Made by a program: the position numbers and the translations under genes. Positions 1 through 64,000 of a stretch of 64,000 nt of DNA are shown here, piece after piece. The DNA lies in the IMG/VR virus record IMGVR_UViG_3300032247_000914, positions 7,084 to 71,083 of that record; one strand, given 5' to 3'. Every line of letters begins with the position of its first letter. Positions within the stretch are counted from its first letter, which is position 1. Below the pieces are notes generated by a model, which worked only from the letters and a program-made list of their open reading frames with translations, made no database searches and was not told the origin of the DNA. Source of the stretch: a virus. Taxonomy: Duplodnaviria > Caudoviricetes.

Positions 1-946
1 TTGGAAATGCAGGAGAACAAGTGATTGTGGAATCGGTTGAATTTACATTGACTACTGTTAGCACAGTGCTAGTTGTTTTAACACCAAAAGTTGCTCCTAC
101 AATAATACCGTTTACAGAATTTACTTGGAACTGTGTAGCCGTGGTATAAGTTGGGCTGGACCAGTTGCCAGCCACAATGTTGGCTGTGATATAATTGGGA
201 GTAAATGCCACATTGCCAGCCACCAAATTGCTATTCAATTGTGAGGTTACCACTAGTGCGCCATTAGCACCAGATGTTGTACTGATTGAATAAAATTGAT
301 TGTTTGAAACATTACCACTGGGATTTGACACAACAAATTGATTGGCAACTTGAGTCACTGTGCTGGTGCTACTGATAATCAATTCGTTTACCAAACGCAC
401 AAAGGTAGTTGAGGTGGTTGCCGATGAGGAAAATTCATGAATCAATGAAAATACATTTGTAGAGCCAGTCAACAAATATGGATTTGCTGAAGGACCTAAC
501 GCAGTGGCACCTACAAAATTTACGCTGGTAGCACCTGAACCTGTGGGGGTAATCAATAAAGTCAATTCAGAAGCCAACCCTTGACCAGGCCAATTGATAA
601 TATTGATATTGTGTAGGCCTGAATTCAATTGAATATTTTGATAATTTCCCAAAGTGTAGTCTATGGTAATATCGCCGCTTTGAGCTCCGTTTTCCCACAA
701 TGTTTTGGTAACATTCAATAAATTTACATTGGAAATTGTGTTGCCGTTGAATGTGGTTGTTGTATTGGTAACATCAACAGCATATGAACTTAGATAATTT
801 GTTGCTGAATTGATTTCAGTCAACGCATTGGTAATGTTACGCCAGTTGTCTCTAAAGGTTTGGCTGTTGTTATCTTGCCCAGGAACTGGGAAAGTTAAAT
901 TTATATTACTGATATAAGCGCCAGCTGTTGTTGCAGATATTGTCAC
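1..946 (-). CDS. Virion structural protein (partial, runs off window start)
   Basis: Missed by ORF track. GTG at 946 with GGAG upstream; MTISATTAGAYISNINLTFPVPGQDNNSQTFRDNW; open to position 1. Confidence 0.7.
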   Translation of the reverse strand, partial: MTISATTAGAYISNINLTFPVPGQDNNSQTFRDNWRNITNALTEINSATNYLSSYAVDVTNTTTTFNGNTISNVNLLNVTKTLWENGAQSGDITIDYTLGNYQNIQLNSGLHNINIINWPGQGLASELTLLITPTGSGATSVNFVGATALGPSANPYLLTGSTNVFSLIHEFSSSATTSTTFVRLVNELIISSTSTVTQVANQFVVSNPSGNVSNNQFYSISTTSGANGALVVTSQLNSNLVAGNVAFTPNYITANIVAGNWSSPTYTTATQFQVNSVNGIIVGATFGVKTTSTVLTVVNVNSTDSTITCSPAFP

Positions 947-986
947 TGTCAAACTCCGTTGTTTTTAATATTTACCCGAATTGATT

Positions 987-2831
987 TCATGGCAATTTTT
1001 TCTTAATTTCTTCAAGTTGGGCATTAAGATCCTTAATGGCTTCTATCAATAATGGCACTAATTTTTCGTATCTAACAGTTAGGTATCCATCTTCACGAAC
1101 CACTACAACTTCTGGCAATACCTTTTGAACTTCTTGAGCAATAACACCTGCTTCAGCATCCAAAGTGTTTTTACCTATGTCCGCAGCCAAATCATTCCAA
1201 TTATAGGTGATACCATTTAATGCCAACACCTTAGCCAAACCATTGTCTATATTTTTAATATTGGTTTTTAATCTTATGTCAGATGGTGTCGCATAAAATG
1301 CTGTAATGTCGCCTGTGGCATTTATACTGCCATTTACATATAGAATATTGTTGTTGTAGTCCCAAGTCAAACTGTTGGTACCTGTTGCCGCACCTGAATA
1401 ATTATATATAACCTGCGTGTTGCTACCGGCCACTGGGCCCACTGAACCAGCATAACCAATACTACCGCTATATCCTAATCCGCCAACACTACCTGAATAA
1501 CCAGTAGCTCCTAAACCCACACTGCCGGTATAACCAAATGGACCCTGCGGCCCTGTTGGACCTGCCAATCCCCTAATACCTATACTGCCAGTATAACCTT
1601 GACTACCAGTATATCCCAATGGACCTGACGGCCCACTCACTGTGCTGACTGATCCTGTGTAACCCTGTGGGCCAGATACTGTACTTGCTGAGCCACTGTA
1701 GCCCAAGCTACCAGTATATCCCAATGGTCCCGACGGTCCACTTACTGTGCTGGCTGAACCTGTGTAGCCGATACTGCCCGTGTAGCCCCTTGGACCAAGG
1801 CTGCCGGCATAACCGTCAATGCCCAAAGATCCGCTGTAACCATCAGTGCCTCTACTGCCTGTATAACCAGCACCTTGACTGCCTGTAAATCCCAAGCTGC
1901 CAGTATAACCTAATGGACCACTTACACTGCTTGCTGATCCTGAGTAGCCCAAACTGCCTGTATAACCTGGGGCTGTGCTGGCTGATCCAGTATAGCCCAC
2001 TGATCCAGTATAGCCCAAACTGCCGGCGTATCCCAAAACTCCTTGGCTGCCTGTGTAGCCTTGCGGACCAAGACTGCCGGTATAGCCTAGATCTCCAATG
2101 CTGCCTGCGTATCCCTGTGGCCCAATACTACCACTGTAGCCAATTGGGCCACGACTGCCTGTGTAGCCCAAACTGCCTGTATAACCAAAACTTCCAGTAT
2201 AACCAGTGGGACCTTGAACACCTGCTGAACCAGTGAATCCTTGGCTACCAGTGTAGCCAATACTGCCGCTGAATCCTATACTACCAGAAAACCCTGTTTG
2301 TGTACTGGCTGATCCAGTATATCCCACACTGCCTGTATAACCAACACTTCCACTATATCCAGTTGGTCCGCTGATTGAGCTGGCAGAACCTGTATACCCC
2401 AAACTGCCAGCATAGCCCTGTGGTCCTTGCGCACCAATAGATCCAGTATATCCGACACCTGCATAAGCACCACTTGACCCAGTATAACCCAAACTGCCGG
2501 TATAGCCCAATCCTCCAATACTGCCAGTATAGCCTGGAACAGTGCTGGCCGAACCTGTGTATCCTGATCCTTGACTGCCTGTGTAACCCAATCCTGCCGG
2601 CCCTGTACTACCGCTATAGCCAATGGGGCCACTGGGGCCAATACTGCCTGTATATCCAATAGGCCCGCTTGGGCCTTGTGGACCTGTTGAACCTTGAGCA
2701 TTAACCAGTGTTGCCACCTGGGAAACTGTGATAGTTTCATTTACACCACTATCTTGAACAATAAACAGAGTGGTCCCTGTTGTTGGGTTAGTTAAAATGG
2801 GTAAGCTGGTTAGATCTGGTCTATTGGTCAT
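987..2831 (-). CDS. Collagen-like tail fiber with C-terminal peptidase S74 chaperone domain
   Basis: G-X-Y repeats (GYTGS); C-terminal SDIRLKTNI...NGITYNWN...GVIAQEV...V.YEKLVPLLIEAIK. Confidence 0.85.
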   Translation of the reverse strand: MTNRPDLTSLPILTNPTTGTTLFIVQDSGVNETITVSQVATLVNAQGSTGPQGPSGPIGYTGSIGPSGPIGYSGSTGPAGLGYTGSQGSGYTGSASTVPGYTGSIGGLGYTGSLGYTGSSGAYAGVGYTGSIGAQGPQGYAGSLGYTGSASSISGPTGYSGSVGYTGSVGYTGSASTQTGFSGSIGFSGSIGYTGSQGFTGSAGVQGPTGYTGSFGYTGSLGYTGSRGPIGYSGSIGPQGYAGSIGDLGYTGSLGPQGYTGSQGVLGYAGSLGYTGSVGYTGSASTAPGYTGSLGYSGSASSVSGPLGYTGSLGFTGSQGAGYTGSRGTDGYSGSLGIDGYAGSLGPRGYTGSIGYTGSASTVSGPSGPLGYTGSLGYSGSASTVSGPQGYTGSVSTVSGPSGPLGYTGSQGYTGSIGIRGLAGPTGPQGPFGYTGSVGLGATGYSGSVGGLGYSGSIGYAGSVGPVAGSNTQVIYNYSGAATGTNSLTWDYNNNILYVNGSINATGDITAFYATPSDIRLKTNIKNIDNGLAKVLALNGITYNWNDLAADIGKNTLDAEAGVIAQEVQKVLPEVVVVREDGYLTVRYEKLVPLLIEAIKDLNAQLEEIKKKLP

Positions 2832-2874
2832 TATTTAGGTACCTATCATACAAATTGGTAGTGTATTTATGTGT

Positions 2875-4416
2875 TTACCAATTTGTGATATCTGTAGAAA
2901 TATTGCCTAATCTAACCCAGGTGTTTACATCTACACAGATATATACAAAATTACTATCCCATGATATTTGTCCCGTGGATCCGAGACTTGTGGGTGTTAG
3001 TGTGGCATTTTGTACACTTAATGTTGTGCCAACACTGCCTGTGTAACCCTTACTACCGCTATATCCGCCTGCTGGCCCTTGTGGTCCTTGACTGCCTGTA
3101 TACCCAATACGACCAGTACTACCAGTATACCCTGTTGCTGTACTTGCTGAACCAGTGTAACCATTTGTTCCAATGCTGCCAGTATACCCTGTTGCTGTAC
3201 TAGCAGATCCAGTATAGCCGATAGTACCTAAGCTACCGGTATATCCAGTTTGTGTGCTAGCAGATCCAGTATATCCAGTCGCAGTGCTTGCTGATCCTGT
3301 ATAACCTTTACTACCAGAAAATCCTAAACTTCCAGTAAACCCAATAACTCCTTGGCTTCCAGTGTATCCACCAGCTGGTCCTTGTGGGCCTTGGCTTCCG
3401 CTATATCCGCGACTACCGGTATATCCACCTGGGGTGCCCTGACTACCTGCGTAGCCCACTGGCCCAGCCACTGTACTAGCAGATCCGGTGTATCCTCTAC
3501 TGCCAGTAAATCCCACTGATCCGTTATAACCGGCACTACCATCAAATCCCACACTGCCAGTAAATCCTGTCTGTGTACTTGCGCTACCTGTATATCCAAC
3601 GGCACTGGCAGCTCCAATACTGCCAGTATAACCTAAACTACCTGTATAACCCAACAATCCCACACTACCACTATAACCAAATACGCCACGACTACCAGTA
3701 AATCCAGTAGTTCCTTGGCTGCCCACACTGCCGGTGTAACCGCCTGGGCTGCCTTGACTGCCCACAAATCCCACTGTGCCTTGACTGCCTGTGTAGCCCA
3801 AAGGACCTTGTGGACCTTGCACGCCTATTGAACCAGTGTATCCACGACTTCCGTAATAACCCACACTACCAGTAAATCCAGTCAGTGTGCTGGCTGATCC
3901 AGTATAACCAGTACGTCCGTAACTACCAGCATAGCCCACACTGCCTGCAAAACCAATACTACCAGTGTAACCAGTTAGAGTACTTGCTGATCCAGTATAA
4001 CCTAATGGTCCTTGGACTCCAGTTGATCCAGTATAACCAACGCTACCACTATAACCCAAACTGCCGCTATAGCCAATGAATCCCCTGGCACCCACACTGC
4101 CGCTGTAACCAATGCTGCCGCTAAAGCCCTGTGGTCCAGCACTGCCAGTATAACCCTTACTGCCTGTATATCCAAAAACACCTTGACTGCCAGTGTAGCC
4201 CTGAATGCCTTGGCTACCATCGTATCCGTGATTGCCACTTTGCCCCACACTGCCCGCATAACCGCTACTTCCCGTAAAACCCTGCGCCAGTGTTACAATA
4301 TTTGACAAACTGATTTGTTGTGTACGTCCTGGGGTAAAATTCAAATTGGCCACAGGCACTGTGATATTAACAGCAGTGGATGTGGTTAGTAGCGGTAAGT
4401 CAATTATTTTTGTCAT
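2875..4416 (-). CDS. Collagen-like fiber protein
   Basis: About 430 aa of GYTGS repeats; C-terminal GQISWDSNFVYICVDVNTWVR fiber motif. Confidence 0.8.
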   Translation of the reverse strand: MTKIIDLPLLTTSTAVNITVPVANLNFTPGRTQQISLSNIVTLAQGFTGSSGYAGSVGQSGNHGYDGSQGIQGYTGSQGVFGYTGSKGYTGSAGPQGFSGSIGYSGSVGARGFIGYSGSLGYSGSVGYTGSTGVQGPLGYTGSASTLTGYTGSIGFAGSVGYAGSYGRTGYTGSASTLTGFTGSVGYYGSRGYTGSIGVQGPQGPLGYTGSQGTVGFVGSQGSPGGYTGSVGSQGTTGFTGSRGVFGYSGSVGLLGYTGSLGYTGSIGAASAVGYTGSASTQTGFTGSVGFDGSAGYNGSVGFTGSRGYTGSASTVAGPVGYAGSQGTPGGYTGSRGYSGSQGPQGPAGGYTGSQGVIGFTGSLGFSGSKGYTGSASTATGYTGSASTQTGYTGSLGTIGYTGSASTATGYTGSIGTNGYTGSASTATGYTGSTGRIGYTGSQGPQGPAGGYSGSKGYTGSVGTTLSVQNATLTPTSLGSTGQISWDSNFVYICVDVNTWVRLGNISTDITNW

Positions 4417-4451
4417 TTAAGTGTCCTGGTATCCTATTATTTACTGTATTT

Positions 4452-7400
4452 TTAACCATATAGCCAGACGGAGCCGTCTGAGTAAACAGGCACAATACGC
4501 CCACCGCCGCCAGTGTACAGCTCACCAAAAGTGATTGTCCCAAGGGCATCGTCTACAACAGCTCTTGCGCCTGCTCCGGCACTGGTTGCATTTGGAAGGT
4601 TGTTTTCATTATAAACAGTGGTATCAAAAACTCCCTGACTGCCAGTATATCCAGTGAATCCCTGCGGTCCACTTGGTCCCTGTGGTCCAACAACTCCCTG
4701 ACTGCCAGTATATCCGCTAGCCCCTCTACTGCCAACATACCCTGCTTGTGTACTAGCTGATCCTGTGTAACCTTGTGGACCTATACCGCCAACACTGCCA
4801 GTATATCCAGTCAATCCCTGTGGTCCCTGTGGCCCCTGTGGCCCAACAACTCCCTGACTGCCAGCATACCCTACCGATCCCCAATAACCCTGACTGCCCG
4901 TGTATCCCTGTGGTCCAATACTGCCCGTGTATCCCTGTGGTCCTAGTGTGGTGCTGGCGGACCCTGTGAAACCCACACTGCCAGTAAACCCTGTACTTCC
5001 AAAAAATCCATTTGTGCCTGCTTGACCAGCACTGCCAGTATAACCCAACGGCCCTTGTGGTCCTACAAGACCATTACTGCCAGTAAATCCAACAGGCCCA
5101 ATGCTGCCTGTATAACCCAAACTGCCAGCAAATCCTGTGCTACCGCCGTAGCCGGCACCCGATGATCCGGTATATCCTTGACTACCTGAAAATCCTATAC
5201 TTCCAGTAAATCCTGCGGATCCTGCGTAACCTGTGCTTCCATAATAGCCAATAGGGCCTTGTACACCCACACTGCCCCAGTAGCCCTGTGATCCAGCATA
5301 GCCTTGAACTCCATTACTGCCCGAATATCCGGCACTACCCGCCGATCCAGCATAACCCACTGAACCTGAGTAGCCTACTGAACCAGCATATCCTTGACTT
5401 CCCGTATATCCGCCTGGAGTGCCTTGACTACCTGTATAGCCCGTAATACCAGCACTACCTGTATAACCGCCTGGAGTGCCTTGACTACCTGTATAACCAA
5501 ATCCCCCAACAGTACTTGTACTGACAGCAAACCCGTTTACATATACGTTAGTGGCGGTTAAAATACCGCTGATATAAGTGCCGCCCTGTACAGTAAATGT
5601 TTCTCCACTATAGTTGGTGGTTGTGCCTATTCCGGCCACAGTGGCATATAGTCCACCAGTTGAGGGTCTTATGACCACTCCAGCAGATGTAACCAGCAAG
5701 TTGCTGTTTGCTGGACTAAAAATTACAGGTTGGTACGAAGTATTGGTGTTGCCATAAGCCACAGACACACTACCAGCATAGCCCTGTGGTCCAATACTGC
5801 CAGCGTAACCAATGGCTCCTCGACTACCATCAAACCCCACACTACCGGTGTAACCGCCTGGATCGCCCTTACTGCCAGAAAACCCTAGTGATCCCACTGA
5901 TCCAGAAAACCCTCTGACCCCTTGACTGCCTGTGTATCCACCAGCTGGTCCTTGTGGTCCTTGACTACCAGTAAATCCCACAACACTACTGCCGGTATAC
6001 CCCACACTGCCACTGTACCCTGTGGGACCTATACTGCCATAATATCCATTGCTACCACTATAGCCTAAACTTCCAGTATAACCTTGCGGACCTTGCGCAC
6101 CAAGTTGACCAGGTGCCCCTGCACTACCGGCATAACCCAAAATTGACGATCCTGCATAGCCAATTGGCCCTTGACTACCACTATACCCAGACGCGGCCGC
6201 CGCCCCAGAACTTCCAGTAAATCCCACACTGCCAGTGTATCCAATAGTACCAGCTATGCCAATACTGCCTGTATAACCCTGTGGGCCTTGTGGGCCCAAA
6301 CTGCCTGTATAACCAAGAGCCCCTGCTTGACCGATACTGCCGGTAAATCCTGTACTTCCATCATACCCGGCAGCACTTGCAGCACCAGATGACCCGGCAT
6401 ATCCCATGCTGCCAGTATATCCCAGTGGGCCGCTTGGTCCAGGCTGGCTGCTTGCTGATCCGGTATAGCCTGTGTATCCAACACTACCAGTAAATCCTCC
6501 GCTGCCGTCGTAACCTGCACTACCCCAATACCCTTGTGAACCGCTGTAGCCTTGACTACCGGTAAAACCAGCACTGCCAGTGAATCCAGTATTGCCAATG
6601 CTACCCGCATAGCCAAGACTTCCTGTGAATCCAGATGAACCTGAATATCCTATACTACCTGTATATCCAACACTCCCCCAATAGCCGGCGCTGCCAAAAT
6701 AGCCTGTACTTCCAGTAAATCCAGCTGGCCCAAGTATTAATCCTACATTTAGAAATCCGTTGTAATAGTTACCAATCGCTGGACCTGTTGTACCAGTTCC
6801 TCCATTGTACACCCATAAGTCACCAGTATCTTGGGCAATATATGAATCTCCTTGATCGCCCGATGATGGCAAACTGGTGTATGTTGATATGGTGCCTTTA
6901 ATATTAAATGATGTTCCTTGACTGCCGGCATAGCCATTGCTGCCTGAATATCCTCTGCTACCAGAAAATCCAATACTGCCCGAATAGCCTAACCCACCAG
7001 AATTTCCAATACTACCAGTGTACCCAGTGGGGCCTTGTGCGCCCAAGCTGCCAGTGAATCCCACACTGCCAGTATAACCAGCGCTGCCGTTATAACCTTG
7101 CGGTCCTATTGACCCAATGCTGCCTGCGTATCCAATACTGCCAGTATAGCCCTGCGGCCCCTGTGCGCCCACACTGCCTGAATAGCCAGCTCCTTGACTG
7201 CCAGTGTAACCTATACCGCCACTTCCAGTGTACCCAGTACTACCACTAAATCCAGCCTGTCCAGGTACACCTAAACTGCCAGCATAACCAGTGCTACCAA
7301 CGCTGCCACTATAGCCTTGTGGTCCTTGTGGACCTTGTATTGGCCCGGCATTGGTCCACCCACTGTTATTTCTTGAATTACTATATATCCATAGATTGCC

Positions 7401-8231
7401 TGTTGTTGTGTCAACGTAAGCATCACCTAATGTAGTATCTCCAGTTTGTACCAATAGATAAACTATGGTGCCAGGTGTTGAAGCATTTCCAACTGATCCA
7501 TTACTGGTAATAGTTCCTTTGACAGTAAGTCCTGCGCCAATACTGCCTGTATAACCATAACTGCCTGTGAATCCCACACTGCCAGTAAACCCTAACCCTT
7601 GGCTGCCTGTATATCCCTGTGGGCCTGTAGGCCCCACACTGCCAGCAAAACCAATAGCGCTGGCCGCCCCAATTGAACCTGTGAATCCCAAACTGCCAGT
7701 ATAACCTAACGGACCTATACTGCCAACACTGCCTGCGTATCCCTGCGGACCTTGTGGTCCGGTACTGCCACTGTATCCCTGCGGCCCTTGTGCACCCACA
7801 CTACCTGAATAGCCCAAACTGCCCGTATAACCTATTCCAGAACTGCCAGTATAGCCTTGTGGACCTAGGCTGCCAGTGTAGCCTGAACCTTGACTACCAG
7901 TATATCCCAAGGGTCCTTGTGGCCCACCTGGAGTACCTTGACTACCAGTATAACCTAATGGACCACTTACACTGCTGGCTGACCCGGTGTAGCCTCGACT
8001 GCCAGTATAGCCTATGCTGCCACCATATCCCACACTGCCCCAGTAGCCTGTTGAGCCAATACTGCCGGCATACCCAATAGTGCCAGCACTGCCAGAATAC
8101 CCGCCAGCAACTCCCAATTCTTGTTTTAAAGAACTGAAACTGAATTGTTTGGCCTTGTTGTTATCAACAACCAAAAATACACTGGTTGTGCTAATACTGT
8201 TTGTTTTTGGTAATTCTGTTATCTTGGTCAT
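4452..8231 (-). CDS. Large collagen-like fiber protein
   Basis: 1259 aa of G-X-Y repeats interrupted by short globular inserts. Confidence 0.8.
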   Translation of the reverse strand: MTKITELPKTNSISTTSVFLVVDNNKAKQFSFSSLKQELGVAGGYSGSAGTIGYAGSIGSTGYWGSVGYGGSIGYTGSRGYTGSASSVSGPLGYTGSQGTPGGPQGPLGYTGSQGSGYTGSLGPQGYTGSSGIGYTGSLGYSGSVGAQGPQGYSGSTGPQGPQGYAGSVGSIGPLGYTGSLGFTGSIGAASAIGFAGSVGPTGPQGYTGSQGLGFTGSVGFTGSYGYTGSIGAGLTVKGTITSNGSVGNASTPGTIVYLLVQTGDTTLGDAYVDTTTGNLWIYSNSRNNSGWTNAGPIQGPQGPQGYSGSVGSTGYAGSLGVPGQAGFSGSTGYTGSGGIGYTGSQGAGYSGSVGAQGPQGYTGSIGYAGSIGSIGPQGYNGSAGYTGSVGFTGSLGAQGPTGYTGSIGNSGGLGYSGSIGFSGSRGYSGSNGYAGSQGTSFNIKGTISTYTSLPSSGDQGDSYIAQDTGDLWVYNGGTGTTGPAIGNYYNGFLNVGLILGPAGFTGSTGYFGSAGYWGSVGYTGSIGYSGSSGFTGSLGYAGSIGNTGFTGSAGFTGSQGYSGSQGYWGSAGYDGSGGFTGSVGYTGYTGSASSQPGPSGPLGYTGSMGYAGSSGAASAAGYDGSTGFTGSIGQAGALGYTGSLGPQGPQGYTGSIGIAGTIGYTGSVGFTGSSGAAAASGYSGSQGPIGYAGSSILGYAGSAGAPGQLGAQGPQGYTGSLGYSGSNGYYGSIGPTGYSGSVGYTGSSVVGFTGSQGPQGPAGGYTGSQGVRGFSGSVGSLGFSGSKGDPGGYTGSVGFDGSRGAIGYAGSIGPQGYAGSVSVAYGNTNTSYQPVIFSPANSNLLVTSAGVVIRPSTGGLYATVAGIGTTTNYSGETFTVQGGTYISGILTATNVYVNGFAVSTSTVGGFGYTGSQGTPGGYTGSAGITGYTGSQGTPGGYTGSQGYAGSVGYSGSVGYAGSAGSAGYSGSNGVQGYAGSQGYWGSVGVQGPIGYYGSTGYAGSAGFTGSIGFSGSQGYTGSSGAGYGGSTGFAGSLGYTGSIGPVGFTGSNGLVGPQGPLGYTGSAGQAGTNGFFGSTGFTGSVGFTGSASTTLGPQGYTGSIGPQGYTGSQGYWGSVGYAGSQGVVGPQGPQGPQGLTGYTGSVGGIGPQGYTGSASTQAGYVGSRGASGYTGSQGVVGPQGPSGPQGFTGYTGSQGVFDTTVYNENNLPNATSAGAGARAVVDDALGTITFGELYTGGGGRIVPVYSDGSVWLYG

Positions 8232-8234
8232 CTA

Positions 8235-10517
8235 TTAATCGCCTTCGAAAGGTATGCCGCTTTCATCCGTTAGTATATTGCCATTTTCGTCGTCAATGAC
8301 TGGACCCAAATTGCCTTGATTTGGACCAACATCAAATCCAACGTTATCTGGGCCAAACAACTCATAATCTTCTGGAATAATATTTGATATATCTTTGCGT
8401 TTGAATATCAAATATTTATCAGCTGAATTATCCAGGCTTTTGGATACTATGATGCGGTCCACTTCAAAATTCAAACTGGTAAAATTAAAACCTGATAATT
8501 TAATTCTATCAACAATTTTAAAACCTTGACCAGGCAGCGCATAGCACAAGGGTATCACTGGCATATAACCTGGTGGAGTGTACTGCCCTTCTTGGGGTGT
8601 ACGCATGAACAGGGGCAAATTATATTCATTTGATGTAACATATTGATCATCAATGATTAAAGACTCTAACCGTTTGCGCATGTTATGTACACTGGCAGGA
8701 TAATAAAGAGAATTGTTAATTTCAGTGTACATTGACACACTGGTTCCAGTAGTTGTTGCGGATGGGTCCACAACATCAATGTAAACTACCTCATAAATTT
8801 CAGTACCATGAATGTCTTTGGCCACTGCTATCTTGACATCACCAAAATACAGTGTGGTGTTATAAAAATTTTCAAATAGTGCATCAACATAAGAATCTAA
8901 ATTTAACTTCTGTATACCGTATTGCAAATACATTTTCATATCGAATTGTACGCCAAAATTTGGATCAAAATATCTATACATCAAATCGGGGTTAAATATT
9001 TTGGTATTGCTGATGAAGTTTTGGAAACTTTGTCTTTGGTTAGATTTCATGAACGGTCTAACATATATACTGGTGTATTGTGTGCTAGTGGATTGTGTGA
9101 CAGATAATTTGAAACTTTTGCTTATTGCGCCTAGGTCATAAACATCGCTGGCCAGTACCGTAAATGTATATGTGCCAGTTGCGTCAAAAGCTGCCTGTCC
9201 ATTGATAGTTCCATCTCTACCCAAAGCTAAACCTGATGGCAATGCTCCACCAGTCAGTTGATATTTGATATTATAGTCTGCGGCAATTTCTTTAGCTTCA
9301 ACACGTAATTCACTGACAGTCTGTGTTTCAATACTGCCTAAATCATCGCCTGAAACCCATTCAATGCTACTGTAAACATTGCCTTGAACAAACAAGGTAA
9401 AGGTGTTGGTCACTGTGGTAGTGGCAGTGGTTTTGTAATCTGATTTTGTGGCCGCCACAGTCAGTGTATAAGTTTTTGTATAAGCAGGCTGAAATTCCAC
9501 ATAGCCGTAAATGTGTCCTGACACTGAATCCAGTTTCAAATCAGGGGGCAATTGAGTAAGCAAATTGGTTGTGGTGATCAAACTGTAGGTTGTTGCGCCT
9601 TCTTGTGGATTGCCATTGTACGCAGACACATCTAAATCTATGTTTTTCCCTGCTCGAATTACACCAAAGTTTGAATTGTTTATAAATTGTGGCAGTTCTA
9701 AGAAACTGGCCGAAGCTGGCACTATATCAGTACTAAGCGCACTGATATCGTAAGCCAAAAACACAGAGTCAGCTCGTAGCATATCTGGATTGATCACTAG
9801 CATTTCAAATCTGTTGGTAGATATGTTGTAGCCATCAGTGGCTGAAACACTAAACTGGTAAATTTTTGGAACTGATACTAGCTGTACTTCAGTTAATGTT
9901 CCATAAAAAGACAACACTGCCGGGTCATAGCTGTAGTCATCAAATGATTCAGTATCGTATCCACCTGTTGTGCTGGCAAATCCAGGAAAGGTCAAGTGAT
10001 CCTTAACAAATCCCGAAATTGTTCCCGTAGAGTTCAACGATAACCCTGGTGGTAATGTGCCAGTGCTCAAATGATATGTTATGGTAGCAGTACTTGGATC
10101 GCCAACAGGGATGGCCGCTAAGGGATAGTTGACCCATTGGTTGTTGAAAATATATTGTAACCCATTATAGCCAGCTGGCAAGAATGTGGAAGTTGTGTTT
10201 GTGGAAGTTGAAATAACCGAAGCAGTGGTAATCCATTGTACCCCGCCATTGTTGTAAATTACGGAATTGAATGTTCTATCAATCACACTGGTGCCATCAG
10301 TGGCTCGTATCACAAAGGTACTGGTTGTGGGCACAAAAACATTGTCGGGAACGCCAGAAATTACACCTGACGAATTCACAGTCATGCCAGATGGTAGTTG
10401 TCCGCTGATTAAACTATATGAAATATTGGTGCCAGTGGCCGTCACTGCCACTGTGGTACTCACAGCTTCAGTAGCAGTGAACAATAAACCTGCGGGTGTT
10501 ATCCATTGTACAGTCAT
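8235..10517 (-). CDS. Putative Ig-domain virion protein
   Basis: Repeated YSLISGQLPSGMTVNSSGVISG / LPPGLSL..GTISG putative-Ig units. Confidence 0.75.
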   Translation of the reverse strand: MTVQWITPAGLLFTATEAVSTTVAVTATGTNISYSLISGQLPSGMTVNSSGVISGVPDNVFVPTTSTFVIRATDGTSVIDRTFNSVIYNNGGVQWITTASVISTSTNTTSTFLPAGYNGLQYIFNNQWVNYPLAAIPVGDPSTATITYHLSTGTLPPGLSLNSTGTISGFVKDHLTFPGFASTTGGYDTESFDDYSYDPAVLSFYGTLTEVQLVSVPKIYQFSVSATDGYNISTNRFEMLVINPDMLRADSVFLAYDISALSTDIVPASASFLELPQFINNSNFGVIRAGKNIDLDVSAYNGNPQEGATTYSLITTTNLLTQLPPDLKLDSVSGHIYGYVEFQPAYTKTYTLTVAATKSDYKTTATTTVTNTFTLFVQGNVYSSIEWVSGDDLGSIETQTVSELRVEAKEIAADYNIKYQLTGGALPSGLALGRDGTINGQAAFDATGTYTFTVLASDVYDLGAISKSFKLSVTQSTSTQYTSIYVRPFMKSNQRQSFQNFISNTKIFNPDLMYRYFDPNFGVQFDMKMYLQYGIQKLNLDSYVDALFENFYNTTLYFGDVKIAVAKDIHGTEIYEVVYIDVVDPSATTTGTSVSMYTEINNSLYYPASVHNMRKRLESLIIDDQYVTSNEYNLPLFMRTPQEGQYTPPGYMPVIPLCYALPGQGFKIVDRIKLSGFNFTSLNFEVDRIIVSKSLDNSADKYLIFKRKDISNIIPEDYELFGPDNVGFDVGPNQGNLGPVIDDENGNILTDESGIPFEGD

Positions 10518-10523
10518 AATAGA

Positions 10524-11507
10524 TCAATAAAGTTCAAACCATAGCATCGTCGAAGCTCCTTGTGCTCCAGAGAACTGAAAGGTAAATTTATAAGTGGCGC
10601 CTGGGGGTACAATTAAACTTATGTGGCTTACCGAAGCGGCTGCGCCAGCAGGCCAACTTCCTTGAGACTGTGCTGTTAGAATACCGTTAACGTGTGCCGC
10701 TAAAGATGTATATTGGTAAGAGTCAGACGATACCGTAACCATAATTGGATATACATTGGTATTGGTATATGTGGTCTCCATTACTCGGCTACTTGTTACA
10801 TCATGCCATGTTTCTCCACCAAATCCCAATCCTTGAGTTATTCCAGTATTACCACGGGATCCAGTATATCCTGTAGATCCCGGCGTGGTGCTGGCTGAAC
10901 CTGTGTAACCGGTCCCAATTGATCCAGTATACCCTGCTACTGTGCTTGCTGAGCCTGTATAACCAACACTTCCAGTATAACCCAAACTACCAGTATAGCC
11001 TTGTGAGCCTGTATATCCATATCCAACAGAAATACCGTTTCGATATATTGATCCCCCCACATACAAATCTTTACCAACTCCAGCCCCGCCTTGGATCTGA
11101 ACAGCTCCTGTGGCAGTGGATGTTGCGTTAGTGTTAGTGAATATTACGGAGTTAACAAATGTAACAGTAGAATAAAAGATATTGGCGTTTTGTTCGACCA
11201 CACCCAATTCGGCATTTATTAGATTGTTCACATATGATTGTGTGGCAAATGTGCTAACATATGAACTAAGGGTGTTAAGACTATTTTGGAATAGTACTAG
11301 CGTGGCAGTTACATTGGCATATTGTGCTAGAATTGTATCAGCAGTACTTGTACTAATTGAATTAGTGTTAGAAAAAATACTGTTTACAACCGACAAATTG
11401 TTGTAGACTTCAGTAAAATTGGTATTTATTTTATCAAAAGCGGTTCGAATACTGTCTCCGGTGCCATCATTAGCTTGACCACCAATATTAATTGTATTTT
11501 GACTCAT
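10524..11507 (-). CDS. Baseplate-associated fiber protein (T4 gp9/10-like N-terminus)
   Basis: TINIGGQANDGTGDSIRTAFDKINTNF; short collagen tract; TWHDVTSSR...YTNT..PIMV fiber tip. Confidence 0.75.
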   Translation of the reverse strand: MSQNTINIGGQANDGTGDSIRTAFDKINTNFTEVYNNLSVVNSIFSNTNSISTSTADTILAQYANVTATLVLFQNSLNTLSSYVSTFATQSYVNNLINAELGVVEQNANIFYSTVTFVNSVIFTNTNATSTATGAVQIQGGAGVGKDLYVGGSIYRNGISVGYGYTGSQGYTGSLGYTGSVGYTGSASTVAGYTGSIGTGYTGSASTTPGSTGYTGSRGNTGITQGLGFGGETWHDVTSSRVMETTYTNTNVYPIMVTVSSDSYQYTSLAAHVNGILTAQSQGSWPAGAAASVSHISLIVPPGATYKFTFQFSGAQGASTMLWFELY

Positions 11508-11564
11508 TGAGATTATTCCTCTATAGGCTACTATAGAGGTATTTACCTAAAACGGCCACCAAAA

Positions 11565-11789
11565 TCAGTGTAGAGTTCTATTCTCTAATTCGTGTATATC
11601 GTCAATTCCAAATATACTCAAAATCAATTTTATTTCTTCTGGAGGATCTTCCATTAAATGTTGTGGGATCATGAAACTTTTTAATTCGCCATCTGGGCCT
11701 ATTACAAATCCGAAATCATCTGGACCATAATCTTCAGTTTCTTCATATTCTTCAATTTCAACTATTGCTTCGACATTGTTGTTGGGCAT
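11565..11789 (-). CDS. Hypothetical acidic protein
   Basis: 74 aa ORF with GGAG upstream. Confidence 0.6.
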   Translation of the reverse strand: MPNNNVEAIVEIEEYEETEDYGPDDFGFVIGPDGELKSFMIPQHLMEDPPEEIKLILSIFGIDDIHELENRTLH

Positions 11790-11837
11790 ACTTCTTCTCC
11801 ATATAGAGTATATTATATCTTAGACAGTGTGCTGTCT

Positions 11838-12422
11838 TTAACTTTCAACCAATCCATTGCCCTCCATTTTTATATTAATTCTATCCCAATCCATAATTTT
11901 CCAAATATTTTCTAAATATTTGTCTTTATGACTTTGATAGTCTAAAGCCCAGGCATGCTCCCACCAATCTACTAACACCAGTATATCATTTTTGATTTCA
12001 TGATTAACTATAGTCTTAATCTTACCATCGGTGCTTAAATAAACCCAGCCGGATCCCTGTACCTTCATGGCCACATCTTTAAACTCCTCTTTGAATTTAT
12101 CCCAACTTTTAAAATGCTGGTTGATATACTCCAAAATTGCCCCTACAGGTTTATTGTTGCCTCTGGGCGGTCTTAATTGTGGGAAATAAATGCTGTGTAG
12201 AAATGCGCCAGCTTCGTTGAAATCAGCATCTCCTTCACCTGCGTTAAATCTATCCACATACCCTTTGTACAACTGACCAAAATGGTATTCTATAGTTTGC
12301 TTACTTTGACTGCGTCCTAATCCGTCTTTGGGATAGGGCAGTGTAACCTGTACTAGTTTCTTTTTGGGAATTGACTCGTTAAGTGATTTTATAAAATTGT
12401 ACATAGGTAAATATTTTGTCAA
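11838..12422 (-). CDS. Fe/Mn superoxide dismutase
   Basis: IEYHF, FLHSIYF, GSGWVYL, DWWEHAWALDY motifs. Confidence 0.9.
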   Translation of the reverse strand: MTKYLPMYNFIKSLNESIPKKKLVQVTLPYPKDGLGRSQSKQTIEYHFGQLYKGYVDRFNAGEGDADFNEAGAFLHSIYFPQLRPPRGNNKPVGAILEYINQHFKSWDKFKEEFKDVAMKVQGSGWVYLSTDGKIKTIVNHEIKNDILVLVDWWEHAWALDYQSHKDKYLENIWKIMDWDRINIKMEGNGLVES

Positions 12423-12584
12423 GTGGTTAACAGGGCATCCAAGGACCCCTAACTACGAGCTTTCCCTGTCTTTGCGTAGTACAGCCAATGTGGCTTAAAG
12501 GTAAATTGGCACTTGACTTCATTTTTTGCATACCAGTATTTAGTGGCTGTTAAATAACTGTACATTTATAAAGGAATCCATGTC

Positions 12585-12899
12585 ATGGAAATTATTATTG
12601 GTTTAATCGTATTAGTAGGCTTAGGTTATTTTATTCTTCGTCCAAAGAAGGTTGAAGTTGCGGAAGCTGTCCCATACAAAGTAGAAACTCCAGCCCCTGT
12701 GGTTGAAGAAGCCCCCGCTCCCACTCCAGCCCCTGTGGTTGAAGAAGCCCCAGCTAAAAAGACACGTAAACCACGTGCTCCTAAAGCAGAAGTAGTGGTC
12801 AAAGAAAAAGCCCCAGCAAAAGCCAAGGCTCCTCGTAAGACCGCTGAAAAGGCTCCTGCCGTTAAAAAGCCACGTGCTCCACGTTCAAAGAAGGCCTAA
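12585..12899 (+). CDS. Membrane-anchored Pro/Ala/Lys-rich low-complexity protein
   Basis: N-terminal TM helix; PAPVVEEAP x2; basic KAPRK tail. Confidence 0.7.
   Translation: MEIIIGLIVLVGLGYFILRPKKVEVAEAVPYKVETPAPVVEEAPAPTPAPVVEEAPAKKTRKPRAPKAEVVVKEKAPAKAKAPRKTAEKAPAVKKPRAPRSKKA
12687..12751 (+). repeat. 29-bp direct repeat x2 (period 36)
   Basis: actccagcccctgtggttgaagaagcccc at 12687 and 12723. Confidence 0.9.
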
Positions 12900-13913
12900 T
12901 TCTTTAGCTTGTTTGGCAAGGGCAAAGCTAGCTAAATTTTTAGCCTTGGCTTCGATCATCATATCGAACCGATCTAGGAATTGTAATGCCCACTCATTGG
13001 CTTCGGTGTTCCACATAAAATTACTGTGGGCCCGAAGTTTTTGTTTTTTGTAGCCTTCAGTTAGAAGAAGATCAAGCGCAGGCCTGGTAGCACTGCTATG
13101 ACCCACAAGGCAATCTTCCCTACTAACAGAATAATGAAGAGTAGGACGAACACCGCGCCAAGACTGAACAACCCGATCGACACGGCTGTCCATTGGGGAG
13201 ATGTATTCTCCTGTTTTGATCCAATGATGGTGAATATCCAGTACGATAGGCACCACATCACCAAGCTCAAGGCAATCATCCAATCCATAACTTATTTCCT
13301 CGTTTTCAATTGTAATACAATTCCGGGCTTCGGGGGTAAGGCGTTGGTAGGCAGCGCGAATACCTTGGGGACCGGCTCTACCCGAGATGTGGACGTTGAT
13401 CTTAAAGTCTTGGAAGGTCTTACCGTATCCCATCCATTTTGCCATATCCGCATGGTATTCAAATTCCTCTATGCTACGGTCCACAATGTTGGGGTCGGCG
13501 CTGGCGAGTACTGTAAACTGTCCTGGATGAAAACTAGTGCGTACACCACAAGATCTAGCAAGGTCACCAACACGGTTAAAAGCAGATTCGCAATAGTTAA
13601 CAACATCACTTCGACGCCAAAAATAACTCCAATCACGCTGGGTATACACAGGTAAAATATCGCTACTAAGGCGAACCATTTTAAGATTGTCTTCAAGATT
13701 TCCAACTCGTTCTACCAATAATCTAGTTGATTCAATATTTTGTACCATGATGTCCCAGAGCTTTTGTTCTGCTACATCTTTCTTTTGTCTATTTAACCAC
13801 GAAACAGTGGTACCACCTGTATTGTATTTTTTAGCATCATCTGTAGATTTAATGCCATCTACCTGTCCTGCGTGATCAATCCACTTACAGGCAAAACCAA
13901 TTCGTTTATTCAC
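12885..13913 (-). CDS. uvsE: UV damage endonuclease
   Basis: RIGFACK, RLSSDILP, SFHPGQF, INVHISG, ITIENEE, LDIHHH motifs. Confidence 0.92.
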   Translation of the reverse strand: MNKRIGFACKWIDHAGQVDGIKSTDDAKKYNTGGTTVSWLNRQKKDVAEQKLWDIMVQNIESTRLLVERVGNLEDNLKMVRLSSDILPVYTQRDWSYFWRRSDVVNYCESAFNRVGDLARSCGVRTSFHPGQFTVLASADPNIVDRSIEEFEYHADMAKWMGYGKTFQDFKINVHISGRAGPQGIRAAYQRLTPEARNCITIENEEISYGLDDCLELGDVVPIVLDIHHHWIKTGEYISPMDSRVDRVVQSWRGVRPTLHYSVSREDCLVGHSSATRPALDLLLTEGYKKQKLRAHSNFMWNTEANEWALQFLDRFDMMIEAKAKNLASFALAKQAKELGLL

Positions 13914-14368
13914 TTTTGACTTTCTTTAGTTAACGCACATACCAATTGAAATTGTTCGTAGGCCTTACGAACTGCGGAGTTAGACATCAACTTGTTGGCC
14001 TCTTCCATCATGGCTTTGACGCCGGCTTCAGCACAATCATGTACACTAAGTCCATGTAGTGTACACAGCTCATCGCCAAATGCTTTAGCCAAAGCCTCCC
14101 ATGCTTGTTTCTGCTTTGGAGTAATGGGAGTTTGTTTAGGACGTAGTTCGCTAGCCTTGCTGATAGCCCTGCAGATAGCATCTTCGGCCACACGTCCTGC
14201 GGCAATCATAGCCGCATAGTTAGGGTCAATATTAAACCTACGACTAGTGCCTCCGGGATAAGACATAACCAAATGATTGCCTTTTGGAAAACTATCCAAA
14301 AAATTGTTGTCATATTCGGCAACCGGGACATAACGTCTTCCAATTTTTTCATAATAGATCTTTTTCAT
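13910..14368 (-). CDS. Hypothetical phage protein
   Basis: Start reassigned to MKKIYYEK. Confidence 0.6.
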   Translation of the reverse strand: MKKIYYEKIGRRYVPVAEYDNNFLDSFPKGNHLVMSYPGGTSRRFNIDPNYAAMIAAGRVAEDAICRAISKASELRPKQTPITPKQKQAWEALAKAFGDELCTLHGLSVHDCAEAGVKAMMEEANKLMSNSAVRKAYEQFQLVCALTKESQK

Positions 14369-14531
14369 CTTTGGCTTTCTGTATGGACCATGTGCCATCC
14401 TTGTTGTCAATCCATTCTAATGTGTCGCCTTCATGCCATCCCACTTGGTCAAGCATTTCTTGCGGCAGTGGCAGTACCAAATCGCCACTATCGTCGTCGG
14501 CTTCTTCAATTATAACAGTCCAAGTATTCAT
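14349..14531 (-). CDS. AbrB/MazE-like small DNA-binding protein
   Basis: GDLVLPLPQEMLDQVGWHEGDTLEW; ATGA-coupled start at 14531. Confidence 0.6.
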   Translation of the reverse strand: MNTWTVIIEEADDDSGDLVLPLPQEMLDQVGWHEGDTLEWIDNKDGTWSIQKAKDEKDLL

Positions 14532-14671
14532 AGCACTACAGTTGTGATACAAAATGCGCTGACTACAAGGCTAATCCATCCAGATTTATTGTGGCCTCGT
14601 TTAAAACTATCATAAGCAAAAAACGCATTGATAACCCCTAAGAACAAATTTATCCAGCTCATTGTTGTCAT
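14528..14671 (-). CDS. Small two-TM membrane protein (47 aa)
   Basis: Missed by track; GGAG RBS; MTTMSWINLFLGVINAFFAYDSFKRGHNKSGWISLVVSAFCITTVVL. Confidence 0.6.
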   Translation of the reverse strand: MTTMSWINLFLGVINAFFAYDSFKRGHNKSGWISLVVSAFCITTVVL

Positions 14672-14695
14672 ATCAACTCCTAGTAAAATTATATT

Positions 14696-15634
14696 TTACA
14701 CGATTTTACGGAAATAGTCAATTGTTTTTTCCAGTCCCTTGGTCAAATCAATAGTGGGACTCCAATTCAATTTGGATTTGGCTAGAGCAATATTGGGTCT
14801 ACGTTGTTTGGGATCATCCTGTGGTAGGGGCATTTGCAAAATTTGACTATTGGCGCCAGTCAATTCAATAACTTTTTCTGCCAATTCCATCATGGTAAAC
14901 TCACCTGGGTTACCCAAGTTAATTGGTCCTGGAGTGGATGCATCAACATCCAACGCCATATATCTAATCATGCCCTCAATTAAGTCGTCTACATAGCAGA
15001 AACTACGAGTCTGCTGTCCTGAACCATACACGGTAAGATCCTTACCCTGTAGGGCTTGTACAATGAAATTACTGACCACACGACCATCTTGTGTGGCCAT
15101 TCTAGGACCATATGTGTTAAAAATGCGGATAATTCTTACATCCACATTGTGTACACGATAGTAGTCCATGAAAAGAGTTTCTGCGGCACGTTTGCCCTCA
15201 TCATAACAACTACGGATACCAATTGGGTTTACATTGCCCCAGTAGTCTTCGGTTTGTGGGTGTACTGCTGGATCACCGTATACTTCGCTGGTACTGGCCT
15301 GTAAGATTTTAGCACCAGTACGTTTTGCCAAACCCAGCATGTTGTAAGCACCTAATACACTGGTCTTCATGGTTTGGATCGGATCCCATTGATAGTAATA
15401 GGGACTGGCAGGGCAAGCCAAATTATAAATTTCATCCACTTCCACATACAAGGGAAAACAAATGTCTTGACGTATAACTTCAAAGTTTTTGTAATCTAAC
15501 AAATGCTCAATGTTCTTTTTACTACCTGTAAAATAATTGTCCACACACAGCACATGATGACCTTCTCGCACCAGTCTATCGCAGAGATGACTGCCTAAAA
15601 ATCCGGCACCGCCGGTTACCAATATTTTTTTCAT
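14696..15634 (-). CDS. UDP-glucuronate decarboxylase (UDP-xylose synthase)
   Basis: [48 protein letters not shown]. Confidence 0.9.
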
Positions 15635-16410
15635 TTTAAATTTCCAATCGCAATGGTCAGTGCTGTTTTTACATCCTGTATAGGAAATACACTTTGTAAC
15701 TTGTTTGTTCTTAACACGCAATTACTTCTAGGGGCCACTACGGCCTGTTTAAATGCTTCTTCAGTAAAGAACTCTTTGTCCATGCCCATCATGCTGACTA
15801 TTTCTCGAGCATTACTTGAGCCAGGATTACACACATTGTAAATGCCCTTGGCTTTGATTTGGCCCAAAGCACAAGCGACAGCAACACGGGCTACATCTGG
15901 CATATAACTCAAACTGTTATCGTAACTGATCAATTTAGGGTAACGTTTCATTTTGGTCAAAAAGTTTTTGGGATCTTCGTAATCACCAAATGGCATACGA
16001 ATACGTAGAAGATAACTTTTGTGTAAAAACGGCTCCAGCATCTTTTGACCCAATGCCTTTGAACCACTGTAGAAGCTGCCATTACCAAAATCAAAATTTG
16101 GCACATCGTCTTCCGTATACTCTTTATCATAGCCTGAATATACACAGCCACTGCTAATATGAACAATGGGCTTGTTGGGATTACGCCGTTCCAATTCTAC
16201 AGGCCAAATAACGTTGCCGTTAATAGTTTCTTGTTTGTGTGTTTCACAAGCATCCACATTGGGAGATCCTGTGTACCCTGCGGCATTGATGATTGCGGAG
16301 CATTGCGGTATATCATCACGATGTGTGATCCACGTATAGTTTATCTTTTGTGCTTCTAATTCACAGGCAATGTGTTTGGATACATAGCCATGACCAATAA
16401 GTGCTATCAT
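15631..16410 (-). CDS. NDP-4-keto-6-deoxyglucose 3,5-epimerase/4-reductase-like (RmlD family, NRS/ER type)
   Basis: [34 protein letters not shown]. Confidence 0.75.
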
Positions 16411-17351
16411 TTTTTGTACCATTTTAAAGTTTTAATCAATCCTGTTTCTAAATCATAGTTGGGCGTGTAGCCTAACTGTGTTTTTATTTTACTATAGTCA
16501 ATTGAATATCGCAAGTCGTGTCCTGCTCTATCATCAACAAAACTGATCAAATCATGTGACTTGCCCAGCATGTCTAAGATTTTCTTGGCTAGGTCTATGT
16601 TACTTAATTCCGAACCACCACCAATATTATATTTTTCGCCCGGTATACCATGCTCTAAAACCATATTAATTGCTTTACAATGATCATCCACATACAACCA
16701 ATCTCTTATGTTTAGTCCTAAACCATATATAGGTATTGGACTATCATTTAGGGCTTTATGTATCACAGTGGGAATGAATTTTTCTTGGTGTTGATTGGGA
16801 CCATAATTATTGCTACAGTTTGTGATAACTGTGGGTAGCCCATATGTTTTATAAAATGCTCTAACAAAACAATCACTAGCCGCTTTACTGGCACTATAAG
16901 GACTATTGGATTGATAATGGCTGGTTTCAGTGAAACTTCGATCTTCGTCAAGTCCCAAACTGCCGTATACTTCATCAGTGCTCACATGAAGGAATTTTTC
17001 AAATTTTGGTATCAATAAAGATTGCTGTAGGAGATTTATTGTTCCATTAATGTTGGTTTGTACAAATGGATTTAAATTTTGTATGCTGTTATCTACATGG
17101 CTTTCTGCAGCAAAGTGCACAACATGACTAGGTTGGTATCTTTGGAAAATTGTATTGACTTTATATTCTACCGTGATATCTGCTGATTCAAAAATAACAA
17201 AACCAGATTCAACCAAGGGATAGATATAATCGTAGTTACTGGCATAGGTTAATTTATCCACACAGACAACTTGTCGATTGGGATTTTCTTGATGCAGTTT
17301 ATGTAGATAATTGGCGCCTATAAATCCAGCACCACCTGTGACCAAAATCAT
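16407..17351 (-). CDS. rmlB: dTDP-glucose 4,6-dehydratase
   Basis: GGAGFIG, DKLTYA, HFAAESHVD, VSTDEVYG, PYSASKA, NCSNNYGP. Confidence 0.92.
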   Translation of the reverse strand: MILVTGGAGFIGANYLHKLHQENPNRQVVCVDKLTYASNYDYIYPLVESGFVIFESADITVEYKVNTIFQRYQPSHVVHFAAESHVDNSIQNLNPFVQTNINGTINLLQQSLLIPKFEKFLHVSTDEVYGSLGLDEDRSFTETSHYQSNSPYSASKAASDCFVRAFYKTYGLPTVITNCSNNYGPNQHQEKFIPTVIHKALNDSPIPIYGLGLNIRDWLYVDDHCKAINMVLEHGIPGEKYNIGGGSELSNIDLAKKILDMLGKSHDLISFVDDRAGHDLRYSIDYSKIKTQLGYTPNYDLETGLIKTLKWYKK

Positions 17352-17830
17352 TCTGGAGTCTTAATCAATTCTGGGCTATATTGCGGTAATGACTTTTCTT
17401 TGTCTTTATCTTTGGCATTTTCTAATTTGGCAGTTCTGGATCGTAGCTCACTGGAACTGTAATTGTGTTGACGTTTGTGGTAATGTAATTCAACGCCATT
17501 ATTCATACACCACTGTTTGCCTGTAAAATCTCTATTGAGATACTCGTCACTCAAAAATCTAATATCAATTTTCTGTGTCATCAACAACTGTAAAAGATCG
17601 TATTCAGTTTCATAGATAAGGATTTCATCCACATACTTACAGGCCTGTAATTGTACATACCGTTCGTAGGCACTTTGAACAGGTTTGTTTTTAATACCAG
17701 GACGATCAATAGTGGGGTCAATTTGTAGAGCCACAATCAAATGATCGCAAAGTTGTTTCTCCATTTTTAACATTGTTACATGCCCGGCATGTAGCAAATC
17801 AAAACTACTACAGTTAAATCCAATTTTCAT
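17348..17830 (-). CDS. Cytidylyltransferase (TagD/RfaE-like)
   Basis: FDLLHAGH HIGH motif; YSSSELR. Confidence 0.85.
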   Translation of the reverse strand: MKIGFNCSSFDLLHAGHVTMLKMEKQLCDHLIVALQIDPTIDRPGIKNKPVQSAYERYVQLQACKYVDEILIYETEYDLLQLLMTQKIDIRFLSDEYLNRDFTGKQWCMNNGVELHYHKRQHNYSSSELRSRTAKLENAKDKDKEKSLPQYSPELIKTPE

Positions 17831-17976
17831 TTATTATCCTTTGGTTGAACAATACCATATTGGCGATACATCCAGGAAATAAATTGCTCAATAGGCAATT
17901 TTGGACCTACTTGTTCTGAGTATACTTTATATGCTATTGTGACTTTTTCTAGCCAATCTTTATCTGTCATGTTCAT
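17827..17976 (-). CDS. Hypothetical protein (49 aa)
   Basis: Start reassigned to MNMTDKDW. Confidence 0.5.
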   Translation of the reverse strand: MNMTDKDWLEKVTIAYKVYSEQVGPKLPIEQFISWMYRQYGIVQPKDNK

Positions 17977-17981
17977 GTTTT

Positions 17982-18140
17982 TTACCAATGTCTGATTACA
18001 CCTGCTATAATAAAGCAGTTTGTTAAAATATATGATAGCACAATGATTGTGCGGATACAAGCAATACGATCTGATTCTTCATCTGTATTGCCTGTTTTTT
18101 CACCAAGGGCCTTGGCCCAAAGTCGCCAAAAACTCTTACC
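17982..18140 (-). CDS. Small membrane protein, start unresolved
   Basis: FWRLWAKALGEK...DRIACIRTIIV with C-terminal TM; no nearby start codon. Confidence 0.4.
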   Translation of the reverse strand, partial: GKSFWRLWAKALGEKTGNTDEESDRIACIRTIIVLSYILTNCFIIAGVIRHW

Positions 18141-18666
18141 CTTCGTATGTAGCCGAATTAGCGCCGTGTTCAAATACTTCAACTGATTTAATCCTAACGG
18201 TTGGGTTAATTGGATAGCGCATATCGCCACCAGCCAAAAGTTCAGCCATTTTATCATAGGCCATCTTGGCAAACATTTCACAGCCTACTCCGGGCACAAT
18301 ACGTAGATCGCACAATGCTCCGCGCTGATAAGGTTCCAGTGTATCAAAACCTTGATTGCCATTTCCGCTACTTGGAATATTACCCATATTAGCCATTTGT
18401 TGGAAAAAGTTCAAATGAGGATCATCATGTGCTATGACCAAAGTATGATCAAACATGTCATCTGCCCATGCTTTAAATTCTTTAAGACCGCCAAAGTCCA
18501 TACACCAGTTTTTGTCATCTAGTGTATCACATTCAAATACAAGTTTAATACCGATTGAGTATCCGTGAAGTGTTGAGCAGTGACTATGGGTCGCTCTCCA
18601 CTGTCTAAAACAGCATGATAAACCCCTATCGTTGCCGTAAGTTTTTGTTGAATAAAATTTTGCCAT
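18136..18666 (-). CDS. queD: 6-carboxytetrahydropterin synthase (QueD/PTPS family)
   Basis: HSHCSTLHGY, DFGGLKEFK, FDHTLVI, VFEHGANSATY. Confidence 0.85.
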   Translation of the reverse strand: MAKFYSTKTYGNDRGLSCCFRQWRATHSHCSTLHGYSIGIKLVFECDTLDDKNWCMDFGGLKEFKAWADDMFDHTLVIAHDDPHLNFFQQMANMGNIPSSGNGNQGFDTLEPYQRGALCDLRIVPGVGCEMFAKMAYDKMAELLAGGDMRYPINPTVRIKSVEVFEHGANSATYEG

Positions 18667-18773
18667 CTCTTGTCTCCTTATGTAGCAAGTTTGATGACAT
18701 GCAGAATTTATATTGCGGGATGAATGCCTGAGGCCGCATGATATAATTATATACTATTATTTAACAAAGTCAA

Positions 18774-19091
18774 TTAATTAGGAAAAGATTTGCGAACTTC
18801 TTCTCGAATTTCTTTGATAGAATCATGTATATCCATTAGTACTTCAGTTTCTTCTTTTCTATGAGATAGTAACCGGCCCATCATGTGCATGGCCCAATAC
18901 CACCAAACAACGGATAACACAATGCCCGCCATGGCTGTGGGCAAATACAATCCAAGATGTTGTAACCAATCTTTGTCAAAAATTAACAATCCGATCACAA
19001 TCAATACACCAGCACTTAATACCAACCAAGCCTTGCGTTGCCAATTCAATTGTTTTAATTCTTTTAAATGTTTTACTAAAATGTGTGCCAT
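18774..19091 (-). CDS. Hypothetical membrane protein
   Basis: Two hydrophobic helices. Confidence 0.6.
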   Translation of the reverse strand: MAHILVKHLKELKQLNWQRKAWLVLSAGVLIVIGLLIFDKDWLQHLGLYLPTAMAGIVLSVVWWYWAMHMMGRLLSHRKEETEVLMDIHDSIKEIREEVRKSFPN

Positions 19092-19149
19092 AATGGTTCC
19101 CCTAAGTAAAAATATTTAATTCACTTGGGGGAGATATTTAACTATCACA

Positions 19150-19743
19150 TTATCTGCTTTCGATTATCTTGTCACATAATCCATAGGCCAAGGCTTCGTC
19201 AGCGCTCATGAATGTGTCTCGGTCCATATCAGTCTCAAACTGTGCGTATGTTTTACCTGCGGTATTGTGTTTCATATAAAGGTCAGTTAGCCGTTTTTTC
19301 CAAAACATGATTTCTTTGTAACTGATTTCAATATCGGATGCCATGCCTCTAGCGCCGCCACTGGGTTGGTGAATCATGTGACGACTGTTGGGTAACATGT
19401 AACGTTTGCCTGCTGTGCCCGCTTGTGCTAAAAAACTGCCCATGCTACAGGCCTGACCCATTACATAGGTGGCCACATCAGGTTTGACAAACTGCATAAC
19501 ATCATAAATGCTCATGCCAGCAGTGATAACACCGCCTGGACTGTTGATATAAAAGTGAATGTCTTTTTCACTGTCAACACTTTCTAAATGTAGAATTTGT
19601 GCCACAACCAAATTGGCACTGTAGTCATCCACTGGTCCATTTAAAAACACAATGCGTTCATTAAGCAAGCGGCTGTAGATATCAAAAGCACGTTCGCCCT
19701 GTCCGGTCTTTTCAACCACCATTGGTACTAGATTGTTATACAT
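19150..19743 (-). CDS. clpP: ATP-dependent Clp protease proteolytic subunit
   Basis: [40 protein letters not shown]. Confidence 0.95.
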
Positions 19744-19752
19744 AATTTTCCT

Positions 19753-20403
19753 TTAATTATTTCTTGGTAACGGAAGGGTTCTAAGATTCAAACTCAGTAC
19801 CCATCTATCTTGTTGTGTTTGATTTATCTCTGTGTGGTGTCTCAAAAATGGAGCAAAGAATACAACAGTATTGTCCTCAACGGGTATGATATTGCCCAGC
19901 AAGATGTCAGTGTTAACGGCAGCTCTATATCCCATCCAATGATACTCCATGGGATCTGTTATTACCAAGTTACCACTGCCTAGGGGTGCCTGTATATAAG
20001 CACTGACCACTAGATCTGAATACAAATGGTAGTGAGCATTGGTCCACCCACCCTGTTGATGTCTATTGATCCAGCTCTTGGTAATTTCTATATCACTGTA
20101 TTCAAAACGCCATTCATCAAATATACCTCTAGCTTTGTTTCTTACCCAGCTGACAAAATGATTCAGTTCAGGCCAAAGATGTGGCTGATCAGGATCCCTA
20201 CTTATGTTGTTGATGCCATTGATCAAGTCTGCCTTGGCCGAAGTTCCGGCAGAGCCCATCATGAGGGGTTCTTTTTTTGAGTTAAAGTGTGGCTCTTGAG
20301 CCAATGCTAGGCACTTGGGTAACAGTATAATTTTGTTAAAATCATACGTGTCTTCAAATACCAAAGGGCGTGTTATTTTGATTTCTTTAGAAGTCGTCAT
20401 CAA
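19753..20403 (-). CDS. 2OG-Fe(II) oxygenase (TIGR02466-like)
   Basis: SWIN, HYH, LRH, RWVLSLN. Confidence 0.7.
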   Translation of the reverse strand: MMTTSKEIKITRPLVFEDTYDFNKIILLPKCLALAQEPHFNSKKEPLMMGSAGTSAKADLINGINNISRDPDQPHLWPELNHFVSWVRNKARGIFDEWRFEYSDIEITKSWINRHQQGGWTNAHYHLYSDLVVSAYIQAPLGSGNLVITDPMEYHWMGYRAAVNTDILLGNIIPVEDNTVVFFAPFLRHHTEINQTQQDRWVLSLNLRTLPLPRNN

Positions 20404-20818
20404 TCATTTTGGCATTACTCAATCCGGCAATAATTTGGAACTGTTCCCATGCCTTCTTGACTGCGGGATTATTGGTCATTTCATCATTGGGCAATCCTGC
20501 CTCAAGCCAAATGTAGGGCAAGCGCCTTGGATGTGCGCCAAATTGGCGAGGCTGATGCATGCGTCCTGTGTTGTATAATTCTAGAGTAATTTTTCTAAAC
20601 TTTCCTTCATCCTCAGCAGGGTAGGCGCTCCACTCTGGATTACTAAAAGGACTACCAAAAGTTTGTCCACCGCCGTATCCTTCCCAAATACCAGCCCACA
20701 GTACATCGTTGTTGGGATCAAAATCCGTACGAGTAATGATTACTAACACATCTTTAATATCCACAACACCGTCAAAAATATCACGGACACAACGACTATA
20801 ACTTAAACCAATTTTCAT
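20387..20818 (-). CDS. Hypothetical phage protein
   Basis: 143 aa ORF, translationally coupled. Confidence 0.6.
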   Translation of the reverse strand: MKIGLSYSRCVRDIFDGVVDIKDVLVIITRTDFDPNNDVLWAGIWEGYGGGQTFGSPFSNPEWSAYPAEDEGKFRKITLELYNTGRMHQPRQFGAHPRRLPYIWLEAGLPNDEMTNNPAVKKAWEQFQIIAGLSNAKMIDDDF

Positions 20819-21075
20819 TTTTGTTTCTTTCCAAGTTCGTGTTCTTTAACCATTTTGTACAAGGGATCAAACGGCTCGCCCCTACGTTCTAAAATATCTG
20901 GCCTTGCTTCTGCCAGCATACTGAGATAATATTCTTCAGGAAAATGCCGTAATACACCCCGAGCTCTATTACGAATATCTTTTGGCACTCTGGGAGTTTT
21001 TTTTGAATCAAGCAAATCTTCACATAAACTTCTAGCAAATACTATGGCACGATATCGTTCATCAGGTAATGTCAT
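20815..21075 (-). CDS. Hypothetical phage protein
   Basis: MTLPDERYRA; ATGA overlap. Confidence 0.6.
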   Translation of the reverse strand: MTLPDERYRAIVFARSLCEDLLDSKKTPRVPKDIRNRARGVLRHFPEEYYLSMLAEARPDILERRGEPFDPLYKMVKEHELGKKQK

Positions 21076-21275
21076 TTTGGAACCCAAAGGCCTCGTTGTA
21101 GATTGTGTTTTCGACATTCTTGCTTTACTTCAATAGGAATGTCTGGGCTAATTTCTGCTAGTTCACAATTATACACTCTTTCACCGTGCCTGGGCAAGAT
21201 AAAATATGACAAACAAAAGCCCAAAGACAAACAAATTAAAACAATTAGCAGTTCTCTATGTATTAGTTTCATCAT
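21072..21275 (-). CDS. Small membrane protein
   Basis: TM helix then CELAEISPDIP...CRK. Confidence 0.55.
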   Translation of the reverse strand: MMKLIHRELLIVLICLSLGFCLSYFILPRHGERVYNCELAEISPDIPIEVKQECRKHNLQRGLWVPK

Positions 21276-21858
21276 ATTTTTCCCTTTGTTTTTTCCATGC
21301 CTCGGCACGTTTTTCTTCACAAGGTTCACAGATAGTTCTCATCCAACCATTGCTACTGCCTGTGTTAGCAGGACCGCCACATCCTTCACAAGTAACGCCG
21401 CTCATGGATTCCGCCATGCTAACCAAGCCACGGATATAGTCATCGCCACCCGAGTAGTAAAAACGCAGTGTGCCAAACTTTTCCTTGACCTGGTCCAAGG
21501 TCACTTGCGCAATAAGGTTTGGAACATCACGAAACTTGGCCTTTTCAATATCTTCTTCAACGTGATCAAATGTATAATCAGTTGGAGTATCGCCAAAAGT
21601 GTAGTAACCAATCAGAGCAGTCTTGTTGCCGTTAAGGGCCTGTTTCAACGCACGATTATACCTCAATGCGCTGGCACGTTGACTGCGTTTCCAATCAATA
21701 TGATGTTGGATATTACCCATGAGTTGATTAAGGATATTGTACCAACCATCACCGCACTCAAAGCCCCAACACATACAAGTTTCTTTCATGTCCTTGTTAC
21801 GGTTCACCATCATCTTTGGATATTTCTCGCACAACAGTTTATCTAGTTCTTGTTTCAT
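21256..21858 (-). CDS. Hypothetical phage protein with C-terminal CxxC..CxxC
   Basis: FECGDGWY, QVKEKFGTLRFYY, CEGCG, ICEPC. Confidence 0.65.
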   Translation of the reverse strand: MKQELDKLLCEKYPKMMVNRNKDMKETCMCWGFECGDGWYNILNQLMGNIQHHIDWKRSQRASALRYNRALKQALNGNKTALIGYYTFGDTPTDYTFDHVEEDIEKAKFRDVPNLIAQVTLDQVKEKFGTLRFYYSGGDDYIRGLVSMAESMSGVTCEGCGGPANTGSSNGWMRTICEPCEEKRAEAWKKQREKYDETNT

Positions 21859-22109
21859 TTTATTTCATCCTCGGTTGTTATAAAATGACTGATAATCAAA
21901 TCCAGTGCTTCAATGGTACGCATATTGATAACCACATCATCAGGATGCAGCCATTTACCATCAGGGTTATTGGGACCTTTGGGATTCTTTTTCCATTCCT
22001 TAAGTTCTTTTTTAAGGTAGGCACGATAGTCCTTTAGGTTAAGACTGGTGATACGATCAGCAGTCTCTCCATCAATCCACTGATAGGGTTTGTGTTTATC
22101 CTTGCTCAT
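21855..22109 (-). CDS. Hypothetical phage protein
   Basis: Coupled ORF. Confidence 0.6.
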   Translation of the reverse strand: MSKDKHKPYQWIDGETADRITSLNLKDYRAYLKKELKEWKKNPKGPNNPDGKWLHPDDVVINMRTIEALDLIISHFITTEDEIK

Positions 22110-22681
22110 TAGCAGTCCTCAGATTTTATAAAATCTTGTTTGGAAATTTCACCGTTTTTAACTCTTTCAACCAAATCTGCCAATGCCAAATTAACATAGG
22201 CGTTGAGCGTGATATTACGTTTGTGAGCCTCAAGTGCCGCCTGTAACAGCATTTCATCTGACAAATTCAAAGGCACTAGAACGCCTGTATCATAAGTTTT
22301 GCCTTCTTTAATAGCTTGAGCTTTTTCCATAAAATCTTCTACAAGCTCTAAATCAACATACTCAATGGAGGTACCATCGTCCAATTCCCATGCTTGGTTC
22401 AAGTTAACGTCACGTTGTTTTGCTTCTAGTCTATGTTTTTCCTGTTTGTTTTCGGCAATCATACGATAAGCACGATCATTGGTATAGTCGTGTACGCATA
22501 CTTCGAACACACGTTGACTCTTGGTACTAAACACAATGGTAAAACTGTACCCGCCGTCCCCATGAACGCCGTTCCAACTGTCTAATGAATAGGCATGGTT
22601 GCCATAACAAGCCCAACCGTAGTCGTTGCCTTCGGTGATTTTATAGTCCACCAATTCCATAAATTCTTTCATTGTGATCAT
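22109..22681 (-). CDS. Hypothetical protein with C-terminal ribbon-helix-helix-like segment
   Basis: LSDEMLLQAALEAHKRNITLNAYVN. Confidence 0.6.
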   Translation of the reverse strand: MITMKEFMELVDYKITEGNDYGWACYGNHAYSLDSWNGVHGDGGYSFTIVFSTKSQRVFEVCVHDYTNDRAYRMIAENKQEKHRLEAKQRDVNLNQAWELDDGTSIEYVDLELVEDFMEKAQAIKEGKTYDTGVLVPLNLSDEMLLQAALEAHKRNITLNAYVNLALADLVERVKNGEISKQDFIKSEDC

Positions 22682-22959
22682 ATTGTTTCCTTTTCGTATT
22701 GTTTGGTAAGATAGTTCCAGTGCCTTACATCATATATTGTAGCACCAATACAATATCCTAGCAAGCCCACTATTACTCGAAGTCCGGCATGATCCCGCCT
22801 TGTTGTATATATAAACTCAAGATCAAAGATAGAGTTGGCATTATAATAATGCTCCAATTCCCAAGCCTTAGTTTTAATAAAAAATTTACCACCTATTGAA
22901 CCCAAAGGGTTAAATCTAGTGCCCCATGGATTTTCAATGTTAAATTGAATATGAATCAT
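22678..22959 (-). CDS. Hypothetical phage protein
   Basis: Coupled ORF. Confidence 0.55.
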   Translation of the reverse strand: MIHIQFNIENPWGTRFNPLGSIGGKFFIKTKAWELEHYYNANSIFDLEFIYTTRRDHAGLRVIVGLLGYCIGATIYDVRHWNYLTKQYEKETI

Positions 22960-23354
22960 CTTGTGGACCTTTCAATTTCTTTGTACCCTGCCCAACTTGG
23001 GTGAATTCCGTCTGGTTGTAGCCGTGTAATAGGCAGTACCGTGTCACCGTACTGTGCGGCTACCTTTTTAACTATATCTTGTATATCAGGTTTAATAGCT
23101 GGTAGTATCCAAAAAACTCGATCCGCTTTAGTAAGTTGTCGAATCGTTTGTAGTTCAGATTCAGTCTTCACATACTTGTGATCATTACTGCCAAGACTAA
23201 TGATAACTGTATTGGCTTGGTAAGGTGCTTTACCAATATTTTGGTTTACCCATTGCCAACTATTGATACCGCCTTTGGCATACGCAACACATTCTTGTTT
23301 AACTTGGTGTGTGCCTACAGCAATGCTGTCGCCCATTATCAAACACTCTATCAT
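22956..23354 (-). CDS. SGNH/GDSL hydrolase-like protein
   Basis: GDSIAVG, SLGSND, DGIHP. Confidence 0.75.
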   Translation of the reverse strand: MIECLIMGDSIAVGTHQVKQECVAYAKGGINSWQWVNQNIGKAPYQANTVIISLGSNDHKYVKTESELQTIRQLTKADRVFWILPAIKPDIQDIVKKVAAQYGDTVLPITRLQPDGIHPSWAGYKEIERSTR

Positions 23355-24556
23355 TTGAATACCTTTAGGATGATGATTTCTTCATTCAAACGACCATTCA
23401 TCACGGTCTCAGTGGCTTTTATTTTACCAAACCAAGTTTCAATTCTACGCTGTGTATTTTGTTCTTTGAATTCTTTGAGCTGTACATCAGGCTTGCGTAG
23501 AGTCTTTTGGAAACTCTTTTCAGTAAATTCAGTAATGCTGGTACCTTTAACGGCCAAACCTGCGGCTGTTTTGGCAATGTAGATACCAAATTTACGCAAC
23601 TTGGTATTATAAACCACGGCGCCTTGGGCACCAATCAACTGTGCTGGAGGTACACTGGTAATTCCCAACTTGTCGTCACCAACTTTAAATTTGACACGTT
23701 TGACCAATTCTTCAGCAGGCTTGGCCTTCTTAGCACGTGGCTTTTTAAGCACTTTGGCTTCTGCGGCAATTTGATCACATGCGGTAGCAATACTTTCGTA
23801 AAACTCAATTAGCTTTTTAACATTTTTGCGGCTGTTTTTACTGTATGCTTCGCGCAACTGTTCATCGGCATTGCCACTGGCCAGTTCATGCAACTCATCC
23901 ATGTCACGTTGGAAAAAACTTTTGATATATCGAGCCTGTGCTGCCTTGGCGCCTTTGCCACGCAACAAATTGGCAATTTTAAATTCTTTTGGATCAAATG
24001 ATTCTGGATCCATAATCCAGCTGTCAATGGCTGCATCCAATTCTTCGCTCATAGCAACTGCCTGCTCACGAATACGATCCTGTATACTGACCACAGGAGC
24101 AGACACTTTGGCTATTTTATCTTCTGGGACAACTTCGATATCGTATTTGCCATCTTCAACAATTTTGGCAATTTCTTTCTTTAACCAATCAACAGAACTT
24201 TTGCCATTGTTGAAATCTGATCGAACATCTGGCATACCCTTCAACAAACAAAGAGCAATACTACCCATAGTGGTATGAACACGCCAATCTTTGGTTTTCT
24301 TAAACTCCTGAATCTGTTCTTTGGTGTAATCGTTACGACCCATCCAATTGATCACCGCAGGTTTGAAGGTCTTTGCGTCGCCTTCAAGTCTGTAATAATT
24401 CATTGCATTGTGCCAGTGAATGCCATACTCAGTGGCAGTCATTGTGCCAACATGATCCCACTTGGGACTGTAATCTCGTTTGGCGTTCTCTCGAATAGTA
24501 ACGCTGGTAATCTTTTTTGTCTTGGGTTTAATTTTAACCCCTGCCACTGTAGCCAT
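23351..24556 (-). CDS. Hypothetical early protein (401 aa)
   Basis: Long ORF with GGAG RBS directly behind a sigma70 promoter. Confidence 0.7.
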   Translation of the reverse strand: MATVAGVKIKPKTKKITSVTIRENAKRDYSPKWDHVGTMTATEYGIHWHNAMNYYRLEGDAKTFKPAVINWMGRNDYTKEQIQEFKKTKDWRVHTTMGSIALCLLKGMPDVRSDFNNGKSSVDWLKKEIAKIVEDGKYDIEVVPEDKIAKVSAPVVSIQDRIREQAVAMSEELDAAIDSWIMDPESFDPKEFKIANLLRGKGAKAAQARYIKSFFQRDMDELHELASGNADEQLREAYSKNSRKNVKKLIEFYESIATACDQIAAEAKVLKKPRAKKAKPAEELVKRVKFKVGDDKLGITSVPPAQLIGAQGAVVYNTKLRKFGIYIAKTAAGLAVKGTSITEFTEKSFQKTLRKPDVQLKEFKEQNTQRRIETWFGKIKATETVMNGRLNEEIIILKVFK

Positions 24557-24588
24557 TTTTGCTCCTATAGTGTGTTAAACATACTGTT

Positions 24589-24617
24589 ATTATATAGCCG
24601 TACTGGCTCAAAGTCAA
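24589..24617 (-). promoter_or_regulatory. sigma70-type promoter
   Basis: TTGACT-17-TATAAT. Confidence 0.8.
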
Positions 24618-25180
24618 GCGACTTTTAGGAGGTTTTTACCAAAAAACGGCATGATTTCAAGAGGAATAAACCCGGTTTTGTCTCGTTCTGGGTGCCAAAC
24701 TACGCCTGCTATATTGTGATCTATCCACGCTTCACAATGCCCGTCTTCGTCCTGCGCCAGTATTCGAGCACTTTTTGGCAGTGTTTTGATGTAGTAACGA
24801 TGACTACTATTCACACTATATTCAACCCCGTTGTGGATAACTTTGTGGATAACTCCTCTATGCCCGTCCTTGCGTCCTGTAGTTCCACCTAGGAATTTGG
24901 TAAGCAAAAATGCCCCATGACAAACCCCTACAACAGGTTTATTTCGCTTGAGCATAGCAATGAGCATCCTACGCTCTGTGCGCCTGCGTACGGGGCGATT
25001 ATCGCCCCCTGTGACTATGAAAACGTCGGCATTATCTGCTAGAGCATCAAAGTCTTGATCCAATCGATTGGGAATAAACGTCAAATCGTGCCCGTCCAAA
25101 AAGGTATACCATGCGTTTTCAATAGCATCGTATATCTTTCCTTCACGTTCAATTGTACGTTTACTTAATGCGATTTTCAT
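24614..25180 (-). CDS. Class I glutamine amidotransferase / peptidase C26-like
   Basis: VTGGD, GVCHG nucleophile elbow, WHPE. Confidence 0.85.
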   Translation of the reverse strand: MKIALSKRTIEREGKIYDAIENAWYTFLDGHDLTFIPNRLDQDFDALADNADVFIVTGGDNRPVRRRTERRMLIAMLKRNKPVVGVCHGAFLLTKFLGGTTGRKDGHRGVIHKVIHNGVEYSVNSSHRYYIKTLPKSARILAQDEDGHCEAWIDHNIAGVVWHPERDKTGFIPLEIMPFFGKNLLKVA

Positions 25181-25782
25181 TCATCATCTTCCCATTCAAC
25201 GGCTACCCAACCCAATTTCTTCAAATCTTCACGGATTTCATCTGTAACTACACCTTCGGGAACATATTGGGTTCCATCAGCACCAGTCAAACCGTTTCCC
25301 AATTCTTCATTGCCAATACCGCTACAATACCATTCAATGTAGTCGCCCTGTTCGCGCATGTCGGCGATGATACCACCGCTGTGTCGCCAACTACAACTCC
25401 AACGCTGATTCTTTAAAATTGGTATAACATCCAACTTTTGGAACTGCATGTTACACATGGCCGCATACAAGTTTTGAGCATAGCTGTCACTGGCTTTGAC
25501 TTTATCGCAAATCCATTTGGTACTGCGGAGATCGTACTCCATGTTGTTTTTTTGCCAATTAGGATCTTTTAATTGTTCTGCTTCTTGCTCACGCCAAGTC
25601 TTGAACATGGCAACATAGTTGGAATTGGGCTCTTCACCCTTTTCCTCACAGCGTTTGATATACCCTTCTTTTTGAAAGGTATGGCGCTCGGGACTACTGT
25701 TTATTTTGAAATTGGTACTCACGTTTAATCCACCATTTGTATTTGTTGAAATATTCCGACATGCTATGGACGGAGTCTCCAT
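25177..25782 (-). CDS. Hypothetical phage protein (true start probably ~60 nt downstream)
   Basis: YAQNLYAAMCN, WSCSWRHSGGIIA, YIEWYCSG. Confidence 0.6.
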   Translation of the reverse strand: METPSIACRNISTNTNGGLNVSTNFKINSSPERHTFQKEGYIKRCEEKGEEPNSNYVAMFKTWREQEAEQLKDPNWQKNNMEYDLRSTKWICDKVKASDSYAQNLYAAMCNMQFQKLDVIPILKNQRWSCSWRHSGGIIADMREQGDYIEWYCSGIGNEELGNGLTGADGTQYVPEGVVTDEIREDLKKLGWVAVEWEDDE

Positions 25783-25879
25783 ATAGGTAACGCTCTTCGT
25801 TATTGTCTAACCAAAGATTATGTACCCATAATCGAAACTTACTTGGTTTTTGGTGATTTAAATTGTTTGACATTGGCAA
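25694..25879 (-). CDS. Hypothetical protein
   Basis: Short co-oriented ORF overlapping neighbours. Confidence 0.5.
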   Translation of the reverse strand: MPMSNNLNHQKPSKFRLWVHNLWLDNNEERYLYGDSVHSMSEYFNKYKWWIKREYQFQNKQ

Positions 25880-26177
25880 CGGCTTTCTTTAGTGTTTCAG
25901 AATAGTTAAGAGCCTGTTGTTCGGACATAATTAGGCTCGCCTCGTACTCAACATAACCCTTGGTCAACAGGGTCCAAATGATTTTAAAACGATTAAATTC
26001 CCACCACTTGGTCTTTTGTTGAGTATAGGTAGTTACGGTAACACCAGTTTCATCTGCTTCAATCCAAACATTGTGCTGATGGTTGGGATCAGTACATTCG
26101 CAAGGCACTCCATACATGACAGAGTCACCCCACTCTTTGTGTAGGTAAATGCCTTCGGCAGGTATTTGTGCTTTCAT
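25839..26177 (-). CDS. Hypothetical phage protein
   Basis: CECTDPNH; coupled ORF. Confidence 0.6.
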   Translation of the reverse strand: MKAQIPAEGIYLHKEWGDSVMYGVPCECTDPNHQHNVWIEADETGVTVTTYTQQKTKWWEFNRFKIIWTLLTKGYVEYEASLIMSEQQALNYSETLKKAVANVKQFKSPKTK

Positions 26178-26416
26178 TGCAATATTTTATTTTGTGTGGT
26201 GTTCGCTGAGCTCAATGCGATAATGGCTTCTAGATCTTCTTCAGTGGGATCTTCAAAATCAATCACACGACTCATTTCCTTAATTTCTTCATGGGTCTTG
26301 CCTTCAAACATATTTTTGATTTCGGCAATGAATTCATCCAGCTCTTCTTGAGTGCCTTCAAATTGGTCAAAGGCGCCGGGAGCAAATGTTACACGAACTT
26401 TCTTTTCTTCAGTCAT
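26174..26416 (-). CDS. Hypothetical acidic protein
   Basis: Coupled ORF. Confidence 0.6.
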   Translation of the reverse strand: MTEEKKVRVTFAPGAFDQFEGTQEELDEFIAEIKNMFEGKTHEEIKEMSRVIDFEDPTEEDLEAIIALSSANTTQNKILQ

Positions 26417-26417
26417 A

Positions 26418-27242
26418 TTAGGTCCATAGTGATTGACGAATTTTGATTAAACGAATCATCATAGCTTCATCTTCTTTTTCATAAGCCGCTTCAATTTTTT
26501 GTAGCAGTTTATGTGCCTTATCGCTTTGCTTGCGGAGCACAGGGTCTTTTGATGTGCTAAAACTTAGTCGACCGCCATTGGCCGCTCGCTGTGCTTCACA
26601 TGCCGCAGTCCACCCACTTGCTTCGTAAGGATCAGGACGATTGCGATATGTAACAGTCCACCATACATACAGTTCTTTAATTTCCTTTGCGGCCTTGGCT
26701 TGGTAAGTTGGCTCTTCTTTCTCACCTTCTTTGATAAACTCTTTGTTGGTAAGAGTAGCGGCCCAATCTAAGTGAGCAAGTCCAGCCTCTGGACAACGCC
26801 AAGTGCGCCAGCGAAGCCAGCCACGACGCCACCATGGGGGTGAGTATTTTGCGCGAGCTTCTTCATCCCAAATACAGGTATGCCATGCTTGTTCTATTTC
26901 AACAAAATCCACAAGCTCGTTAAACAAACAAGGAAGGATGCGGTGACCAACATCTTGCCATTGTCCCGGTTTGATGTCGCGAGCATGTGCTGTAAGCTGA
27001 TGGCTATGAGAGACCCAGCGATTATTAACGTAATATCGGACATCATTTAGCCTATCTGGTATGTAAAGGAAAAACCCTTGGATGTTGTCAAGCAATTCTT
27101 CAGCAACCCAATAACGAAAGTTATGTCGCATTTGGGCAGTGGTACGCCATTCGTCCCATTCTTCACTGGTGGCCGCACTAAGTTTATTAGTGCCGCGAAT
27201 CCAATCTGCAAATTTTGTGCATGACCAATATGTACTACGCAT
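26418..27242 (-). CDS. Hypothetical Trp-rich phage protein
   Basis: 274 aa ORF. Confidence 0.65.
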   Translation of the reverse strand: MRSTYWSCTKFADWIRGTNKLSAATSEEWDEWRTTAQMRHNFRYWVAEELLDNIQGFFLYIPDRLNDVRYYVNNRWVSHSHQLTAHARDIKPGQWQDVGHRILPCLFNELVDFVEIEQAWHTCIWDEEARAKYSPPWWRRGWLRWRTWRCPEAGLAHLDWAATLTNKEFIKEGEKEEPTYQAKAAKEIKELYVWWTVTYRNRPDPYEASGWTAACEAQRAANGGRLSFSTSKDPVLRKQSDKAHKLLQKIEAAYEKEDEAMMIRLIKIRQSLWT

Positions 27243-27642
27243 AAATTTCTTCTTTTAGATATCTGATTAATTCTTTATCAGTAGGTTGGACAGAGTAGTT
27301 ATGTTTGAAGAATATCTCATAACTGTCACTGCCATATTTACCGATGCCATACAACATTGTAGCATCATTTCCGTCCCAAGTCAAGAAATCTTCGCTCATT
27401 TTCATTAAACGCTTGTATCGGATATTTACCATGCCCAGGGGTTCGATGATACTTTTGATAAATTCCTCTTCGGAATTCAGCAGTGCATAGGGAGTAGGAA
27501 ACCAGTAGAGAAATTCTGGCAAGGTCATTTTAACTGGTTTTCTACCAGTTTGGTTAAGCATGATTACACCTACCATGTGTTGCCATGCACCATTGATTTG
27601 TTGTTGTACCATTAAATCATCGCGTAATGGTTCAAAAAACAT
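27235..27642 (-). CDS. HhH-GPD DNA glycosylase, MBD4-like
   Basis: VIMLNQT, IEPLGM, LYGIGKYGSDSYEIF, PTDKEL. Confidence 0.75.
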   Translation of the reverse strand: MFFEPLRDDLMVQQQINGAWQHMVGVIMLNQTGRKPVKMTLPEFLYWFPTPYALLNSEEEFIKSIIEPLGMVNIRYKRLMKMSEDFLTWDGNDATMLYGIGKYGSDSYEIFFKHNYSVQPTDKELIRYLKEEIYA

Positions 27643-27643
27643 A

Positions 27644-28012
27644 TTATTCTTTCTTCAAAAATGGTTTTAAATTAGGAGGAACCCAACCGATTGGTTTGAG
27701 AACCTTACCGTCATCGCGCTTACGCACTTTGCCAGTTTCTTTATCTACCTTAGCAAAGTTAGTACTCATAACTTCTTTCCAACCACCCTCTGGATCGGCG
27801 CCCATAGAGTGCATAGCCCCAATACAAACAACCACAATATCCAACAATGCATCAAACTGTTCTTGTTCATCGTTATTGGCAATTGCCACTAGTAGTTCTT
27901 TGAACTCTTCTTCAACTAAATTCAAGTACATATTGTACTGTGATTCATTCATTGTGTCAACTGATTGATCACATGCCCGCATAAATTTTTCTTGATCACG
28001 AAATGGGTTCAT
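27644..28012 (-). CDS. MazG-like nucleoside triphosphate pyrophosphohydrolase
   Basis: VEEEFKEL, FDALLDIVVV, VMSTNFAK, DGKVLKP.GW. Confidence 0.8.
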   Translation of the reverse strand: MNPFRDQEKFMRACDQSVDTMNESQYNMYLNLVEEEFKELLVAIANNDEQEQFDALLDIVVVCIGAMHSMGADPEGGWKEVMSTNFAKVDKETGKVRKRDDGKVLKPIGWVPPNLKPFLKKE

Positions 28013-28013
28013 T

Positions 28014-28193
28014 TTATTCTACCAATGTTAATTGTTTTTCGTTATAGATGTGCAACGCACCCGCCACTTCAGGAGTAGTACATTCCACTACTACTCTGCG
28101 TTCGCCGGCCAATGTATCAAAGGCCGCTACAACAATGCCTGGCCATTTGTACCCACTGACTTTTTCCACTCGATCACCAATTTTAAAATTCAT
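28014..28193 (-). CDS. DfrB/R67 (type II DHFR)-like SH3-fold protein, 59 aa
   Basis: Missed by track; MNFKIGDRVEKVSGYKWPGIVV...VVE...GALHIYNEKQL follows the R67 pattern GDRVxKxSGxxWxGxIV...VE...GxxxIY. Confidence 0.65.
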   Translation of the reverse strand: MNFKIGDRVEKVSGYKWPGIVVAAFDTLAGERRVVVECTTPEVAGALHIYNEKQLTLVE

Positions 28194-28194
28194 A

Positions 28195-28431
28195 TTAACC
28201 TCTCATACCTGTTGTAGATTTGGATACAGTTGGGCCGTCAGTGATAAAATCAAATCCACTCATACGACCTTCATAATGCCTGCCGTTCCAAATCATGTTC
28301 ATTTTTACTGATTTATTTAACACCACAGTCAAATTTCGTTTTTCATTAAAGTGAAGAACTTCTGCTTCAACTGATTTATTGGTTTTTTCCTGTTTAACAA
28401 CGCACTTGTCACCGACTCTTGTCACTTCCAT
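28195..28431 (-). CDS. Hypothetical protein
   Basis: Coupled ORF. Confidence 0.6.
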   Translation of the reverse strand: MEVTRVGDKCVVKQEKTNKSVEAEVLHFNEKRNLTVVLNKSVKMNMIWNGRHYEGRMSGFDFITDGPTVSKSTTGMRG

Positions 28432-28732
28432 TTGGATTTCCCCATCTTAGATAAAATTCACTTAGTTTCTTTGATTCAAGTTCTGCTGTTATGACATACC
28501 TGTGTCCGTAAGTAGCATAGTCTAGTTGTCTATTCCACATTGGCTTATCAAGTGAGTTTTCCATGATAAACTTACCCGGCTCACTGATTTGCCATTCATA
28601 CAGTGATTGTCCTGCCCATAAGTCCGGATCTTCTACATCGCCCATATAAAACTGATGAACTACAACCTTGTGAATTTCTTCAACAAATTCCTGTCCATCT
28701 TCTTCTTTGACTTTAAATCTTATTGCTGCCAC
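28409..28732 (-). CDS. Hypothetical phage protein
   Basis: FYMGDVEDPDLWAG. Confidence 0.6.
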   Translation of the reverse strand: MAAIRFKVKEEDGQEFVEEIHKVVVHQFYMGDVEDPDLWAGQSLYEWQISEPGKFIMENSLDKPMWNRQLDYATYGHRYVITAELESKKLSEFYLRWGNPNGSDKSR

Positions 28733-29049
28733 GATAAATGGAATACAGTTATAAACTTTTCAGCATCATGTTTGGATTCAAAATCCCACATATCCCATGC
28801 CTTACGATAACAATTAGGCCAATTTTTTAATTTGTCGCCAACCCAATTGATACATTCGTCTAATTTTGTAGAAGGAATATAATTGCCGGCATCATCAGAA
28901 GAACCAAAATCTTCTACAATTTGTAAACGATACCAGTAGTTTGGTCCGTTGGCTCTACGATGCAGTGTGGGTCTGATCACAGTAGGTTTTTTTATCCAAG
29001 TTCGAAGTGCTTTGTCTAAACGATCAAATGCCGCTACGTCAACTCGCAT
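28720..29049 (-). CDS. Hypothetical phage protein
   Basis: Start reassigned to MRVDVAAF. Confidence 0.55.
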   Translation of the reverse strand: MRVDVAAFDRLDKALRTWIKKPTVIRPTLHRRANGPNYWYRLQIVEDFGSSDDAGNYIPSTKLDECINWVGDKLKNWPNCYRKAWDMWDFESKHDAEKFITVFHLSWQQ

Positions 29050-29521
29050 TGGTCTTTTTTCGTTTAGCAAAGTATTTGCGCTTTGGCCTAGCTTCTTTGT
29101 TAAACATTGGGGGATGGGCAACATCCGTTTTTGATTTTTCCAAAGCCGCATGAATATCATCTGCGCTGATTTCGTTATCCTCTTCAGCCAACTGTTCTTC
29201 AAATCTATCAAATTCTTCAATAGTAAGACCCAGCTGTGATAATTTCTTATCCACAGAATCAACATCTTCTTTGGAAATTTCTTTTCTAAAAGTGCCCACC
29301 GGACCTCGATCATCTTGACTGATATTATGCCAAGTTCTTACTTCCAACAAGGCTTCAATTTCATTTGGAATGGCAATGATATAATGAGGTTCATCATTAT
29401 ATCCTGCATGTTCCAGACTAAAACTATGAATGATTGTTCCCTTGGTAAGTCGATTGCGATTACGGCTAATACCGTATACCCAAACGGTGTCGCCTAGTTC
29501 GTATTTTGTTTTAATTGTCAT
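29039..29521 (-). CDS. Hypothetical phage protein
   Basis: 160 aa ORF. Confidence 0.6.
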   Translation of the reverse strand: MTIKTKYELGDTVWVYGISRNRNRLTKGTIIHSFSLEHAGYNDEPHYIIAIPNEIEALLEVRTWHNISQDDRGPVGTFRKEISKEDVDSVDKKLSQLGLTIEEFDRFEEQLAEEDNEISADDIHAALEKSKTDVAHPPMFNKEARPKRKYFAKRKKTNAS

Positions 29522-29526
29522 AATTG

Positions 29527-29694
29527 TTAGGCCGAAGCCTTTTCCTTGCCTTGAGTTTCAAGAAGATCTTTTACAAACTTGATAGCCTTGCTATCTCGAT
29601 CATAAACGTATTCTTGATCCTCATCATCGTCCGACCTCAGTGTCACAATAACACCATTTTTGACCTTACGAATTTCTATACTTTCGAATACCAT
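29527..29694 (-). CDS. Hypothetical protein (55 aa)
   Basis: Missed by track; MVFESIEIRKVKNGVIVTLRSDD; AAGGAA upstream. Confidence 0.55.
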   Translation of the reverse strand: MVFESIEIRKVKNGVIVTLRSDDDEDQEYVYDRDSKAIKFVKDLLETQGKEKASA

Positions 29695-29711
29695 GGGAAA
29701 GTTCCTTTCTG

Positions 29712-30434
29712 TTATTTTGGAACTGATAGATTGTAGTTAAAATGGAAAATACCAATGTGTGCTACTTCTCTGCTCAATTCTTGATCGCACCAAATTTCAT
29801 ATCCTGCTTTTTGTGCTTGTTGACAAAAGAAAATATCCTCACCAATTTCAAGATTAAGTTCAGGAACATATTCTTGTAGGTAGTGCGGCTGAGGAATTTT
29901 TTCATACACTTCACGCTTACACAACACCATGCCATGTGGCAACACATCAATAAGTTCCATTGCTGGACTGTTGTCTGTAGTTTGGAATTCTGTAAACTGA
30001 CCACTCTTTCCCATCATGCCTGTAAAGTTAGGATTAGGGAAACGACGACGACGATAGTTAGCACCCACAATTGGTTTGTTACGTGCCAACATTCGCATTG
30101 GGGCATCAATTGGGAATTTCATATCACTATCAACCCACCAAATGTAATCAAAATCTGATTTCAAAAAGATATCAACTAGATTACGTCTAGCAATAGTGAT
30201 AACACTACCAATATTAAAGGCACAATTAATTTTAATTCCGTTAGCCACCATGTTGGCACAGGCCATGGCCAAGTGCTGTGCAAATTCAGCATTAACCATT
30301 TCCATTGCTGGAACTGCCACCATAACACTGGGTCGTCTTCCGCCTTGTTGTACAGCACCCTGTGCCGTGGCCGCGGGAGCAGTAGGTTTAGCCATCGGAG
30401 GACGGCTTGGAATGTTTAGTTTAGATTTTTTCAT
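29712..30434 (-). CDS. Glycosyltransferase family 2-like
   Basis: WWVDSDM DXD; GEDIFFC. Confidence 0.75.
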   Translation of the reverse strand: MKKSKLNIPSRPPMAKPTAPAATAQGAVQQGGRRPSVMVAVPAMEMVNAEFAQHLAMACANMVANGIKINCAFNIGSVITIARRNLVDIFLKSDFDYIWWVDSDMKFPIDAPMRMLARNKPIVGANYRRRRFPNPNFTGMMGKSGQFTEFQTTDNSPAMELIDVLPHGMVLCKREVYEKIPQPHYLQEYVPELNLEIGEDIFFCQQAQKAGYEIWCDQELSREVAHIGIFHFNYNLSVPK

Positions 30435-30444
30435 TTTTTACCTT

Positions 30445-30639
30445 TTAATAATCTACGTCTAGTTGAAGTGCTTCCTTGATCACTTCAAACAGTTCTTCTT
30501 GAGACGAGCAAAGGACCTTGCAGGTCTTCCAATCATTGTCATTATCGCGTCCACCAACTTCAATCATGAAGCCGTTGTCGTAACGATTCACAGTAAACGA
30601 TTCGTTTACTTTTGCCAGTTTGCCTAATTGTTTTGCCAT
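30445..30639 (-). CDS. Hypothetical protein
   Basis: AAAGGAA RBS. Confidence 0.6.
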   Translation of the reverse strand: MAKQLGKLAKVNESFTVNRYDNGFMIEVGGRDNDNDWKTCKVLCSSQEELFEVIKEALQLDVDY

Positions 30640-30651
30640 TTTATCTTTCCT

Positions 30652-31410
30652 TTACCTTGGTGCGAATTCTTGCTGTAGTTTAATATTATCAAAAAACTCT
30701 TTCTTGGCACCTGGATCAGTTTTAAACGATCCTGTGAGTACTGTAGTTTGTGTCAGGCTAGAGTGTGCCATAATGCCACGGTTCTCACAGCATCCATGTA
30801 CTGCTTGAATATAGACTGCTACATTTTCGCTATCAGTTGCCTTACTAATTTCTCTAGCAATGTCATTACACAGTTCTTCTTGTAATGTGCCACGACGAGC
30901 ACACCACTGAGCAATGCGAGTGTACTTAGAGAGACCAATGAGTTTATTAGCGGCAATAATACCAATATAAGCAACGCCAGATACTGGTTGGTGATGATGT
31001 GAACACATACTACGAAGCTCAGAACGAACCACAAGCATACCCTCATACCGGTCTGCCGAATCATTTGGAAATGATGTTGCGTCTGGTGCTTGTTCATATC
31101 TACCTGCCATTATTTCATTGTAATACATTTTAGCAAGGCGGCGTGCTGTGCCTCGACTATTAGGATCGTTTTCTCGATCAATGAGCAAACGATCAAGTAC
31201 CAGTTCAAATGCTTCTGTAGCTTCTTCAATTAGTTTTGCTTTATCTTGTTCACTGACATAGTCGCTAATGTTGTCGCCTGCCCAAAAACGTTTACCTTCA
31301 CGTTTCATTTTAAAACGAAGATAGTCGCCAAGATAGCCTTCTTCATACCCGCCATCGCCTGCCATGGCGTCCAAGCCTGTTTCATTTTTATAAGTTTTAG
31401 ATTCAGTCAT
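30652..31410 (-). CDS. folE: GTP cyclohydrolase I
   Basis: SMCSHH, GLSKYTR, LQEEL, HGCCENRG. Confidence 0.92.
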   Translation of the reverse strand: MTESKTYKNETGLDAMAGDGGYEEGYLGDYLRFKMKREGKRFWAGDNISDYVSEQDKAKLIEEATEAFELVLDRLLIDRENDPNSRGTARRLAKMYYNEIMAGRYEQAPDATSFPNDSADRYEGMLVVRSELRSMCSHHHQPVSGVAYIGIIAANKLIGLSKYTRIAQWCARRGTLQEELCNDIAREISKATDSENVAVYIQAVHGCCENRGIMAHSSLTQTTVLTGSFKTDPGAKKEFFDNIKLQQEFAPR

Positions 31411-31438
31411 TATTACTCCATTCATTTATAATACAATA

Positions 31439-32377
31439 TTATTTAGGTTCTGTCAAGCGGAGCATGGTATTTTTCTTAACTGCGGCATCCAAAATATTTA
31501 ATGGTACACCTTGTTGTTCAGCAAACTTTAACAATGCGCTGGTATCTTTGGGGAAACAAGCTCCACCAAACCCTAGTTGACCATCTGGTCCTGGAACCAT
31601 CATGTGGCTGTTGCCAATGCGTTTGTCTGCCTTGATCATGTGGGCAATTTTATTATAATCCAATCCGCATTTATCGGCCAGCTGTTTTAGTTCGTTCATG
31701 AAGATAACTTTGGTACTCATAAAACAGTTAATAGCGTACTTAGCCAAACTGGCCTCACCAATAGTACAATATGATACATGATTTAAATCTTGTTGTCCCA
31801 GTCTAATCAGACGTTCAGCTTCGCGTTTGTATGCCATGACTCGCCCACCAATAATAGCAAATGATCCGGTAGCATAATCTTTAACAGCATTGGCCGCAGT
31901 CAAAAACTCCGGGGCATGAACTAGATTGGGATATTTTAAATTTAATTGTTCATAAACATCTGGCGGCGCTGTACACTTGCTGATAACAACCCCGTGATAA
32001 CTCATGCGTGATAATTTTTCTAAAACATCTTCTAGTATGCTAACATCGCAGGTGCCGTCATCATCTTGCGGAGTTGGTACACAGACAAATACACCATCAC
32101 AATTTTCTAAATCTTTGTATGAGTGATGGCTTTTTTTTGGGTTATTGTCAATCAATCGTAGACTACATTTAATGTCCATTGCTTCTTTGATAGCATTGCC
32201 TACGAATCCCAATCCAATAATTCCAATTGTAGCTTCGTGTGGAAAATTATACGAAGCTCCACCCAATGTGCCAGGCATCTTTATGGTGACTGATTGTGGC
32301 GAGGTTAACGATTGTATTTGTGCTGTGGTCAATGCGCCGAGTGTGCCGATATTTAAATTTCCGTGACTATTAGTCAT
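31439..32377 (-). CDS. UDP-glucose/GDP-mannose dehydrogenase family
   Basis: GLGFVG, CVPTP, PEFL, GFGGACFPKD. Confidence 0.88.
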   Translation of the reverse strand: MTNSHGNLNIGTLGALTTAQIQSLTSPQSVTIKMPGTLGGASYNFPHEATIGIIGLGFVGNAIKEAMDIKCSLRLIDNNPKKSHHSYKDLENCDGVFVCVPTPQDDDGTCDVSILEDVLEKLSRMSYHGVVISKCTAPPDVYEQLNLKYPNLVHAPEFLTAANAVKDYATGSFAIIGGRVMAYKREAERLIRLGQQDLNHVSYCTIGEASLAKYAINCFMSTKVIFMNELKQLADKCGLDYNKIAHMIKADKRIGNSHMMVPGPDGQLGFGGACFPKDTSALLKFAEQQGVPLNILDAAVKKNTMLRLTEPK

Positions 32378-32606
32378 TGGTTAATCCCATAAAAATATAT
32401 TCTTTTTCTGTTACATGAGCAACAGGTTTCAACCATCCACGATCAATACAAGTCTGTAGTATTTGTAAATGATTGTATGGACAATCTTTACTAATATCAA
32501 ATCCTGCCCTAGGTGTTACAGTAAAATCTCCCTTGATAAGGAAATTTTTATCACCAGGCTTGATAGTTTTAGTGTTTGCTTTTGCTATTGTGAATTTTAT
32601 ATCCAT
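32370..32606 (-). CDS. Hypothetical protein
   Basis: 78 aa ORF. Confidence 0.55.
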   Translation of the reverse strand: MDIKFTIAKANTKTIKPGDKNFLIKGDFTVTPRAGFDISKDCPYNHLQILQTCIDRGWLKPVAHVTEKEYIFMGLTND

Positions 32607-32636
32607 ACGCTATATTAACATAGCGCATGGAAAATG

Positions 32637-33371
32637 TCAACGGTGTATCCAGTCTTTTGATTGAAAAGGTTTAGACACTTGACTACGACTTAGGTAATAT
32701 ATACATCGTTTTTTAATACGTCTACACACCCGATGGTCACTGTCCCAATTAAATGCTTTGAGGTAATAACGCCATGTATCATAACATCTGCGTTTGCCTC
32801 GTTGTGGTTCATCAAAGTATTTGACGATTTGATTCATATCTCCATTAAATTTTTCATTCAATTCACAGGCCATATTAAATGCATAAGCATCTATTTCGTC
32901 AGGGTCTCCCAAGTACTCTTGTTCTACTCTCTGTTTGGTACTTTCAGCTGTGCTGTTGTATCCAGGTAAATTTTTAAATTTACGCTTACGTGCTTGCCTC
33001 ATATGAATTACTTCGTGAAGAATAACGTCTGCTATGCGGCCACATAATCGGTTAAATCTACGAGCGGTTATACAAATTTGACTGTCTTTTGTACTGTAAG
33101 CCATGCACAGCTCTATACTTTTTTGACGATTTTTGTCATAATCGGTATGATATATTCCGCCAACAAAAATATAAGTGGGAGTTACCTGCGGTTCTTTACT
33201 TTTACGGCTTCGAATAGGCATCCATTTTTTAATATGCCTTGTAAGTATAGTGTGAAATCTGTCTAAAGATAATGGTTGGTTGACAACTTCATCTTTAACA
33301 AGGAGGATCATAGATGTGATAGATTCCCTATCCCAGGCACCCCAATCGTATTTTGATACCGATTTAGACAT
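32637..33371 (-). CDS. Zincin-like protein (HEXXH)
   Basis: LHEVIHMRQ followed by EIDAYA. Confidence 0.6.
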   Translation of the reverse strand: MSKSVSKYDWGAWDRESITSMILLVKDEVVNQPLSLDRFHTILTRHIKKWMPIRSRKSKEPQVTPTYIFVGGIYHTDYDKNRQKSIELCMAYSTKDSQICITARRFNRLCGRIADVILHEVIHMRQARKRKFKNLPGYNSTAESTKQRVEQEYLGDPDEIDAYAFNMACELNEKFNGDMNQIVKYFDEPQRGKRRCYDTWRYYLKAFNWDSDHRVCRRIKKRCIYYLSRSQVSKPFQSKDWIHR

Positions 33372-33393
33372 GAAGTCTCCTAATAACTGTACA

Positions 33394-33401
33394 TATTTAT
33401 A
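33394..33401 (-). promoter_or_regulatory. T4-type late promoter
   Basis: TATAAATA upstream of the 33371 start. Confidence 0.6.
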
Positions 33402-33410
33402 ATTGTACAG

Positions 33411-34193
33411 TTATTCCCAATTTTCTCCTGTCCTAGAATTGTATTTTTTTGCCGGATCGTAGCGAGCAAATTGCTCATAATAGTGCGGCTCATCAGGCAA
33501 TACCCGTTTTCCGGTAAAATATTCACCAATATGGTTAATCAAATTTTTACCGTTTGAATTCTTCAAATGCCCGCTTCTCAGCCCTAATTCCATAAACAAT
33601 GCTTTACCAACCATGCCTTCATTGAAGTTAATATCTCCCCAATTGGTTTGCGGGAAGTTCTTTTTATAAAATGCGCTGTAGGGGAATTTAACACGTTCTA
33701 GGCTATATAAACTGGCCATGGGACTAAAATCAACTTTTTCAAACTCGTATCTATAGTTTTGAAAAATACGGTCGTTGTCTTTAGCGCTGGTTTCTGCTTC
33801 GTTTCCGTACCACTTTTGGCGTTTAAGCACAATTTGGCTGAGGCTGGGATCTTGTTGTAAAAGAGACACAAGATCCAACACTTTAATTGGCTCAAGTATT
33901 TCTACGTCATCTTCTTGATGCCATACGTAGTCATAGTTTCGGTCTCGTATCAAGTCCCAAAATTCAGTCCATGTAACACTCAGTCCACGGTTTTCGCGGT
34001 GTAGGTATACTTGATCGTAGCCAAATTTACGCACCAATTTGTCAATGAATAAATCATCCCTGCCCATGGGATAGTCGTCAATGAATACACTATCAACTTC
34101 ACACCCTTCCCAATTTAGGTATTGCTGGGATTTTAGTGTTCGAGTTAGATATTCAATCCGATTTGTGGAAAAGATTACTCGGCAGATTTTCAT
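33411..34193 (-). CDS. Glycosyltransferase-like (GT-A)
   Basis: FIDD, WHQEDD, HIG. Confidence 0.65.
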   Translation of the reverse strand: MKICRVIFSTNRIEYLTRTLKSQQYLNWEGCEVDSVFIDDYPMGRDDLFIDKLVRKFGYDQVYLHRENRGLSVTWTEFWDLIRDRNYDYVWHQEDDVEILEPIKVLDLVSLLQQDPSLSQIVLKRQKWYGNEAETSAKDNDRIFQNYRYEFEKVDFSPMASLYSLERVKFPYSAFYKKNFPQTNWGDINFNEGMVGKALFMELGLRSGHLKNSNGKNLINHIGEYFTGKRVLPDEPHYYEQFARYDPAKKYNSRTGENWE

Positions 34194-34741
34194 CCGTAGT
34201 GTGCTGTGTTAAAAAAGAATGTTTGGAATAAACGCCCATTTTCAAGATTATCACCAAAGTAGTCCAAACTGGCATGAAACATGTTGCCTCGATAAATTAC
34301 CAGTCTATTGTATTTGTTACCAATAGTGTCAAACAAATCCCATTTGGTGTAATCATATCCTTCATAATCCTGTGTGGATTTTTCATGTTCACCTGATGCT
34401 TTATGTCTGAACAATCCTGTTCCACCAGTGTGTGGAGCATCGGGAGTTAGATAACAAACGCCAGCCCACATATTGTTGTAGTCAGTGTGTATCCAGGTAC
34501 GGTCATTGGCAGTGGCTATTTGAAATGCGCCGGTATATCCGCTGTCCTCTAACCAGTTGGTAACTCCGCCAGCAAACCACATGACGTGATTGATCGCATC
34601 TTTAATGTCATGTGATAGATAGGGAGCAGTCCTTGCTCCAGGAAAATTTCCTCTAACTTCAAACGGTTGCTGTAACGCATAGCCTCGTACAGTATCCGGG
34701 CTAGAGTAGAAATCATCAATTATAATTACACTTGTTTTCAT
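34190..34741 (-). CDS. 2OG-Fe(II) oxygenase-like (DUF6445-type)
   Basis: IIDDFY..P, NFPG.R, IHTD, FHAS, RLFQ. Confidence 0.7.
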   Translation of the reverse strand: MKTSVIIIDDFYSSPDTVRGYALQQPFEVRGNFPGARTAPYLSHDIKDAINHVMWFAGGVTNWLEDSGYTGAFQIATANDRTWIHTDYNNMWAGVCYLTPDAPHTGGTGLFRHKASGEHEKSTQDYEGYDYTKWDLFDTIGNKYNRLVIYRGNMFHASLDYFGDNLENGRLFQTFFFNTAHYG

Positions 34742-35766
34742 GGCTTGTAAAAATTTAGGTCTTCTAGGTTTTTAAAATATTCGTCAAATCTATCATGTAC
34801 CACTTGGTCGCTACAGTTGTTAACAGCCCATTCTCTACAGGCTTTTTTGTCAATTCTATCAATATTGTTGATGGCAAATACAATATCTCTAAATGTACGG
34901 CAACGGAATCCCGTAAACCCATGTTGTACTGTTTCAGTAAATCCACCCCAATCAGTAGTAATAGCAGGCGTACCGCTCATAAATCCTTCTACAACCATGT
35001 TACCGAATGGCTCAACATAATAAGTTGGCCCAATAACAGCCTGTGCTTTACTCATTAATTTCTTACGCTGTTCAGCATTGCAAAGGCCAACTAGTGTGAC
35101 ATGACTGGGCACTTCGCCTGGTGGATACCCAAGTGAGGTTAAATCTCCAGGGCCGGCAATGATTAATTTTTTTCCAGTGGCTTCAGTGGCCTGTATAGCA
35201 AGGTGAACACCTTTGGTTTCTATCACACGACCAAAATATAAAAAGTAATCATCTTTATCTTCAGTGAATTCAAATTCTTCTGGAGTGATGGCATTGTAGA
35301 TAACACCGTCCCACCAATTTGGTGACATTAACATTCCACGCTCTCCGTAGAACATGTGCATGTGTGAGTAACTGGTAAACACTCTAAAGTCCGCAAACAC
35401 TGTATGAGTGGCGTATCCAATGCTGGGCTCTACAATTTTTAAATCACTGTTGGCTTCAGCCGCACCCTTGTTGGCAATGCCGTACATGCACACCACCATG
35501 TCTCCTGGTTGTTTACGAGCGGCAATTTCTTTACCAGCACGGTCATTGTAGACTACAACATTTACTTCAAGATTTTCATTTATAATGTCTAAACATTGAA
35601 CAGTCTCGCAGTCAACTTCAGTTCCAGGGACACTGTAGTGGATACACTTCCAACCTTTTTTGGTCATGTAGTGTATAAATTTCCATGTGCTAATGGCAAA
35701 CGGATCCATTCTGTTATTGAGGTTAACAGGACCATAGGGGTTTGATAAGATGTGTAATGTTGTCAT
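34738..35766 (-). CDS. Glycosyltransferase family 4 (GT-B)
   Basis: FGRVIETKG, EPFGNMVVEG, GTPAIT. Confidence 0.85.
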   Translation of the reverse strand: MTTLHILSNPYGPVNLNNRMDPFAISTWKFIHYMTKKGWKCIHYSVPGTEVDCETVQCLDIINENLEVNVVVYNDRAGKEIAARKQPGDMVVCMYGIANKGAAEANSDLKIVEPSIGYATHTVFADFRVFTSYSHMHMFYGERGMLMSPNWWDGVIYNAITPEEFEFTEDKDDYFLYFGRVIETKGVHLAIQATEATGKKLIIAGPGDLTSLGYPPGEVPSHVTLVGLCNAEQRKKLMSKAQAVIGPTYYVEPFGNMVVEGFMSGTPAITTDWGGFTETVQHGFTGFRCRTFRDIVFAINNIDRIDKKACREWAVNNCSDQVVHDRFDEYFKNLEDLNFYKP

Positions 35767-35798
35767 ATATCTTAATTATACTTTGTACGCAGTCAGGC

Positions 35799-35830
35799 CA
35801 AAAAAATAGGACACTCAAGTGTCCTATTTT
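35799..35830 (-). terminator. Intrinsic terminator
   Basis: ATAGGACAC/GTGTCCTAT hairpin with U tract. Confidence 0.75.
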
Positions 35831-36438
35831 CACATGGTAGGTCCGTTGCCGTTCCTAAACCCTGTTTCGCCGCCTTCATCATGAATGCGTTTGATAACAT
35901 CTTCAAACAAGATTGGCGCAAAGTCTGGAGTTTGTTCTACACAGACACAATGGTAACGAACATCGTTCTCATCACTGTATAAAATTTCACCAGTTCTAGC
36001 ATCTACTCCGCGAGCCTTTTTCACACGATTTGCGTGTAAATGTCCGTGAATGTTGACACCAAACCGACCTAAACTTGCTTCGTGTAAAGGAATATGACTC
36101 AAAATCATTCCGTCCATTACATGATAAGCTCTTAACTCACGGAAGTATTGTCTAAATTCGTCATCACGGAAAATGTCGTGGTTGCCACGGATCAAGACCT
36201 TGTCTCCGTTCAAGCGAGCCAATGTGGGCAATGCTCTGCGGTTAATAACCACATCGCCCAAATGGTAAACCTTATCCTCAGGACGAACACGTTCGTTCCA
36301 AGCCTTGACCATGGCTTCGTCCATTTCTTCTGGACTATCCCACGGCCTCAACTTTGTGACACCATCATTGCGAGTGAATTTACATACGCCCATGTGTCCA
36401 AAGTGAGTATCGCTAACTAAAAATACACTAGGCATCAT
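35830..36438 (-). CDS. Calcineurin-like metallophosphoesterase
   Basis: SDTH, GD, GNHD, HGHLH. Confidence 0.9.
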   Translation of the reverse strand: MMPSVFLVSDTHFGHMGVCKFTRNDGVTKLRPWDSPEEMDEAMVKAWNERVRPEDKVYHLGDVVINRRALPTLARLNGDKVLIRGNHDIFRDDEFRQYFRELRAYHVMDGMILSHIPLHEASLGRFGVNIHGHLHANRVKKARGVDARTGEILYSDENDVRYHCVCVEQTPDFAPILFEDVIKRIHDEGGETGFRNGNGPTM

Positions 36439-36674
36439 TCACTCCTTTCTTTTTTAACTCGACCAATACGGTCTTTTTTATTCCAATCATAGGCAATGCC
36501 GTCGGGACATAGACCATTCTTAATACTATCAACCCCAAACTTGCCTACAAATTCCATTCCGTCTGGACCACGAATAGTTACAAACTGTCCAAACGCTTTT
36601 GCTGTAGACATTGCTTTATCCAGCGAAGAACAACTAGCAAGAAGGAATTTTTCTTTTGTTAATACTTTATACAT
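36435..36674 (-). CDS. Hypothetical protein
   Basis: Start reassigned to MYKV. Confidence 0.55.
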   Translation of the reverse strand: MYKVLTKEKFLLASCSSLDKAMSTAKAFGQFVTIRGPDGMEFVGKFGVDSIKNGLCPDGIAYDWNKKDRIGRVKKERSE

Positions 36675-36705
36675 GCCATAATTATACAACCAAAACGCCA
36701 ATTTG

Positions 36706-36879
36706 TCAATAAACTTCTTTTGTAATTGTATATTCTTCAATGGGCCATTTGGCCTTGAACTCATCTGTCTTTACATATTCATTGTATGCTTTAGCATCAA
36801 AGAATACCTTGGTAAATTCTGTCTTGTAACTACCTTTTTTGGTTATTGTAAGATAAACGGATTTAGCTGTGCCTGCCAT
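36706..36879 (-). CDS. Hypothetical protein (57 aa)
   Basis: Missed by track; MAGTAKSVYLTI; GAAAGG upstream. Confidence 0.55.
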   Translation of the reverse strand: MAGTAKSVYLTITKKGSYKTEFTKVFFDAKAYNEYVKTDEFKAKWPIEEYTITKEVY

Positions 36880-36923
36880 TGAATGCCTTTCTTTGTTTAT
36901 TGAAATATTAAGTTAACAAAAGT

Positions 36924-37091
36924 TTAGTGAACTGATTCTTTCGCATCTACTTCACATTCTACTACCCAGTTATTAAACTCAGTAAATTTATTTACTTCAA
37001 CGCCTAGTCCTACAGCTTCATGTACAAAATGTTTTAACAACGCATTGTACAGTTCATCAGGCATGGTTTCTTTACTAAATTGAATTTTCAT
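36924..37091 (-). CDS. Hypothetical protein (55 aa)
   Basis: Missed by track; ATGA-coupled MKIQFSKE. Confidence 0.5.
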   Translation of the reverse strand: MKIQFSKETMPDELYNALLKHFVHEAVGLGVEVNKFTEFNNWVVECEVDAKESVH

Positions 37092-37582
37092 ATATCACCT
37101 TCATAATTTTTAGGAACAATCAACCCAGAGTCAAGCGTCACACCGTTGATAGTGTGAGGCTCGTTCTCATCATAAGTCCAACCCAAAGCCTTCATCATGC
37201 GATGCTTGACCAACAAGTTAGGACTACGAAATACCTCAGTATCGTCAAAGCCCAGCATCACACCAACTTCGCATACCGCACCGCTACGGCATACACCTGC
37301 CACACAGTGAACAACGACATTCATTCTGTTTTCAAGAGCGTGTTGTAGCAAGCCAACTAACTCTCCGGCCTGCTCATGGCTACACCGCATTGCTTCTTCT
37401 AGTACTTCATCTTTTTCTTCAACATCAAGGAACTCAAACTGATGAGTCTCTTTGAACTTGTGCATGGGAGTAGGGAAGGGCATTGCTGGATCAACAATTT
37501 GAATCAGCATACTATTCTCGCCAGCATTGTGATGACGACCTTTTGGGATATCGCCTAGAGATACATTTTCAATCCATGGCAT
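37088..37582 (-). CDS. Dual-specificity/tyrosine phosphatase-like
   Basis: HCVAGVCRS CX5R. Confidence 0.85.
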   Translation of the reverse strand: MPWIENVSLGDIPKGRHHNAGENSMLIQIVDPAMPFPTPMHKFKETHQFEFLDVEEKDEVLEEAMRCSHEQAGELVGLLQHALENRMNVVVHCVAGVCRSGAVCEVGVMLGFDDTEVFRSPNLLVKHRMMKALGWTYDENEPHTINGVTLDSGLIVPKNYEGDI

Positions 37583-37603
37583 AATTTTAACCTTTATAAA
37601 AAA

Positions 37604-37717
37604 CTACGCCCCGTCTGTTCCGGGGTGTCACCACTAAGAGTTGTACTGTTACTTGCCCTAGGGGTTAGGCGCCTACCCTAGCGACTCATACTGAGGTTTG
37701 TGGGTTGCTCGCTGTAC
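37604..37717 (-). ncRNA. Candidate structured intergenic RNA
   Basis: GC-rich stacked hairpins in AT-rich context. Confidence 0.3.
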
Positions 37718-38035
37718 TTACATTAATGACCAAACTTTACCGCCAGCATCACGATAATAATCATCGTTGGCATTGACAGCAGTTTCTTCATTGTCCACCG
37801 GATCTTTTACAAACCACTGTGTGTTACCTGCGTTTTGGTAAGCATAGATAGTACCCACAGTAGCAACCAAATTACCTGGTTGTGAATTGTCAGTTGTTGT
37901 GGTAGTAACTGTTGTAGTAGTTACCGTTTCTTCATCATTAAAATCATCATAAATCACAGGGTCACTCCTACGGTTAACGGCTACTACGAGAGCCACGATT
38001 AGCAAAATAAAAAATGTTACAATAAGAAAAGTCAT
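37718..38035 (-). CDS. Membrane-anchored hypothetical protein
   Basis: N-terminal TM, Thr-rich linker. Confidence 0.6.
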   Translation of the reverse strand: MTFLIVTFFILLIVALVVAVNRRSDPVIYDDFNDEETVTTTTVTTTTTDNSQPGNLVATVGTIYAYQNAGNTQWFVKDPVDNEETAVNANDDYYRDAGGKVWSLM

Positions 38036-38728
38036 TTAAAGAACTCCAATAATAAACAAAAACAACAAAACACATACAATACCAAGTACAATCATACCTG
38101 CAATTTCCCAATTACTAGGACCTGCTTTTTCAAGCACCACAGGTGGTGTTGGTGAATTCTGATATTGTACAGCATCAGTAGGTGCTGGCTGTGCTACCAT
38201 GCCACCATTGACTGGTGTAAACACGCCGTTTTGATAAACTCCAACTTGGTAGCCCTGTTGATTAACAACCCGGCCATCTGGATAAAGCAACGCATTACCA
38301 TTATAGGCACCACCACCAGAATATACAACGGTATTGTGTGGATGTAGCATATTACCAATAATCAAACCAGTTAATAGTCCGTTGGTGTAACCAAACCCCA
38401 TGCCCATGCCACCATACATCATGGGCGCACTTGCGTAACCTCCACCAGCGGTTCTGCGTGTCATTGTAGTGGTGGATGTAGTGGTAGTTGTCTGCCTTGG
38501 AGCAGCCGCAGGCGGAGCACTGAAGCTACCTTTTTGAGCTGTCGGGGGTGCTGCCGGAGCACTAAAACTACCTTTGCTAGGGCTAGGAGAACTTGGTGCG
38601 CTAAAACTACGACCGCCTCCACCAGAACTAACACTGTGTCCACCACCGCCTCCACCACCGCCAGGTTTAGCATCAACTGTGCCACTTAGGGCAACGCCAA
38701 TCATAATTGCTAACAGTATTTTTTTCAT
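38036..38728 (-). CDS. Gly/Ser/Pro-rich secreted membrane protein
   Basis: Signal peptide, low complexity, C-terminal TM. Confidence 0.65.
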   Translation of the reverse strand: MKKILLAIMIGVALSGTVDAKPGGGGGGGGHSVSSGGGGRSFSAPSSPSPSKGSFSAPAAPPTAQKGSFSAPPAAAPRQTTTTTSTTTMTRRTAGGGYASAPMMYGGMGMGFGYTNGLLTGLIIGNMLHPHNTVVYSGGGAYNGNALLYPDGRVVNQQGYQVGVYQNGVFTPVNGGMVAQPAPTDAVQYQNSPTPPVVLEKAGPSNWEIAGMIVLGIVCVLLFLFIIGVL

Positions 38729-38795
38729 ATATCCTCTATTGATTAACAAATATTATTGTACATGATTAATGGGGAGACGTCAATCTCCCCATTGC

Positions 38796-39887
38796 TCAAA
38801 AAGCATCAAAATAGCTGTAGTTCTTTTCTTGAACCTTGCTCAGTACCAATTGGATACCATCTGGATTGGCAAAAACAAACTTACCAGTTTGGCTGTCAAT
38901 CTTCTTGATATCACCTGGATAAAATTTGATAGTACCCCAGTTCCAATCCAAATCGCCGTCTTCGTCTGCTTCGTCATCGTATTCCTTGATGTGGACATTG
39001 ACTTGACCTTGTAGTGGGTTACCATTCCAGTTAGCAGTTTCCAAATCGTCGGCTTTGACTTCTTCACCATTACGGATAACTTTCATGGTGAACTGGTTGC
39101 CAGCATCAAACTCTGGTTTGACGTTCAACATACGCAGAGCATCTTCTGGTGCTTCGTCGTAACGGTTCATTTCTTCAACAGTGGCTTTGAGCATGTCAAA
39201 GTTGAACTGAGCAAACAAAGCCGCAATTTGGCACAGCTTTTCAGTGTGCTTCTTTAGCTCTGGCTTCAAGTTGTCTGTACAGTATTCTGTAATGAAGTTG
39301 GCATCCAAGCCCTTGTAGTCCAGCATGTAGAACAAGCGTCCAGGACGGTTACGCATGTGTTGATCCACACGCCACTTGTCGTTACAGGTAAGCACAAACA
39401 GTTTCTTAGAAGGAAACACGCCGTCCAACAGGGTCAAGGCCTTCTCTTGATCCTCGCTGTCGTAGACCTTTTCAAACTCGTCAAACAACACCATACAGGG
39501 TTGTTCAATCATTTGCATAAAGGCATTGAATTTGTCACCCACCCAAGGTGCGTTGATAACAATACAGGGAATACCCAAACGTTTGGCTCCCTCAATGGCC
39601 AAATTCTTGGCCAATAGCGACTTGCCTGACCCTTTTTCGCCTGCCAGCATGACGCCTGTTGATGCTGTACGATCCATGAATGTGTTCAAAATACGGTCAG
39701 TGTTCTTGTCCAGATCACCGTAGCGTTTGCCTTTAATTTCAAACGATTCAATGTGTTCGAGGTACAACGGGCCATCCATGGGCATTTCTTTGACCACATA
39801 GTTACCTGCAGGCAACTGCTCGTGTAGATCCATTGCTTCCTTGGTAGAAACTCGAAATGTGTTGCCTGATTTCAAAAAGTATGACAT
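38796..39887 (-). CDS. AAA+ ATPase
   Basis: GEKGSGKS, VLFDEFEK, RPGR. Confidence 0.88.
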   Translation of the reverse strand: MSYFLKSGNTFRVSTKEAMDLHEQLPAGNYVVKEMPMDGPLYLEHIESFEIKGKRYGDLDKNTDRILNTFMDRTASTGVMLAGEKGSGKSLLAKNLAIEGAKRLGIPCIVINAPWVGDKFNAFMQMIEQPCMVLFDEFEKVYDSEDQEKALTLLDGVFPSKKLFVLTCNDKWRVDQHMRNRPGRLFYMLDYKGLDANFITEYCTDNLKPELKKHTEKLCQIAALFAQFNFDMLKATVEEMNRYDEAPEDALRMLNVKPEFDAGNQFTMKVIRNGEEVKADDLETANWNGNPLQGQVNVHIKEYDDEADEDGDLDWNWGTIKFYPGDIKKIDSQTGKFVFANPDGIQLVLSKVQEKNYSYFDAF

Positions 39888-39924
39888 TGCGTAAATCTTT
39901 TAATGTAGTGTTTGTATGTGTTAA

Positions 39925-39953
39925 ATTATAGCATTGACCCAGGGAAAAGTCAA
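39925..39953 (-). promoter_or_regulatory. sigma70-type promoter
   Basis: TTGACT-17-TATAAT. Confidence 0.8.
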
Positions 39954-40054
39954 CTAGCCATCAAAATAAAAAAAGCCAACATAACCCCTAGAAATGGATG
40001 TCCAAACAAGACTAGTGCTATGACAGCGGCCCAACCATAAAAGTTATCGTTCAT
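39950..40054 (-). CDS. Small membrane peptide (34 aa)
   Basis: ATGA-coupled MNDNFYGWAAVIALVLFGHPFLGVMLAFFILMAS. Confidence 0.45.
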   Translation of the reverse strand: MNDNFYGWAAVIALVLFGHPFLGVMLAFFILMAS

Positions 40055-40515
40055 ACTGCTATCCAAATTTCTTTAAATCCTTCTTCCAAAGTGGGCTCAT
40101 CCCAACCAGCAATCATGCCGTTGATCACACTTTGCGGAATCTCTTTGCCTGGACGGTTCTTCAAACGAATGGCCAGTTCCAACGGGTCAGGAGTCCTAAA
40201 CACCACAGCAATATGTTCATAGTCGGGCAACATGTTAAACTTACGAGCTCGACTAACAAGAGTCGTGCTAGTTTGGTCCCAGATTATGGTATGACCCAGT
40301 GTACGGGCTCTAACCACCTGTTCGGCCATTAGATTGACTGCTGTGGGCATGTAGTCTACAAACACTTCCGAGTAGGTCTTGCCTTGTGATCTAGCATAGT
40401 CTTCCACAAACGCATCTGTAGAGACCACGGTCAATCCCAACGCCCAGTCTTGGTTTTTAATCCAAGTACTTTTTCCCGAACCCGGAACTCCCACTAATTG
40501 ATAACACTTAGGCAT
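40051..40515 (-). CDS. P-loop kinase, polynucleotide-kinase-like (AAA_33)
   Basis: GVPGSGKST, VSTD, WDQT, R...RPGK.IP..VI. Confidence 0.8.
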   Translation of the reverse strand: MPKCYQLVGVPGSGKSTWIKNQDWALGLTVVSTDAFVEDYARSQGKTYSEVFVDYMPTAVNLMAEQVVRARTLGHTIIWDQTSTTLVSRARKFNMLPDYEHIAVVFRTPDPLELAIRLKNRPGKEIPQSVINGMIAGWDEPTLEEGFKEIWIAV

Positions 40516-40787
40516 TACAGTTCTATTTCACCTGTATTGACCAATTCTTCTACTGCGGCGTTGAACTCGTTTTCCAAGTCCCAAAGGGCTTCGGCTCGAC
40601 GAATGTCTTTTTTACGTTTACGTAGGGCTGACCCTTTTTGATACATCTTGTCCAAATGTTCCTGGCAATAGGCCTTGCCGTAAACTGTCTTACAACCACA
40701 ATATTTGATAGGCCAATCTCGTAGAGGATCCTGATCTGGACCAATATAGGTACAGCCTTCATAATTGGGTTTAAGTAAATCACTCAT
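40515..40787 (-). CDS. Cys/His cluster protein resembling the GcrA C-terminal domain
   Basis: CTYIG...YCG...AYCQEH...YQ. Confidence 0.45.
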   Translation of the reverse strand: MSDLLKPNYEGCTYIGPDQDPLRDWPIKYCGCKTVYGKAYCQEHLDKMYQKGSALRKRKKDIRRAEALWDLENEFNAAVEELVNTGEIEL

Positions 40788-41064
40788 CTTTACTGTCCTT
40801 TTCTTTTAAAATTTGAATAAGTTCATCGGCGCTGTTGCTAGTACCATTTTCCACACGATCAAAGAAATCTTTCAATTTGATCAGTTTGCCGCGATGTAGG
40901 CTTAGTAGGAATGTGGTAGCATCCTGTTTACCTTGAGAATGTGCCAAATGTTCCAATATGAAAATTAAAACAATAAAGCACCAAAATCTAGAATCGTCCC
41001 AAATAATTCCTAGAGTACTCAACATGTACGACATGGTGGAGTAAGCCACCAGTCGAATCATCAT
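40780..41064 (-). CDS. Hypothetical membrane protein
   Basis: Two hydrophobic segments. Confidence 0.5.
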   Translation of the reverse strand: MMIRLVAYSTMSYMLSTLGIIWDDSRFWCFIVLIFILEHLAHSQGKQDATTFLLSLHRGKLIKLKDFFDRVENGTSNSADELIQILKEKDSKDE

Positions 41065-41089
41065 AGGACCAGTCAGCAGTTCCCACATA

Positions 41090-41959
41090 TTAAACACGTC
41101 GCATACAGGTTGTACGTGCCATTGACTGCCAATTTGCGGGAAAGCTCTTACGCAAGTCTGCCAGTTTGAGTACCATACGCAAACTGAGTTCACGCAACTT
41201 GCTTTGGTTGTCTACAATGAACTCCACAAGCTCGTCTTTAACAATGTCAATGTTGTCAAAGTCATAGCGATCCAACATGCCATCAGTGATAATTTGTTTG
41301 ATACGCAGGATCTTTTCACGAGTGGTATCCATTTGCAAGTCAATATAGTGACAACGTGATTCCAAAGCATCCAGGTGGTCACGCAACTTTTTGCTACGGA
41401 CGTGTTCAAACTTGATGTTGGTAATGAAAATGGCCGCACCCCTGAACTCAAAACGATCTGGAATACCTTCGCTACGCAGGATACGGCTGTCAGTATTCCA
41501 AGAGATAAAACGTCGTGAGCTGGAGTCCAACGCACCTTTCAAAATATTCAGACTAAGGTCTTCCATCAAAATGCTGTCGCAGTCATCAAACACAACCACA
41601 TTGCCCGCATCACTAAATTCATATAGTTTGGCATATAAGCCAATGGCACTCATGGCACCTTTGACCACTTCAAACTTGGGCTTCTTCTCTGCCAATGTGT
41701 TGAACAAGTCTGCTTTTTGTAGCACAGTTTCAACACCATAACTCTTACCAACCCCTGGAGGGCCACTCACAATCATAGCACGGACATTGCCCTGCTTGAC
41801 CGCCTTGGTCATGTCATCCAAAATTTGGAAACGCTCACGCAGACGTTCCATGATTTGCTCGTCTGTTTCTTGAGCCACTTCATGTTCACGAGCTTTGATT
41901 GCTTCGTTATCAAATTCAAGTATGTTTGTTGTGCCAGTATTTTTCATTGCCTTTGCCAT
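41090..41959 (-). CDS. P-loop AAA+ NTPase
   Basis: GPPGVGKS, VFDDCD, ALESRC; behind a sigma70 promoter. Confidence 0.8.
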   Translation of the reverse strand: MAKAMKNTGTTNILEFDNEAIKAREHEVAQETDEQIMERLRERFQILDDMTKAVKQGNVRAMIVSGPPGVGKSYGVETVLQKADLFNTLAEKKPKFEVVKGAMSAIGLYAKLYEFSDAGNVVVFDDCDSILMEDLSLNILKGALDSSSRRFISWNTDSRILRSEGIPDRFEFRGAAIFITNIKFEHVRSKKLRDHLDALESRCHYIDLQMDTTREKILRIKQIITDGMLDRYDFDNIDIVKDELVEFIVDNQSKLRELSLRMVLKLADLRKSFPANWQSMARTTCMRRV

Positions 41960-41994
41960 TTTAAAAGTCCTTAAATGTGTTTAAGTAAGTGTGT

Positions 41995-42023
41995 ATTATA
42001 ACTAAGAATTGTGCTATTGTCAA
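41995..42023 (-). promoter_or_regulatory. sigma70-type promoter
   Basis: TTGACA-17-TATAAT. Confidence 0.85.
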
Positions 42024-42070
42024 GTACAATATTTAACTTGTGTTGTTCCCCAAATTGCTTAGTTATGTAT

Positions 42071-42099
42071 ATTATACGATGGATCAAATAATCTGTCAA
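42071..42099 (-). promoter_or_regulatory. sigma70-type promoter (tandem)
   Basis: TTGACA-17-TATAAT. Confidence 0.85.
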
Positions 42100-42101
42100 T
42101 C

Positions 42102-42143
42102 AAAAGAAAACCCCGCCGTGTCACTATGTGACAGTGGGCAGGG
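42102..42143 (-). terminator. Intrinsic terminator after the halogenase-like genes
   Basis: TGTCAC/GTGACA core in a GC stem, then TTTTCTTTT. Confidence 0.6.
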
Positions 42144-42223
42144 CCAATAAAAATCACTCTCCGGTTTGAGCGGTCTATGACTAGGCTGGGGGAGTGTTGT
42201 AAAAAAACAACAATCAGGGTTAA

Positions 42224-43414
42224 CTATTTTGTAATTTTAAAATAGTCATAACCCATATTTTCGTCAACTAATCGAAGCGACATGGGATTGAAGAACCACC
42301 TTGGCCCTTCGTTTAACAGTCCCATAGCACCATTCTTTTTTAGTTCATCGGACACATGACTTAACATTCTGCTTTTCTTTAGTCTGTTCTGACCCAATGT
42401 CTTGGCATGTTGCCAAAATTCTGTGTTCAATGTGGATCCACCATGATAAAAGAAACTTAGCAAATCTTCTAAATTTTCTGAATATATTTCAAACATTTCG
42501 TTTACATATTTTTCACTAAATTTGTCAGGGGCGGCCAAATGGTCAGTAAAAGTTTTAACGTTCTGTATGTAAAAAAATATTGAACTAGCACTCAGTGGTT
42601 CTAGGAAGAACGCTTTGGTGCCATTTTTTAATACTCGGCCCTCATAGGCCTTTTTGGCATAATAAGATTGGAATTGATATTCTTTAATTTGAGCTGGATC
42701 TAATTTGGTATTTAGGTACTCGCCCATTTCTTCTATAATATCTTCTCGTTTGGATTTAACATCGTTAAACAAATAACCGTAGGTATGTCTAGATTGTAAT
42801 GGAATACCAAACATCCAACCTGCGTTCATGGCCACATGGTCGGTATACTGATCATAATCGCCAGTGGGCAAAGAATATACAATACAGTGGTTAACTGGGC
42901 TACAATTGGACATGTTATAGTCTTTATAGTCATTGGGAAAGCCCATACAGTCAATGATATAGTCAAATTCTTCAGTCCTACCATCAATCACAATCTGTGC
43001 TGATTTTTTTCCAGGAATAACTTCAGACACTGTGCCATGCATTTCTTTAAACTTGTTTGGCCAAAATTTATAAAATCTTTCAAAAGCAAATTCTTTAAGT
43101 TCAAAATTGTTGAAATGTACAGCATAGCCAGCGCCAAATAGGGGATTGACAAAATCGTGTTCTCGCCATCTTTTATAACGGGTTCCAAATTTTAATGTAC
43201 CATCTAATAAATCTAAGTCAGCAAATTGAAACCTTGTGGCATCTTGTAGGGTCATAATAAAATTAGGATTGGTACTTTCTCCAATTCCCAATATAGGCTT
43301 ATTGGAATCAAATATACTATATACGTCCCAATTGTCTGTCATATAGGGCAATAATTCACACAGGGAAATAATACCTGCGGTGCCAGCACCAATTACTGCT
43401 ATACGCTTTTTCAT
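42224..43414 (-). CDS. Flavin-dependent (tryptophan) halogenase-like
   Basis: GAGTAG, IGEST, WMFGIP, FLEPLSA. Confidence 0.8.
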   Translation of the reverse strand: MKKRIAVIGAGTAGIISLCELLPYMTDNWDVYSIFDSNKPILGIGESTNPNFIMTLQDATRFQFADLDLLDGTLKFGTRYKRWREHDFVNPLFGAGYAVHFNNFELKEFAFERFYKFWPNKFKEMHGTVSEVIPGKKSAQIVIDGRTEEFDYIIDCMGFPNDYKDYNMSNCSPVNHCIVYSLPTGDYDQYTDHVAMNAGWMFGIPLQSRHTYGYLFNDVKSKREDIIEEMGEYLNTKLDPAQIKEYQFQSYYAKKAYEGRVLKNGTKAFFLEPLSASSIFFYIQNVKTFTDHLAAPDKFSEKYVNEMFEIYSENLEDLLSFFYHGGSTLNTEFWQHAKTLGQNRLKKSRMLSHVSDELKKNGAMGLLNEGPRWFFNPMSLRLVDENMGYDYFKITK

Positions 43415-44055
43415 AGTTCTAACCTTGTCAATCCTTCTTCAGTGCCAATTGGTCCGGAAAACCAAGTGTTGAAGGCCAGCACACATCTACGTTGACGCAT
43501 GGTCTGATAACCCATTACGGCATGTTGTAGATTACTGGGGAATAAAATAAGACGGCCAGTATTGGCTCCAAACTTGATCTCATCGTAGAGCCATGGTTTA
43601 TTTTGAAAATCCTTTTCGTATTCAACAACTGGACCACCACCAACATAGGATGGTTTGATGAAAGTCAGTGCTTCACTGCCTGTGGGAGCATCAATATAAT
43701 AACTGCCGCTGATGATTGAATTGGCATGTGAATGTGTAAAAATACTCTGTGGTATATTTTCGTGTTTGATTGCCCAACTTTGTGTAAACTGTAGTTTTTC
43801 AGAACCCATGACATCTTTGGCATACTTGTCCAGCTGAAGTTGTATCCATGCTTTTATTGATGGCACAGTGTCTAGTACACGTTTGTTTTTAGTAGTGGGG
43901 AATGAGCCATACTTGCTTTGAACCACATACTCTGCGGTCAGTATGGCATTGTGATCCTCTTTGGGGATCACAAGGTTGTCCACAGTGGCAACCACTGTGG
44001 GAAACAACATATGAGTCTTAAAATTATCTGTAGTTGGCTTAATTTTATACGTCAT
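43411..44055 (-). CDS. 2OG-Fe(II) oxygenase (TIGR02466-like)
   Basis: SWA, HSHANS, FPSNLQH, RCVLAFN; start reassigned outside the tRNA. Confidence 0.75.
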   Translation of the reverse strand: MTYKIKPTTDNFKTHMLFPTVVATVDNLVIPKEDHNAILTAEYVVQSKYGSFPTTKNKRVLDTVPSIKAWIQLQLDKYAKDVMGSEKLQFTQSWAIKHENIPQSIFTHSHANSIISGSYYIDAPTGSEALTFIKPSYVGGGPVVEYEKDFQNKPWLYDEIKFGANTGRLILFPSNLQHAVMGYQTMRQRRCVLAFNTWFSGPIGTEEGLTRLEL

Positions 44056-44059
44056 AATA

Positions 44060-44133
44060 TGGAGCGGGTAGCGAGAATCGAACTCGCGAGTGTTCCTTGG
44101 CAAGGAACCAGGTTACCATTACATCATACCCGC
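44060..44133 (-). tRNA. tRNA-Gly(GCC)
   Basis: Cloverleaf, loop TTGCCAA, CCA. Confidence 0.92.
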
Positions 44134-45342
44134 ATTGTTATCTTTAGTATCTGCTAATAACTGGACTAACTCATCTCTAACATCAAATTGTTTCATATGT
44201 TGATGGAATGATGGTTCAGCCCAGGTAGCATACCCTGGTGGAATTTTGGTAGTTATATTTGGATGTTTCCATGTTGGATCAACAATTCTAGACACTACTC
44301 CCCTGAACATGGGATCTTTTGTCAGTGAGTTTTTGATGCATTTAACACCACGTTCTGTAGCATACCGCCAAAATTCCGTTTCGTAAACTTGATTTTTAAA
44401 ATAATGGAACATGATCATGGTTTCCATTTCTCTAATCATTCTATCATATTTGGTATTGGCCAAACTAAAGTGTTTGCCTTCTTTCCATACAGCTTCGGCA
44501 GCCCATTGTATAACATCCATAAAATAAATCGAAGTTGCTTCAATGGGTTCAAGGAAAAAACTGGCATTGCCGTTATAACACAGTCTAGGATAAAAATTTT
44601 GTTTTCTATAATAATTTTTGAAACTGAAAGTGTTGGTATGATCGCTTGGTGTTAGGTTGTAATCACCAAATACTGTTTGTACATCTTCTTTGACTTGATC
44701 CAATGTGGCTGTTTGGTTGTTGTAAACATACCCAATACTACATCTATTTCGCAAAGGAATTCCAAATACCCAACCGTGTTTTCTCGCAAGATTCAATGAT
44801 GTATGGAATCTAGCATAGTCCCAATAGCACTGTGTGACATGTACTGAATTGACAGGAATATAGTCTGATATAACAAATTGATCTAGATCAGCTTCGCTGG
44901 GTTTGCCCGAGCAGTCTACAATGTAGGTACAATCAATATCGTCATAGCTGGCGACATTTCGATCTATAATTTTTACTCTAGGAGACTGCTGAACATAATC
45001 TAAAATAAAATCCTGTAGCTTGTTGGCATTGAAATGATAGGCATTGAACCCGGCGCTGAACCAATGTATAAATTCATCACCGTCAGACCCCCACCCAGAT
45101 TTCTGAATTCCCAGTTTGGGAGTGCCATCTATCTTTTCTAAATCTCCGTAGGTGAATCCCAAATTGTGGAATAACTGTATGGGAAATTCCAAAGTGGATC
45201 CTTCACCCACTGCTTGTGGTGGCTTATTGCCGTCAAAATACCAATCAATATCCCATTTGGTACTTTTTAAAAAATGCGAAACAGTATAGGCTCCCGCAGT
45301 ACCACGCCCAATAACTGCTAATTTTATTTTATTCATGCCCAT
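44119..45342 (-). CDS. Flavin-dependent halogenase-like
   Basis: GRGTAG, VGEGST, WVFGIP, FLEPIEAT; stop lies inside tRNA-Gly. Confidence 0.8.
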   Translation of the reverse strand: MGMNKIKLAVIGRGTAGAYTVSHFLKSTKWDIDWYFDGNKPPQAVGEGSTLEFPIQLFHNLGFTYGDLEKIDGTPKLGIQKSGWGSDGDEFIHWFSAGFNAYHFNANKLQDFILDYVQQSPRVKIIDRNVASYDDIDCTYIVDCSGKPSEADLDQFVISDYIPVNSVHVTQCYWDYARFHTSLNLARKHGWVFGIPLRNRCSIGYVYNNQTATLDQVKEDVQTVFGDYNLTPSDHTNTFSFKNYYRKQNFYPRLCYNGNASFFLEPIEATSIYFMDVIQWAAEAVWKEGKHFSLANTKYDRMIREMETMIMFHYFKNQVYETEFWRYATERGVKCIKNSLTKDPMFRGVVSRIVDPTWKHPNITTKIPPGYATWAEPSFHQHMKQFDVRDELVQLLADTKDNNAGMM

Positions 45343-45351
45343 ATTTAAGGA

Positions 45352-46515
45352 TTATTGTAATAGTAAAGATAGATCTTGAGCCAGTCCCATGCCTTCAATA
45401 TTGGCTGTATAAGACACTTGACCCCATGTACCATAGCCTAGGTCCACTAACACTGGATTTAGTAATTTACCTTCAACAGCATGTTTGATTACTGATTTAA
45501 ACAACATTTGTCTTTTCACAGTTTCTTTTATACGTGCTTGACCCCGATTGGTGGCAAACTTCCAAAAATCACTATCATACATATCATTTTTATAATAGTG
45601 TAACATGATCATATCTTCTAGTCTATTGATGTAATCATAATAGGTTTTATTTGGGTTTTCACTCTTGCCAGTCCAATGACGATGCGCCATGACATTTACC
45701 ACATTCATACAGGCAATTGATGTGGCTTCTAGGGGTTCTAAAAAGAAACTGGCATTGCCGTTAAATGCCACTCGACCATAAAAGTTTTGTTTACGGTAAT
45801 AATTATTGAATGTAAAACTATTTGTAGTTTGGCTAGGTGTTAGGCCGTACTGATCAAAAATTGATTGAACATCTTCCTTGACTTCATCTATGGTATTGAT
45901 TTTATGATTATACAAATAACCAATGCTACATCTATTTTGTAGAGGAATACCAAAAACCCATCCATGTTTTTTGGCAATGTTCAATGAATATTGAAATCTT
46001 GGAGTGTCCCAATAGCATTGAGTAACATGAACAGCATTGACTGGAATAGTTTGGGGAAGATGGTAATGGTCTAGTTCACTTTCGCTGGGTTTACCTGAAC
46101 AGTCCAACACAAAGTCAGAATCAATGTCACTGTAACTTTTTATATTACCGTTAAGGATTTTTACTCGGCTCTGAGTGCCCGCATAATTTATGATCCACTC
46201 TTGAAGTTTGACAGCATTGAAATGATAGGCCACAGTACCAGATGGGAACAAATGATAATATTCTTCACCAGATCCCCATCCTTGTTTTTTGATGCCTGCT
46301 TTAAATGTACCGTCTACGCTGTCTAGCTGTGGCAATTTGAATCCCAAGTATTGATCCAGGTTGACTGGAAATTCCACAGTGGAACCTTCGCCAACACTTT
46401 GGGGAGACACATTGGGATCAAAATACCAATCAATATCCCAATTGGTGTTTTTTAAAAAATACGCAATAGCATAACATCCTGCCGTGCCTCGGCCAATAAT
46501 TGTTAACTTTTTCAT
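45352..46515 (-). CDS. Flavin-dependent halogenase-like
   Basis: GRGTAG, VGEGST, WVFGIP, FLEPLEAT; close paralog of neighbour. Confidence 0.8.
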   Translation of the reverse strand: MKKLTIIGRGTAGCYAIAYFLKNTNWDIDWYFDPNVSPQSVGEGSTVEFPVNLDQYLGFKLPQLDSVDGTFKAGIKKQGWGSGEEYYHLFPSGTVAYHFNAVKLQEWIINYAGTQSRVKILNGNIKSYSDIDSDFVLDCSGKPSESELDHYHLPQTIPVNAVHVTQCYWDTPRFQYSLNIAKKHGWVFGIPLQNRCSIGYLYNHKINTIDEVKEDVQSIFDQYGLTPSQTTNSFTFNNYYRKQNFYGRVAFNGNASFFLEPLEATSIACMNVVNVMAHRHWTGKSENPNKTYYDYINRLEDMIMLHYYKNDMYDSDFWKFATNRGQARIKETVKRQMLFKSVIKHAVEGKLLNPVLVDLGYGTWGQVSYTANIEGMGLAQDLSLLLQ

Positions 46516-46529
46516 CTAGCTATTTAATA

Positions 46530-46607
46530 TGGAGTACGGGGTCGGATTTGAACCGACGGTTTTACGATTTTGCAGACCGTTGCATTGGGCCTCTCTGCCA
46601 CCCGTAC
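46530..46607 (-). tRNA. tRNA-Cys(GCA)
   Basis: Loop CTGCAAA, U73, CCA. Confidence 0.9.
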
Positions 46608-46615
46608 ATAAAATC

Positions 46616-46882
46616 TCAACCAGTTCTTTTGATAATGTGATAGCCAAACTGTGTTTGAACTGGGCCAGTGTGTGAACCAACATTAATACTGGCAACAGCA
46701 TCTTCAAATGGTTTAACCATTTGTCCTGGGCCAAATTCACCCAAGTCGCCACCGTTGTTACTGCTAGGACACTTGCTGAATTTTTTGGCCATTTCTTCAA
46801 AATTGCTACTGTTAAGATTGATTAGTTGCCTAAGTTCCTTGGCCAATTCTAAATTATCTACTAAAATATGACTTGCTCTCAT
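46616..46882 (-). CDS. ppiC: Parvulin peptidyl-prolyl isomerase
   Basis: ASHILV, SKCPS..GGDLGEF, MVKPFE, FGYHII. Confidence 0.92.
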   Translation of the reverse strand: MRASHILVDNLELAKELRQLINLNSSNFEEMAKKFSKCPSSNNGGDLGEFGPGQMVKPFEDAVASINVGSHTGPVQTQFGYHIIKRTG

Positions 46883-46894
46883 TTATTTTCCTTA

Positions 46895-47161
46895 TTAGCC
46901 TGTGCGTTTGATTATGTGATACCCAGCTGGGGTCTTGATTGGACCAGTATGTGAGCCAATACCAATACTGTTTAAAGCCGCCTCAAAAGCAGGATCCATT
47001 TGACCTGGAGCTATTTCTCCTAAATCTGCCAGATTATTTTTGCTATCTGGGCATGTACTATGTGTAAAGGCCAACATCGATATATCAATACCTTGATTGA
47101 TTTTTTTCCTAATCAATTGTGCTTCTTCTAATGTGTCCACTAAAATGTGACTGGCTCTCAT
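46895..47161 (-). CDS. ppiC: Parvulin peptidyl-prolyl isomerase paralog
   Basis: ASHILV, DLGEI..GQM, GYHIIKRTG. Confidence 0.85.
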   Translation of the reverse strand: MRASHILVDTLEEAQLIRKKINQGIDISMLAFTHSTCPDSKNNLADLGEIAPGQMDPAFEAALNSIGIGSHTGPIKTPAGYHIIKRTG

Positions 47162-47180
47162 TGGTTTTTCCTTATTAAAT

Positions 47181-47255
47181 TGGTACCTCGTGACAGGGTC
47201 GAACTGCCGACATTCGCCGTGTAAAGGCGCTACTCTACCACTGAGTTAACGAGGC
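47181..47255 (-). tRNA. tRNA-Val(TAC)
   Basis: Loop TTTACAC, CCA. Confidence 0.9.
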
Positions 47256-47268
47256 TCTTAAACATTAT

Positions 47269-47922
47269 TTAACCTGCATTATTATTGATGAAAGAATCTC
47301 CAAGACCATACTCACCTATCGGGTGAAGATTAAATGCTAAAGAATACCTAGTCAAATTTGAATTATGACGAGTAATTCTATGAAACAAATAACTAGGAAA
47401 AAATACCAGCATGTTTTTCCTTGGCGATATTGTAAATCCTTCAGTATTCAATAAATTATATTCTTCTATTCCGCCTAATAAAAAATTGGATAAACTTAGA
47501 TTATGATTTCCAAATTCTAATATACCACCATCTATAATTTCATCAAAATAAAGAACGCCACTGTAAAAACTATTCTTGTGGGAATGAAATTGTGATTCCC
47601 CGCCACGCTTTACCTTAGTGCCCCATGATGTGGTTATTATAAATTTCTTATTGGAAATTCGCAACACATTTTGAATATAGTCGTCAAAATTATCTAATAT
47701 TGAATTTTCTAAATCGGGAAACTGCTTCAAGATTTTTCTATCTGTTGTTGAATAAGCAGGAATCGTTCCATTAAAATTTGTTCCAGATGCTTGATTAATA
47801 TAAAATTCACTATTTTTAATCTGTGTTTTAACAGCAGTTAGGTCAGCGGTCAAAAATGTAGTGGACACTGGTGAACTGAACGCTGGAAACACTGTGAATT
47901 TAGATATTTCAAAACTATACAT
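47269..47922 (-). CDS. 2OG-Fe(II) oxygenase (TIGR02466-like)
   Basis: HSHKNS, FPSYLFH, RYSLAFN. Confidence 0.75.
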   Translation of the reverse strand: MYSFEISKFTVFPAFSSPVSTTFLTADLTAVKTQIKNSEFYINQASGTNFNGTIPAYSTTDRKILKQFPDLENSILDNFDDYIQNVLRISNKKFIITTSWGTKVKRGGESQFHSHKNSFYSGVLYFDEIIDGGILEFGNHNLSLSNFLLGGIEEYNLLNTEGFTISPRKNMLVFFPSYLFHRITRHNSNLTRYSLAFNLHPIGEYGLGDSFINNNAG

Positions 47923-47931
47923 ATTATCCTA

Positions 47932-48005
47932 TGGAGCGGGGTAGGAGAATCGAACTCCTCGCTTTAGCTTGGAAGGCTAAGGTATTACCACTATACGAAC
48001 CCCGC
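47932..48005 (-). tRNA. tRNA-Gly(TCC)
   Basis: Loop CTTCCAA, CCA. Confidence 0.92.
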
Positions 48006-48305
48006 ATACTTTAATTAAACACACTTGGAACGTTTCACAACGGCGGTGTTCTTGCCTAAATACCTAAACTACGTTTAGATCAAGTACGTTTAATTAAAGT
48101 GTCTAGCTACCTACACCACATAGGCCCTAGACTGAGCAGTTACTCTGTCCACGTATTTCTTCTTCTGGTAAAGGTTAACGTTCCTCACCTTAGGCAGTTT
48201 TCGGTATCCCATATAGCGGGACCGTAAGGTCAAGTCCTAATGTACCCCCTAGTCTATCGTTCAAGGGACGCTCTTATTATAACGTAAAAGAGTAAACCGG
48301 GTTAC
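48006..48305 (-). ncRNA. Candidate ~300-nt structured RNA between tRNAs
   Basis: No ORF; many inverted repeats incl. 13-bp ACTTTAATTAAAC/GTTTAATTAAAGT and long-range GGAACGTT/AACGTTCC. Confidence 0.5.
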
Positions 48306-48381
48306 TGGTGCCCTTTGTCGGATTCGAACTGACCACCTACGCATTACAAGTGCGTTGCTCTACCAAATGAGCTAAAAGGGC
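48306..48381 (-). tRNA. tRNA-Thr(TGT)
   Basis: Loop CTTGTAA, CCA. Confidence 0.92.
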
Positions 48382-48393
48382 AATATAACTTAA

Positions 48394-48969
48394 TTATCTA
48401 TTAAATTTCAACACCATGTTAATTACGATCCTATCATTGCTCTCAACAGGGTTACTGGATGCATGTTTTATGTGCGATGGAAATACCAAAACCCTACCTT
48501 GTTTGGGCGTTACCCTAGCTGTTTCGTCAGGATAAAATAAACAAGTATCGCCATCCGCATCTTTAACATAGTAAATTGCTGAGATAAAATCAACAGGATT
48601 ATCCACATCTACATGTGGGGTATTCCACCTACCTGCCGCTTCCTTTACTCTCCAAAGCAAATTAAATTTAACTCTGTTAATCAAGAGATTCTTGAATTTT
48701 TCATCAGGTTTTAAATGATAGTCTATTGCCTTCAATATGGGATACACAGCACGAACTGGACATACCGATTGTTCCTTGATGGTTTCTCCAAAAATTGGAC
48801 TCACTAGTTGACCAACATCATAAATCTCATCAGTGTCTGTAGGTGGGTCACCATTGCTACCTATGACAGTATTTGTATCATAAAACCATTTTAAATATCG
48901 AGTAACACTTATAAGTTTTTTTTGATCATCTACCGTCATGACACCATCAATGATGATATGACGATCCAT
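48394..48969 (-). CDS. 2OG-Fe(II) oxygenase-like
   Basis: PHVD, YYV..DGDT, HAS, RIVIN. Confidence 0.75.
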   Translation of the reverse strand: MDRHIIIDGVMTVDDQKKLISVTRYLKWFYDTNTVIGSNGDPPTDTDEIYDVGQLVSPIFGETIKEQSVCPVRAVYPILKAIDYHLKPDEKFKNLLINRVKFNLLWRVKEAAGRWNTPHVDVDNPVDFISAIYYVKDADGDTCLFYPDETARVTPKQGRVLVFPSHIKHASSNPVESNDRIVINMVLKFNR

Positions 48970-48971
48970 GA

Positions 48972-49142
48972 TTACTCAACTGTATTTTGCTTTGGATCCA
49001 TCATTTTAGCGTCCCACTCGGCCAAACGTTGACGGAACTCATCTTCTGTCAAATTATGCCAACCAATACAGTGACCAATTGGACTGCGGCCACAGCCGCA
49101 TGTACCAAACTCTTTTGGATCTTCTTTTACTCTAATCTGCAT
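48972..49142 (-). CDS. CDGSH-like Fe-S/Zn finger mini-protein (56 aa)
   Basis: Missed by track; CGCGRSPIGHCIGWH. Confidence 0.6.
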   Translation of the reverse strand: MQIRVKEDPKEFGTCGCGRSPIGHCIGWHNLTEDEFRQRLAEWDAKMMDPKQNTVE

Positions 49143-49386
49143 GTCGTACCTTTCTAAATTTTTCTAAATATTCAACGCCCACATGTCCAGCTTCAATTTC
49201 TTGTAGTGCGCTGACAATATTTCCATTCGGAGTATTTACTAGCTTTCTACTGCCATGAGCAAGTTCACGGGCACGTATACTAGCGACTAATACTAGATTA
49301 AATCTATTACCAATCTTTTCAACACAAACATCGTTATTAAGCGAGTTGGTCAAAGTCTTCTTTTCAATCGCAAATGGAAAATTCAT
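49132..49386 (-). CDS. rpoZ: RNA polymerase omega subunit homolog
   Basis: VEKIGNRFNLVLVASIRAREL...ALQEIEAG closely follows the omega consensus. Confidence 0.85.
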   Translation of the reverse strand: MNFPFAIEKKTLTNSLNNDVCVEKIGNRFNLVLVASIRARELAHGSRKLVNTPNGNIVSALQEIEAGHVGVEYLEKFRKVRHAD

Positions 49387-49404
49387 AAGATCCTAATTGT
49401 TATA

Positions 49405-49487
49405 TGGTGCGGACGGTGAGACTCGAACTCACACCCCGAAAGACTGGCTTCTAAGACCAGCGCGGCTACCAATTACGCCACGTCCGC
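49405..49487 (-). tRNA. tRNA-Leu(TAG)
   Basis: Loop CTTAGAA, variable arm, CCA. Confidence 0.92.
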
Positions 49488-49502
49488 ATTGTTTAAAAAT
49501 TA

Positions 49503-49531
49503 ATTGTAACACATTATTTACAACATGTCAA
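49503..49531 (-). promoter_or_regulatory. sigma70-type promoter
   Basis: TTGACA-17-TACAAT. Confidence 0.75.
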
Positions 49532-49534
49532 CAA

Positions 49535-50071
49535 TTAAATTGTGAAATTATAATTTATAATCATCCTTAAATTTTCTTGAGGACAACTACTAGCATGATA
49601 TCTCAATCCATCAAAGAATACCGCACGACCTTTTTTTGGTTGTATGCGCTGTATCACAACAGATTTGGTATCATCAAATATCAATGTGTCACCGTCTGAA
49701 TCATCAACGTAGTAAACACATACCACATGTGGGAAATTTTGATCCCTATGTATGTTGTTGTGCTCTGTTTTAAATTTTTCAACTACGGGCAACTGTATAA
49801 ACGGTCTAATCTGTATCAGCTGATCAATTTCCAGTTTGGCCTGCTCACAAGCATTGACTAGTACATCATTGAACTGATCAAAATATTTTTCATCTTTAAA
49901 GGAAGTCAGTGCCTCAAATACACTGGTGACCAATCCTGGGGTGATAAAATTACCCTTGTCTAAAAAGAAATGCCAACCAGAAGTATTTTTCAACAACAAG
50001 GAATTTTTGATGTCATCTTGTTGCTGTACTGAAACCACATCATCTGCAATTATTACATTATTACCTATCAT
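49535..50071 (-). CDS. 2OG-Fe(II) oxygenase-like
   Basis: IHRD, YYVDDSDGDT, YHAS, RMIIN. Confidence 0.75.
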   Translation of the reverse strand: MIGNNVIIADDVVSVQQQDDIKNSLLLKNTSGWHFFLDKGNFITPGLVTSVFEALTSFKDEKYFDQFNDVLVNACEQAKLEIDQLIQIRPFIQLPVVEKFKTEHNNIHRDQNFPHVVCVYYVDDSDGDTLIFDDTKSVVIQRIQPKKGRAVFFDGLRYHASSCPQENLRMIINYNFTI

Positions 50072-50658
50072 AGTAGCGTATAGTTAGCGATACAGCGTAT
50101 GTCTTTGGTTGGTGGTGTACTGGAATGAAAACGTGTGCCATTGAACAGTATACATCTGCCTTTTTTAGGACTGACTCTTTGATGTTCTTCTATACTACCA
50201 AGGCTCACTGTGTCACCATAAAACGGTTTAAACAACACTGTATCCCCGTCTGTATCATTTACATAGTACAAGCATACCAAATGATCAAATGTATGATCCA
50301 CATGTACATTGTCGTATTTTTTATGTAGTTCTTCTCTCATGGGAAAATGTAAAAAACTCCTACTGGCCAATATTTTCTTCAATGGAAAATTGATTTTTTT
50401 TGCCGCGGCATGAGCAATTACTTTCATTTCGTCAAACATAAACTTGTTATGATACTTGATCAACTCGTCATTGAAATAACTGGCCATACCTGGAGTGCGC
50501 TGTGTTATTCCAGCTCTTGCCATATCTTCTTTAGATAGGGCGATGTCATGCATATAGACCCAGGATGTTCTATGCCCAAGCAACAAAGACTCGATTTTAT
50601 CCTGTGTTACTTTTGGTATAACATTGTCTAAAATTATAATTTCATTTTTATCTATCAT
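50068..50658 (-). CDS. 2OG-Fe(II) oxygenase-like
   Basis: VHVD, YYVNDTDGDT, FHSS, RCIAN. Confidence 0.75.
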   Translation of the reverse strand: MIDKNEIIILDNVIPKVTQDKIESLLLGHRTSWVYMHDIALSKEDMARAGITQRTPGMASYFNDELIKYHNKFMFDEMKVIAHAAAKKINFPLKKILASRSFLHFPMREELHKKYDNVHVDHTFDHLVCLYYVNDTDGDTVLFKPFYGDTVSLGSIEEHQRVSPKKGRCILFNGTRFHSSTPPTKDIRCIANYTLL

Positions 50659-50708
50659 AAACTCACCATTGGTTGATAATATTCAAGTCTTATAGACTAA
50701 GCAAATTT

Positions 50709-50812
50709 TGGAGTGGGTTGCAGCCCTCCTAAGCCATTGCCACGGTTATCTCAGGACTGGAAGATGGCCCTACCAGCCCGCCTAGTGTAAGCGTCCTCAC
50801 ACGGTACCCGTC
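50709..50812 (-). ncRNA. Candidate ~100-nt multi-hairpin RNA ending in CUCCA
   Basis: Four GC-rich hairpins downstream of tRNA-Leu(TAA). Confidence 0.35.
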
Positions 50813-50828
50813 AAATACTATCAACTAA

Positions 50829-50914
50829 TGGTGCGAGTGGCCGGACTCGAACCGGCACGCCCAATGGACTTCAGATTTTAAGTCTGATGCGGCTACCAAT
50901 TACGCCACACTCGC
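50829..50914 (-). tRNA. tRNA-Leu(TAA)
   Basis: Loop CTTAAAA, variable arm, CCA. Confidence 0.92.
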
Positions 50915-50967
50915 AAATACTAACCTTACTTTTTAAAGAACGTTTTTACTAATTGCTTAGTGCGTTA

Positions 50968-50996
50968 ATTATACAACAGTTAAATGGCCTTGTCAA
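50968..50996 (-). promoter_or_regulatory. sigma70-type promoter
   Basis: TTGACA-17-TATAAT. Confidence 0.8.
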
Positions 50997-50997
50997 C

Positions 50998-51071
50998 TGG
51001 TGCTCCTAACAAGAATCGAACTTGTATCGCATCCTTACCAAGGATGTGTTCTGCCATTTAACTATAGGAGC
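50998..51071 (-). tRNA. tRNA-Thr(GGT)
   Basis: Loop TTGGTAA, CCA. Confidence 0.9.
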
Positions 51072-51074
51072 GGT

Positions 51075-51296
51075 TTACTCTTGTAAGGCAGAGGTTGTAC
51101 TTCCATCAACAGCCACGTAGCCTGTGAGTAATTGTGGTCTACGGTCTTGCTTTGTACTCTTGGGCACAATGGCTGCAGCCAATTCTGCTTGGATCATGGC
51201 GTGTCGCCAACTGTCACGTTTGTCTTTGTCTGCGATAGTACACAGCATACGTTTGGTAGATTTACTCAGTTTGAAAGTGCTATTGGGTCTTAACAT
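51075..51296 (-). CDS. Hypothetical protein
   Basis: 73 aa ORF with AAAGG RBS between tRNAs. Confidence 0.55.
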   Translation of the reverse strand: MLRPNSTFKLSKSTKRMLCTIADKDKRDSWRHAMIQAELAAAIVPKSTKQDRRPQLLTGYVAVDGSTTSALQE

Positions 51297-51315
51297 TGGT
51301 TACCTTTGATTTATG

Positions 51316-51405
51316 TGGCGGAATGACTGAGACTCGAACTCAGAAACCGGCTTTCACCGATCGACGGATTAGCAATCCGCTCCAATACCATTATGGGACC
51401 ATTCC
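51316..51405 (-). tRNA. tRNA-Ser(GCT)
   Basis: Loop TTGCTAA, long variable arm, CCA. Confidence 0.92.
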
Positions 51406-51466
51406 TTCTAATTCTATTATAACATTACTTATTGCTTTGTGTCAACTGCTATTCATAAATACGAGC

Positions 51467-52009
51467 ATGTATACTTTGCCGATCAACATTCCCATCGTGC
51501 CTTTGGCCAACGGTGTACGGTTAACTGATTTCACCATATCAAATGTAACAGGTGTTACAGCAATTGATACAAAATTTTTAAATCCATCACTGATTGAATT
51601 TTTTGACAACATGGACATTTTGCCACGACCAGATCTATTTTTTAACAATAAAAATCACAACAGTTATATACATGTTGATAGACCACAAAGCCCCATTTAT
51701 CAAGATAAGGACTATGTGCGTATAAATTGGATCTATGGCGGTTTGGGCAGTACCATGAATTGGTATGGTCTAAAACCCACTACCAGTTGGATTGATGTTT
51801 CTTTGGCCTGTATATATAGACCTGATCAAGTTGATCTAGCGCACAGTGAGCACCTTGCTAGCACTCACATAGTACAAGTGGGTATACCACACAATGTTAC
51901 CACTGGTCCTGAATCTCGGTATTGCCTTGGCATTGTGCCCACAAAGAAAAAAGACAACAGCAGAATCACAATGTGTGAAGCGAGGGATATATTTCAGGAC
52001 TACATTTAA
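51467..52009 (+). CDS. Cupin/2OG-like protein
   Basis: IHVD, VRINWIYGG, HIVQVGIPHNV; CATAAATA upstream. Confidence 0.6.
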   Translation: MYTLPINIPIVPLANGVRLTDFTISNVTGVTAIDTKFLNPSLIEFFDNMDILPRPDLFFNNKNHNSYIHVDRPQSPIYQDKDYVRINWIYGGLGSTMNWYGLKPTTSWIDVSLACIYRPDQVDLAHSEHLASTHIVQVGIPHNVTTGPESRYCLGIVPTKKKDNSRITMCEARDIFQDYI

Positions 52010-52012
52010 AAT

Positions 52013-52125
52013 TGGTACGGCTGGTAGGTCCTGCCCCTACAAAAGCAAATGACTATGTCTTTGCTCCGTCCCCTGTCCTAACTATGGGTTAGGTGGGAGG
52101 TCTGCTATATTCCACTCACAGCCGC
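52013..52125 (-). ncRNA. Atypical 113-nt tRNA-like RNA
   Basis: Acceptor GCGGCTG/CAGCCGT plus ACCA; extended anticodon arm; long variable arm; T loop GGCAGGA. Confidence 0.6.
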
Positions 52126-52132
52126 GTAAGTT

Positions 52133-52161
52133 ATTATATACTTACCACGTCGGGCTGTCAA
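52133..52161 (-). promoter_or_regulatory. sigma70-type promoter for the atypical tRNA-like RNA
   Basis: TTGACA-17-TATAAT ending 7 nt before its 5' end. Confidence 0.8.
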
Positions 52162-52181
52162 TGGGGTCAATAAATATTGGC

Positions 52182-52754
52182 ATGAATACTTTCTGTCAAA
52201 AAATCAATATACCCATTGAACCATTGTTCAGTGGGTTTGATGTATACGATCCAAAAAGACCCAGAAATTTAAACAAACAATACGCAAATTTGGAATATGT
52301 ACCTTTGATATGTTTGAATCCTGAATTAAAAAAATTTATGGATCAAAAGTCCATGGTCATAAGTCTTATTGATATATTTTACTGTAATCCATATGATGTA
52401 CATCCAATTCATGTTGATCAACCACATGTGGACAAATTCATTGAAAATGACTATGTGCGTATCAATTGGATCTACGGTGGACTAGACAGTGAAATGAAAT
52501 GGTACAGGTTCAAAGATAATGTCAACAAATTGAACAAGGACCAAGTTAAACACATCGTCTATGGTCCAGATGATGTGGAGTGTATCCACTCACAGGCAAT
52601 CTCAGGTCCACATCTAGTACAGGTTGGTATCCCACATACTGTACAAAATTACAGTCAACGACGTTATAGTGTTTGTGCCGATATCATTCATAAAGACACT
52701 GGCAGTCGAATCACTATGAATCAAGCCTTGGATATTTTCAAAGACTTAATTTAA
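52182..52754 (+). CDS. Cupin/2OG-like protein, paralog of 51467..52009
   Basis: IHVD, DYVRINWIYGG, HLVQVGIPHTV. Confidence 0.6.
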   Translation: MNTFCQKINIPIEPLFSGFDVYDPKRPRNLNKQYANLEYVPLICLNPELKKFMDQKSMVISLIDIFYCNPYDVHPIHVDQPHVDKFIENDYVRINWIYGGLDSEMKWYRFKDNVNKLNKDQVKHIVYGPDDVECIHSQAISGPHLVQVGIPHTVQNYSQRRYSVCADIIHKDTGSRITMNQALDIFKDLI

Positions 52755-52758
52755 TATT

Positions 52759-52847
52759 TGGAGGAGGGATGGTAGAATCGAACTCCAACCGCTTTCGCAG
52801 TCCATCTGTTTTCAAGACAGTGCTGGGCCCAGCCCAGATAACCCTCC
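52759..52847 (-). tRNA. tRNA-Ser(TGA)
   Basis: Loop CTTGAAA, variable arm, CCA. Confidence 0.88.
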
Positions 52848-52923
52848 ATATAAAGGAGAAACCCTGCTCAAAGTCAGGGTTTGAAATTAGGTGTGGGTGT
52901 TTTGAAGTACACCCACGAAACTT

Positions 52924-54330
52924 TTAGAAGCTGTAACGATCGCTCATCACAGTCTTCAACATGATGCCTTCTGGTGTGAATTCACTCATGTCTGCGGCCA
53001 ATAGTGCCTTGGCAATAGCTGGGCTAAAACCTGACACTAGTGCGGAACCACTCTTGTCTGACTTAACAGGCACGTTATCTGAACTGTTTAGGTTCCAGAA
53101 AACAACTTGTGGTACAGCATAGCCTGCGGCTTCGTACTTGCGTTCAATCATCTCCATTGCTGAAGAGTCATGCTTTACACATTGGTTGAACTGCATGTCA
53201 CTCAAGATCAATACCATTTCTGGCATTTCTTCTTGAGGAACATTACCCTTTACAGCAACATCAAGGATCTTGCTGAAAGCCGCATGTAGGTTAGTACTCA
53301 TGCCCCAATCGGACTTAACCATTTGGGCCATCTTTTGAACCACATCACCCTTTAGGGTCATTAGTTCTGGCCGGTCACTGAAAGTTAGGAACGTGTCCTT
53401 GAACTTGCCGGTGTTCTTTTCAGCCAAATACAAACCTAGTGAAACTGCCACATCCATACAAGTGACCTTAGAGTTCTTGCCTGCTGGGCATGACATAGAA
53501 CCGCTAACGTCAACTAGTGGTAGGATGTTTGCGTCGCCAACATAGTTAGGCAAAGCCTCCCATTGAGCAACGATCAAATCAGTTTCTGTCTTGTCAAAAG
53601 TGCGGTAGTTACCAACACCCTTCAAGACATCGTAAGGGAAAATTGCCGAAGCATTTACCTTTACGGTTGGGTCGCCCTTAACCAAACTCGCAACATACTC
53701 AGCGAACTTTGTAGTGTTACGGTTAAATGCCTTCTTGTAACGGCTGGCCGCTACACTTGGCACATGGCTAAAGTTGATGTTATCCCAGTCCTTGGCACAC
53801 ATTTGTGTTTCAACGACCTTGGTAAGTGCTACTAGACTCTTACGGTAGAACTTTGGGCTCATACCAAAGAATTCACGGATTTCACGTGCTACTTCACCCT
53901 TACGTGGAGTCCACTTAGCAGCCAAGCCATTCTTCTCACGAAGAGCGTCGCCCAGCATTGTGTAAGCGGCTGACTTCAATTCCTTGTCAGTAAAGACAAA
54001 GATGTCGTCCCAACGACCCAATTCTGGAATCTTCTTCAAGAGAGCCATGGCGGCCAACTTGTCAGTCTTTTCCAGGTACTTCAGGATTGAACGGAACAAT
54101 TCACGTTCACCTGCTCCACCACGAGCATCACGTGCCCATAGTGCGATACGCAGTGCTAGTTCGCGATCAGCCACCAAAGCGGCTGTAAAGGCAGGAACAA
54201 TGTCCTTGCCACGGCTAGCACCAATGTTATAAAATAGATCAACCACCTTATTGGAAGTTGACTTGCGAGCCTTCATACCATTAGCGGTACGGGCTTCTTG
54301 ATTTGCTACTGCTTCTACAAATGTTGCCAT
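52924..54330 (-). CDS. TROVE-like plus vWA domain protein (DUF2828 type, Ro60-related)
   Basis: WARDARGGAGERELF, GRWDD, AAKWTP, LVDVSGSM MIDAS, ILSDMQF, VVFWNL; GAAAGGAG RBS. Confidence 0.8.
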   Translation of the reverse strand: MATFVEAVANQEARTANGMKARKSTSNKVVDLFYNIGASRGKDIVPAFTAALVADRELALRIALWARDARGGAGERELFRSILKYLEKTDKLAAMALLKKIPELGRWDDIFVFTDKELKSAAYTMLGDALREKNGLAAKWTPRKGEVAREIREFFGMSPKFYRKSLVALTKVVETQMCAKDWDNINFSHVPSVAASRYKKAFNRNTTKFAEYVASLVKGDPTVKVNASAIFPYDVLKGVGNYRTFDKTETDLIVAQWEALPNYVGDANILPLVDVSGSMSCPAGKNSKVTCMDVAVSLGLYLAEKNTGKFKDTFLTFSDRPELMTLKGDVVQKMAQMVKSDWGMSTNLHAAFSKILDVAVKGNVPQEEMPEMVLILSDMQFNQCVKHDSSAMEMIERKYEAAGYAVPQVVFWNLNSSDNVPVKSDKSGSALVSGFSPAIAKALLAADMSEFTPEGIMLKTVMSDRYSF

Positions 54331-54343
54331 GATTGGCTCCTTT

Positions 54344-54403
54344 CAGGTTAATGCCTTGCGGCGGGTTTCATTATGCTTGAAAATTGATTGCTGAACTTAA
54401 CCT
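54344..54403 (-). ncRNA. CAGCAA-motif RNA A (in 5' leader of TROVE-like gene)
   Basis: AGGUUAA-GUU-CAGCAA...UUAACCU-G; internal GCC-GCAA-GGC; abuts RBS. Confidence 0.65.
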
Positions 54404-54416
54404 ATATAAATTCAAA

Positions 54417-54583
54417 CAGGATCGTTGTCGACTGCTTTTATTTTACTCAGGCCATCACTCTGAGCTTGTTAGTCTTGCTTCAATAGCCGCCTTCAACGCT
54501 AGGCAGTTTTACGTGCTTTGCTCCAACAGACTACCACAGTGTCTAACAGTTCTTAAGTAGATTAAGATTGCTGAACCGATCCT
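54417..54583 (-). ncRNA. CAGCAA-motif RNA B (167 nt)
   Basis: AGGAUCG-GUU-CAGCAA...CGAUCCU-G; several internal hairpins. Confidence 0.65.
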
Positions 54584-54617
54584 AAAACTGTCTAACAAGT
54601 TTCCTTGCTATGTGTAT

Positions 54618-54646
54618 ATTGTATGTGAAACACGGACTTGTGTCAA
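54618..54646 (-). promoter_or_regulatory. sigma70-type promoter driving RNA B, RNA A and the TROVE-like gene
   Basis: TTGACA-17-TACAAT. Confidence 0.8.
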
Positions 54647-54661
54647 TACAATTTGGAAAAA

Positions 54662-54781
54662 CAGGATACGTTTTTTACGAAGGCTTTTGAGGCCTTTGCT
54701 CAACCGCTGAGCGAATCTGGCATGAAGCCAAATGTTGGAATCGAACCAACGTGTCATAAATGACTTTGCTGTGCGTATCCT
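54662..54781 (-). ncRNA. CAGCAA-motif RNA C with permuted tRNA arms (YrlA-like)
   Basis: AGGAUACG-CA-CAGCAA...CGUAUCCU-G; T arm, short stem-loop, D-like arm, Leu-CAA anticodon arm. Confidence 0.7.
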
Positions 54782-54787
54782 CAAACT

Positions 54788-54863
54788 TGGTGCCGCCCCC
54801 AGGGATCGAACCTGGTTCCTCGGTGCTTCAAACCGGTGCTATGACCACATCAGCTAAAGCGGC
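54788..54863 (-). tRNA. tRNA-Phe(GAA)
   Basis: Loop TTGAAGC, CCA. Confidence 0.88.
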
Positions 54864-54871
54864 AAATTATT

Positions 54872-54946
54872 TGGCCCGGCGTAGAGGAATCGAACCTCTA
54901 TAAAGACTTTAGAAGAATCTTGTCCTATCCATTGAACGAACGCCAG
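54872..54946 (-). tRNA. tRNA-Arg(TCT)
   Basis: Loop CTTCTAA, CCA. Confidence 0.9.
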
Positions 54947-54954
54947 TTAACCTT

Positions 54955-54983
54955 ATTATACACTGGTTTTCAGTGTAAGTCAA
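54955..54983 (-). promoter_or_regulatory. sigma70-type promoter
   Basis: TTGACT-17-TATAAT. Confidence 0.75.
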
Positions 54984-54986
54984 ATA

Positions 54987-55064
54987 TGGTACCCTAGGTC
55001 AGATTCGAACTGACACGATTCTCCTTTTGAGAGAGACGCCTCATACCAATTGGGCTACTAGGGC
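54987..55064 (-). tRNA. tRNA-Leu(CAA), short variable region
   Basis: Loop CTCAAAA, CCA. Confidence 0.85.
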
Positions 55065-55075
55065 ATTAAAAAATT

Positions 55076-55149
55076 TGGTAGTTCCTGAAAGAATCGAACT
55101 TTCATTTACGCCATGTCACGGCATTGTTCTGCCATTAAACTAAGGAACT
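55076..55149 (-). tRNA. tRNA-Val(GAC)
   Basis: Loop GTGACAT, CCA. Confidence 0.8.
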
Positions 55150-55155
55150 ATATAC

Positions 55156-55247
55156 TGGTACCAGCGGAGGGGATCGAACCCTCTCAAGAACGCTAATCTG
55201 GCGCTAAAAGGCTTATAAGACCTCTCTGACTTCCAAGTCTCGCTGGC
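55156..55247 (-). tRNA. tRNA-Ile(TAT) with long variable arm
   Basis: Loop CTTATAA, 92 nt, CCA. Confidence 0.8.
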
Positions 55248-55256
55248 ATTAAAAAT

Positions 55257-55332
55257 TGGGGTGTCTTACCGGTATCGATCCGGTACCACCAGTTTCACAG
55301 ACTAGTATGCAGGCCACTACACTAAAGACACC
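55257..55332 (-). tRNA. tRNA-His(GTG)
   Basis: Loop CTGTGAA, G-1 opposite C73. Confidence 0.9.
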
Positions 55333-55343
55333 ATAATTTAATT

Positions 55344-55420
55344 TGGTGAGTCCTGACGGATTCGAACCGCCGACAACCAGTTTCGAAGACTGGGACTCTA
55401 TCCAACTGAGCTAAGGACCC
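55344..55420 (-). tRNA. tRNA-Arg(TCG)
   Basis: Loop CTTCGAA, CCA. Confidence 0.92.
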
Positions 55421-55866
55421 GAAGAGTTGAAATGTGGATATTCGTAATTAATAGTTTCTACGTTATCCCTAAAAACTACAGCACCATTTAGTAGATGAAA
55501 TCTACGTGCTAACTGTGTTGGTGGGCTTAATGTAACAAACCTTTTAATGTTTGGCTTATGCTCTTTTATGTGCGATAGCGCATTAAAAATTAATGTCCTA
55601 CCTGCTCCTGTAGCATAACTCCAGATTGTGTAAAATACAGCAGTATCTGGATCGTTGTGTAAAGTAAAAAGTTCGTTCTCTGATTTAGGAACAAAATCTT
55701 GATAGCTTATACATGTGATTGCTTTGACTTTTCCTTCTTCATCTTTATAAACAAAGATGTCTTTGTTGTCACCGATCCTATTTAAAATAGGAATAGTTGG
55801 TCGAACAGGATCCTCGTTCAAAAAGTTTATATATTGATCTGTTTCTGATTTTATTGCGTATAACAT
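55411..55866 (-). CDS. Hypothetical protein, possibly GNAT-like
   Basis: AVFYTIWSY..GAGR, FVTLSP; stop inside tRNA-Arg(TCG). Confidence 0.55.
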   Translation of the reverse strand: MLYAIKSETDQYINFLNEDPVRPTIPILNRIGDNKDIFVYKDEEGKVKAITCISYQDFVPKSENELFTLHNDPDTAVFYTIWSYATGAGRTLIFNALSHIKEHKPNIKRFVTLSPPTQLARRFHLLNGAVVFRDNVETINYEYPHFNSSGP

Positions 55867-55930
55867 GGCGGTCCGATTGTTTGGTGGTATACACTTAATT
55901 ATCTTAATATATTATAATTCTGTTAATTAT

Positions 55931-56006
55931 TGGTGGTGATGGTGAGACTCGAACTCACGATAATCTCCGTATGAAGGAGGTACATTGGCCGCTATGCTAC
56001 ATCACC
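55931..56006 (-). tRNA. tRNA-Met or Ile2 (CAT)
   Basis: Loop TTCATAC, CCA. Confidence 0.85.
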
Positions 56007-56007
56007 A

Positions 56008-56196
56008 TTATACTTGGATATCAACGTTCGCACCTTTGATATTGGCAGGACGAACTTTGGCTGTATCATCATACAGGTATTGTTCTACTTCTATGACTTT
56101 TTTATGAGTAACAGGATCTTCCAAAGTTGTGTAAACAGTTTTTCGATTACTGTTGTAAACTCTATCCCAAACATTAAGTACGCTCTGTATGATCAT
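56008..56196 (-). CDS. Hypothetical protein (62 aa)
   Basis: Start reassigned to MIIQSV. Confidence 0.5.
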   Translation of the reverse strand: MIIQSVLNVWDRVYNSNRKTVYTTLEDPVTHKKVIEVEQYLYDDTAKVRPANIKGANVDIQV

Positions 56197-56212
56197 ATTG
56201 TATTTAATACCA

Positions 56213-56310
56213 TATAGAAACACACTAGTGAAATCGCACCACCCCAGTTTCACGCTGAGTTCCCAGTAGCTACAGAGGCATTGTCCTCCTGCGAATAATG
56301 TGTTTTTATA
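56213..56310 (-). ncRNA. Candidate ~100-nt structured RNA abutting tRNA-Lys CCA
   Basis: Ends pair (TATAAAAACACA/TGTGTTTCTATA); inner TCGCA/TGCGA multiloop. Confidence 0.45.
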
Positions 56311-56385
56311 TGGTAGGGGCACCGGGACTCGAACCCGGATAGATCGGTTAAAAGCCGACTATTCTAGCCTTTGAATTATACCCCC
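56311..56385 (-). tRNA. tRNA-Lys(TTT)
   Basis: Loop CTTTTAA, CCA. Confidence 0.92.
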
Positions 56386-56388
56386 ATA

Positions 56389-56464
56389 TGGTCCCTAGCG
56401 TCAGATTTGAACTGACACCTCATCGGTTAAGAGCCGAGTACGCTACCATTAACGCCAGCTAGGG
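56389..56464 (-). tRNA. tRNA-Lys(CTT)
   Basis: Loop CTCTTAA, CCA. Confidence 0.92.
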
Positions 56465-56527
56465 ATGGATTCGTAATTGATTTTCTTTTACGTGCCATCC
56501 AGGACCATACGGGGGTCTAGGATGACA

Positions 56528-56551
56528 CTATCGTTTCGCTGAACGTTTCAT
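56528..56551 (-). CDS. Putative leader peptide MKRSAKR
   Basis: GGAGAA RBS; ATG AAA CGT TCA GCG AAA CGA TAG; stop runs into a 9-bp hairpin. Confidence 0.5.
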   Translation of the reverse strand: MKRSAKR

Positions 56552-56576
56552 ATCATTCTCCATTTAAAAAATTGAA

Positions 56577-56789
56577 TTTGTAAGTAGTTGCCCCATCGTT
56601 ATAGCAACCATTCACCCGTGTAATAAACTCGAGCGGGACTCGGTACGTCACTTGGGATTCATCCAGTTTGTCTCCGTTGCAGACCACAGCAATTAGCTCA
56701 CCGTGCGGGAGTTGAACCCAAAACCTTCTACTTGACAGTACCTTCGAAGAATACTTACAAGCGTGACTTCACTTGCTGACACTTACAAA
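56577..56789 (-). ncRNA. CAGCAA-motif RNA G (213 nt)
   Basis: UUUGUAAGU-GU-CAGCAA...ACUUACAAA; internal GGG-UUCAACU-CCC T-arm-like hairpin. Confidence 0.55.
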
Positions 56790-56792
56790 ACT

Positions 56793-56866
56793 TGGTGCTC
56801 CATCGAGGAATCGAACCACGATTGCCGGACTACAAAACCGGAGTATTTCCATTATACTAATAGAGC
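56793..56866 (-). tRNA. tRNA-Thr(TGT), second copy
   Basis: Loop TTTGTAG with U31-U39 mismatch, CCA. Confidence 0.75.
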
Positions 56867-56874
56867 AAATAAAA

Positions 56875-56935
56875 CAGGATAGCATTTTTTGGCTTTTTTT
56901 CAAGAAAAGATTTTTTAATTTGCTGTTACTATCCT
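56875..56935 (-). ncRNA. CAGCAA-motif RNA D carrying a Ser(UGA) anticodon stem-loop
   Basis: AGGAUAG-UAA-CAGCAA...CUAUCCU-G; CUUUU-CUUGAAA-AAAAG. Confidence 0.7.
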
Positions 56936-56940
56936 AAAAC

Positions 56941-57018
56941 TGGTCGGAGTAGTAGGATTCGAACCTACGACCCTCTGCTCCCAAAGCAGATGCGCTAGCC
57001 AGGCTGCGCTATACTCCG
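56941..57018 (-). tRNA. tRNA-Pro(TGG)
   Basis: Loop TTTGGGA, CCA. Confidence 0.92.
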
Positions 57019-57028
57019 AATAAACTAT

Positions 57029-57102
57029 TGGCATCCCCCCAGAGACTCGAACTCCGACGAACGGTTTTGGAGACCGCTATGCTGCCATTACATCAGGGAG
57101 AT
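57029..57102 (-). tRNA. tRNA-Trp(CCA)
   Basis: Loop CTCCAAA, CCA. Confidence 0.9.
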
Positions 57103-57108
57103 AAAACT

Positions 57109-57183
57109 TGGCGCCGCAGACGGGAATCGAACCCGCCTAAGTTGGATAGACAATCCAGTGCTCTCCCAGAGAACTACTACGGC
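57109..57183 (-). tRNA. tRNA-Asp(GTC)
   Basis: Loop TTGTCTA, G73, CCA. Confidence 0.85.
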
Positions 57184-57189
57184 AAAAAC

Positions 57190-57263
57190 TGGCAGGCGCA
57201 TTAGGGATCGAACCTAAACTAACAGAGTCAAAGTCTGTTGTGCTACCATTACACAATGCGCCA
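57190..57263 (-). tRNA. tRNA-Gln(TTG)
   Basis: Loop CTTTGAC, U1-U72 mismatch, CCA. Confidence 0.9.
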
Positions 57264-57272
57264 ACAATAAAA

Positions 57273-57330
57273 CAGGATACATTTTCTTTTATACCAAAAA
57301 AAGTTATATAAAATTTGCTGTTAGTATCCT
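57273..57330 (-). ncRNA. CAGCAA-motif RNA E
   Basis: AGGAUAC-UAA-CAGCAA...GUAUCCU-G; weak U-rich internal hairpin. Confidence 0.65.
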
Positions 57331-57336
57331 AAAACT

Positions 57337-57411
57337 TGGTAGCCACGGACAATTTCGAAATGTCGACTTATCGCTTATCAAGCGATTACTCTGCCTCTGA
57401 GTTACGCGGCT
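57337..57411 (-). tRNA. tRNA-Ile(GAT)
   Basis: Loop TTGATAA, CCA. Confidence 0.88.
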
Positions 57412-57416
57412 AAATT

Positions 57417-57491
57417 TGGTGGAGGCCGAGGAAATCGAATCCTTCTAGACAGCATCCTTGCAAGGGATACCCGTAGCCCACTACTGCCCCC
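57417..57491 (-). tRNA. tRNA-Ala(TGC), atypical D arm
   Basis: GGGGGC/GCCTCC with G3-U70, loop CTTGCAA. Confidence 0.8.
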
Positions 57492-57500
57492 AAATTGTAT

Positions 57501-57576
57501 TGGCTCCCCAGGGTGGGATCGAACCACCGACACCTTGATTAACAGTCAAGTGCAACTACCGCTGTGCTACTAGGGA
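57501..57576 (-). tRNA. tRNA-Asn(GTT)
   Basis: Loop CTGTTAA, CCA. Confidence 0.92.
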
Positions 57577-57585
57577 ATAAACTTT

Positions 57586-57660
57586 TGGTGCCTCCGGATG
57601 GAATCGAACCACCATCCCCGCGTTCGTAGCACGGTATCCTGTCCATTGAACGACAGAGGC
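57586..57660 (-). tRNA. tRNA-Arg(ACG)
   Basis: Loop CTACGAA, CCA. Confidence 0.92.
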
Positions 57661-57669
57661 AAACTAACT

Positions 57670-57745
57670 TGGTATAGCGTACGGGAATCGAACCCGCCTA
57701 GTCACCTTGAAAGGGTGATGACCTAGCCCAGAAGTCTAACGCTAT
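57670..57745 (-). tRNA. tRNA-Glu(TTC)
   Basis: Loop CTTTCAA, CCA. Confidence 0.88.
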
Positions 57746-57754
57746 ATAATAAAA

Positions 57755-57816
57755 CAGGATGCTTTTTTACGGTTTTGATTAAAAGTCAAATGTATAAAAT
57801 TTGCTGAACGCATCCT
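57755..57816 (-). ncRNA. CAGCAA-motif RNA F carrying a Lys(UUU) anticodon stem-loop
   Basis: AGGAUGC-GUU-CAGCAA...GCAUCCU-G; UUUGA-CUUUUAA-UCAAA. Confidence 0.7.
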
Positions 57817-57821
57817 AAAAC

Positions 57822-57897
57822 TGGTTGCGGGACTTGGATTTGAACCAAGGATGGCAAAGGCTTATGAGACCTCGCTGGTGACCGGACCCTCCCCGCG
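57822..57897 (-). tRNA. tRNA-fMet-like (CAT)
   Basis: C1-A72 mismatch, loop CTCATAA; lacks the 3 G-C anticodon-stem pairs. Confidence 0.8.
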
Positions 57898-57903
57898 ATA
57901 AAT

Positions 57904-57979
57904 TGGCGCGATATGGGGGTTTCGATCCCCCTACCTCGGCAGTGACAGTGCCGTGCTCTCCCGATTGAGCTAATACCGC
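57904..57979 (-). tRNA. tRNA-Asp(GTC), second copy
   Basis: Loop CTGTCAC, CCA. Confidence 0.9.
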
Positions 57980-57984
57980 AAAAC

Positions 57985-58060
57985 TGGCGTCCCGTATGGG
58001 AATCGAACCCATCTTACCAACGTGAAAGGCTGGTGTCCTAAACCGATAGACGAACGAGAC
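57985..58060 (-). tRNA. tRNA-Glu(TTC), second copy
   Basis: Loop CTTTCAC, CCA. Confidence 0.92.
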
Positions 58061-58066
58061 AAATTA

Positions 58067-58153
58067 TGGTGGAGACGACTGGAGTCGAACCAGTAGTGCC
58101 TTTCGGGCGGCGGATTTACAGTCCACTGGGGTTACCAATTTTCCTACATCTCC
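58067..58153 (-). tRNA. tRNA-Tyr(GTA)
   Basis: Loop CTGTAAA, variable arm, CCA. Confidence 0.92.
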
Positions 58154-58154
58154 A

Positions 58155-58937
58155 TTAACCTTTGAAACTGTCGTAAAACACAACAGTTTCTTCAACTTTA
58201 TCTATTATAACATCATTCGTGTAGTTGTCAATAGCATTTGAAATCCAACAATACAATAAATCATTTTTAATGTCACCATCTAAATGGTTACATCTTGGGT
58301 CATTGCTTAGTATCTTAAACATATTGGCACGTCTGGGCCATTGCCCGGCTACACTAACGGCCATTAGTGGACTAACAATTTCTACACCGTTGGTCCACTT
58401 TATGGGATATTTGATATCTCGAATAAAATTGCTATTGCTTAAATCTAACGCAAGAGTTTTCTCTACATTGACCGCGATACCATATTCCCATAAATGTATG
58501 ATTTTTACACGATCTCGAATTTGTGGTAGCAACACAGTGTCAAAGTACAGTAGTGCTGACTTCAATTCTAAAACATCTTTGTCATAATCAAACAAACTAT
58601 CAAAATACCCGCACACAGCTTGCCATATAACAGGATCTTCTTTGTGTATCCTAGATCCTGGAACAGTGGCCCCGCGATGGATATATCTATGTGTTCTATG
58701 AAATACTGTGCCATTACTGGGCCAAGTAAACACAGCCACATCTGGCATATCTTCCAACAGCTCTTGAAACTGATGAATCATGATGTCCCATACACCGCAC
58801 CCGCTCACACCTAAATGGCAAATCTCAGCATTATAGTGATTGCGAAGTTTTTCAATGTAGCTAAGATAATAGTAGCGTTCGCTGTGTTTGTTTGATACAA
58901 CATGGCAAAAGCTAGACCCATAAAATCCAATTTTCAT
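58155..58937 (-). CDS. Hypothetical protein, SGNH-like N-terminus
   Basis: MKIGFYGSSFC...LGVSGCG; start reassigned outside the tRNA-like gene. Confidence 0.55.
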   Translation of the reverse strand: MKIGFYGSSFCHVVSNKHSERYYYLSYIEKLRNHYNAEICHLGVSGCGVWDIMIHQFQELLEDMPDVAVFTWPSNGTVFHRTHRYIHRGATVPGSRIHKEDPVIWQAVCGYFDSLFDYDKDVLELKSALLYFDTVLLPQIRDRVKIIHLWEYGIAVNVEKTLALDLSNSNFIRDIKYPIKWTNGVEIVSPLMAVSVAGQWPRRANMFKILSNDPRCNHLDGDIKNDLLYCWISNAIDNYTNDVIIDKVEETVVFYDSFKG

Positions 58938-58949
58938 AAAATGACCAAG

Positions 58950-59024
58950 TGGTGGGTGATGCGGGAGTTTAACCCGCAACCTCTGTCAAGTAACAACAGC
59001 GCTCTAACGTTGAGCTAATCACCG
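58950..59024 (-). pseudogene. Degenerate tRNA-Val(TAC)-like gene
   Basis: Cloverleaf and CCA intact; C1-C72, G32, U37, T loop TTAAACT. Confidence 0.6.
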
Positions 59025-59039
59025 CGACAAATATTTATG

Positions 59040-59290
59040 GCACAGTGATTGCCTTGATAAAATTTAACACACTCTCCGCTATGCGTTTTGACACCGTCGG
59101 AAGGTGAAATAGAATGTGTGTATTAAAGCACTCTTCATGGATGAACCCACTTGCCTCGCGGCCCGAGAATGCTTTAATACGCTACCATTTTACGCATCTA
59201 GGTTATCGCCCTAGACTTACCATCCGGTAGGCCGCCCACATTAAGCCGATGTTTATAGTGCCAGCAGGGTCGCGTTCCCTATACACACTT
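59040..59290 (-). ncRNA. Candidate ~250-nt structured RNA, first unit after the attenuator
   Basis: GTATTAAAGCATTCT/AGAGTGCTTTAATAC, TCTAGG/CCTAGA and ACACATTCT/GAGAGTGTGT helices. Confidence 0.5.
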
Positions 59291-59300
59291 TTACTACGCT

Positions 59301-59334
59301 AAAAACAAAAAACCCCAGTTATTTCTAACTAGGG
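59301..59334 (-). terminator. Intrinsic terminator of a predicted attenuator
   Basis: CCCUAGUUA-GAAA-UAACUGGGG followed by UUUUUUGUUUUU. Confidence 0.85.
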
Positions 59335-59384
59335 TCCTTGGAGTTTGGGTAAACTTGCGTTTACATCATGTCCTCCCGGACCCT
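59331..59384 (-). promoter_or_regulatory. Predicted antiterminator
   Basis: AGGGUCC-G-GGAG pairs CUCC-AA-GGACCCU; inner GUAAAC-GCAA-GUUUAC; shares CCCU with the terminator. Confidence 0.7.
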
Positions 59385-59501
59385 TGTAATCTCTGGTGTG
59401 CGATCTGAGTTTAGACTATTAATCGCTAACCAATAGGTAGGCATAAAGCCGGCCTGTTTGGCTATGGAATAATGTTGTCTAAAATTCGTTACGCTTTTCA
59501 T
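59361..59501 (-). CDS. Leader peptide (46 aa)
   Basis: MKSVTNFRQHYSIAKQAGFMPTYWLAINSLNSDRTPEITRVREDMM; last codons form the antiterminator 5' arm; weak RBS. Confidence 0.6.
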   Translation of the reverse strand: MKSVTNFRQHYSIAKQAGFMPTYWLAINSLNSDRTPEITRVREDMM

Positions 59502-59558
59502 TTCTGTTCTCAGTTTTCTCTTTTAAAAATTTATACGCTTTTTACAACGTATGCTTCT

Positions 59559-59587
59559 ATTGTAATGCCTTTCAGCATCCTTGTCAA
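59559..59587 (-). promoter_or_regulatory. sigma70-type promoter of the leader/tRNA array
   Basis: TTGACA-17-TACAAT. Confidence 0.85.
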
Positions 59588-59658
59588 CACCTTTTGTAAA
59601 TTTATTTTGTTGTATTTTTACAACACCTTTGGTTTACATTGTTTGCTAACTTGTTTCT

Positions 59659-59687
59659 ATTGTAAGTTTATTTATGTCGGCTGTCAA
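59659..59687 (-). promoter_or_regulatory. Second tandem sigma70-type promoter
   Basis: TTGACA-17-TACAAT, 100 bp upstream of the first. Confidence 0.8.
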
Positions 59688-59744
59688 CCTATAGTTGTCA
59701 TTTTATGTAAAAAGACAAAAATATTTTTACCATCAGATGACCAC

Positions 59745-59752
59745 TATAAATA
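59745..59752 (+). promoter_or_regulatory. T4-type late promoter
   Basis: TATAAATA. Confidence 0.65.
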
Positions 59753-59768
59753 TTTCATCGGAGAACAC

Positions 59769-60773
59769 ATGAAAATTTTTATTACAGGTATAGCAGGTTT
59801 TTTAGGAAGCCACTTAGCGGATAGGATGATCAAACTAGGTCATGAAGTAGCAGGTAACGACACATTGATTGGTGGATATGAAGATAACGTTCCCAAAGGC
59901 GCTAAATTTTATCAAATTGATTGTTGTGACATAGACGCAATGACTGAGGCAATAGCAGGCAGCGATGTTGTTTACCATACAGCGGCCACGGCACATGAAG
60001 GGCTAAGTGTATTCAGCCCAAATTTTATCACCAAGAACATATTCCAAGCCAGTGTAAGTACAATCAGTGCTGCCATACAAAACAAGGTAAAAAGATTTGT
60101 CTATTGCTCCAGCATGGCACGGTACGGCAATCAAGAATACCCCTACAAGGAATCACAAAATCCACAACCAGTAGATCCCTATGGTATTGCCAAAGTAGCT
60201 GGAGAAGAGGTATTAAAGTCCATTGCTCCTATGAACGGTATGGAATGGATTGTGGCTATTCCGCATAATATTGTTGGTCCACGTCAGTGCTATGACGATC
60301 CATATCGTAATGTCATGAGCATCATGATCAATCGTGTGCTACAGGGAAAACCACCAATTGTCTATGGAGATGGTGGTCAAATGCGTTGCTTCAGCTTTAT
60401 TGATGACTGTGTCTACTGTTTAGAAAAATTGGCCTTAGATCCCACTATTAAAAATGACACATTCAACATTGGTCCTGATGAAGAATTCATTACCATACGA
60501 AGATTGGCAGAAACAATTTGCCAAGAGCTAGACTACACAGGTGAAATAGTTTATTTCCCAGAACGTCCAAAAGAAATCAAGTATGCCACCTGTGATAGCA
60601 CCAAAGCTCGTACTATTTTAGGCTATCAAACAGGCACCAGTTTCATTGACGGCTTACGTAGCACCATTGCTTATATAAAAGAGCGGGGCGTCAAACCTTT
60701 TGACTACAGCAACTATCCTTTAGAGATAGTCAATCAATATACTCCAAAAACTTGGTCTGAAAGGTTAATGTAA
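59769..60773 (+). CDS. NAD-dependent epimerase/dehydratase
   Basis: GIAGFLG, SSMARYG, PYGIAK, HNIVGP; start reassigned. Confidence 0.88.
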   Translation: MKIFITGIAGFLGSHLADRMIKLGHEVAGNDTLIGGYEDNVPKGAKFYQIDCCDIDAMTEAIAGSDVVYHTAATAHEGLSVFSPNFITKNIFQASVSTISAAIQNKVKRFVYCSSMARYGNQEYPYKESQNPQPVDPYGIAKVAGEEVLKSIAPMNGMEWIVAIPHNIVGPRQCYDDPYRNVMSIMINRVLQGKPPIVYGDGGQMRCFSFIDDCVYCLEKLALDPTIKNDTFNIGPDEEFITIRRLAETICQELDYTGEIVYFPERPKEIKYATCDSTKARTILGYQTGTSFIDGLRSTIAYIKERGVKPFDYSNYPLEIVNQYTPKTWSERLM

Positions 60774-60774
60774 T

Positions 60775-61362
60775 ATGATACACATGATTGCCACATCTGC
60801 TAATTTTGCGGATCGTTACGAAGAAAGAAAACAACAATATATCCGGGGGTTGAATTCTATAACAAAATTTTACAACCTTACTCCCTACATCATAGAAGCA
60901 GTAAAAGAAGTTGACTATTTTCCTGAACACTTTGTTGATAGAAACGATTACTCTATCAACAAAGGCAACAACGAATTCACAACTATAGATAACTTTTTTA
61001 AATCTGATCCCACTAGATTTGGGGATGACGATGTTGTCATCAAATCCACACTGAGATATGAACTCAATAGTTCATACTTTTTGGACTATATCAACGCCAA
61101 CCCGGGCTACGATGCCTATTGTAAATCAGGAAAAGATATCTATGGGCCGCAGGACACAGGCATACATACATTCCTCATTGCCATGAAATATCGTTGCTGG
61201 AAAGATTTCTTGGCCAATCATTTTACCGTAAACACCCATCAAGATCATCCTGTGGAAGCACAGGTGGCTCTATATGTAAAAAGCATCAATACCTGCTATG
61301 TTGATCATTTGGGTATTGATGCTGTGCCTTGGGCACACAACGGTAGACTGTATAAAGTCTAA
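60775..61362 (+). CDS. Hypothetical glycan-related protein
   Basis: Coupled to epimerase; DDDVVIKSTLRY. Confidence 0.5.
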   Translation: MIHMIATSANFADRYEERKQQYIRGLNSITKFYNLTPYIIEAVKEVDYFPEHFVDRNDYSINKGNNEFTTIDNFFKSDPTRFGDDDVVIKSTLRYELNSSYFLDYINANPGYDAYCKSGKDIYGPQDTGIHTFLIAMKYRCWKDFLANHFTVNTHQDHPVEAQVALYVKSINTCYVDHLGIDAVPWAHNGRLYKV

Positions 61363-62190
61363 TTAAAAATAATTGCCATTGGCTCTTGGGAACCAAACAT
61401 CACCATATCCGTGTGGTGTTTTGGTTGCTTGATCATAGTCCACACGAACTTCGCACCAAAAAGTTTTGCCCAATCCAATGGCCAAACTCAATGGCATACT
61501 TTGATTACCAATAAATTGCTCACAGCCTTGGATTAACTGTGCCATTTCCAGCATGTCGGTTACAGGTCTGTAGCCCACGTTACACTTGTACAATTCACAG
61601 AATGTGTCATGCTCTTTTTGTGTGCCGACAAATACTGCCATGTCTTCCAAATATTCGTTTTTGATCCAGTAGTCCCACTGTTCATGGAATGGACTCAGCC
61701 CAAACGCTTCTCTGCGTGTGTGACGTGGGGTGCGGTTAATAATAATGGGCTTGCCTGGAATACGCACTGGCTCAACATTGACCAACCAAGGATCAACCAA
61801 AAAGTGTTTACGATGTTCCGCAATGTCTACACCGCAGACCAGTCCGTAAACTTCAGTGTTATTGCCCTGCCAGTTTTCCACACGGCCGTTGCGGGCATAC
61901 TTGTCTGCCCAGAAATTGTAATGATAACGTAGGTCATGATCAATGGCTTCATCGGTCCATACAGCCACTTTATTAATATAGTCTTGTTTTTCTAACAAGG
62001 GAAATAGGAAGTCTAAATCCTGTTGTGTGTAACGTCCCTTATGATCACCGCTGTCTGGACTGCCCCAAACTTCACGGCTGATTTCATCCATGCCGTTCAG
62101 CTGTACAAACAAGTTGCCGCCCAACAGTTTGATAACATTTAGCGCATAGATGGTATCGCCAAAACTACCTGAGTGTAGATAATTATTCAT
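61363..62190 (-). CDS. GT9/heptosyltransferase-like glycosyltransferase
   Basis: HSGSFGDTIYAL; FIGNQSMPLSLAIGLGK. Confidence 0.65.
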   Translation of the reverse strand: MNNYLHSGSFGDTIYALNVIKLLGGNLFVQLNGMDEISREVWGSPDSGDHKGRYTQQDLDFLFPLLEKQDYINKVAVWTDEAIDHDLRYHYNFWADKYARNGRVENWQGNNTEVYGLVCGVDIAEHRKHFLVDPWLVNVEPVRIPGKPIIINRTPRHTRREAFGLSPFHEQWDYWIKNEYLEDMAVFVGTQKEHDTFCELYKCNVGYRPVTDMLEMAQLIQGCEQFIGNQSMPLSLAIGLGKTFWCEVRVDYDQATKTPHGYGDVWFPRANGNYF

Positions 62191-62962
62191 CGTTTGTTTT
62201 CCAAAGTTGGGGGGTGTTTTCTATCAGTTGATCTATATCAATGTAGGGGTCTCTGCTAGATTCATCAGATAGGTGTAGAGCTACGCTGGGGATAGGACTA
62301 AACATCATAACATCGGGCTGATGCCATACTTGGTTGATATGTTCGTCCTCACCTTTTCTTAGGATCCATTCAGCAGACATTTGGAACCAATCACGATATG
62401 TGTCATAGATGGCCTTTGATGCCATACAGGTATATGTACTGTGTTTTACTGTACGATAGTGTCTATTTGGTCCAAATAAGATAATACTGTCATAGATTTG
62501 ATGAATATAACGATGTGGATCATCATGTGGGTTAATGGCAATCATGTTGCCTGTGTTTTCCTCAAACTGATCAATAGTTTCAATCATGTCATTGATAGCA
62601 GTGGGATAGTGTAGGTAGTCGTCTTCCACATGATACCAAAGATCAGTGGCCTTTTGCTCTACCAATTCATAAACCTTGTAGCAGGTGTGGCTAGCACCTG
62701 TGCCATCTTCTACAGGTATAAAATATGTAGGAAATTTACATTTATTTAAAATTGTCTTAATATCTTCAACACACTCAGGCGCACTGTGATCATCTAAAAC
62801 ATAAAGCTCAATATCATGTTCATATACATTATTAATACTTTCCACTAAACTGCTGATACAGATATTGATAAGTTCTGGTTTAGATTTTTGTATATATCTA
62901 CTGCCGTGGATGGCAAATACCCGTCCACAGGTTCTTGCTACAATCGTTAATTTTCTTGACAT
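62183..62962 (-). CDS. Glycosyltransferase family 2-like
   Basis: VLDDHS, YHVEDDYLH. Confidence 0.7.
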   Translation of the reverse strand: MSRKLTIVARTCGRVFAIHGSRYIQKSKPELINICISSLVESINNVYEHDIELYVLDDHSAPECVEDIKTILNKCKFPTYFIPVEDGTGASHTCYKVYELVEQKATDLWYHVEDDYLHYPTAINDMIETIDQFEENTGNMIAINPHDDPHRYIHQIYDSIILFGPNRHYRTVKHSTYTCMASKAIYDTYRDWFQMSAEWILRKGEDEHINQVWHQPDVMMFSPIPSVALHLSDESSRDPYIDIDQLIENTPQLWKTNDE

Positions 62963-63092
62963 GGTCACCTTCTTAGAATAGTTGCGTAATAGTAGCACAT
63001 ATTTAAGGGCTTGTCAATTATGTGTGTATATTTTGGTAATTATCTATGTATTAAATAATACTACACTACCCCCAAACACTAGGAGCAACACT

Positions 63093-63368
63093 ATGGATTT
63101 CTTCAAAATAGTAGCCGAATTAGGCTTCCCCATTGCGGCGGCATTTGCGGCAGGGTACTTTGTTTTCCTTACACTAAAATTTATTCTTGCTGGGGTAACA
63201 TCCAGTGTCAACGGTATGGGTGGCATCATCAAAGGATTGGATGCTAGAGTTGACACCATGAACAACCAAGTGATTAGATTGGATGTCAAGGTCAGCCATG
63301 CCCTGGGGTTGGCACCAGATTATGATCGTATTTCCAGAGCCGAGCAAGCTGATCAACGCAAGGACTAA
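63093..63368 (+). CDS. Membrane protein with coiled coil (holin-like candidate)
   Basis: AGGAG RBS; GFPIAAA TM, heptad C-terminus. Confidence 0.55.
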   Translation: MDFFKIVAELGFPIAAAFAAGYFVFLTLKFILAGVTSSVNGMGGIIKGLDARVDTMNNQVIRLDVKVSHALGLAPDYDRISRAEQADQRKD

Positions 63369-63370
63369 TC

Positions 63371-63562
63371 ATGAAATACATTGATTATGATTGGCACATG
63401 ACTCCGGACAAAGTGATATTGGATGAAGAACTGGATCTTGAAAGATTGGGTTGGAAGCGCGGTGACTACTTCAAGGTAGATGTTGTTGACGGACGTACAC
63501 AATTAACTAAAATAGACGAGCTGGAAAAGTTTATTCAACGTTTTCCACGGGAGGAAACCTAA
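63371..63562 (+). CDS. Hypothetical protein
   Basis: 63 aa; LGWKRGDYF. Confidence 0.5.
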   Translation: MKYIDYDWHMTPDKVILDEELDLERLGWKRGDYFKVDVVDGRTQLTKIDELEKFIQRFPREET

Positions 63563-63574
63563 TATAGGAAATCG

Positions 63575-63582
63575 TATAAATA
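63575..63582 (+). promoter_or_regulatory. T4-type late promoter
   Basis: TATAAATA. Confidence 0.7.
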
Positions 63583-63608
63583 TCAATTATACTTAGGTAA
63601 CCCATACA

Positions 63609-64000
63609 ATGAGCCGTCAAGACCTTCCAAATTTACCGAGACTGACCAACCCAACAACAGCAACTACTCTGTTCCTTGTTGAAGATCAATCAGTTGAACA
63701 AACACTCACTACCCCACAGGTAGTTTCCTTATTACAAACACAAGGTCCCGCTGGCCCACAAGGTCCGCAAGGTCCAATTGGGTTTACTGGTTCATTTGGC
63801 TATACCGGTAGTCAGGGATATACTGGAAGTACTGGACCACAAGGGCCACAAGGTTATACAGGTAGCCAAGGTTATACGGGTAGTTTGGGTTACACTGGCA
63901 GTGTCGGTCCACAAGGGCCACAGGGCTATGCCGGCAGTAAGGGATTTACAGGCAGTCAAGGTTACACAGGGTCAGCCAGTACAGCACCTGGGCCAACCGG
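63609..64000 (+). CDS. Collagen-like fiber protein (partial), paralog of 987..2831
   Basis: MSRQDLPNLPRLTNPTTATTLFLVED followed by GYTGS repeats. Confidence 0.8.
   Translation, partial: MSRQDLPNLPRLTNPTTATTLFLVEDQSVEQTLTTPQVVSLLQTQGPAGPQGPQGPIGFTGSFGYTGSQGYTGSTGPQGPQGYTGSQGYTGSLGYTGSVGPQGPQGYAGSKGFTGSQGYTGSASTAPGPT

What the first reader, a model, noticed from the sequence alone, without database searches (positions are those of the whole stretch)
54662..54781. RNA C: circularly permuted tRNA arms (YrlA-like) plus a Leu-CAA anticodon arm
Seen 5'-3' inside the closing helix: GUCA-UUUA-UGAC; T arm GUUGG-UUCGAUU-CCAAC; UGGC-UUCAU-GCCA; D-like arm GCUCA-GCGGU-UGAGC; anticodon arm AAGGC-CUCAAAA-GCCUU. 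Established: YrlA Y RNAs have the permuted order T arm, loop-closed acceptor stem, D arm. Inference: a Y-RNA-like tRNA mimic. The added anticodon arm is not part of the YrlA layout I know.
Basis: partly seen in the sequence, partly recalled or inferred. Interest (0 to 1): 0.85.

Follow-up and report, generated by a model that had tools for sequence, protein, structure and literature searches.

The report
Permuted tRNA-like phage Y-type RNA
A large phage encodes, at the end of one of its tRNA operons, a strongly conserved 120-nt RNA that is a complete tRNA body with its ends moved, held in a "handle" shared with five other RNAs beside the gene for a Ro60-shaped protein, so it is most likely that protein's tRNA-mimicking partner RNA rather than a decoding tRNA.

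Summary

Across 13 homologues, 98% of cells pair and 17 of 23 pairs show compensatory change.

Re-joined in silico, the RNA is called a complete class-II tRNA-Leu(CAA). All five arms are therefore present, in permuted order.

The closing helix is a conserved handle: 7 bp, 3 nt, CAGCAA, then a 3' G. Five other RNAs in this tRNA array share it. The same handle lies beside the gene in four distant phages, but not in the phage T5 tRNA region.

That gene, 331 nt downstream, is DUF2828/DUF7788. Its model (pLDDT 91.5) matches only Ro60/TROVE structures over its full length.

The Y-RNA-like tRNA-mimic reading therefore holds, but formal YrlA membership fails. Rfam RF02553 gives no hit, and CAGCAA replaces the GNCGAA motif.

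The anticodon arm is clade-specific. Its loop varies among near-identical copies, while the other 113 positions are invariant against 21% neutral divergence. "Leu-CAA" is therefore not a conserved identity.

Protein binding and expression are untested. This scan has noted the CAGCAA/DUF2828 pairing before on other DNA. I found it neither in Rfam 15 nor in the papers searched.

The parts
54774..54781 (-). Handle, 5' strand (AGGAUACG)
   Evidence: Pairs with 54663-54670. Four of the 7 modelled pairs covary and the helix is 100% paired in the family.
54765..54773 (-). Single-stranded spacer plus the CAGCAA motif (CAGCAA at 54766-54771)
   Evidence: CAGCAA is invariant in all 13 aligned homologues. 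The same motif, at the same 3-nt distance from the helix, occurs in five other RNAs of the window.
54753..54764 (-). Variable-arm hairpin (GUCA-UUUA-UGAC)
   Evidence: MFE fold. Relatives keep a hairpin of different sequence and length at this place. ARAGORN places it as the class-II variable arm.
54734..54750 (-). T arm (GUUGG-UUCGAUU-CCAAC)
   Evidence: Three of 5 pairs covary, and the loop positions GGUUCGAnUCC are invariant.
54715..54733 (-). Loop-closed 7-bp acceptor-like stem (AUUUGGC / UUCAU / GCCAGAU)
   Evidence: All 7 pairs show compensatory change in the family. No CCA is encoded.
54698..54712 (-). D arm (GCUCA-GCGGU-UGAGC), preceded by U8 and C9
   Evidence: Three of 4 pairs covary, and A14, G18 and G19 are invariant. 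A partial Rfam tRNA hit covers 54680-54712 at 21 bits.
54680..54696 (-). Anticodon-like arm (AAGGC-CUCAAAA-GCCUU), specific to this clade
   Evidence: Found only in the window's contig, 3 IMG/VR contigs and 6 metagenome contigs. The stem is kept, but the loop varies in sequence and length.
54662..54679 (-). A-rich tail (54671-54679), handle 3' strand CGUAUCCU (54663-54670) and the conserved 3' G (54662), followed by a U run
   Evidence: The A109, A110, CC and final G positions are invariant.
54788..54863 (-). tRNA-Phe(GAA), which ends 6 nt before RNA C
   Evidence: ARAGORN and Rfam. Homologues of RNA C likewise follow a tRNA 3' CCA plus a GUUU spacer.
54955..54983 (-). Sigma-70-like promoter (TTGACT-17-TATAAT) ahead of tRNA-Arg(UCU), tRNA-Phe and RNA C
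   Evidence: Consensus scan, 11 of 12 matches. Inferred transcription unit only.
54618..54646 (-). Sigma-70-like promoter (TTGACA-17-TACAAT) starting the next unit: two handle RNAs and the Ro60-like gene
   Evidence: Consensus scan, 11 of 12 matches.
54417..54583 (-). Second handle RNA (167 nt, AGGAUCG...CGAUCCUG)
   Evidence: Regex, strict finder and model R1.
54344..54403 (-). Short handle RNA whose 3' strand runs into the ribosome-binding site of the Ro60-like gene
52924..54330 (-). 468-aa DUF2828/DUF7788 protein with the Ro60 fold (HEAT-repeat ring plus a vWA domain with a complete MIDAS motif)
   Evidence: Pfam. AF2 model pLDDT 91.5. The Foldseek top 13 matches are all Ro60/TROVE over the full length. 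D274, S276, S278, T346 and D378 are invariant.
56875..57816 (-). Three further short handle RNAs among the tRNAs (56875-56935, 57273-57330, 57755-57816)
   Evidence: Model R1 hits of 33-38 bits through the handle; strict finder.

Best explanation
RNA C is a stable non-coding RNA made as the last gene of a tRNA operon. It has two modules.

Module 1 is a handle: a 7-8 bp helix joining the two ends, an internal loop with CAGCAA on the 5' side and an A run on the 3' side, and a 3' G. I infer that this handle is the binding site of the Ro60-fold DUF2828 protein encoded 331 nt downstream, in the way the terminal stem of a Y RNA binds Ro60.

Module 2 is a complete, circularly permuted class-II tRNA body that should fold into the tRNA L-shape. 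I infer that it is the effector module: a tRNA mimic that brings a tRNA-recognising factor to the protein ring, or occupies such a factor. Recognition would be through the invariant elbow and acceptor side, not through the anticodon.

Shown here: the structure, its covariation, strong purifying selection, the Ro60 fold of the neighbouring protein, and the recurrence of handle RNAs beside this gene in very distant phages.

Inferred only: protein binding, expression and processing, and the identity of the effector.
For: 1. The fold and covariation are strong.
2. A covariance model built only from jumbo-phage copies finds full-length members in Shigella phage Sf17 (70.3 bits) and Mycobacterium phage JoeDirt (61.1 bits), each next to the DUF2828 gene. 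The T5 tRNA region gives only scores of 21 bits or less, on tandem tRNAs.
3. The JoeDirt member also hits Rfam YrlA at 39.8 bits, E 1.5e-7, through its T, acceptor and D arms.
4. The handle is clustered, on one strand, and lies around the gene. There are 6-7 motif hits per related genome within about 30 kb, against 0-1 for the reversed control. The strict finder gives 3, 3 and 4 hits beside the gene in BUCT-ZZ01, JoeDirt and Sf17, against 0.1-0.35 in shuffles.
5. One handle copy overlaps the gene's own ribosome-binding site. In KVP40 a handle-like helix includes the start codon.
6. The protein has the Ro60 fold over its full length: E 2.5e-8 to 1.5e-6, TM 0.47-0.64. The next-best matches cover the vWA domain only.
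7. Selection is strong. Window against L117 shows 0 differences in 113 non-loop positions, although four-fold-degenerate sites of the adjacent ORF differ by 21%.
8. In cyanophage BUCT-ZZ01 the same handle replaces the anticodon loop of two normally ended tRNA-like genes (Rfam tRNA 37.6 and 50.7 bits, with 52-53-nt inserts). "tRNA body plus handle" is thus kept in both topologies.
Against: There is no direct evidence of expression, RNA ends or protein binding.

Rfam YrlA does not match RNA C, and the canonical Ro60-binding motif is absent.

The protein is not in Pfam TROVE. The only Ro60-specific sequence signal is weak: vWA_Ro60 at E 0.022, and TROVE chains at E 0.034 with a profile.

The tRNA-like cargo is not universal. 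Two nearly complete relatives (G001, G002) have handle RNAs but no tRNA-like member.
Confidence: 0.65

Rival explanations
1. RNA C is a decoy for a host nuclease or other defence factor that attacks tRNA anticodon loops. The anticodon-like arm is the bait, and the rest is a scaffold that gives it a tRNA context. This reading could coexist with the Ro60-like particle.
For: The window's loop CUCAAAA is identical to the loop of the phage's own tRNA-Leu(CAA) at 54987-55064. The loop changes faster than anything else in the RNA: 3 of 7 positions against 0 of 113. That pattern could reflect an arms race.
Against: The loop rate is not significantly above neutral: 43% against 21% at four-fold sites, P about 0.17. 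Drift explains it equally well. The variant loops CUAAACA and UUAAACA would give an AAA anticodon, and UCCAA has only 5 nt. Most members of the family have no anticodon arm at all. No nuclease specific for tRNA-Leu(CAA) is known to me; that last point rests on my own knowledge.
Confidence: 0.12
2. The handle is a processing, stability or termination element of phage tRNA operons and has nothing to do with the DUF2828 protein. RNA C is then a free-standing, tRNA-derived stable RNA, like the unexplained stable RNAs of phages T4 and T5.
For: RNA C sits 6 nt after a tRNA. Both the tRNAs and the handle RNAs are followed by GUUU-type spacers. A U run follows the handle. T5 carries annotated tRNA-like stable RNAs of unknown function in its tRNA region.
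Against: The T5 tRNA region, which has no DUF2828 gene listed in it, shows only background handle matches. In JoeDirt the three handle RNAs lie directly after the gene, and no tRNA gene is annotated in the 7.4-kb locus. One handle copy overlaps the gene's ribosome-binding site. DUF2828 is the only gene shared by all these neighbourhoods.
Confidence: 0.12
3. RNA C is a genuine circularly permuted tRNA gene. The ends at the handle would be cut and ligated and the acceptor loop opened, giving a decoding tRNA-Leu(CAA).
For: De-permutation gives a complete tRNA by ARAGORN, and the call is robust to how the junction is trimmed. The acceptor stem has 7 bp, the length at which M. smegmatis YrlA is cut by RNase P and receives CCA (PMC4201824).
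Against: The anticodon is not conserved among near-identical copies, and the arm is missing in the next relatives. No CCA is encoded, whereas the eight tRNA genes of the window that I printed all end in CCA. A normal tRNA-Leu(CAA) lies about 200 nt upstream. The same handle closes RNAs that have no tRNA content. No RtcB or Rnl2-type ligase is found in the two near-complete relatives. Position 73 would be U.
Confidence: 0.03

Closest known systems
Bacterial and mycobacteriophage YrlA Y RNAs with Ro60/Rsr (Rfam RF02553; Chen et al. 2014, PMC4201824; Wang et al. 2018, bioRxiv 10.1101/312249)
   Same: A terminal stem joins the 5' and 3' ends. It encloses a tRNA-like domain in the order variable arm, T arm, loop-closed acceptor stem, D arm. 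The tRNA core nucleotides are conserved. The RNA lies next to the gene for a ring-shaped protein with HEAT repeats and a vWA domain, and several such RNAs occur per locus. A member of the same family in phage JoeDirt gives a sub-threshold but significant YrlA hit.
   Different: RNA C gives no RF02553 hit. The protein-binding part has CAGCAA in place of GNCGAAN0-1G. The partner protein is DUF2828/DUF7788 rather than Pfam TROVE. RNA C has a separate anticodon-like stem-loop, whereas in YrlA the anticodon-stem equivalent runs on into the Ro60-binding stem and there is no anticodon loop.
Thermus phage phiLo Ro60 with its Y-RNA-like RNAs Yrl1 and Yrl2 (PMC12135203; PDB 9KOP, 9L5Y)
   Same: A phage-encoded Ro60-fold protein has its partner RNAs encoded just upstream of its gene. 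9KOP and 9L5Y are among the best structural matches of the window's protein.
   Different: The phiLo RNAs were picked by a CGAA motif and a stem-bulge-stem shape, and the passages retrieved do not describe them as tRNA-like. That protein binds its RNAs and host PNPase in vitro. Nothing of the kind has been tested for the DUF2828 branch.
Circularly permuted tRNA genes of Cyanidioschyzon merolae and some archaea (recalled from my own knowledge, not checked here)
   Same: The 3' half of a tRNA precedes the 5' half in the gene, and a helix joins the precursor ends.
   Different: Those genes mature through a bulge-helix-bulge cut, ligation and opening of the acceptor end, and they keep a conserved anticodon. 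Here the anticodon is not conserved, the closing helix is a motif shared with non-tRNA RNAs, and no ligase was found.
Class I RNAs of dictyostelid social amoebae (Kjellin et al. 2021, PMC7919456)
   Same: A short covarying stem joins the ends. An adjacent conserved 11-nt single-stranded motif has fixed positions that fit xxTxxCxxCAA. The 3' end reads CUGU. The interior is variable. The window's handle reads ...CAGCAA and ends CCUGUU.
   Different: Class I RNAs are eukaryotic, about 60 nt long, have a 6-bp stem and carry no tRNA-like cargo. Only the handle resembles them, not RNA C as a whole. I checked only the paper's text, not its sequences.

Membership tests
YrlA (Rfam RF02553) | Scores at or above the family's gathering threshold (69 bits) with the curated covariance model | tested here: not met
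   No hit on RNA C at E <= 10 in searches of 2.5 kb, 471 nt and the whole record. The JoeDirt relative reaches 39.8 bits.
YrlA (Rfam RF02553) | tRNA-like domain in the order variable arm, T arm, loop-closed acceptor stem, D arm, inside a stem formed by the two ends | tested here: met
   MFE fold; covariation in 13 homologues.
YrlA (Rfam RF02553) | Conserved nucleotides of the tRNA tertiary core (U8, A14, G18, G19, T54, U55, C56, A58, pyrimidine 48) | tested here: met
   These columns are invariant in alignment A1. C48 precedes the T stem in RNA C.
YrlA (Rfam RF02553) | Ro60-binding module with the GNCGAAN0-1G motif on the 5' strand (Chen 2014) | tested here: not met
   The 5' strand reads AGGAUACG-CA-CAGCAAA. 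No CGAA is present, and CAGCAA is invariant instead.
YrlA (Rfam RF02553) | No anticodon loop; the anticodon-stem equivalent continues into the protein-binding stem (Wang 2018) | tested here: not met
   RNA C has a closed arm of 5 bp with a 7-nt loop between the D arm and the handle. Relatives have a 3-6 bp hairpin there.
YrlA (Rfam RF02553) | Encoded next to a Ro60/Rsr (TROVE plus vWA) gene | tested here: inconclusive
   The neighbour has the full-length Ro60 fold. By sequence it belongs to Pfam DUF2828/DUF7788, with only a weak vWA_Ro60 signal at E 0.022.
YrlA (Rfam RF02553) | Bound by Ro60 in vivo; carries tRNA modifications (D, T54, pseudouridine 55) | not testable with these tools
   This needs immunoprecipitation and modification mapping.
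CAGCAA-handle RNAs beside DUF2828 genes (defined by this scan; not found in Rfam 15 or in the papers searched) | A 7-bp covarying terminal helix, a 3-nt spacer, CAGCAA, a variable interior, and a 3' strand followed by G | tested here: met
CAGCAA-handle RNAs beside DUF2828 genes (defined by this scan; not found in Rfam 15 or in the papers searched) | On the strand of a DUF2828 gene and within a few kb of it, with several copies per locus | tested here: met
   There are six copies on the minus strand at 54344-57816, and the gene is at 52924-54330. The same arrangement is seen in 4 distant phages.
Functional (permuted) tRNA gene | All five arms with canonical spacing once the permutation is undone | tested here: met
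   ARAGORN calls tRNA-Leu(CAA), 83-84 nt, whatever the trimming.
Functional (permuted) tRNA gene | Anticodon conserved among orthologues | tested here: not met
   Loops are CUCAAAA, CUAAACA, UUAAACA and UCCAA in copies otherwise 97-100% identical. The arm is reduced in the next relatives.
Functional (permuted) tRNA gene | A route to join the ends and free the acceptor end (processing motif, RNA ligase, CCA) | tested here: not met
   No CCA is encoded in the acceptor loop, whereas the window's tRNA genes that I printed encode it. No RtcB or Rnl2-type ligase is found in relatives that are 100% and 96% complete. A host ligase cannot be excluded.
Ro60/TROVE proteins (for the neighbouring gene) | HEAT-repeat ring plus a C-terminal vWA domain with a MIDAS motif | tested here: met
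   The Foldseek top 13 matches are Ro60/TROVE chains over about 500 aligned columns. The DxSxS...T...D residues are invariant in 102 sequences.

The most novel reading that the evidence does not exclude
RNA C may be opened in its acceptor loop by RNase P and given a CCA end, as happens to M. smegmatis YrlA, which has the same 7-bp stem. That would yield a two-piece but complete tRNA, tethered through its variable region to a Ro60-like ring. Together with the normally ended "handle-tRNAs" of cyanophage BUCT-ZZ01, this would mean the phage particle carries whole tRNAs that might even be charged. Their fast-changing anticodon loops would then serve as bait or adaptors in a conflict with host factors that target tRNA.
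Probability: 0.1. Interest if true: 0.85.

Novelty: new variant of a known kind. Interest (0 to 1): 0.62.

Why it matters
Ro60 with its Y RNAs is a conserved RNA-surveillance particle. In bacteria, the factor that reads the tRNA-like part of YrlA is still unknown.

The DUF2828 family is very large: 6222 cluster representatives at E <= 0.001 and 705 phage records. It has no assigned RNA partner in the papers I searched.

RNA C adds three things.
- It shows that this branch carries YrlA-type tRNA mimics on a different handle.
- It is the most complete tRNA mimic of the set, with all five arms.
- Its comparison with the unpermuted handle-tRNAs of another phage bears on the proposal that YrlA arose from tandem tRNAs.

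Family members exist in culturable phages of laboratory hosts: Felix-like Sf17 on Shigella and E. coli, and JoeDirt on M. smegmatis. Binding, processing and function are therefore directly testable.

Tried and rejected
- Single-sequence AF2 model: pLDDT 42, unusable. It was replaced by a model with a 102-sequence alignment.
- phmmer of the protein against PDB sequences: no hit. A profile search gave only marginal TROVE/Ro60 hits at the MIDAS region.
- Two mistyped patterns found nothing relevant: one N too many and a wrong final base. Both were corrected.
- Full-text search for DUF2828 returned only plant and tardigrade papers. "Ro-like" plus phage plus tRNA gave only genome announcements and overexpression screens of phage LeBron. 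"Permuted tRNA" plus phage gave nothing relevant.
- The 2026 preprint on three tRNA-mimic families does not mention phages, Ro60 or TROVE.
- Supplementary tables of Chen 2014 and two Wolin reviews are not held. I therefore could not check whether cluster-L mycobacteriophage RNAs were in their phage list.
- Recent origin of RNA C from one of the window's 33 tRNAs was rejected: the best global identity is 67%.
- Pseudogene or chance repeat was rejected: 0 of 113 differences against 21% neutral divergence.
- ARAGORN calls on doubled cargo of relatives that lack the arm change with trimming, so I discarded them as artefacts.

Full report
**Context.** The window is part of a 71-kb IMG/VR viral contig estimated at 20% complete. 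It therefore comes from a very large phage; relatives reach 355 kb. It carries 33 tRNA genes, all on the minus strand.

**The observation.** Read on the minus strand from 54781 to 54662, the 120-nt stretch begins six bases after the CCA of tRNA-Phe.
- Its minimum-energy and centroid folds are the same structure: an 8-bp closing helix and five hairpins.
- The fold energy is -40.0 kcal/mol, against -24.2 +/- 3.3 for shuffles (z -4.84).
- Two corrections apply. The "UGGC-UUCAU-GCCA" hairpin is a 7-bp stem that abuts the T stem, as an acceptor stem does. The first hairpin is a long variable arm.
- I cut the RNA in the acceptor loop and joined it across the handle in a script. ARAGORN then called a complete 83-84-nt class-II tRNA-Leu(CAA), with canonical spacers U8-C9 and A26 and a 7-nt anticodon loop.
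- The call did not depend on how the junction was trimmed.
- RNA C is thus a full, circularly permuted tRNA body, not only "arms".

**Homologues and covariation.**
- The downstream protein retrieved 80 related viral loci. Exact-pattern scans added more.
- Thirteen RNAs with the same layout were aligned.
- For the handle, T, acceptor and D helices, 98.2% of cells pair and 17 of 23 pairs change on both sides. None of 500 shuffles matches this, and partners slid by 1-3 columns pair at only 32-45%.
- The invariant columns are CAGCAA and the tRNA core: U8, A14, G18, G19 and the T-loop GGUUCGAnUCC.
- The variable arm is kept as a hairpin of changing sequence and length.
- A covariance model built from this alignment scores RNA C at 90.9 bits. 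RNA C is the only tRNA-like member in the window.
- The tRNA-like cargo is sporadic. There were 15 strong hits in 84 loci. One relative has three copies and another has two. Two nearly complete genomes have none.

**The closing helix is a shared handle.**
- A regular-expression scan found 199 elements in the loci with a perfect 7-nt complement. Each has the form (A/G)GG(A/U)U-nnn, three bases, CAGCAA, a variable interior of about 30-240 nt, then nnnA(A/U)CC(U/C)-G followed by U-rich sequence.
- All of them lie on the strand of the protein gene.
- The window has six such elements on the minus strand between 54344 and 57816.
- The 5' motif occurs 6-7 times in three of the five records searched, including the window's own, clustered and on one strand. 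The reversed control gives 0-1.

**The neighbouring protein.**
- The ORF at 54330-52924 (468 aa) matches Pfam DUF7788 and DUF2828 and PHROG 850, "RNA-binding protein".
- It has relatives in 705 phage records, some annotated "Ro-like RNA binding protein".
- With a 102-sequence alignment, AF2 gave pLDDT 91.5 and pTM 0.90.
- The 13 best Foldseek matches in the PDB are all Ro60/TROVE proteins aligned over about 500 columns: Xenopus and human Ro60, D. radiodurans Rsr and Thermus phage phiLo Ro60. E-values run from 2.5e-8 to 1.5e-6 and TM-scores from 0.47 to 0.64.
- Everything below those 13 is a vWA domain alone. The MIDAS residues are invariant.

**Distant phages.**

| Phage | Handle RNAs found |
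|---|---|
| Cyanophage BUCT-ZZ01 (47% protein identity) | 3 directly upstream of the gene |
| Mycobacterium phage JoeDirt (34%) | 3 directly downstream; the middle one is tRNA-like |
| Felix-like Shigella phage Sf17 (41%) | 4 in the tRNA array that follows the gene; one is tRNA-like |
| Vibrio phage KVP40 | 1 after tRNA-Ser, plus a handle-like helix that contains the gene's start codon |

- My model, built only from jumbo-phage sequences, finds the Sf17 RNA at 70.3 bits and the JoeDirt RNA at 61.1 bits, both full length.
- The phage T5 tRNA region, which has 25 tRNAs, several stable RNAs and no DUF2828 gene listed, gives only background.
- The JoeDirt RNA also hits Rfam YrlA at 39.8 bits (E 1.5e-7, below the 69-bit threshold). 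The match lies on the T, acceptor and D arms and not on the outer stems.
- This links the family to YrlA through the tRNA-like domain, while the protein-binding part differs.

**The anticodon-like arm.**
- The arm occurs in the window's contig, three IMG/VR contigs and six metagenome contigs.
- The stem is kept, and one variant lengthens it to 6 bp.
- The loop is CUCAAAA (window, L084), CUAAACA, UUAAACA, or a 5-nt UCCAA.
- The next relatives share identical T and acceptor arms but have only a 3-5 bp mini-hairpin at this position.
- Between the window and L117, all three differences fall in the 7-nt loop and none in the other 113 positions. Four-fold-degenerate sites of the adjacent ORF differ by 21%, and by 13.5% against L003.
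- By my own binomial arithmetic on those counts, the chance of 0 changes in 113 neutral sites is about 3e-12. Three changes in 7 sites is not significantly above neutral (P about 0.17).
- The RNA is therefore under strong purifying selection, while the loop sequence is free or fast-evolving.
- The window's loop is identical to that of the phage's own tRNA-Leu(CAA), but the identity is not conserved. This argues against decoding and gives at most weak support to a specific decoy role.

**A second topology.**
- Downstream of the BUCT-ZZ01 gene lie two tRNA-like genes with normal ends and an encoded CCA. They score 37.6 and 50.7 bits with the Rfam tRNA model.
- In both, a 52-53-nt insert containing the handle replaces the anticodon loop. 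Here the handle is closed by a small loop and reads CUGCAA.
- RNA C is the circular permutation of that design.
- The unit kept by selection is thus "tRNA elbow and acceptor side plus handle".
- The tandem arrangement fits the tandem-tRNA origin proposed for YrlA.

**Mechanism.**
- A sigma-70-like promoter at 54983-54955 precedes tRNA-Arg(UCU), tRNA-Phe and RNA C. A second one at 54646-54618 starts the unit with two more handle RNAs and the protein gene.
- I infer that RNA C is released from the tRNA transcript by tRNA-processing nucleases, that the Ro60-like protein binds it through the handle, and that it presents a tRNA-shaped module to a factor that reads the elbow.
- By analogy with Ro60, that factor could be an exonuclease or a tRNA enzyme (PMC4201824, PMC12135203).
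- No RtcB or Rnl2-type ligase is encoded in the two near-complete relatives. A phage-encoded repair ligase is therefore not part of the system in this clade.

**Comparison and novelty.**
- Ro60 with tRNA-like Y RNAs is known in bacteria and in some phages.
- I found the DUF2828 branch with its CAGCAA handle neither in Rfam 15 nor in the papers searched.
- Those notes also pointed to the Class I RNAs of dictyostelids. The paper's text fits the handle: an end-joining stem, an 11-nt motif with C, C, A, A at positions 6, 9, 10 and 11, and a CUGU end.
- RNA C itself is a new variant of a known kind: a YrlA-type tRNA mimic on a different handle, with a full set of tRNA arms.

Noticed in passing
L108:5581-5824 (Synechococcus phage BUCT-ZZ01, ON615601.1): Two tandem tRNA-like genes have normal ends and an encoded CCA. 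Their anticodon loop is replaced by a 52-53-nt insert that contains the handle (helix CAUUCU/AGAAUG, motif CUGCAA). This is the unpermuted counterpart of RNA C.
   Followed up: partly
L107:3905-4005 (Vibrio phage KVP40): The DUF2828 gene's ribosome-binding site and AUG lie inside a handle-like element (GACAUU..CAGCAA..AAUGUC). This matches the RBS-overlapping handle at window 54344-54403 and suggests autoregulation.
   Followed up: partly
L037:1174-1375: A 202-nt family member has an acceptor-like stem extended to about 20 bp, carrying a branched insert of about 60 nt.
   Followed up: no
window 55156-55247 (minus): A 92-nt tRNA is called Ile(UAU) by ARAGORN, with its anticodon at position 31. 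Rfam places it under tRNA-Sec at 29.5 bits, below that family's threshold. Its length is unusual for an Ile tRNA.
   Followed up: no
window 42224-50658 (minus): Three paralogous tryptophan-halogenase-like genes and four 2OG-Fe(II) oxygenase genes are interleaved with single tRNA genes.
   Followed up: no
L122:5285-8950 (phage T5, NC_005859): T5's annotated "tRNA-like stable RNAs with unknown functions" lie in its tRNA region but do not carry the CAGCAA handle.
   Followed up: partly
window 54662-54668 and 54782-54787; L086, L085, L021 upstream flanks: Both tRNA 3' ends (..CCA) and handle 3' ends (..CCUG) are followed by GUUU-type spacers. This may be a shared processing signal in these arrays.
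   Followed up: no
L021:268-376 and L023:2608-2714: A second kind of handle RNA of 107-109 nt has its T-arm-like hairpin (GGGGUUCGAUUCCC) near the 3' end instead of the 5' side. The cargo arrangement is different.
   Followed up: no

What the first reader, a model, noticed from the sequence alone, without database searches (positions are those of the whole stretch)
56875..57816. Mini-RNAs displaying perfect anticodon stem-loops (possible anticodon-nuclease decoys)
Seen: RNA F contains UUUGA-CUUUUAA-UCAAA (57774-57790) and RNA D contains CUUUU-CUUGAAA-AAAAG (56893-56909). Each is a 5-bp stem with a 7-nt loop identical to that of this phage's tRNA-Lys(UUU) or tRNA-Ser(UGA), held in A/U spacers with no other tRNA parts. 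RNA E has a weaker U-rich hairpin. Established: tRNA-Lys(UUU) is the target of PrrC and PARIS AriB. Inference: non-aminoacylatable bait for host tRNases or modification enzymes.
Basis: partly seen in the sequence, partly recalled or inferred. Interest (0 to 1): 0.85.

Follow-up and report, generated by a model that had tools for sequence, protein, structure and literature searches.

The report
Phage small RNAs displaying bare anticodon hairpins
Two of three ~60-base RNAs in a giant freshwater phage's tRNA gene array carry only the anticodon hairpin of a tRNA on a shared "handle" that travels with a Ro60-shaped phage protein; selection clearly keeps the hairpin, and it may act as bait for bacterial tRNA-cutting defence enzymes, which is untested.

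Summary
D (56873-56936) and F (57753-57817), on the minus strand, carry 5-bp/7-nt hairpins. Their loops, CUUGAAA and CUUUUAA, equal those of this phage's tRNA-Ser(UGA) and tRNA-Lys(UUU). E has a different A/U hairpin.

Of 154 distinct ~50-70-nt relatives, 114 have a ≥5-bp stem closing a 7-nt loop (shuffles give 17.4±3.6). Sixty-seven carry a natural anticodon loop (shuffles 0.2). U33/R37 are enriched and A34 is avoided.

The RNAs occupy tRNA slots and coexist with real tRNAs of the same anticodon.

All share a covarying closing stem plus CAGCAA. This handle lies beside DUF2828 genes in cyanophage, Felix-O1-like, Listeria and mycobacterial phages. The window's DUF2828 protein models confidently as a Ro60 fold.

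Best reading: Y-RNA-like partners of a Ro-like protein whose cargo mimics the anticodon arm. The decoy role is plausible but untested. F carries the published AriB site UAAUCA, and some nucleases cut isolated anticodon hairpins.

I found no publication describing these RNAs. This scan has noted the same family on other DNA (at least 17 genomes), including the decoy idea.

The parts
56873..56936 (-). Mini RNA D. Closing stem 56927-56934 with 56877-56884 (8 bp, one U-G). CAGCAA box at 56920-56925. Anticodon-arm mimic CUUUU-CUUGAAA-AAAAG at 56893-56909 (Ser UGA type).
   Evidence: Covariance model R1 scores 71.7 bits. An RNA-library contig spans tRNA-Thr plus D.
57271..57331 (-). Mini RNA E. Closing stem 57324-57329 with 57275-57280. 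CAGCAA at 57315-57320. The interior is an A/U hairpin that is not a canonical anticodon arm (8-nt loop UUUGGUAU, or an 8-bp/11-nt alternative).
   Evidence: R1 scores 54.5 bits. Fold. Best Rfam match is RF01414 at 26.2 bits.
57753..57817 (-). Mini RNA F. Closing stem 57810-57815 with 57757-57762. CAGCAA at 57801-57806. Anticodon-arm mimic UUUGA-CUUUUAA-UCAAA at 57774-57790 (Lys UUU type; U36AAUCA41).
   Evidence: R1 scores 71.6 bits. The minimum-energy fold contains the hairpin, z = -2.9.
52924..54330 (-). Gene for the DUF2828+DUF7788 protein (468 aa). Ro60 fold: helical ring plus vWA domain with MIDAS motif DxSxS (D274, S276, S278). Presumed binder of the handle.
   Evidence: Pfam. PHROG 'RNA-binding protein'. 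AlphaFold2 pLDDT 92.7, and the top 12 listed Foldseek matches are all Ro60/TROVE structures, E 1e-8 to 1e-6.
54342..54404 (-). CAGCAA-handle element in the leader of the DUF2828 gene. It is conserved at the same place in relatives.
   Evidence: R1 scores 22.7 bits, E 0.007. In many loci where the gene starts at 5001, the model hits at about 4930-4990.
54417..54781 (-). Two longer members with the same ends (about 54417-54583 and 54662-54781). The second carries a T-arm-like hairpin, like YrlA-type cargo.
56577..56789 (-). Divergent long member. Closing stem UUGUAAGU/ACUUACAA plus CAGCAA.
   Evidence: Sequence. Very high depth in RNA-library contigs over 56527-56657.
56311..56385 (-). Genuine tRNA-Lys(UUU). 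Same loop CUUUUAA but a G/C anticodon stem (U36AACCG41).
52756..52847 (-). Genuine tRNA-Ser(UGA), loop CUUGAAA. Default ARAGORN misses it.
58204..58231 (-). Consensus sigma-70-type promoter (TTGACA-16-TATAAT, 12 of 12) upstream of the tRNA run that contains F, E and D. No terminator-like site lies before 56776.

Best explanation
D and F, and less clearly E, are small non-coding RNAs cut out of the phage's tRNA precursor transcript. Each has two modules. The first is a handle: a 6-8-bp closing stem whose sequence covaries, then 2-3 nt, an invariant unpaired CAGCAA, and a 3' C-UGUU tail. The handle is most probably the docking site for the phage's Ro60-fold DUF2828 protein, in the way Y RNAs dock on Ro60. 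The second is a cargo held between A-rich spacers, which in this clade of freshwater giant phages is a copy of a tRNA anticodon arm: exactly 5 bp, a 7-nt loop, C32, U33, a natural anticodon and A37-A38. The RNA has no acceptor end, D arm or T arm, so it cannot be charged or used in translation. Its most likely job is to present an anticodon arm to proteins that recognise that arm. I think the likeliest clients are host anticodon nucleases of anti-phage defence (AriB/PARIS, PrrC/RloC, Cas13 and retron- or colicin-type enzymes), which the particle would occupy or sequester while the phage's own tRNAs, with different G/C-rich anticodon stems, keep translation going. What is shown: the RNAs' structure, selection on the hairpin, the tRNA-slot context, the link between handle and protein gene, and the Ro60 fold. 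What is inferred: protein binding, processing ends, and the bait function.
For: Selection on the hairpin: 114 of 154 distinct relatives of 72 nt or less have a stem of at least 5 bp closing a 7-nt loop (dinucleotide shuffles 17.4±3.6, maximum 29). Loop sizes 3-6 and 8-12 sit near shuffle level; only size 9 is modestly above (26 against 15.8±3.4). The stem is exactly 5 bp in 104 of 114.
Loop features, among 69 unique hairpins: C32 in 39 and U33 in 57. U33+R37 in 43 (17% expected), and A34 in 2 of 43 (20 expected).
Natural loops: 67 of 154 carry a loop identical to a real anticodon loop of these phages (shuffles 0.2±0.4). Within CU-NNN-AA loops, 23 of 25 anticodons are natural ones (0.475 expected).
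Covariation: all 5 hairpin pairs show double changes. Overall 85.5% of cells are paired against 67.2% shuffled, and the score is 0.52 against at most 0.11 when partners are slid.
tRNA-slot context: 143 of 203 copies begin 5-8 nt after a tRNA and 139 of 203 end 10-13 nt before the next.
Not replacements of lost tRNAs: the same anticodon is present as a real tRNA in the same locus for 37 of 57 (33.6 expected), and for Lys 21 of 23. Real anticodon stems are 60% G+C and the mini stems are A/U-rich.
Handle-protein link: the same handle lies beside DUF2828 genes in Escherichia phage EC6, Mycobacterium phage Lewan, Listeria phage LP-048, Synechococcus phage BUCT-ZZ01 and Vibrio phage V07.
Protein: Ro60 fold.
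RNA-repair neighbours: RtcB or RNA ligase genes lie next to DUF2828 in LP-048 and Salmonella phage Munch.
Expression hint: a metatranscriptome contig covers tRNA-Thr plus D with 2 mismatches, while ORF bins have about zero depth.
Bait plausibility: AriB cuts tRNA-Lys(UUU), Thr(UGU) and Asn(GUU) at U36AAUC|A41 (PMC12409363), and F has exactly U36AAUCA41. Lys, Thr and Asn are among the five commonest mimic loops. Cas13b6 cleaves isolated anticodon hairpins (PMC13692257). PrrC's main recognition cues lie in the anticodon stem-loop (PMC1484252).
Against: No experiment bears on binding, cleavage or rescue.
AriB also needs D-loop contacts (U16/U17), and restoring the site in T5 tRNA-Lys did not restore cleavage (PMC12409363). 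A bare hairpin may therefore be a poor AriB ligand.
The AriB-site match holds for only 6 of 21 Lys-type minis and for none of the Thr- or Asn-type minis.
The A/U stems are weak, and D's hairpin is absent from the minimum-energy fold.
Only 1-5 minis were found per genome (probably an undercount), so a stoichiometric decoy would need very high expression.
In Felix-O1-like, Listeria and mycobacterial phages the mini cargos are hairpins without natural anticodon loops. The family's core function therefore does not require anticodon mimicry.
The statistics treat distinct sequences as independent although they are related.
Confidence: 0.45

Rival explanations
1. Sentinel or regulator in an RNA-damage response. 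The displayed anticodon arm is a sacrificial substrate. Its cleavage, or the binding of cleaved tRNA halves by the Ro-like ring, changes the state of the particle and triggers or directs repair or decay (RNA ligase, RtcB, exonucleases), rather than simply soaking up the nuclease.
For: Bacterial rsr-yrlBA-rtcBA operons respond to tRNA fragments cut in the anticodon loop and are implicated in tRNA repair (PMC7790460). RtcB or RNA ligase genes lie next to DUF2828 in Listeria phage LP-048 and Salmonella phage Munch. A handle element sits in the leader of the DUF2828 gene, which suggests feedback.
Against: No ligase or RtcB gene was found in the 64-kb window, though only part of the ORFs were scanned. 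There is no evidence of cleavage products. This reading shares every untested step with the bait model.
Confidence: 0.18
2. Ligand for tRNA-modifying enzymes. The hairpins recruit or titrate enzymes that act on positions 34 and 37 (t6A37, i6A37, mnm5s2U34, queuosine), either to alter host tRNA modification or because the RNP needs modified RNA.
For: Position 36 of the mimic loops is U or A in 59 of 69, which is the class of tRNAs reading ANN and UNN codons. From general knowledge, that class carries t6A37 or i6A37. Several loops have the A36-A37-A38 run. YrlA RNAs are substrates of tRNA-modifying enzymes (Chen et al. 2014, PMC4201824).
Against: The bias to U/A at position 36 may only reflect the A/U-rich composition (background A 0.47, U 0.30). 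No phage benefit is evident. Nothing was tested.
Confidence: 0.12
3. No tRNA-specific function. The cargo is only a spacer hairpin needed for folding or protein binding, and the anticodon-like loop is a stable U-turn loop or a leftover of descent from tRNA genes.
For: Distant clades carry other hairpins on the same handle. E lacks the mimic. About a third of hairpin-bearing minis have non-natural loops. The RNAs sit in tRNA slots.
Against: A neutral or purely structural loop would not avoid A34 (2 of 43 against 20 expected), nor land on natural anticodons in 23 of 25 CU-NNN-AA loops. It would not keep exactly 5 bp through full stem flips such as UUUGA/UCAAA to UCAAA/UUUGA while swapping anticodons. 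There is no trace of D or T arms, and the stems are unlike those of the phages' tRNAs.
Confidence: 0.15
4. Codon-directed action on ribosomes or mRNA. The displayed anticodon pairs with its codon on the 30S subunit or on an mRNA to sense or block specific codons.
For: From general knowledge, isolated anticodon hairpins bind programmed 30S subunits in vitro. The anticodons used are natural ones.
Against: No supporting feature was found. An RNA held on a 50-kDa ring protein is unlikely to enter the A site. The anticodon varies freely between orthologous scaffolds.
Confidence: 0.04

Closest known systems
YrlA-type bacterial and phage Y RNAs with Ro60/Rsr (Chen et al. 2014, PMC4201824; Rfam RF02553)
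   Same: Small RNAs whose 5' and 3' ends pair into a protein-binding stem. They are encoded on the same strand within a few kb of a Ro60-fold protein gene. There are several per genome and the cargo mimics tRNA parts. The longer members of this family have the YrlA order: T arm, loop-closed stem, D arm.
   Different: The protein is DUF2828/DUF7788, not Pfam TROVE (no TROVE hit). The handle is a short covarying stem plus unpaired CAGCAA. No match to any Y-RNA family appeared in Rfam at E up to 10. The minis display the anticodon arm, which is the one part of tRNA that YrlA lacks, and nothing else.
Class I RNAs of dictyostelid social amoebae (Rfam RF01414; Kjellin et al. 2021, PMC7919456)
   Same: Same build: 42-65 nt, a conserved 5' G, a 6-bp closing stem conserved in structure but not sequence, an adjacent unpaired motif (CCUUACAGCAA against the phage nnACAGCAA), a variable A/U-rich interior and a 3' CUGU end. 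RF01414 is the best non-tRNA Rfam match of E and D.
   Different: Scores of 26.2 and 21.7 bits are below the 41.5-bit gathering score. The known direct binder in Dictyostelium is an RRM protein (Rnp1A/CIBP). Whether dictyostelids have a DUF2828 protein was not testable here. Common descent is not shown.
Phage-encoded tRNAs that bypass anticodon nucleases (T5 tRNA-Lys, Thr and Asn against PARIS AriB; PMC12409363)
   Same: A phage RNA answer to tRNA-targeting immunity. The tRNA identities are the same (Lys UUU, Thr UGU, Asn GUU are among the commonest mimic loops). This phage also carries real tRNAs whose anticodon stems differ from the published AriB target site of E. coli tRNA-Lys(UUU).
   Different: Those are complete, chargeable tRNAs that replace the cleaved ones. 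D and F are hairpins on a protein handle that cannot be charged. If anything they would compete for the nuclease rather than replace its target.
Armless mitochondrial tRNAs of nematodes and mites
   Same: A closing stem, a connector, a 5-bp/7-nt anticodon arm, a connector and the 3' strand, at 55-65 nt or less. This comparison is from my own knowledge.
   Different: No discriminator or CCA. The conserved CAGCAA box is shared with 100-250-nt non-tRNA relatives. They coexist with full tRNAs of the same anticodon. Bacterial translation factors are not known to use such RNAs.

Membership tests
tRNA (Rfam RF00005) | Cloverleaf with D arm, T arm and acceptor stem ending in discriminator plus CCA | tested here: not met
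   ARAGORN and Rfam and 30 tRNAs in the window but none at D, E or F. The 3' strand is followed by UGUUUUAUU.
Anticodon stem-loop (mimic of tRNA positions 27-43) | 5-bp stem, 7-nt loop, U33, purine 37, natural anticodon | tested here: met
   Met for D and F and for 67 of 154 relatives against 0.2 in shuffles. Not met for E.
CAGCAA-handle RNAs beside DUF2828 genes (no published description found) | Covarying 6-9-bp closing stem, 2-4 nt, unpaired CAGCAA, variable interior, 3' strand followed by G or UG | tested here: met
   A model built on this clade finds members beside DUF2828 in LP-048 (37.8 bits, E 1.6e-6), BUCT-ZZ01 (49.2 bits) and EC6 (23.2 bits).
CAGCAA-handle RNAs beside DUF2828 genes (no published description found) | Same-strand linkage to a DUF2828/Ro-like gene | tested here: met
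   D-F lie 2.5-3.5 kb from the gene on the same strand. All 110 model hits in 80 protein-anchored loci plus the window are on the gene's strand.
CAGCAA-handle RNAs beside DUF2828 genes (no published description found) | Physical binding of the handle by the protein | not testable with these tools
   Inferred from co-occurrence and the Ro60 fold only.
YrlA / Y RNA (RF02553, RF00019) | Match to the family covariance model | tested here: not met
   Neither family appears among the 38 matches at E up to 10 over 54300-58200.
YrlA / Y RNA (RF02553, RF00019) | tRNA-like T-arm and D-arm domain | tested here: not met
   Absent from D, E and F. Present in longer relatives.
Dictyostelium Class I RNA (RF01414) | Score at or above the gathering threshold of 41.5 bits | tested here: not met
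   E scores 26.2 bits and D 21.7 bits.
Dictyostelium Class I RNA (RF01414) | 5' G, 6-bp structural stem, adjacent ACAGCAA motif, 3' CUGU, about 60 nt | tested here: met
   Alignment compared with the published description.
Ro60 / TROVE proteins | Pfam TROVE (PF05731) sequence match | tested here: not met
   No match in the contig at E up to 0.01. Pfam gives DUF2828 plus DUF7788.
Ro60 / TROVE proteins | Helical ring plus C-terminal vWA domain with MIDAS (the Ro60 fold) | tested here: met
   Model pLDDT 92.7, pTM 0.91. The top 12 listed Foldseek PDB matches are all Ro60/TROVE, full length, TM 0.47-0.66, E 1e-8 to 1e-6. The next matches are vWA domains only, at E 3e-3 or weaker. DxSxS is invariant. 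The profile's weak best PDB hits are TROVE/Ro60. The nearest ESM Atlas clusters are TROVE plus vWA_Ro60.
Anticodon-nuclease decoy (functional class) | Bound or cleaved by a defence nuclease and protects the phage | not testable with these tools
   Only the sequence match of F to the AriB site UAAUCA and published cleavage of isolated hairpins by Cas13b6.

The most novel reading that the evidence does not exclude
Phages build programmable RNA baits. A Ro60-like ring protein holds small RNAs by a common handle, and their cargo is a swappable anticodon arm (Lys, Thr, Asn, Tyr, Ser, Arg and others). The particle neutralises or senses tRNA-cutting immune nucleases such as PARIS AriB, PrrC, Cas13 or retron effectors. 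This would be the first RNA-decoy counter-defence aimed at tRNA-targeting immunity. The same handle design as the orphan Class I RNAs of Dictyostelium would mean one ancient family of protein-docked small RNAs shared by phages, giant viruses and amoebae.
Probability: 0.3. Interest if true: 0.92.

Novelty: new variant of a known kind. Interest (0 to 1): 0.8.

Why it matters
tRNA cleavage is now recognised as a common output of bacterial immunity (PrrC, PARIS, Cas13, retrons). The known phage answers are repair enzymes and replacement tRNAs. A protein-docked RNA that shows only the anticodon arm would be a third, RNA-mimicry answer. It would be easy to test with existing nucleases and laboratory phage-host pairs. 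It would also give a function to a very widespread uncharacterised phage protein family: DUF2828 occurs in 705 phage records in one collection. It would extend the Ro60/Y-RNA idea, in which Y RNAs mimic tRNA, to the half of the tRNA that known Y RNAs omit. It also offers a lead on Dictyostelium Class I RNAs, whose mechanism is unknown. A cultured system exists: Synechococcus phage BUCT-ZZ01 carries a Lys-type mini next to its DUF2828 gene.

Tried and rejected
Plain minimum-energy folding of the minis found the 7-nt loop in only 39 of 154, because A/U stems score poorly. I replaced it with an explicit stem/loop count against shuffles.

An Rfam scan of seven related loci, meant to collect RF01414 scores, was swamped by tRNA rows and gave nothing usable (one search was over the size limit).

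Literature searches for DUF2828, Ro-like phage RNAs, DDB_G0281243 and DdR-21 found no description of these RNAs and no domain information for the unnamed Class I RNA-binding protein. One of these searches was badly posed.

A single-sequence search of the protein against PDB gave nothing. NCBIfam gave nothing.

Metatranscriptome data were contigs only. They cannot show RNA ends, strand or level, and DNA carry-over cannot be excluded.

The idea that the minis generally copy the AriB cleavage site was rejected. It holds for 6 of 21 Lys-type minis, including F, and for none of the Thr or Asn types.

The idea that minis replace lost tRNAs was rejected.

The idea that exact anticodon mimicry is universal in the family was rejected. 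Felix-O1-like, Listeria and mycobacteriophage minis carry other loops.

No handle RNA was found within 6 kb of the DUF2828 gene in Aeromonas phage PX29 or Salmonella phage Munch with the strict scan.
Full report
**What is there.** The window is part of a 71-kb IMG/VR contig, about 20% of a giant phage. Related complete contigs are about 355 kb. From 44 to 59 kb the minus strand carries 33 ARAGORN tRNA genes.

Three tRNA-sized gaps hold elements with identical ends: 56871-56940, 57269-57335 and 57751-57821. The end pattern gives 3 matches against 0 in 100 shuffles. Read on the minus strand, each element runs as follows:
- GUUUUA, then AGGAU plus 1-4 variable bases
- 2-3 nt, then CAGCAA
- an A/U-rich interior
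- the complement of the variable bases plus AUCC, then UGUUUUAUU

The variable bases of the closing stem differ between copies but stay paired. D needs a U-G pair that would be a C-A mismatch on the other strand, so the minus-strand RNA is the functional strand.

The hairpins named in the finding are exactly where stated. The loops match this phage's tRNA-Lys(UUU) and a tRNA-Ser(UGA) at about 52756-52847, which default ARAGORN misses. E's interior is different.

**Is the anticodon-like hairpin more than chance?** I collected about 200 related loci, using the neighbouring protein and a handle pattern. From them I extracted 310 distinct family members by handle only. They fall into size classes of about 50-70, 100-135, 160 and 220-250 nt.

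The 154 distinct minis were not selected on their interior. Results for them:
- 114 have a stem of at least 5 bp closing a 7-nt loop (dinucleotide shuffles 17.4±3.6).
- Other loop sizes from 3 to 12 sit near shuffle level. Only size 9 is modestly above (26 against 15.8±3.4).
- The stem is exactly 5 bp in 104 of 114.
- Among 69 unique hairpins, position 32 is C in 39 (background C 0.13) and position 33 is U in 57 (background 0.30).
- Positions 37 and 38 are A in 44 and 45.
- U33 with purine 37 occurs in 43 of 69 (17% expected).
- A at the wobble position occurs in 2 of 43 (20 expected), as in real tRNAs.
- 67 minis carry a 7-nt loop identical to an anticodon loop of the 1946 distinct real tRNAs in the same loci (shuffles 0.2±0.4). 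The figure is 23 of 73 in the mid-size class and 0 of 83 in the long class.

The commonest mimic loops are Lys UUU (21), Arg UCU (8), Ser UGA (7), Thr UGU (7), Asn GUU (6) and Tyr GUA (4). Rarer natural ones are Ser GCU, Ser GGA, Cys GCA, Leu CAA and Met CAU. Within CU-NNN-AA loops, 23 of 25 anticodons are natural (0.475 expected).

On a model-based alignment of 77 distinct sequences, all five hairpin pairs show changes on both sides. The covariation score is 0.52, against 0.17 in shuffles and at most 0.11 when partners are slid. That alignment was fitted to the structure.

Orthologous scaffolds swap anticodons by single changes (UUU, UCU, GCU; or UGA, CGA, GGA, GUA). Some even flip the whole stem.

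These counts treat distinct sequences as independent, which they are not. The effect sizes are far beyond that caveat.

**Context.** The minis sit in tRNA slots. In 143 of 203 copies a same-strand tRNA ends 5-8 nt upstream, and in 139 of 203 the next tRNA starts 10-13 nt downstream. tRNA processing would therefore release them.

A consensus promoter at 58231-58204 precedes the run that contains F, E and D, with no terminator-like site between.

A 233-nt contig from a freshwater RNA library covers tRNA-Thr plus D with 2 mismatches. ORF bins of the same stretch have about zero depth in the RNA runs. This is a hint of co-transcription, not proof.

The minis do not replace lost tRNAs. A real tRNA with the same anticodon lies in the same locus for 37 of 57 (33.6 expected), and for 21 of 23 Lys-type minis. 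Their stems are A/U-rich and unlike the 60% G+C anticodon stems of the real tRNAs.

**The handle and its protein.** Two longer RNAs and one short element with the same ends lie directly downstream of, and in the leader of, ORF 52924-54330. The ORF is DUF2828 plus DUF7788. It occurs in 705 phage records.

The same stem-CAGCAA RNAs, both minis and 107-126-nt ones with T and D arms, flank this gene on its strand in:
- Escherichia phage EC6
- Mycobacterium phage Lewan, where the gene is annotated as a Ro-like RNA-binding protein
- Listeria phage LP-048
- Synechococcus phage BUCT-ZZ01
- Vibrio phage V07

A covariance model built only from the freshwater clade recovers the Listeria, cyanophage and EC6 minis at E from 1.8e-9 to 0.03.

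The protein has no Pfam TROVE match. Its AlphaFold2 model (pLDDT 92.7, pTM 0.91) matches only Ro60/TROVE structures over its full length. These are Xenopus, human, Deinococcus and Thermus-phage Ro60, at E 1e-8 to 1e-6 and TM up to 0.66. vWA-only proteins follow three orders of magnitude behind.

Weak profile hits and language-model neighbours agree. The MIDAS DxSxS motif is invariant.

The system is therefore a Ro60-like protein with its own kind of Y-like RNAs. The longer members repeat the YrlA plan of Chen et al. 2014, and the minis show the anticodon arm instead. No Y-RNA family of Rfam matches.

The best non-tRNA Rfam match is Dictyostelium Class I RNA (26.2 and 21.7 bits, below threshold). 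It shares the 5' G, the 6-bp stem, ACAGCAA, the 3' CUGU and the size.

**Mechanism.** Three steps are inferred rather than shown. The handle docks on the Ro-like protein. The cargo is offered to proteins that read anticodon arms. The likeliest clients are defence anticodon nucleases.

Points in favour:
- AriB of PARIS cuts tRNA-Lys(UUU), Thr(UGU) and Asn(GUU) at U36AAUC|A41. U39A abolishes cleavage, and T5 escapes with variant tRNAs (PMC12409363).
- F has U36AAUCA41, whereas this phage's own tRNA-Lys has U36AACCG41.
- Among Lys-type minis, 21 of 21 have U39 and 6 of 21 have the full site. Among real phage tRNA-Lys the figures are 17 of 46 and 1 of 46.
- Cas13b6 cleaves isolated anticodon hairpins (PMC13692257).
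- PrrC reads mainly the anticodon stem-loop (PMC1484252).
- Ro60/Y RNA/RtcB operons respond to anticodon-loop breaks (PMC7790460).
- RtcB or an RNA ligase lies beside DUF2828 in two phages.

Points against:
- AriB also needs the D loop.
- Thr- and Asn-type minis lack the AriB site.
- The hairpins are thermodynamically weak.
- Few copies were found per genome.
- Other phage clades carry non-anticodon loops on the same handle.

I put the bait reading at about 0.45. A sentinel or repair-regulator variant gets about 0.18, a modification-enzyme ligand 0.12, no tRNA-specific role 0.15, and ribosome or codon action 0.04.

**Novelty.** I found no publication describing these RNAs or a DUF2828-RNA link. 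[quoted passage not shown]

Within this scan the family has been noted repeatedly on other DNA, in at least 17 genomes. That includes the anticodon-display and decoy idea (e1-5641475) and the Class I resemblance (e1-191130 and others). Those notes were leads only, and every claim above rests on calls made here.

It is best classed as a new variant of the Ro60/Y-RNA kind of particle, with a cargo type (a bare anticodon arm) that has no described precedent.

Noticed in passing
window 57417-57491 (-) and about 52756-52847 (-): Two tRNA genes are missed by default ARAGORN and by Rfam at gathering score. They are a tRNA-Ala(UGC) between tRNA-Ile and tRNA-Asn, and a tRNA-Ser(UGA) just upstream of the DUF2828 gene. 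A relaxed ARAGORN run finds both.
   Followed up: partly
window 56527-56657: Depth in two freshwater RNA-library assemblies is very high here (5890 and 1408) compared with tens elsewhere. The stretch covers the 3' part of the long CAGCAA member at 56577-56789 and the stretch after it. It may be a very abundant stable RNA.
   Followed up: no
window 54342-54404 (-), and about 4930-4990 in many of loci L021-L083: A short handle element sits immediately before the start of the DUF2828 gene and is conserved at that place in dozens of relatives. This fits feedback control of the protein by its own RNA-binding activity.
   Followed up: partly
window 42224-50658 (-): Three paralogous tryptophan-halogenase-like ORFs and five 2OG-Fe(II) oxygenase ORFs are interleaved with single tRNA genes. 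Two of the halogenase-like genes are a recent tandem duplicate (300-nt repeat, 72% identity).
   Followed up: no
L207 (Listeria phage LP-048) 5852-7063; L211 (Salmonella phage Munch) 4476-5684: An RtcB-like ligase lies 1.3 kb downstream of the DUF2828 gene in LP-048. An annotated RNA ligase lies 0.3 kb upstream of it in Munch. This echoes the bacterial rsr-rtcB linkage.
   Followed up: no
L224-L290 (Felix-O1-like viral contigs): One mini lineage has a constant UCUGA/UCGGA 5-bp stem and a 7-nt loop whose middle triplet varies (CGA, GUA, GUU, CUA) before AA. Position 33 is A or G instead of U. It is anticodon-like but lacks the U-turn base.
   Followed up: partly
L206 4472-4521 and L205 5879-5938, and relatives: Minis of a mycobacteriophage and of Felix-O1-like phages share a GCGGA loop core (UGCGGAU, AGCGGAA) on A/U stems. 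This may be a second conserved cargo type across very distant phages.
   Followed up: no
window 987-8231 (-): Three adjacent ORFs (1259, 513 and 614 aa) match collagen-like tail-fibre families many times over. They look like a set of repetitive fibre genes.
   Followed up: no

Follow-up and report, generated by a model that had tools for sequence, protein, structure and literature searches.

Background

The reasons for the large sets of tRNA genes in phages, and the occasions on which these genes are used, are a matter of debate, and the proposals for their role include the matching of codon usage, compensation for host tRNA decay and escape from tRNA-cleaving defences. The expression of bacterial genes can be coupled to translation by transcription attenuators. 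In the classical leader-peptide attenuators the terminator competes with an alternative helix that is partly made of the same bases, and which of the two forms depends on where the ribosome is. The T-box elements likewise couple tRNA supply to the choice between a terminator and an antiterminator, a feature in which the phage element described here would resemble them.

The closest described system is the upstream ORF (uORF) of the whiB7 gene, whose efficient translation allows a Rho-independent terminator to form and whose stalled translation leads to antitermination (10.1101/2023.06.02.543512). Expression of whiB7 is induced by many amino acid, tRNA and synthetase defects. The whiB7 uORF of M. 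smegmatis contains every amino acid except cysteine, and that of M. tuberculosis lacks several (10.1101/2023.06.02.543512).

Here we describe an element at the head of a phage tRNA gene array that, judging from its sequence and that of its relatives, is likely to be a ribosome-mediated transcription attenuator which senses the decoding of every amino acid.

Organization of the locus

The locus was analyzed in a window of 64,000 nucleotides, taken from a 71-kb IMG/VR viral contig of an uncultured phage. The completeness of this contig is estimated at only 20%, and its source is therefore a giant phage. The window contains 33 tRNA genes, all on the minus strand, and a single copy of the leader and terminator element (Table 1). 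The parts listed in the initial annotation, namely two tandem promoters, a 46-codon ORF, an antiterminator with the stop codon in its inner GCAA hairpin and a mutually exclusive terminator with a U tract, are all present as described. The two helices exclude each other because they overlap: the CCCU at 59334-59331 is both the end of the antiterminator 3' arm and the start of the terminator 5' arm.

Table 1. Features of the putative attenuator locus and its downstream region, in window coordinates
Feature	Coordinates	Strand	Description
Promoter P1	59659..59687	-	TTGACA-17-TACAAT; 11/12 consensus match
Promoter P2	59559..59587	-	TTGACA-17-TACAAT; 11/12 consensus match
5' UTR (putative)	59502..59552	-	predicted fold with a 7-bp hairpin at the 5' end; then A-rich, with purine-rich GAGAACAGAA up to the ATG
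Leader ORF	59361..59501	-	46 sense codons plus TAA; 19/20 amino acids
Internal ORF helix	59393..59433	-	UUGGU..GCGA / UCGC..ACCAG; nine pairs (RNAalifold)
Antiterminator hairpin	59331..59384	-	AGGGUCC-G-GGAG ... CUCC-AA-GGACCCU
Antiterminator outer stem	59384-59378 with 59337-59331	-	AGGGUCC/GGACCCU
Antiterminator inner stem	59376-59373 with 59343-59340	-	GGAG/CUCC
Apex hairpin	59364-59349	-	GUAAAC-GCAA-GUUUAC; encloses the stop codon (59363-59361)
Terminator	59313..59334	-	CCCUAGUUA-GAAA-UAACUGGGG; 9-bp G+C-rich stem, GAAA loop
Terminator U tract	59301..59312	-	11 U in 12 nt; conserved in all relatives
Element D	59025..59300	-	conserved structured RNA, 276 nt; predicted first product of read-through
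tRNA-Val(UAC)	58950..59024	-	first tRNA behind the switch
261-aa ORF	58155-58940	-	between tRNA-Val and tRNA-Tyr; no Pfam or PHROG match
Sigma70 promoter	58204..58231	-	perfect, 12/12, with TG extended -10; before tRNA-Tyr and the main array

The promoter scores denote the match to the sigma70 consensus; by our own rough estimate, about 0.1 sites scoring 11/12 are expected by chance in a stretch of 6.5 kb. In distant relatives both hexamers of P1 are invariant and the spacer between them is variable, and in most relatives a promoter lies about 86-90 nt ahead of the leader ATG, as P2 does here. Transcription from P2 would start near 59552. The purine-rich stretch before the ATG is retained throughout the family and is the putative site of ribosome binding; many members have only a weak or distant Shine-Dalgarno signal. 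The sequence GAGAACA is also found upstream of the ATG of a neighbouring epimerase-like gene. Between P1 and P2 there is a perfect inverted repeat, TGTTGTA-AAAA-TACAACA (59608-59625, minus strand), which is nearly invariant in most distant relatives, with flanking bases that vary. It could serve as the operator site of a regulator acting on the two promoters.

Extent and phyletic distribution of the family

A peptide search followed by a profile search recovered 313 proteins of about 43-56 residues, and a second search, against representatives of 50%-identity clusters, gave 88 hits at E<=0.001. From look-ups of the proteins and from scans with a protein pattern and with a nucleotide pattern, the latter filtered by nhmmer, 38 distinct DNA loci were collected; the members of the family are related, and counts across their sequences do not represent independent events. 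The family was found solely in metagenomic phage contigs: the cultured-phage collection gave no match by DNA or protein, and the nucleotide motif does not occur in 185,579 prokaryote species genomes. Rfam, at both curated and permissive thresholds, detected nothing in 59000-59600.

The leader ORF of the family members spans 42-56 codons. The modules are arranged in the order promoters, leader ORF, hairpin with terminator, an optional second ORF (ORF2), element D and tRNA genes. Wherever the flanking sequence suffices, between one and four near-consensus sigma70 promoters precede the element, in many cases at intervals of about 90-100 nt, and in 33 of 35 loci tRNA genes of the same strand follow at a distance of 250-1200 nt. 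In one subgroup (L024-L027, L030, L037 and L038) the element is embedded in the array, just behind tRNA-Met and tRNA-Leu. The -10 box of the nearest promoter in these loci ends 10 nt before the ATG, and their mRNA may thus be almost leaderless.

A close relative is another IMG/VR contig (G001), which is about 90% identical over 4.9 kb. Against a background divergence of about 10 differences per 100 nt, this contig (compared as locus L004) shows no differences from the window in 59554-59378 (177 nt) and in 59346-59067 (280 nt). All 15 differences within 59554-59067 are confined to the 31-nt apex of the antiterminator (59377-59347), where, despite the different sequence, the apex hairpin persists and the stop codon keeps its place.

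Evidence for selection on translation of the leader ORF

The reading frame of the leader is open in all 38 loci, and the other frames contain 1-7 stops. An assessment that makes no use of the protein sequence comes from the family members found by nucleotide pattern and nhmmer alone: the spacing between invariant nucleotide anchors takes six lengths between 51 and 66 nt, all of them multiples of three, so that the gap is a multiple of three in 33/33 family members versus 34/85 unrelated pattern hits. The frame is thus strictly kept, and yet the leader displays almost no codon periodicity. The entropies of its core at codon positions 1, 2 and 3 are 0.43, 0.58 and 0.63, and the synonymous share of differing codons is 0.17, as against 0.11 and 0.16 in the shifted frames. 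ORF2 from the same loci served as a control and showed the periodicity of a normal coding sequence, with entropies of 1.22, 1.07 and 1.46 and a synonymous share of 0.18 versus 0.07-0.08 in the shifted frames. A core peptide motif, IAKQxG..W.AINSL..DRTPE, is conserved in the family, and the variable positions swap between unrelated residue types. Searches of Pfam and PHROG with the leader peptides yielded no family match. From these patterns it appears that the act of translation is under selection, and that the peptide sequence is not the main target. A short ORF in the 5' leader whose translation is selected is also a defining trait of attenuators.

The leader additionally contains stretches, ATAGCCAAACAG and GATCG, that are invariant at all three codon positions. 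These, together with the lack of substitutions relative to G001, point to a further function at the RNA level that lies outside the attenuator model. RNAalifold predicts a helix inside the ORF, which is kept by one-sided changes of G-C to G-U and C-G to U-G; none of the family sequences has a compensatory double change, and this helix is thus no more than a plausible candidate for a pause or folding element. A scan for more covarying helices inside the ORF retrieved only invariant or one-sided pairs.

Conservation and covariation of the competing helices

The initial annotation had proposed that the pairing be checked for conservation and covariation upstream of the tRNA arrays of related phages, and there both helices prove to be conserved with compensatory changes. 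RNAalifold did not recover the antiterminator from MAFFT alignments because its apex is too variable to be aligned, and the outer stem was hence evaluated with explicit structures in place of alignment folding. The seven base pairs of this stem are 98.4% paired across 36 sequences and four of them show compensatory changes, a result reached by none of 500 shuffles. These changes include A-U to G-C and C-G to U-A, and in one lineage the stem is GGGCUU/AAGCCC. The terminator is 94.4% paired in the family and has two compensatory pairs. Across the family the segment common to the two helices is CCC(C/U), and its last base covaries in both: in the antiterminator it forms G-C pairs in 21 cases, A-U in 11 and G-U in 3, and in the terminator C-G in 21, U-G in 11 and U-A in 4.

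The length of the antiterminator hairpin ranges from 13 to 29 pairs. The frame in which its 5' arm is read varies among the family members, all three being represented, and it is therefore the RNA arm, rather than the peptide that it encodes, which is conserved. In all 38 loci the stop codon is situated in the apex of the hairpin, as compared with 27/38 and 20/38 for the first stop of the other two frames. It lies 8-27 nt past the 5' arm, and 17-31 nt separate it from the 3' arm that follows, the latter distance being 23 nt in the window. Given the size of the ribosome footprint, a terminating ribosome at such a position would keep the 5' arm unpaired, and the 3' arm would stay available for the terminator. 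The locus thereby displays two other typical features of attenuators, a terminator between the ORF and the downstream genes and an alternative helix that a ribosome can reach.

The 258-nt transcript folds far better than shuffled sequences (z = -6.3). When either helix is forced, the antiterminator differs from the terminator in energy by -1.8 +/- 2.3 kcal/mol and is the favoured state in 34 of the 38 loci. Such nearly equal energies are suited to a switch, but they imply that the choice between the helices is not settled by thermodynamics alone: branch migration could give rise to the terminator even when no ribosome is present, and the outcome would hinge on kinetics.

The leader peptides contain nearly every amino acid

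The initial annotation counted 19 of the 20 amino acids in the peptide, which is correct for the window, where only cysteine is missing, and a count of 19 or 20 turns out to be the rule in the family. Among 103 leaders (family proteins of 40-56 residues) the complete set of 20 is present in 82 and 19 amino acids in the other 21. Permutation of the residues inside each alignment column gives a mean of 18.89 amino acids (sd 0.07), against 19.80 observed, and a complete set in 26% of the shuffled sequences, against 80% observed. For random peptides of the family's composition the probability of reaching 20 is 0.03. Of the representatives of 50%-identity clusters, 60/62 have at least 19 amino acids. 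By comparison, ORF2 mostly has 16-17, and 46-residue windows from the long ORFs of this phage have 15.6 on average.

The rare amino acids are especially informative. No leader of the 103 lacks histidine and 90 have a single copy of it, with this sole copy occurring in at least eight different alignment columns. Cysteine, tyrosine, phenylalanine and valine show a similar pattern, and the position of the single histidine and cysteine codons differs between lineages. In 31 of the 38 loci all 20 amino acids are found within the 34-41 codons that precede the hairpin arm. This suggests that selection acts on the presence of each amino acid and not on its position, which is the pattern that a sensor sampling every aminoacyl-tRNA would show. 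The near-universal set of 20, with the rare residues at lineage-specific positions, strongly supports the earlier suggestion of a general sensor of translational health. The run of one regulatory codon that is common among attenuators was not found in these leaders, which have 19-20 amino acids, many of them in a single copy.

The four different arginine codons (AGA, CGC, AGG and CGG) previously remarked upon do occur in the leader of the window, but they are not a trait of the family, as 27/38 leaders use only two. The codon usage of the leader falls in the lowest 1.2% of the 46-codon windows of this phage. Most of the rare codons are G+C-rich and make up the hairpin, and the low codon score therefore does not indicate rare-codon sensing; we accordingly rejected a specific sensor of this kind.

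Genes and structured RNA downstream of the terminator

Element D is present in about 37 of the 38 family loci, where it follows the terminator or, if present, ORF2, and always precedes the first tRNA. It shows no substitutions relative to G001, and covariation supports its helices, which include a long helix around UAUUAAAGC/GCUUUAAUA and the hairpin AGGNAACGNGNCCU. Rfam gave no match to it. We had presumed that it resembles RNase P RNA in its motifs, and this identification was rejected, since none of the RNase P models matched and the order of the motifs was wrong. On the opposite strand element D contains a promoter-like site, TTGACA-16-TAGAAT (59088-59115, plus strand; 11/12), which is probably a chance match because its -35 box is not conserved in the relatives.

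ORF2 is a conserved protein of about 53 residues that is absent from the window and is found in 24 relatives, including L013 (3227-3394) and L018 (3225-3386). It is characterized by the motif H-T-L-T-x-E-Q-x-x-K-L-I-x-x-K-x-E-R-A, and belongs to no Pfam or PHROG family. A strong ribosome-binding site of the AAGGAG type is located 16-21 nt after the U tract. As ORF2 lacks its own promoter, its synthesis would depend entirely on read-through.

The extent of the genes under control of the switch was overstated in the initial annotation, which counted about 23 tRNA genes up to the next consensus sigma70 promoter at 54983. About 22 tRNA genes do lie in that interval, but the next promoter is wrongly placed there: a 12/12 promoter, located inside the 3' end of the 261-aa ORF and kept in G001, already precedes 21 of them. 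It feeds the main array independently, and the switch alone would thus control here only element D, tRNA-Val and the 261-aa ORF. The main array is predicted to receive transcripts both from the promoters of the switch and from this internal one. In several relatives tRNA-Tyr directly follows element D. The tRNA-Val gene and the 261-aa ORF look like an insertion that brought in or created the new promoter. In the wider family, 22 of 34 loci have no promoter of at least 10/12 between the terminator and the first tRNA, and the other 12 have one just before the first tRNA.

Predicted mechanism and alternative explanations

The core of the initial reading, a translated leader with a mutually exclusive antiterminator and terminator at the head of a tRNA array, is supported by the comparative evidence: the anatomy is conserved, both helices covary, the frame is strictly kept, the stop codon always lies in the apex, the leaders carry an essentially complete set of amino acids and tRNA genes lie downstream. 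In the mechanism that we propose, host RNA polymerase would initiate at the two strong tandem promoters and transcribe the 46-codon leader, the last third of which would constitute the 5' side of the antiterminator hairpin. If no ribosome occupies the hairpin as the polymerase reaches the U tract, the hairpin would form first and withhold the CCCU, and the polymerase would continue into element D, tRNA-Val and beyond. If a ribosome keeps pace and unwinds the 5' arm or rests on the apex stop codon, the 3' arm would remain free outside the ribosome footprint, the terminator would form and a leader RNA of about 250 nt would be released. Read-through into the tRNA genes would probably take place only when ribosomes cannot finish the leader. 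As the 35-40 or so codons before the hairpin arm hold essentially one of every amino acid, any shortage of a charged tRNA, or a general slowing of translation, would be expected to delay the ribosome and raise tRNA transcription, with negative feedback on decoding capacity as the net effect. Translation of the leader ORF, the polarity whereby stalling gives read-through, and the nature of the physiological signal are what we infer from this arrangement.

The locus could also be an ordinary small-protein gene that is highly expressed from its own promoters and ends in its own terminator, with the hairpin merely stabilizing the 3' end and the tRNAs arising from incidental read-through or other promoters. 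The strict preservation of the frame, the conserved core peptide motif, the succession of strong tandem promoters and a strong terminator, which suits high expression, and the separate promoter before the tRNAs in the window and in 12/34 relatives would all agree with this. Yet the leader lacks the codon periodicity that ORF2 shows, exchanges unrelated residue types at its variable positions and matches no Pfam or PHROG family. Moreover, a folded protein of 46 residues has no evident need for all 20 amino acids or for a single histidine or cysteine that relocates, and the location of the stop codon in the apex and the conserved, covarying bases that hairpin and terminator share would be left without explanation. 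We therefore consider a small-protein gene quite unlikely. A role for the product as an RNA, namely as a stable species of about 250 nt from P2 to the terminator that acts in trans or binds a factor, with translation of the ORF being incidental or controlling the folding or release of the RNA, is likewise unlikely, if somewhat less so. In its favour are the folding of the 258-nt transcript (z = -6.3), the stretches invariant at every codon position, the conserved internal helix and the 177 nt free of substitutions relative to G001 on a background of about 10%; a precedent is the Sinorhizobium rnTrpL, a terminated attenuator RNA that is reported to act in trans (PMC6614838). A non-coding small RNA has no frame constraint, however, and here a single frame is open in 38/38 loci and indels come only in threes. 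Nor would a purely non-coding RNA be expected to hold a complete amino acid set, and no Rfam family matches; a function of the RNA is nevertheless compatible with the attenuator as an addition to it.

A different action of translation on the hairpin is also conceivable, such as the exposure of a site at which RNase III or RNase E would cut the tRNA precursor away from the leader, or a switch of the opposite polarity, with translation favouring read-through. Long hairpins resemble RNase III substrates, and that of the family has 13-29 pairs; the nearly equal energies of the two helices, furthermore, leave the polarity to kinetics. Against this, the stop codon precedes the 3' arm by 17-31 nt, so that a ribosome positioned there cannot mask the terminator, a placement that fits termination as the consequence of translation. 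Processing of the hairpin would also not account for the four bases shared with a covarying terminator or for the conserved U tract, and we regard this group of explanations as very unlikely.

A broader proposition is that the attenuator constitutes a universal decoding sensor of giant phages, in which the leader has been selected to contain every amino acid once and the tRNA array, along with element D and ORF2, is switched on when any one of the charged tRNAs runs short. We would give this generalization about an even chance of being correct. The shortage could stem from starvation, host shut-off or tRNA-cleaving defence nucleases, and an anticodon nuclease, as suggested in the initial annotation, with PrrC and PARIS as candidates, is a possible trigger of the switch.

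Implications

In the literature on the control of phage tRNAs we found no published account of tRNA genes being controlled in this manner. If the attenuator operates as proposed, the output of phage tRNAs would be regulated by demand through a cis-acting sensor for the full set of 20 amino acids, which would then represent the first known case of cis-regulatory feedback on tRNA genes. It might also amount to a built-in counter to anticodon-nuclease defence. The rule of one of each amino acid would represent an unusual form of selection, on the composition of an ORF and not on its sequence. The sensor would offer a direct experimental handle, as the withholding of one amino acid or tRNA can be combined with a measurement of read-through, and the family is large and diverse enough for mutants to be designed on the basis of covariation.

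Comparison with known attenuators

The T-box binds one uncharged tRNA directly, needs no ORF and precedes synthetase or amino acid genes, whereas the preserved frame shows that in the phage element the ORF matters. The T-box riboswitch model (RF00230) produced no hit on the 600-nt region at E values up to 10. The classical leaders trpL, hisL, leuL, thrL, pheL and ilvL share with the phage element a short translated leader ORF and an intrinsic terminator, and none of the Rfam amino acid leader families matched it. Unlike the leaders of the trpL and hisL type, the phage leader has no run of a single codon but each amino acid about once, and its ORF is longer (42-56 codons); further differences are the stop codon inside the antiterminator apex and the tRNA genes downstream. 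The phage element also has three competing segments in place of the classical four, which implies that an untranslated leader should be read through and not terminated.

Like the whiB7/wblC uORF of Actinobacteria, the phage element combines a rather long uORF whose composition is mixed with a Rho-independent terminator and an antiterminator that competes with it. Searches of Rfam and Pfam indicated no homology to this system, the downstream genes are tRNAs and the motif is absent from the prokaryote species genomes scanned. The two differ in their outputs, which are tRNA genes and a structured RNA in the phage and a transcription factor in the case of whiB7, and in the lack of alanine enrichment in the phage leader. 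The complete amino acid set is near-universal in the phage family, in contrast to the M. tuberculosis whiB7 uORF, which does not contain several of the 20. On this comparison whiB7 would be the closest precedent for the phage element, with which it appears to share its logic and not membership in a family.
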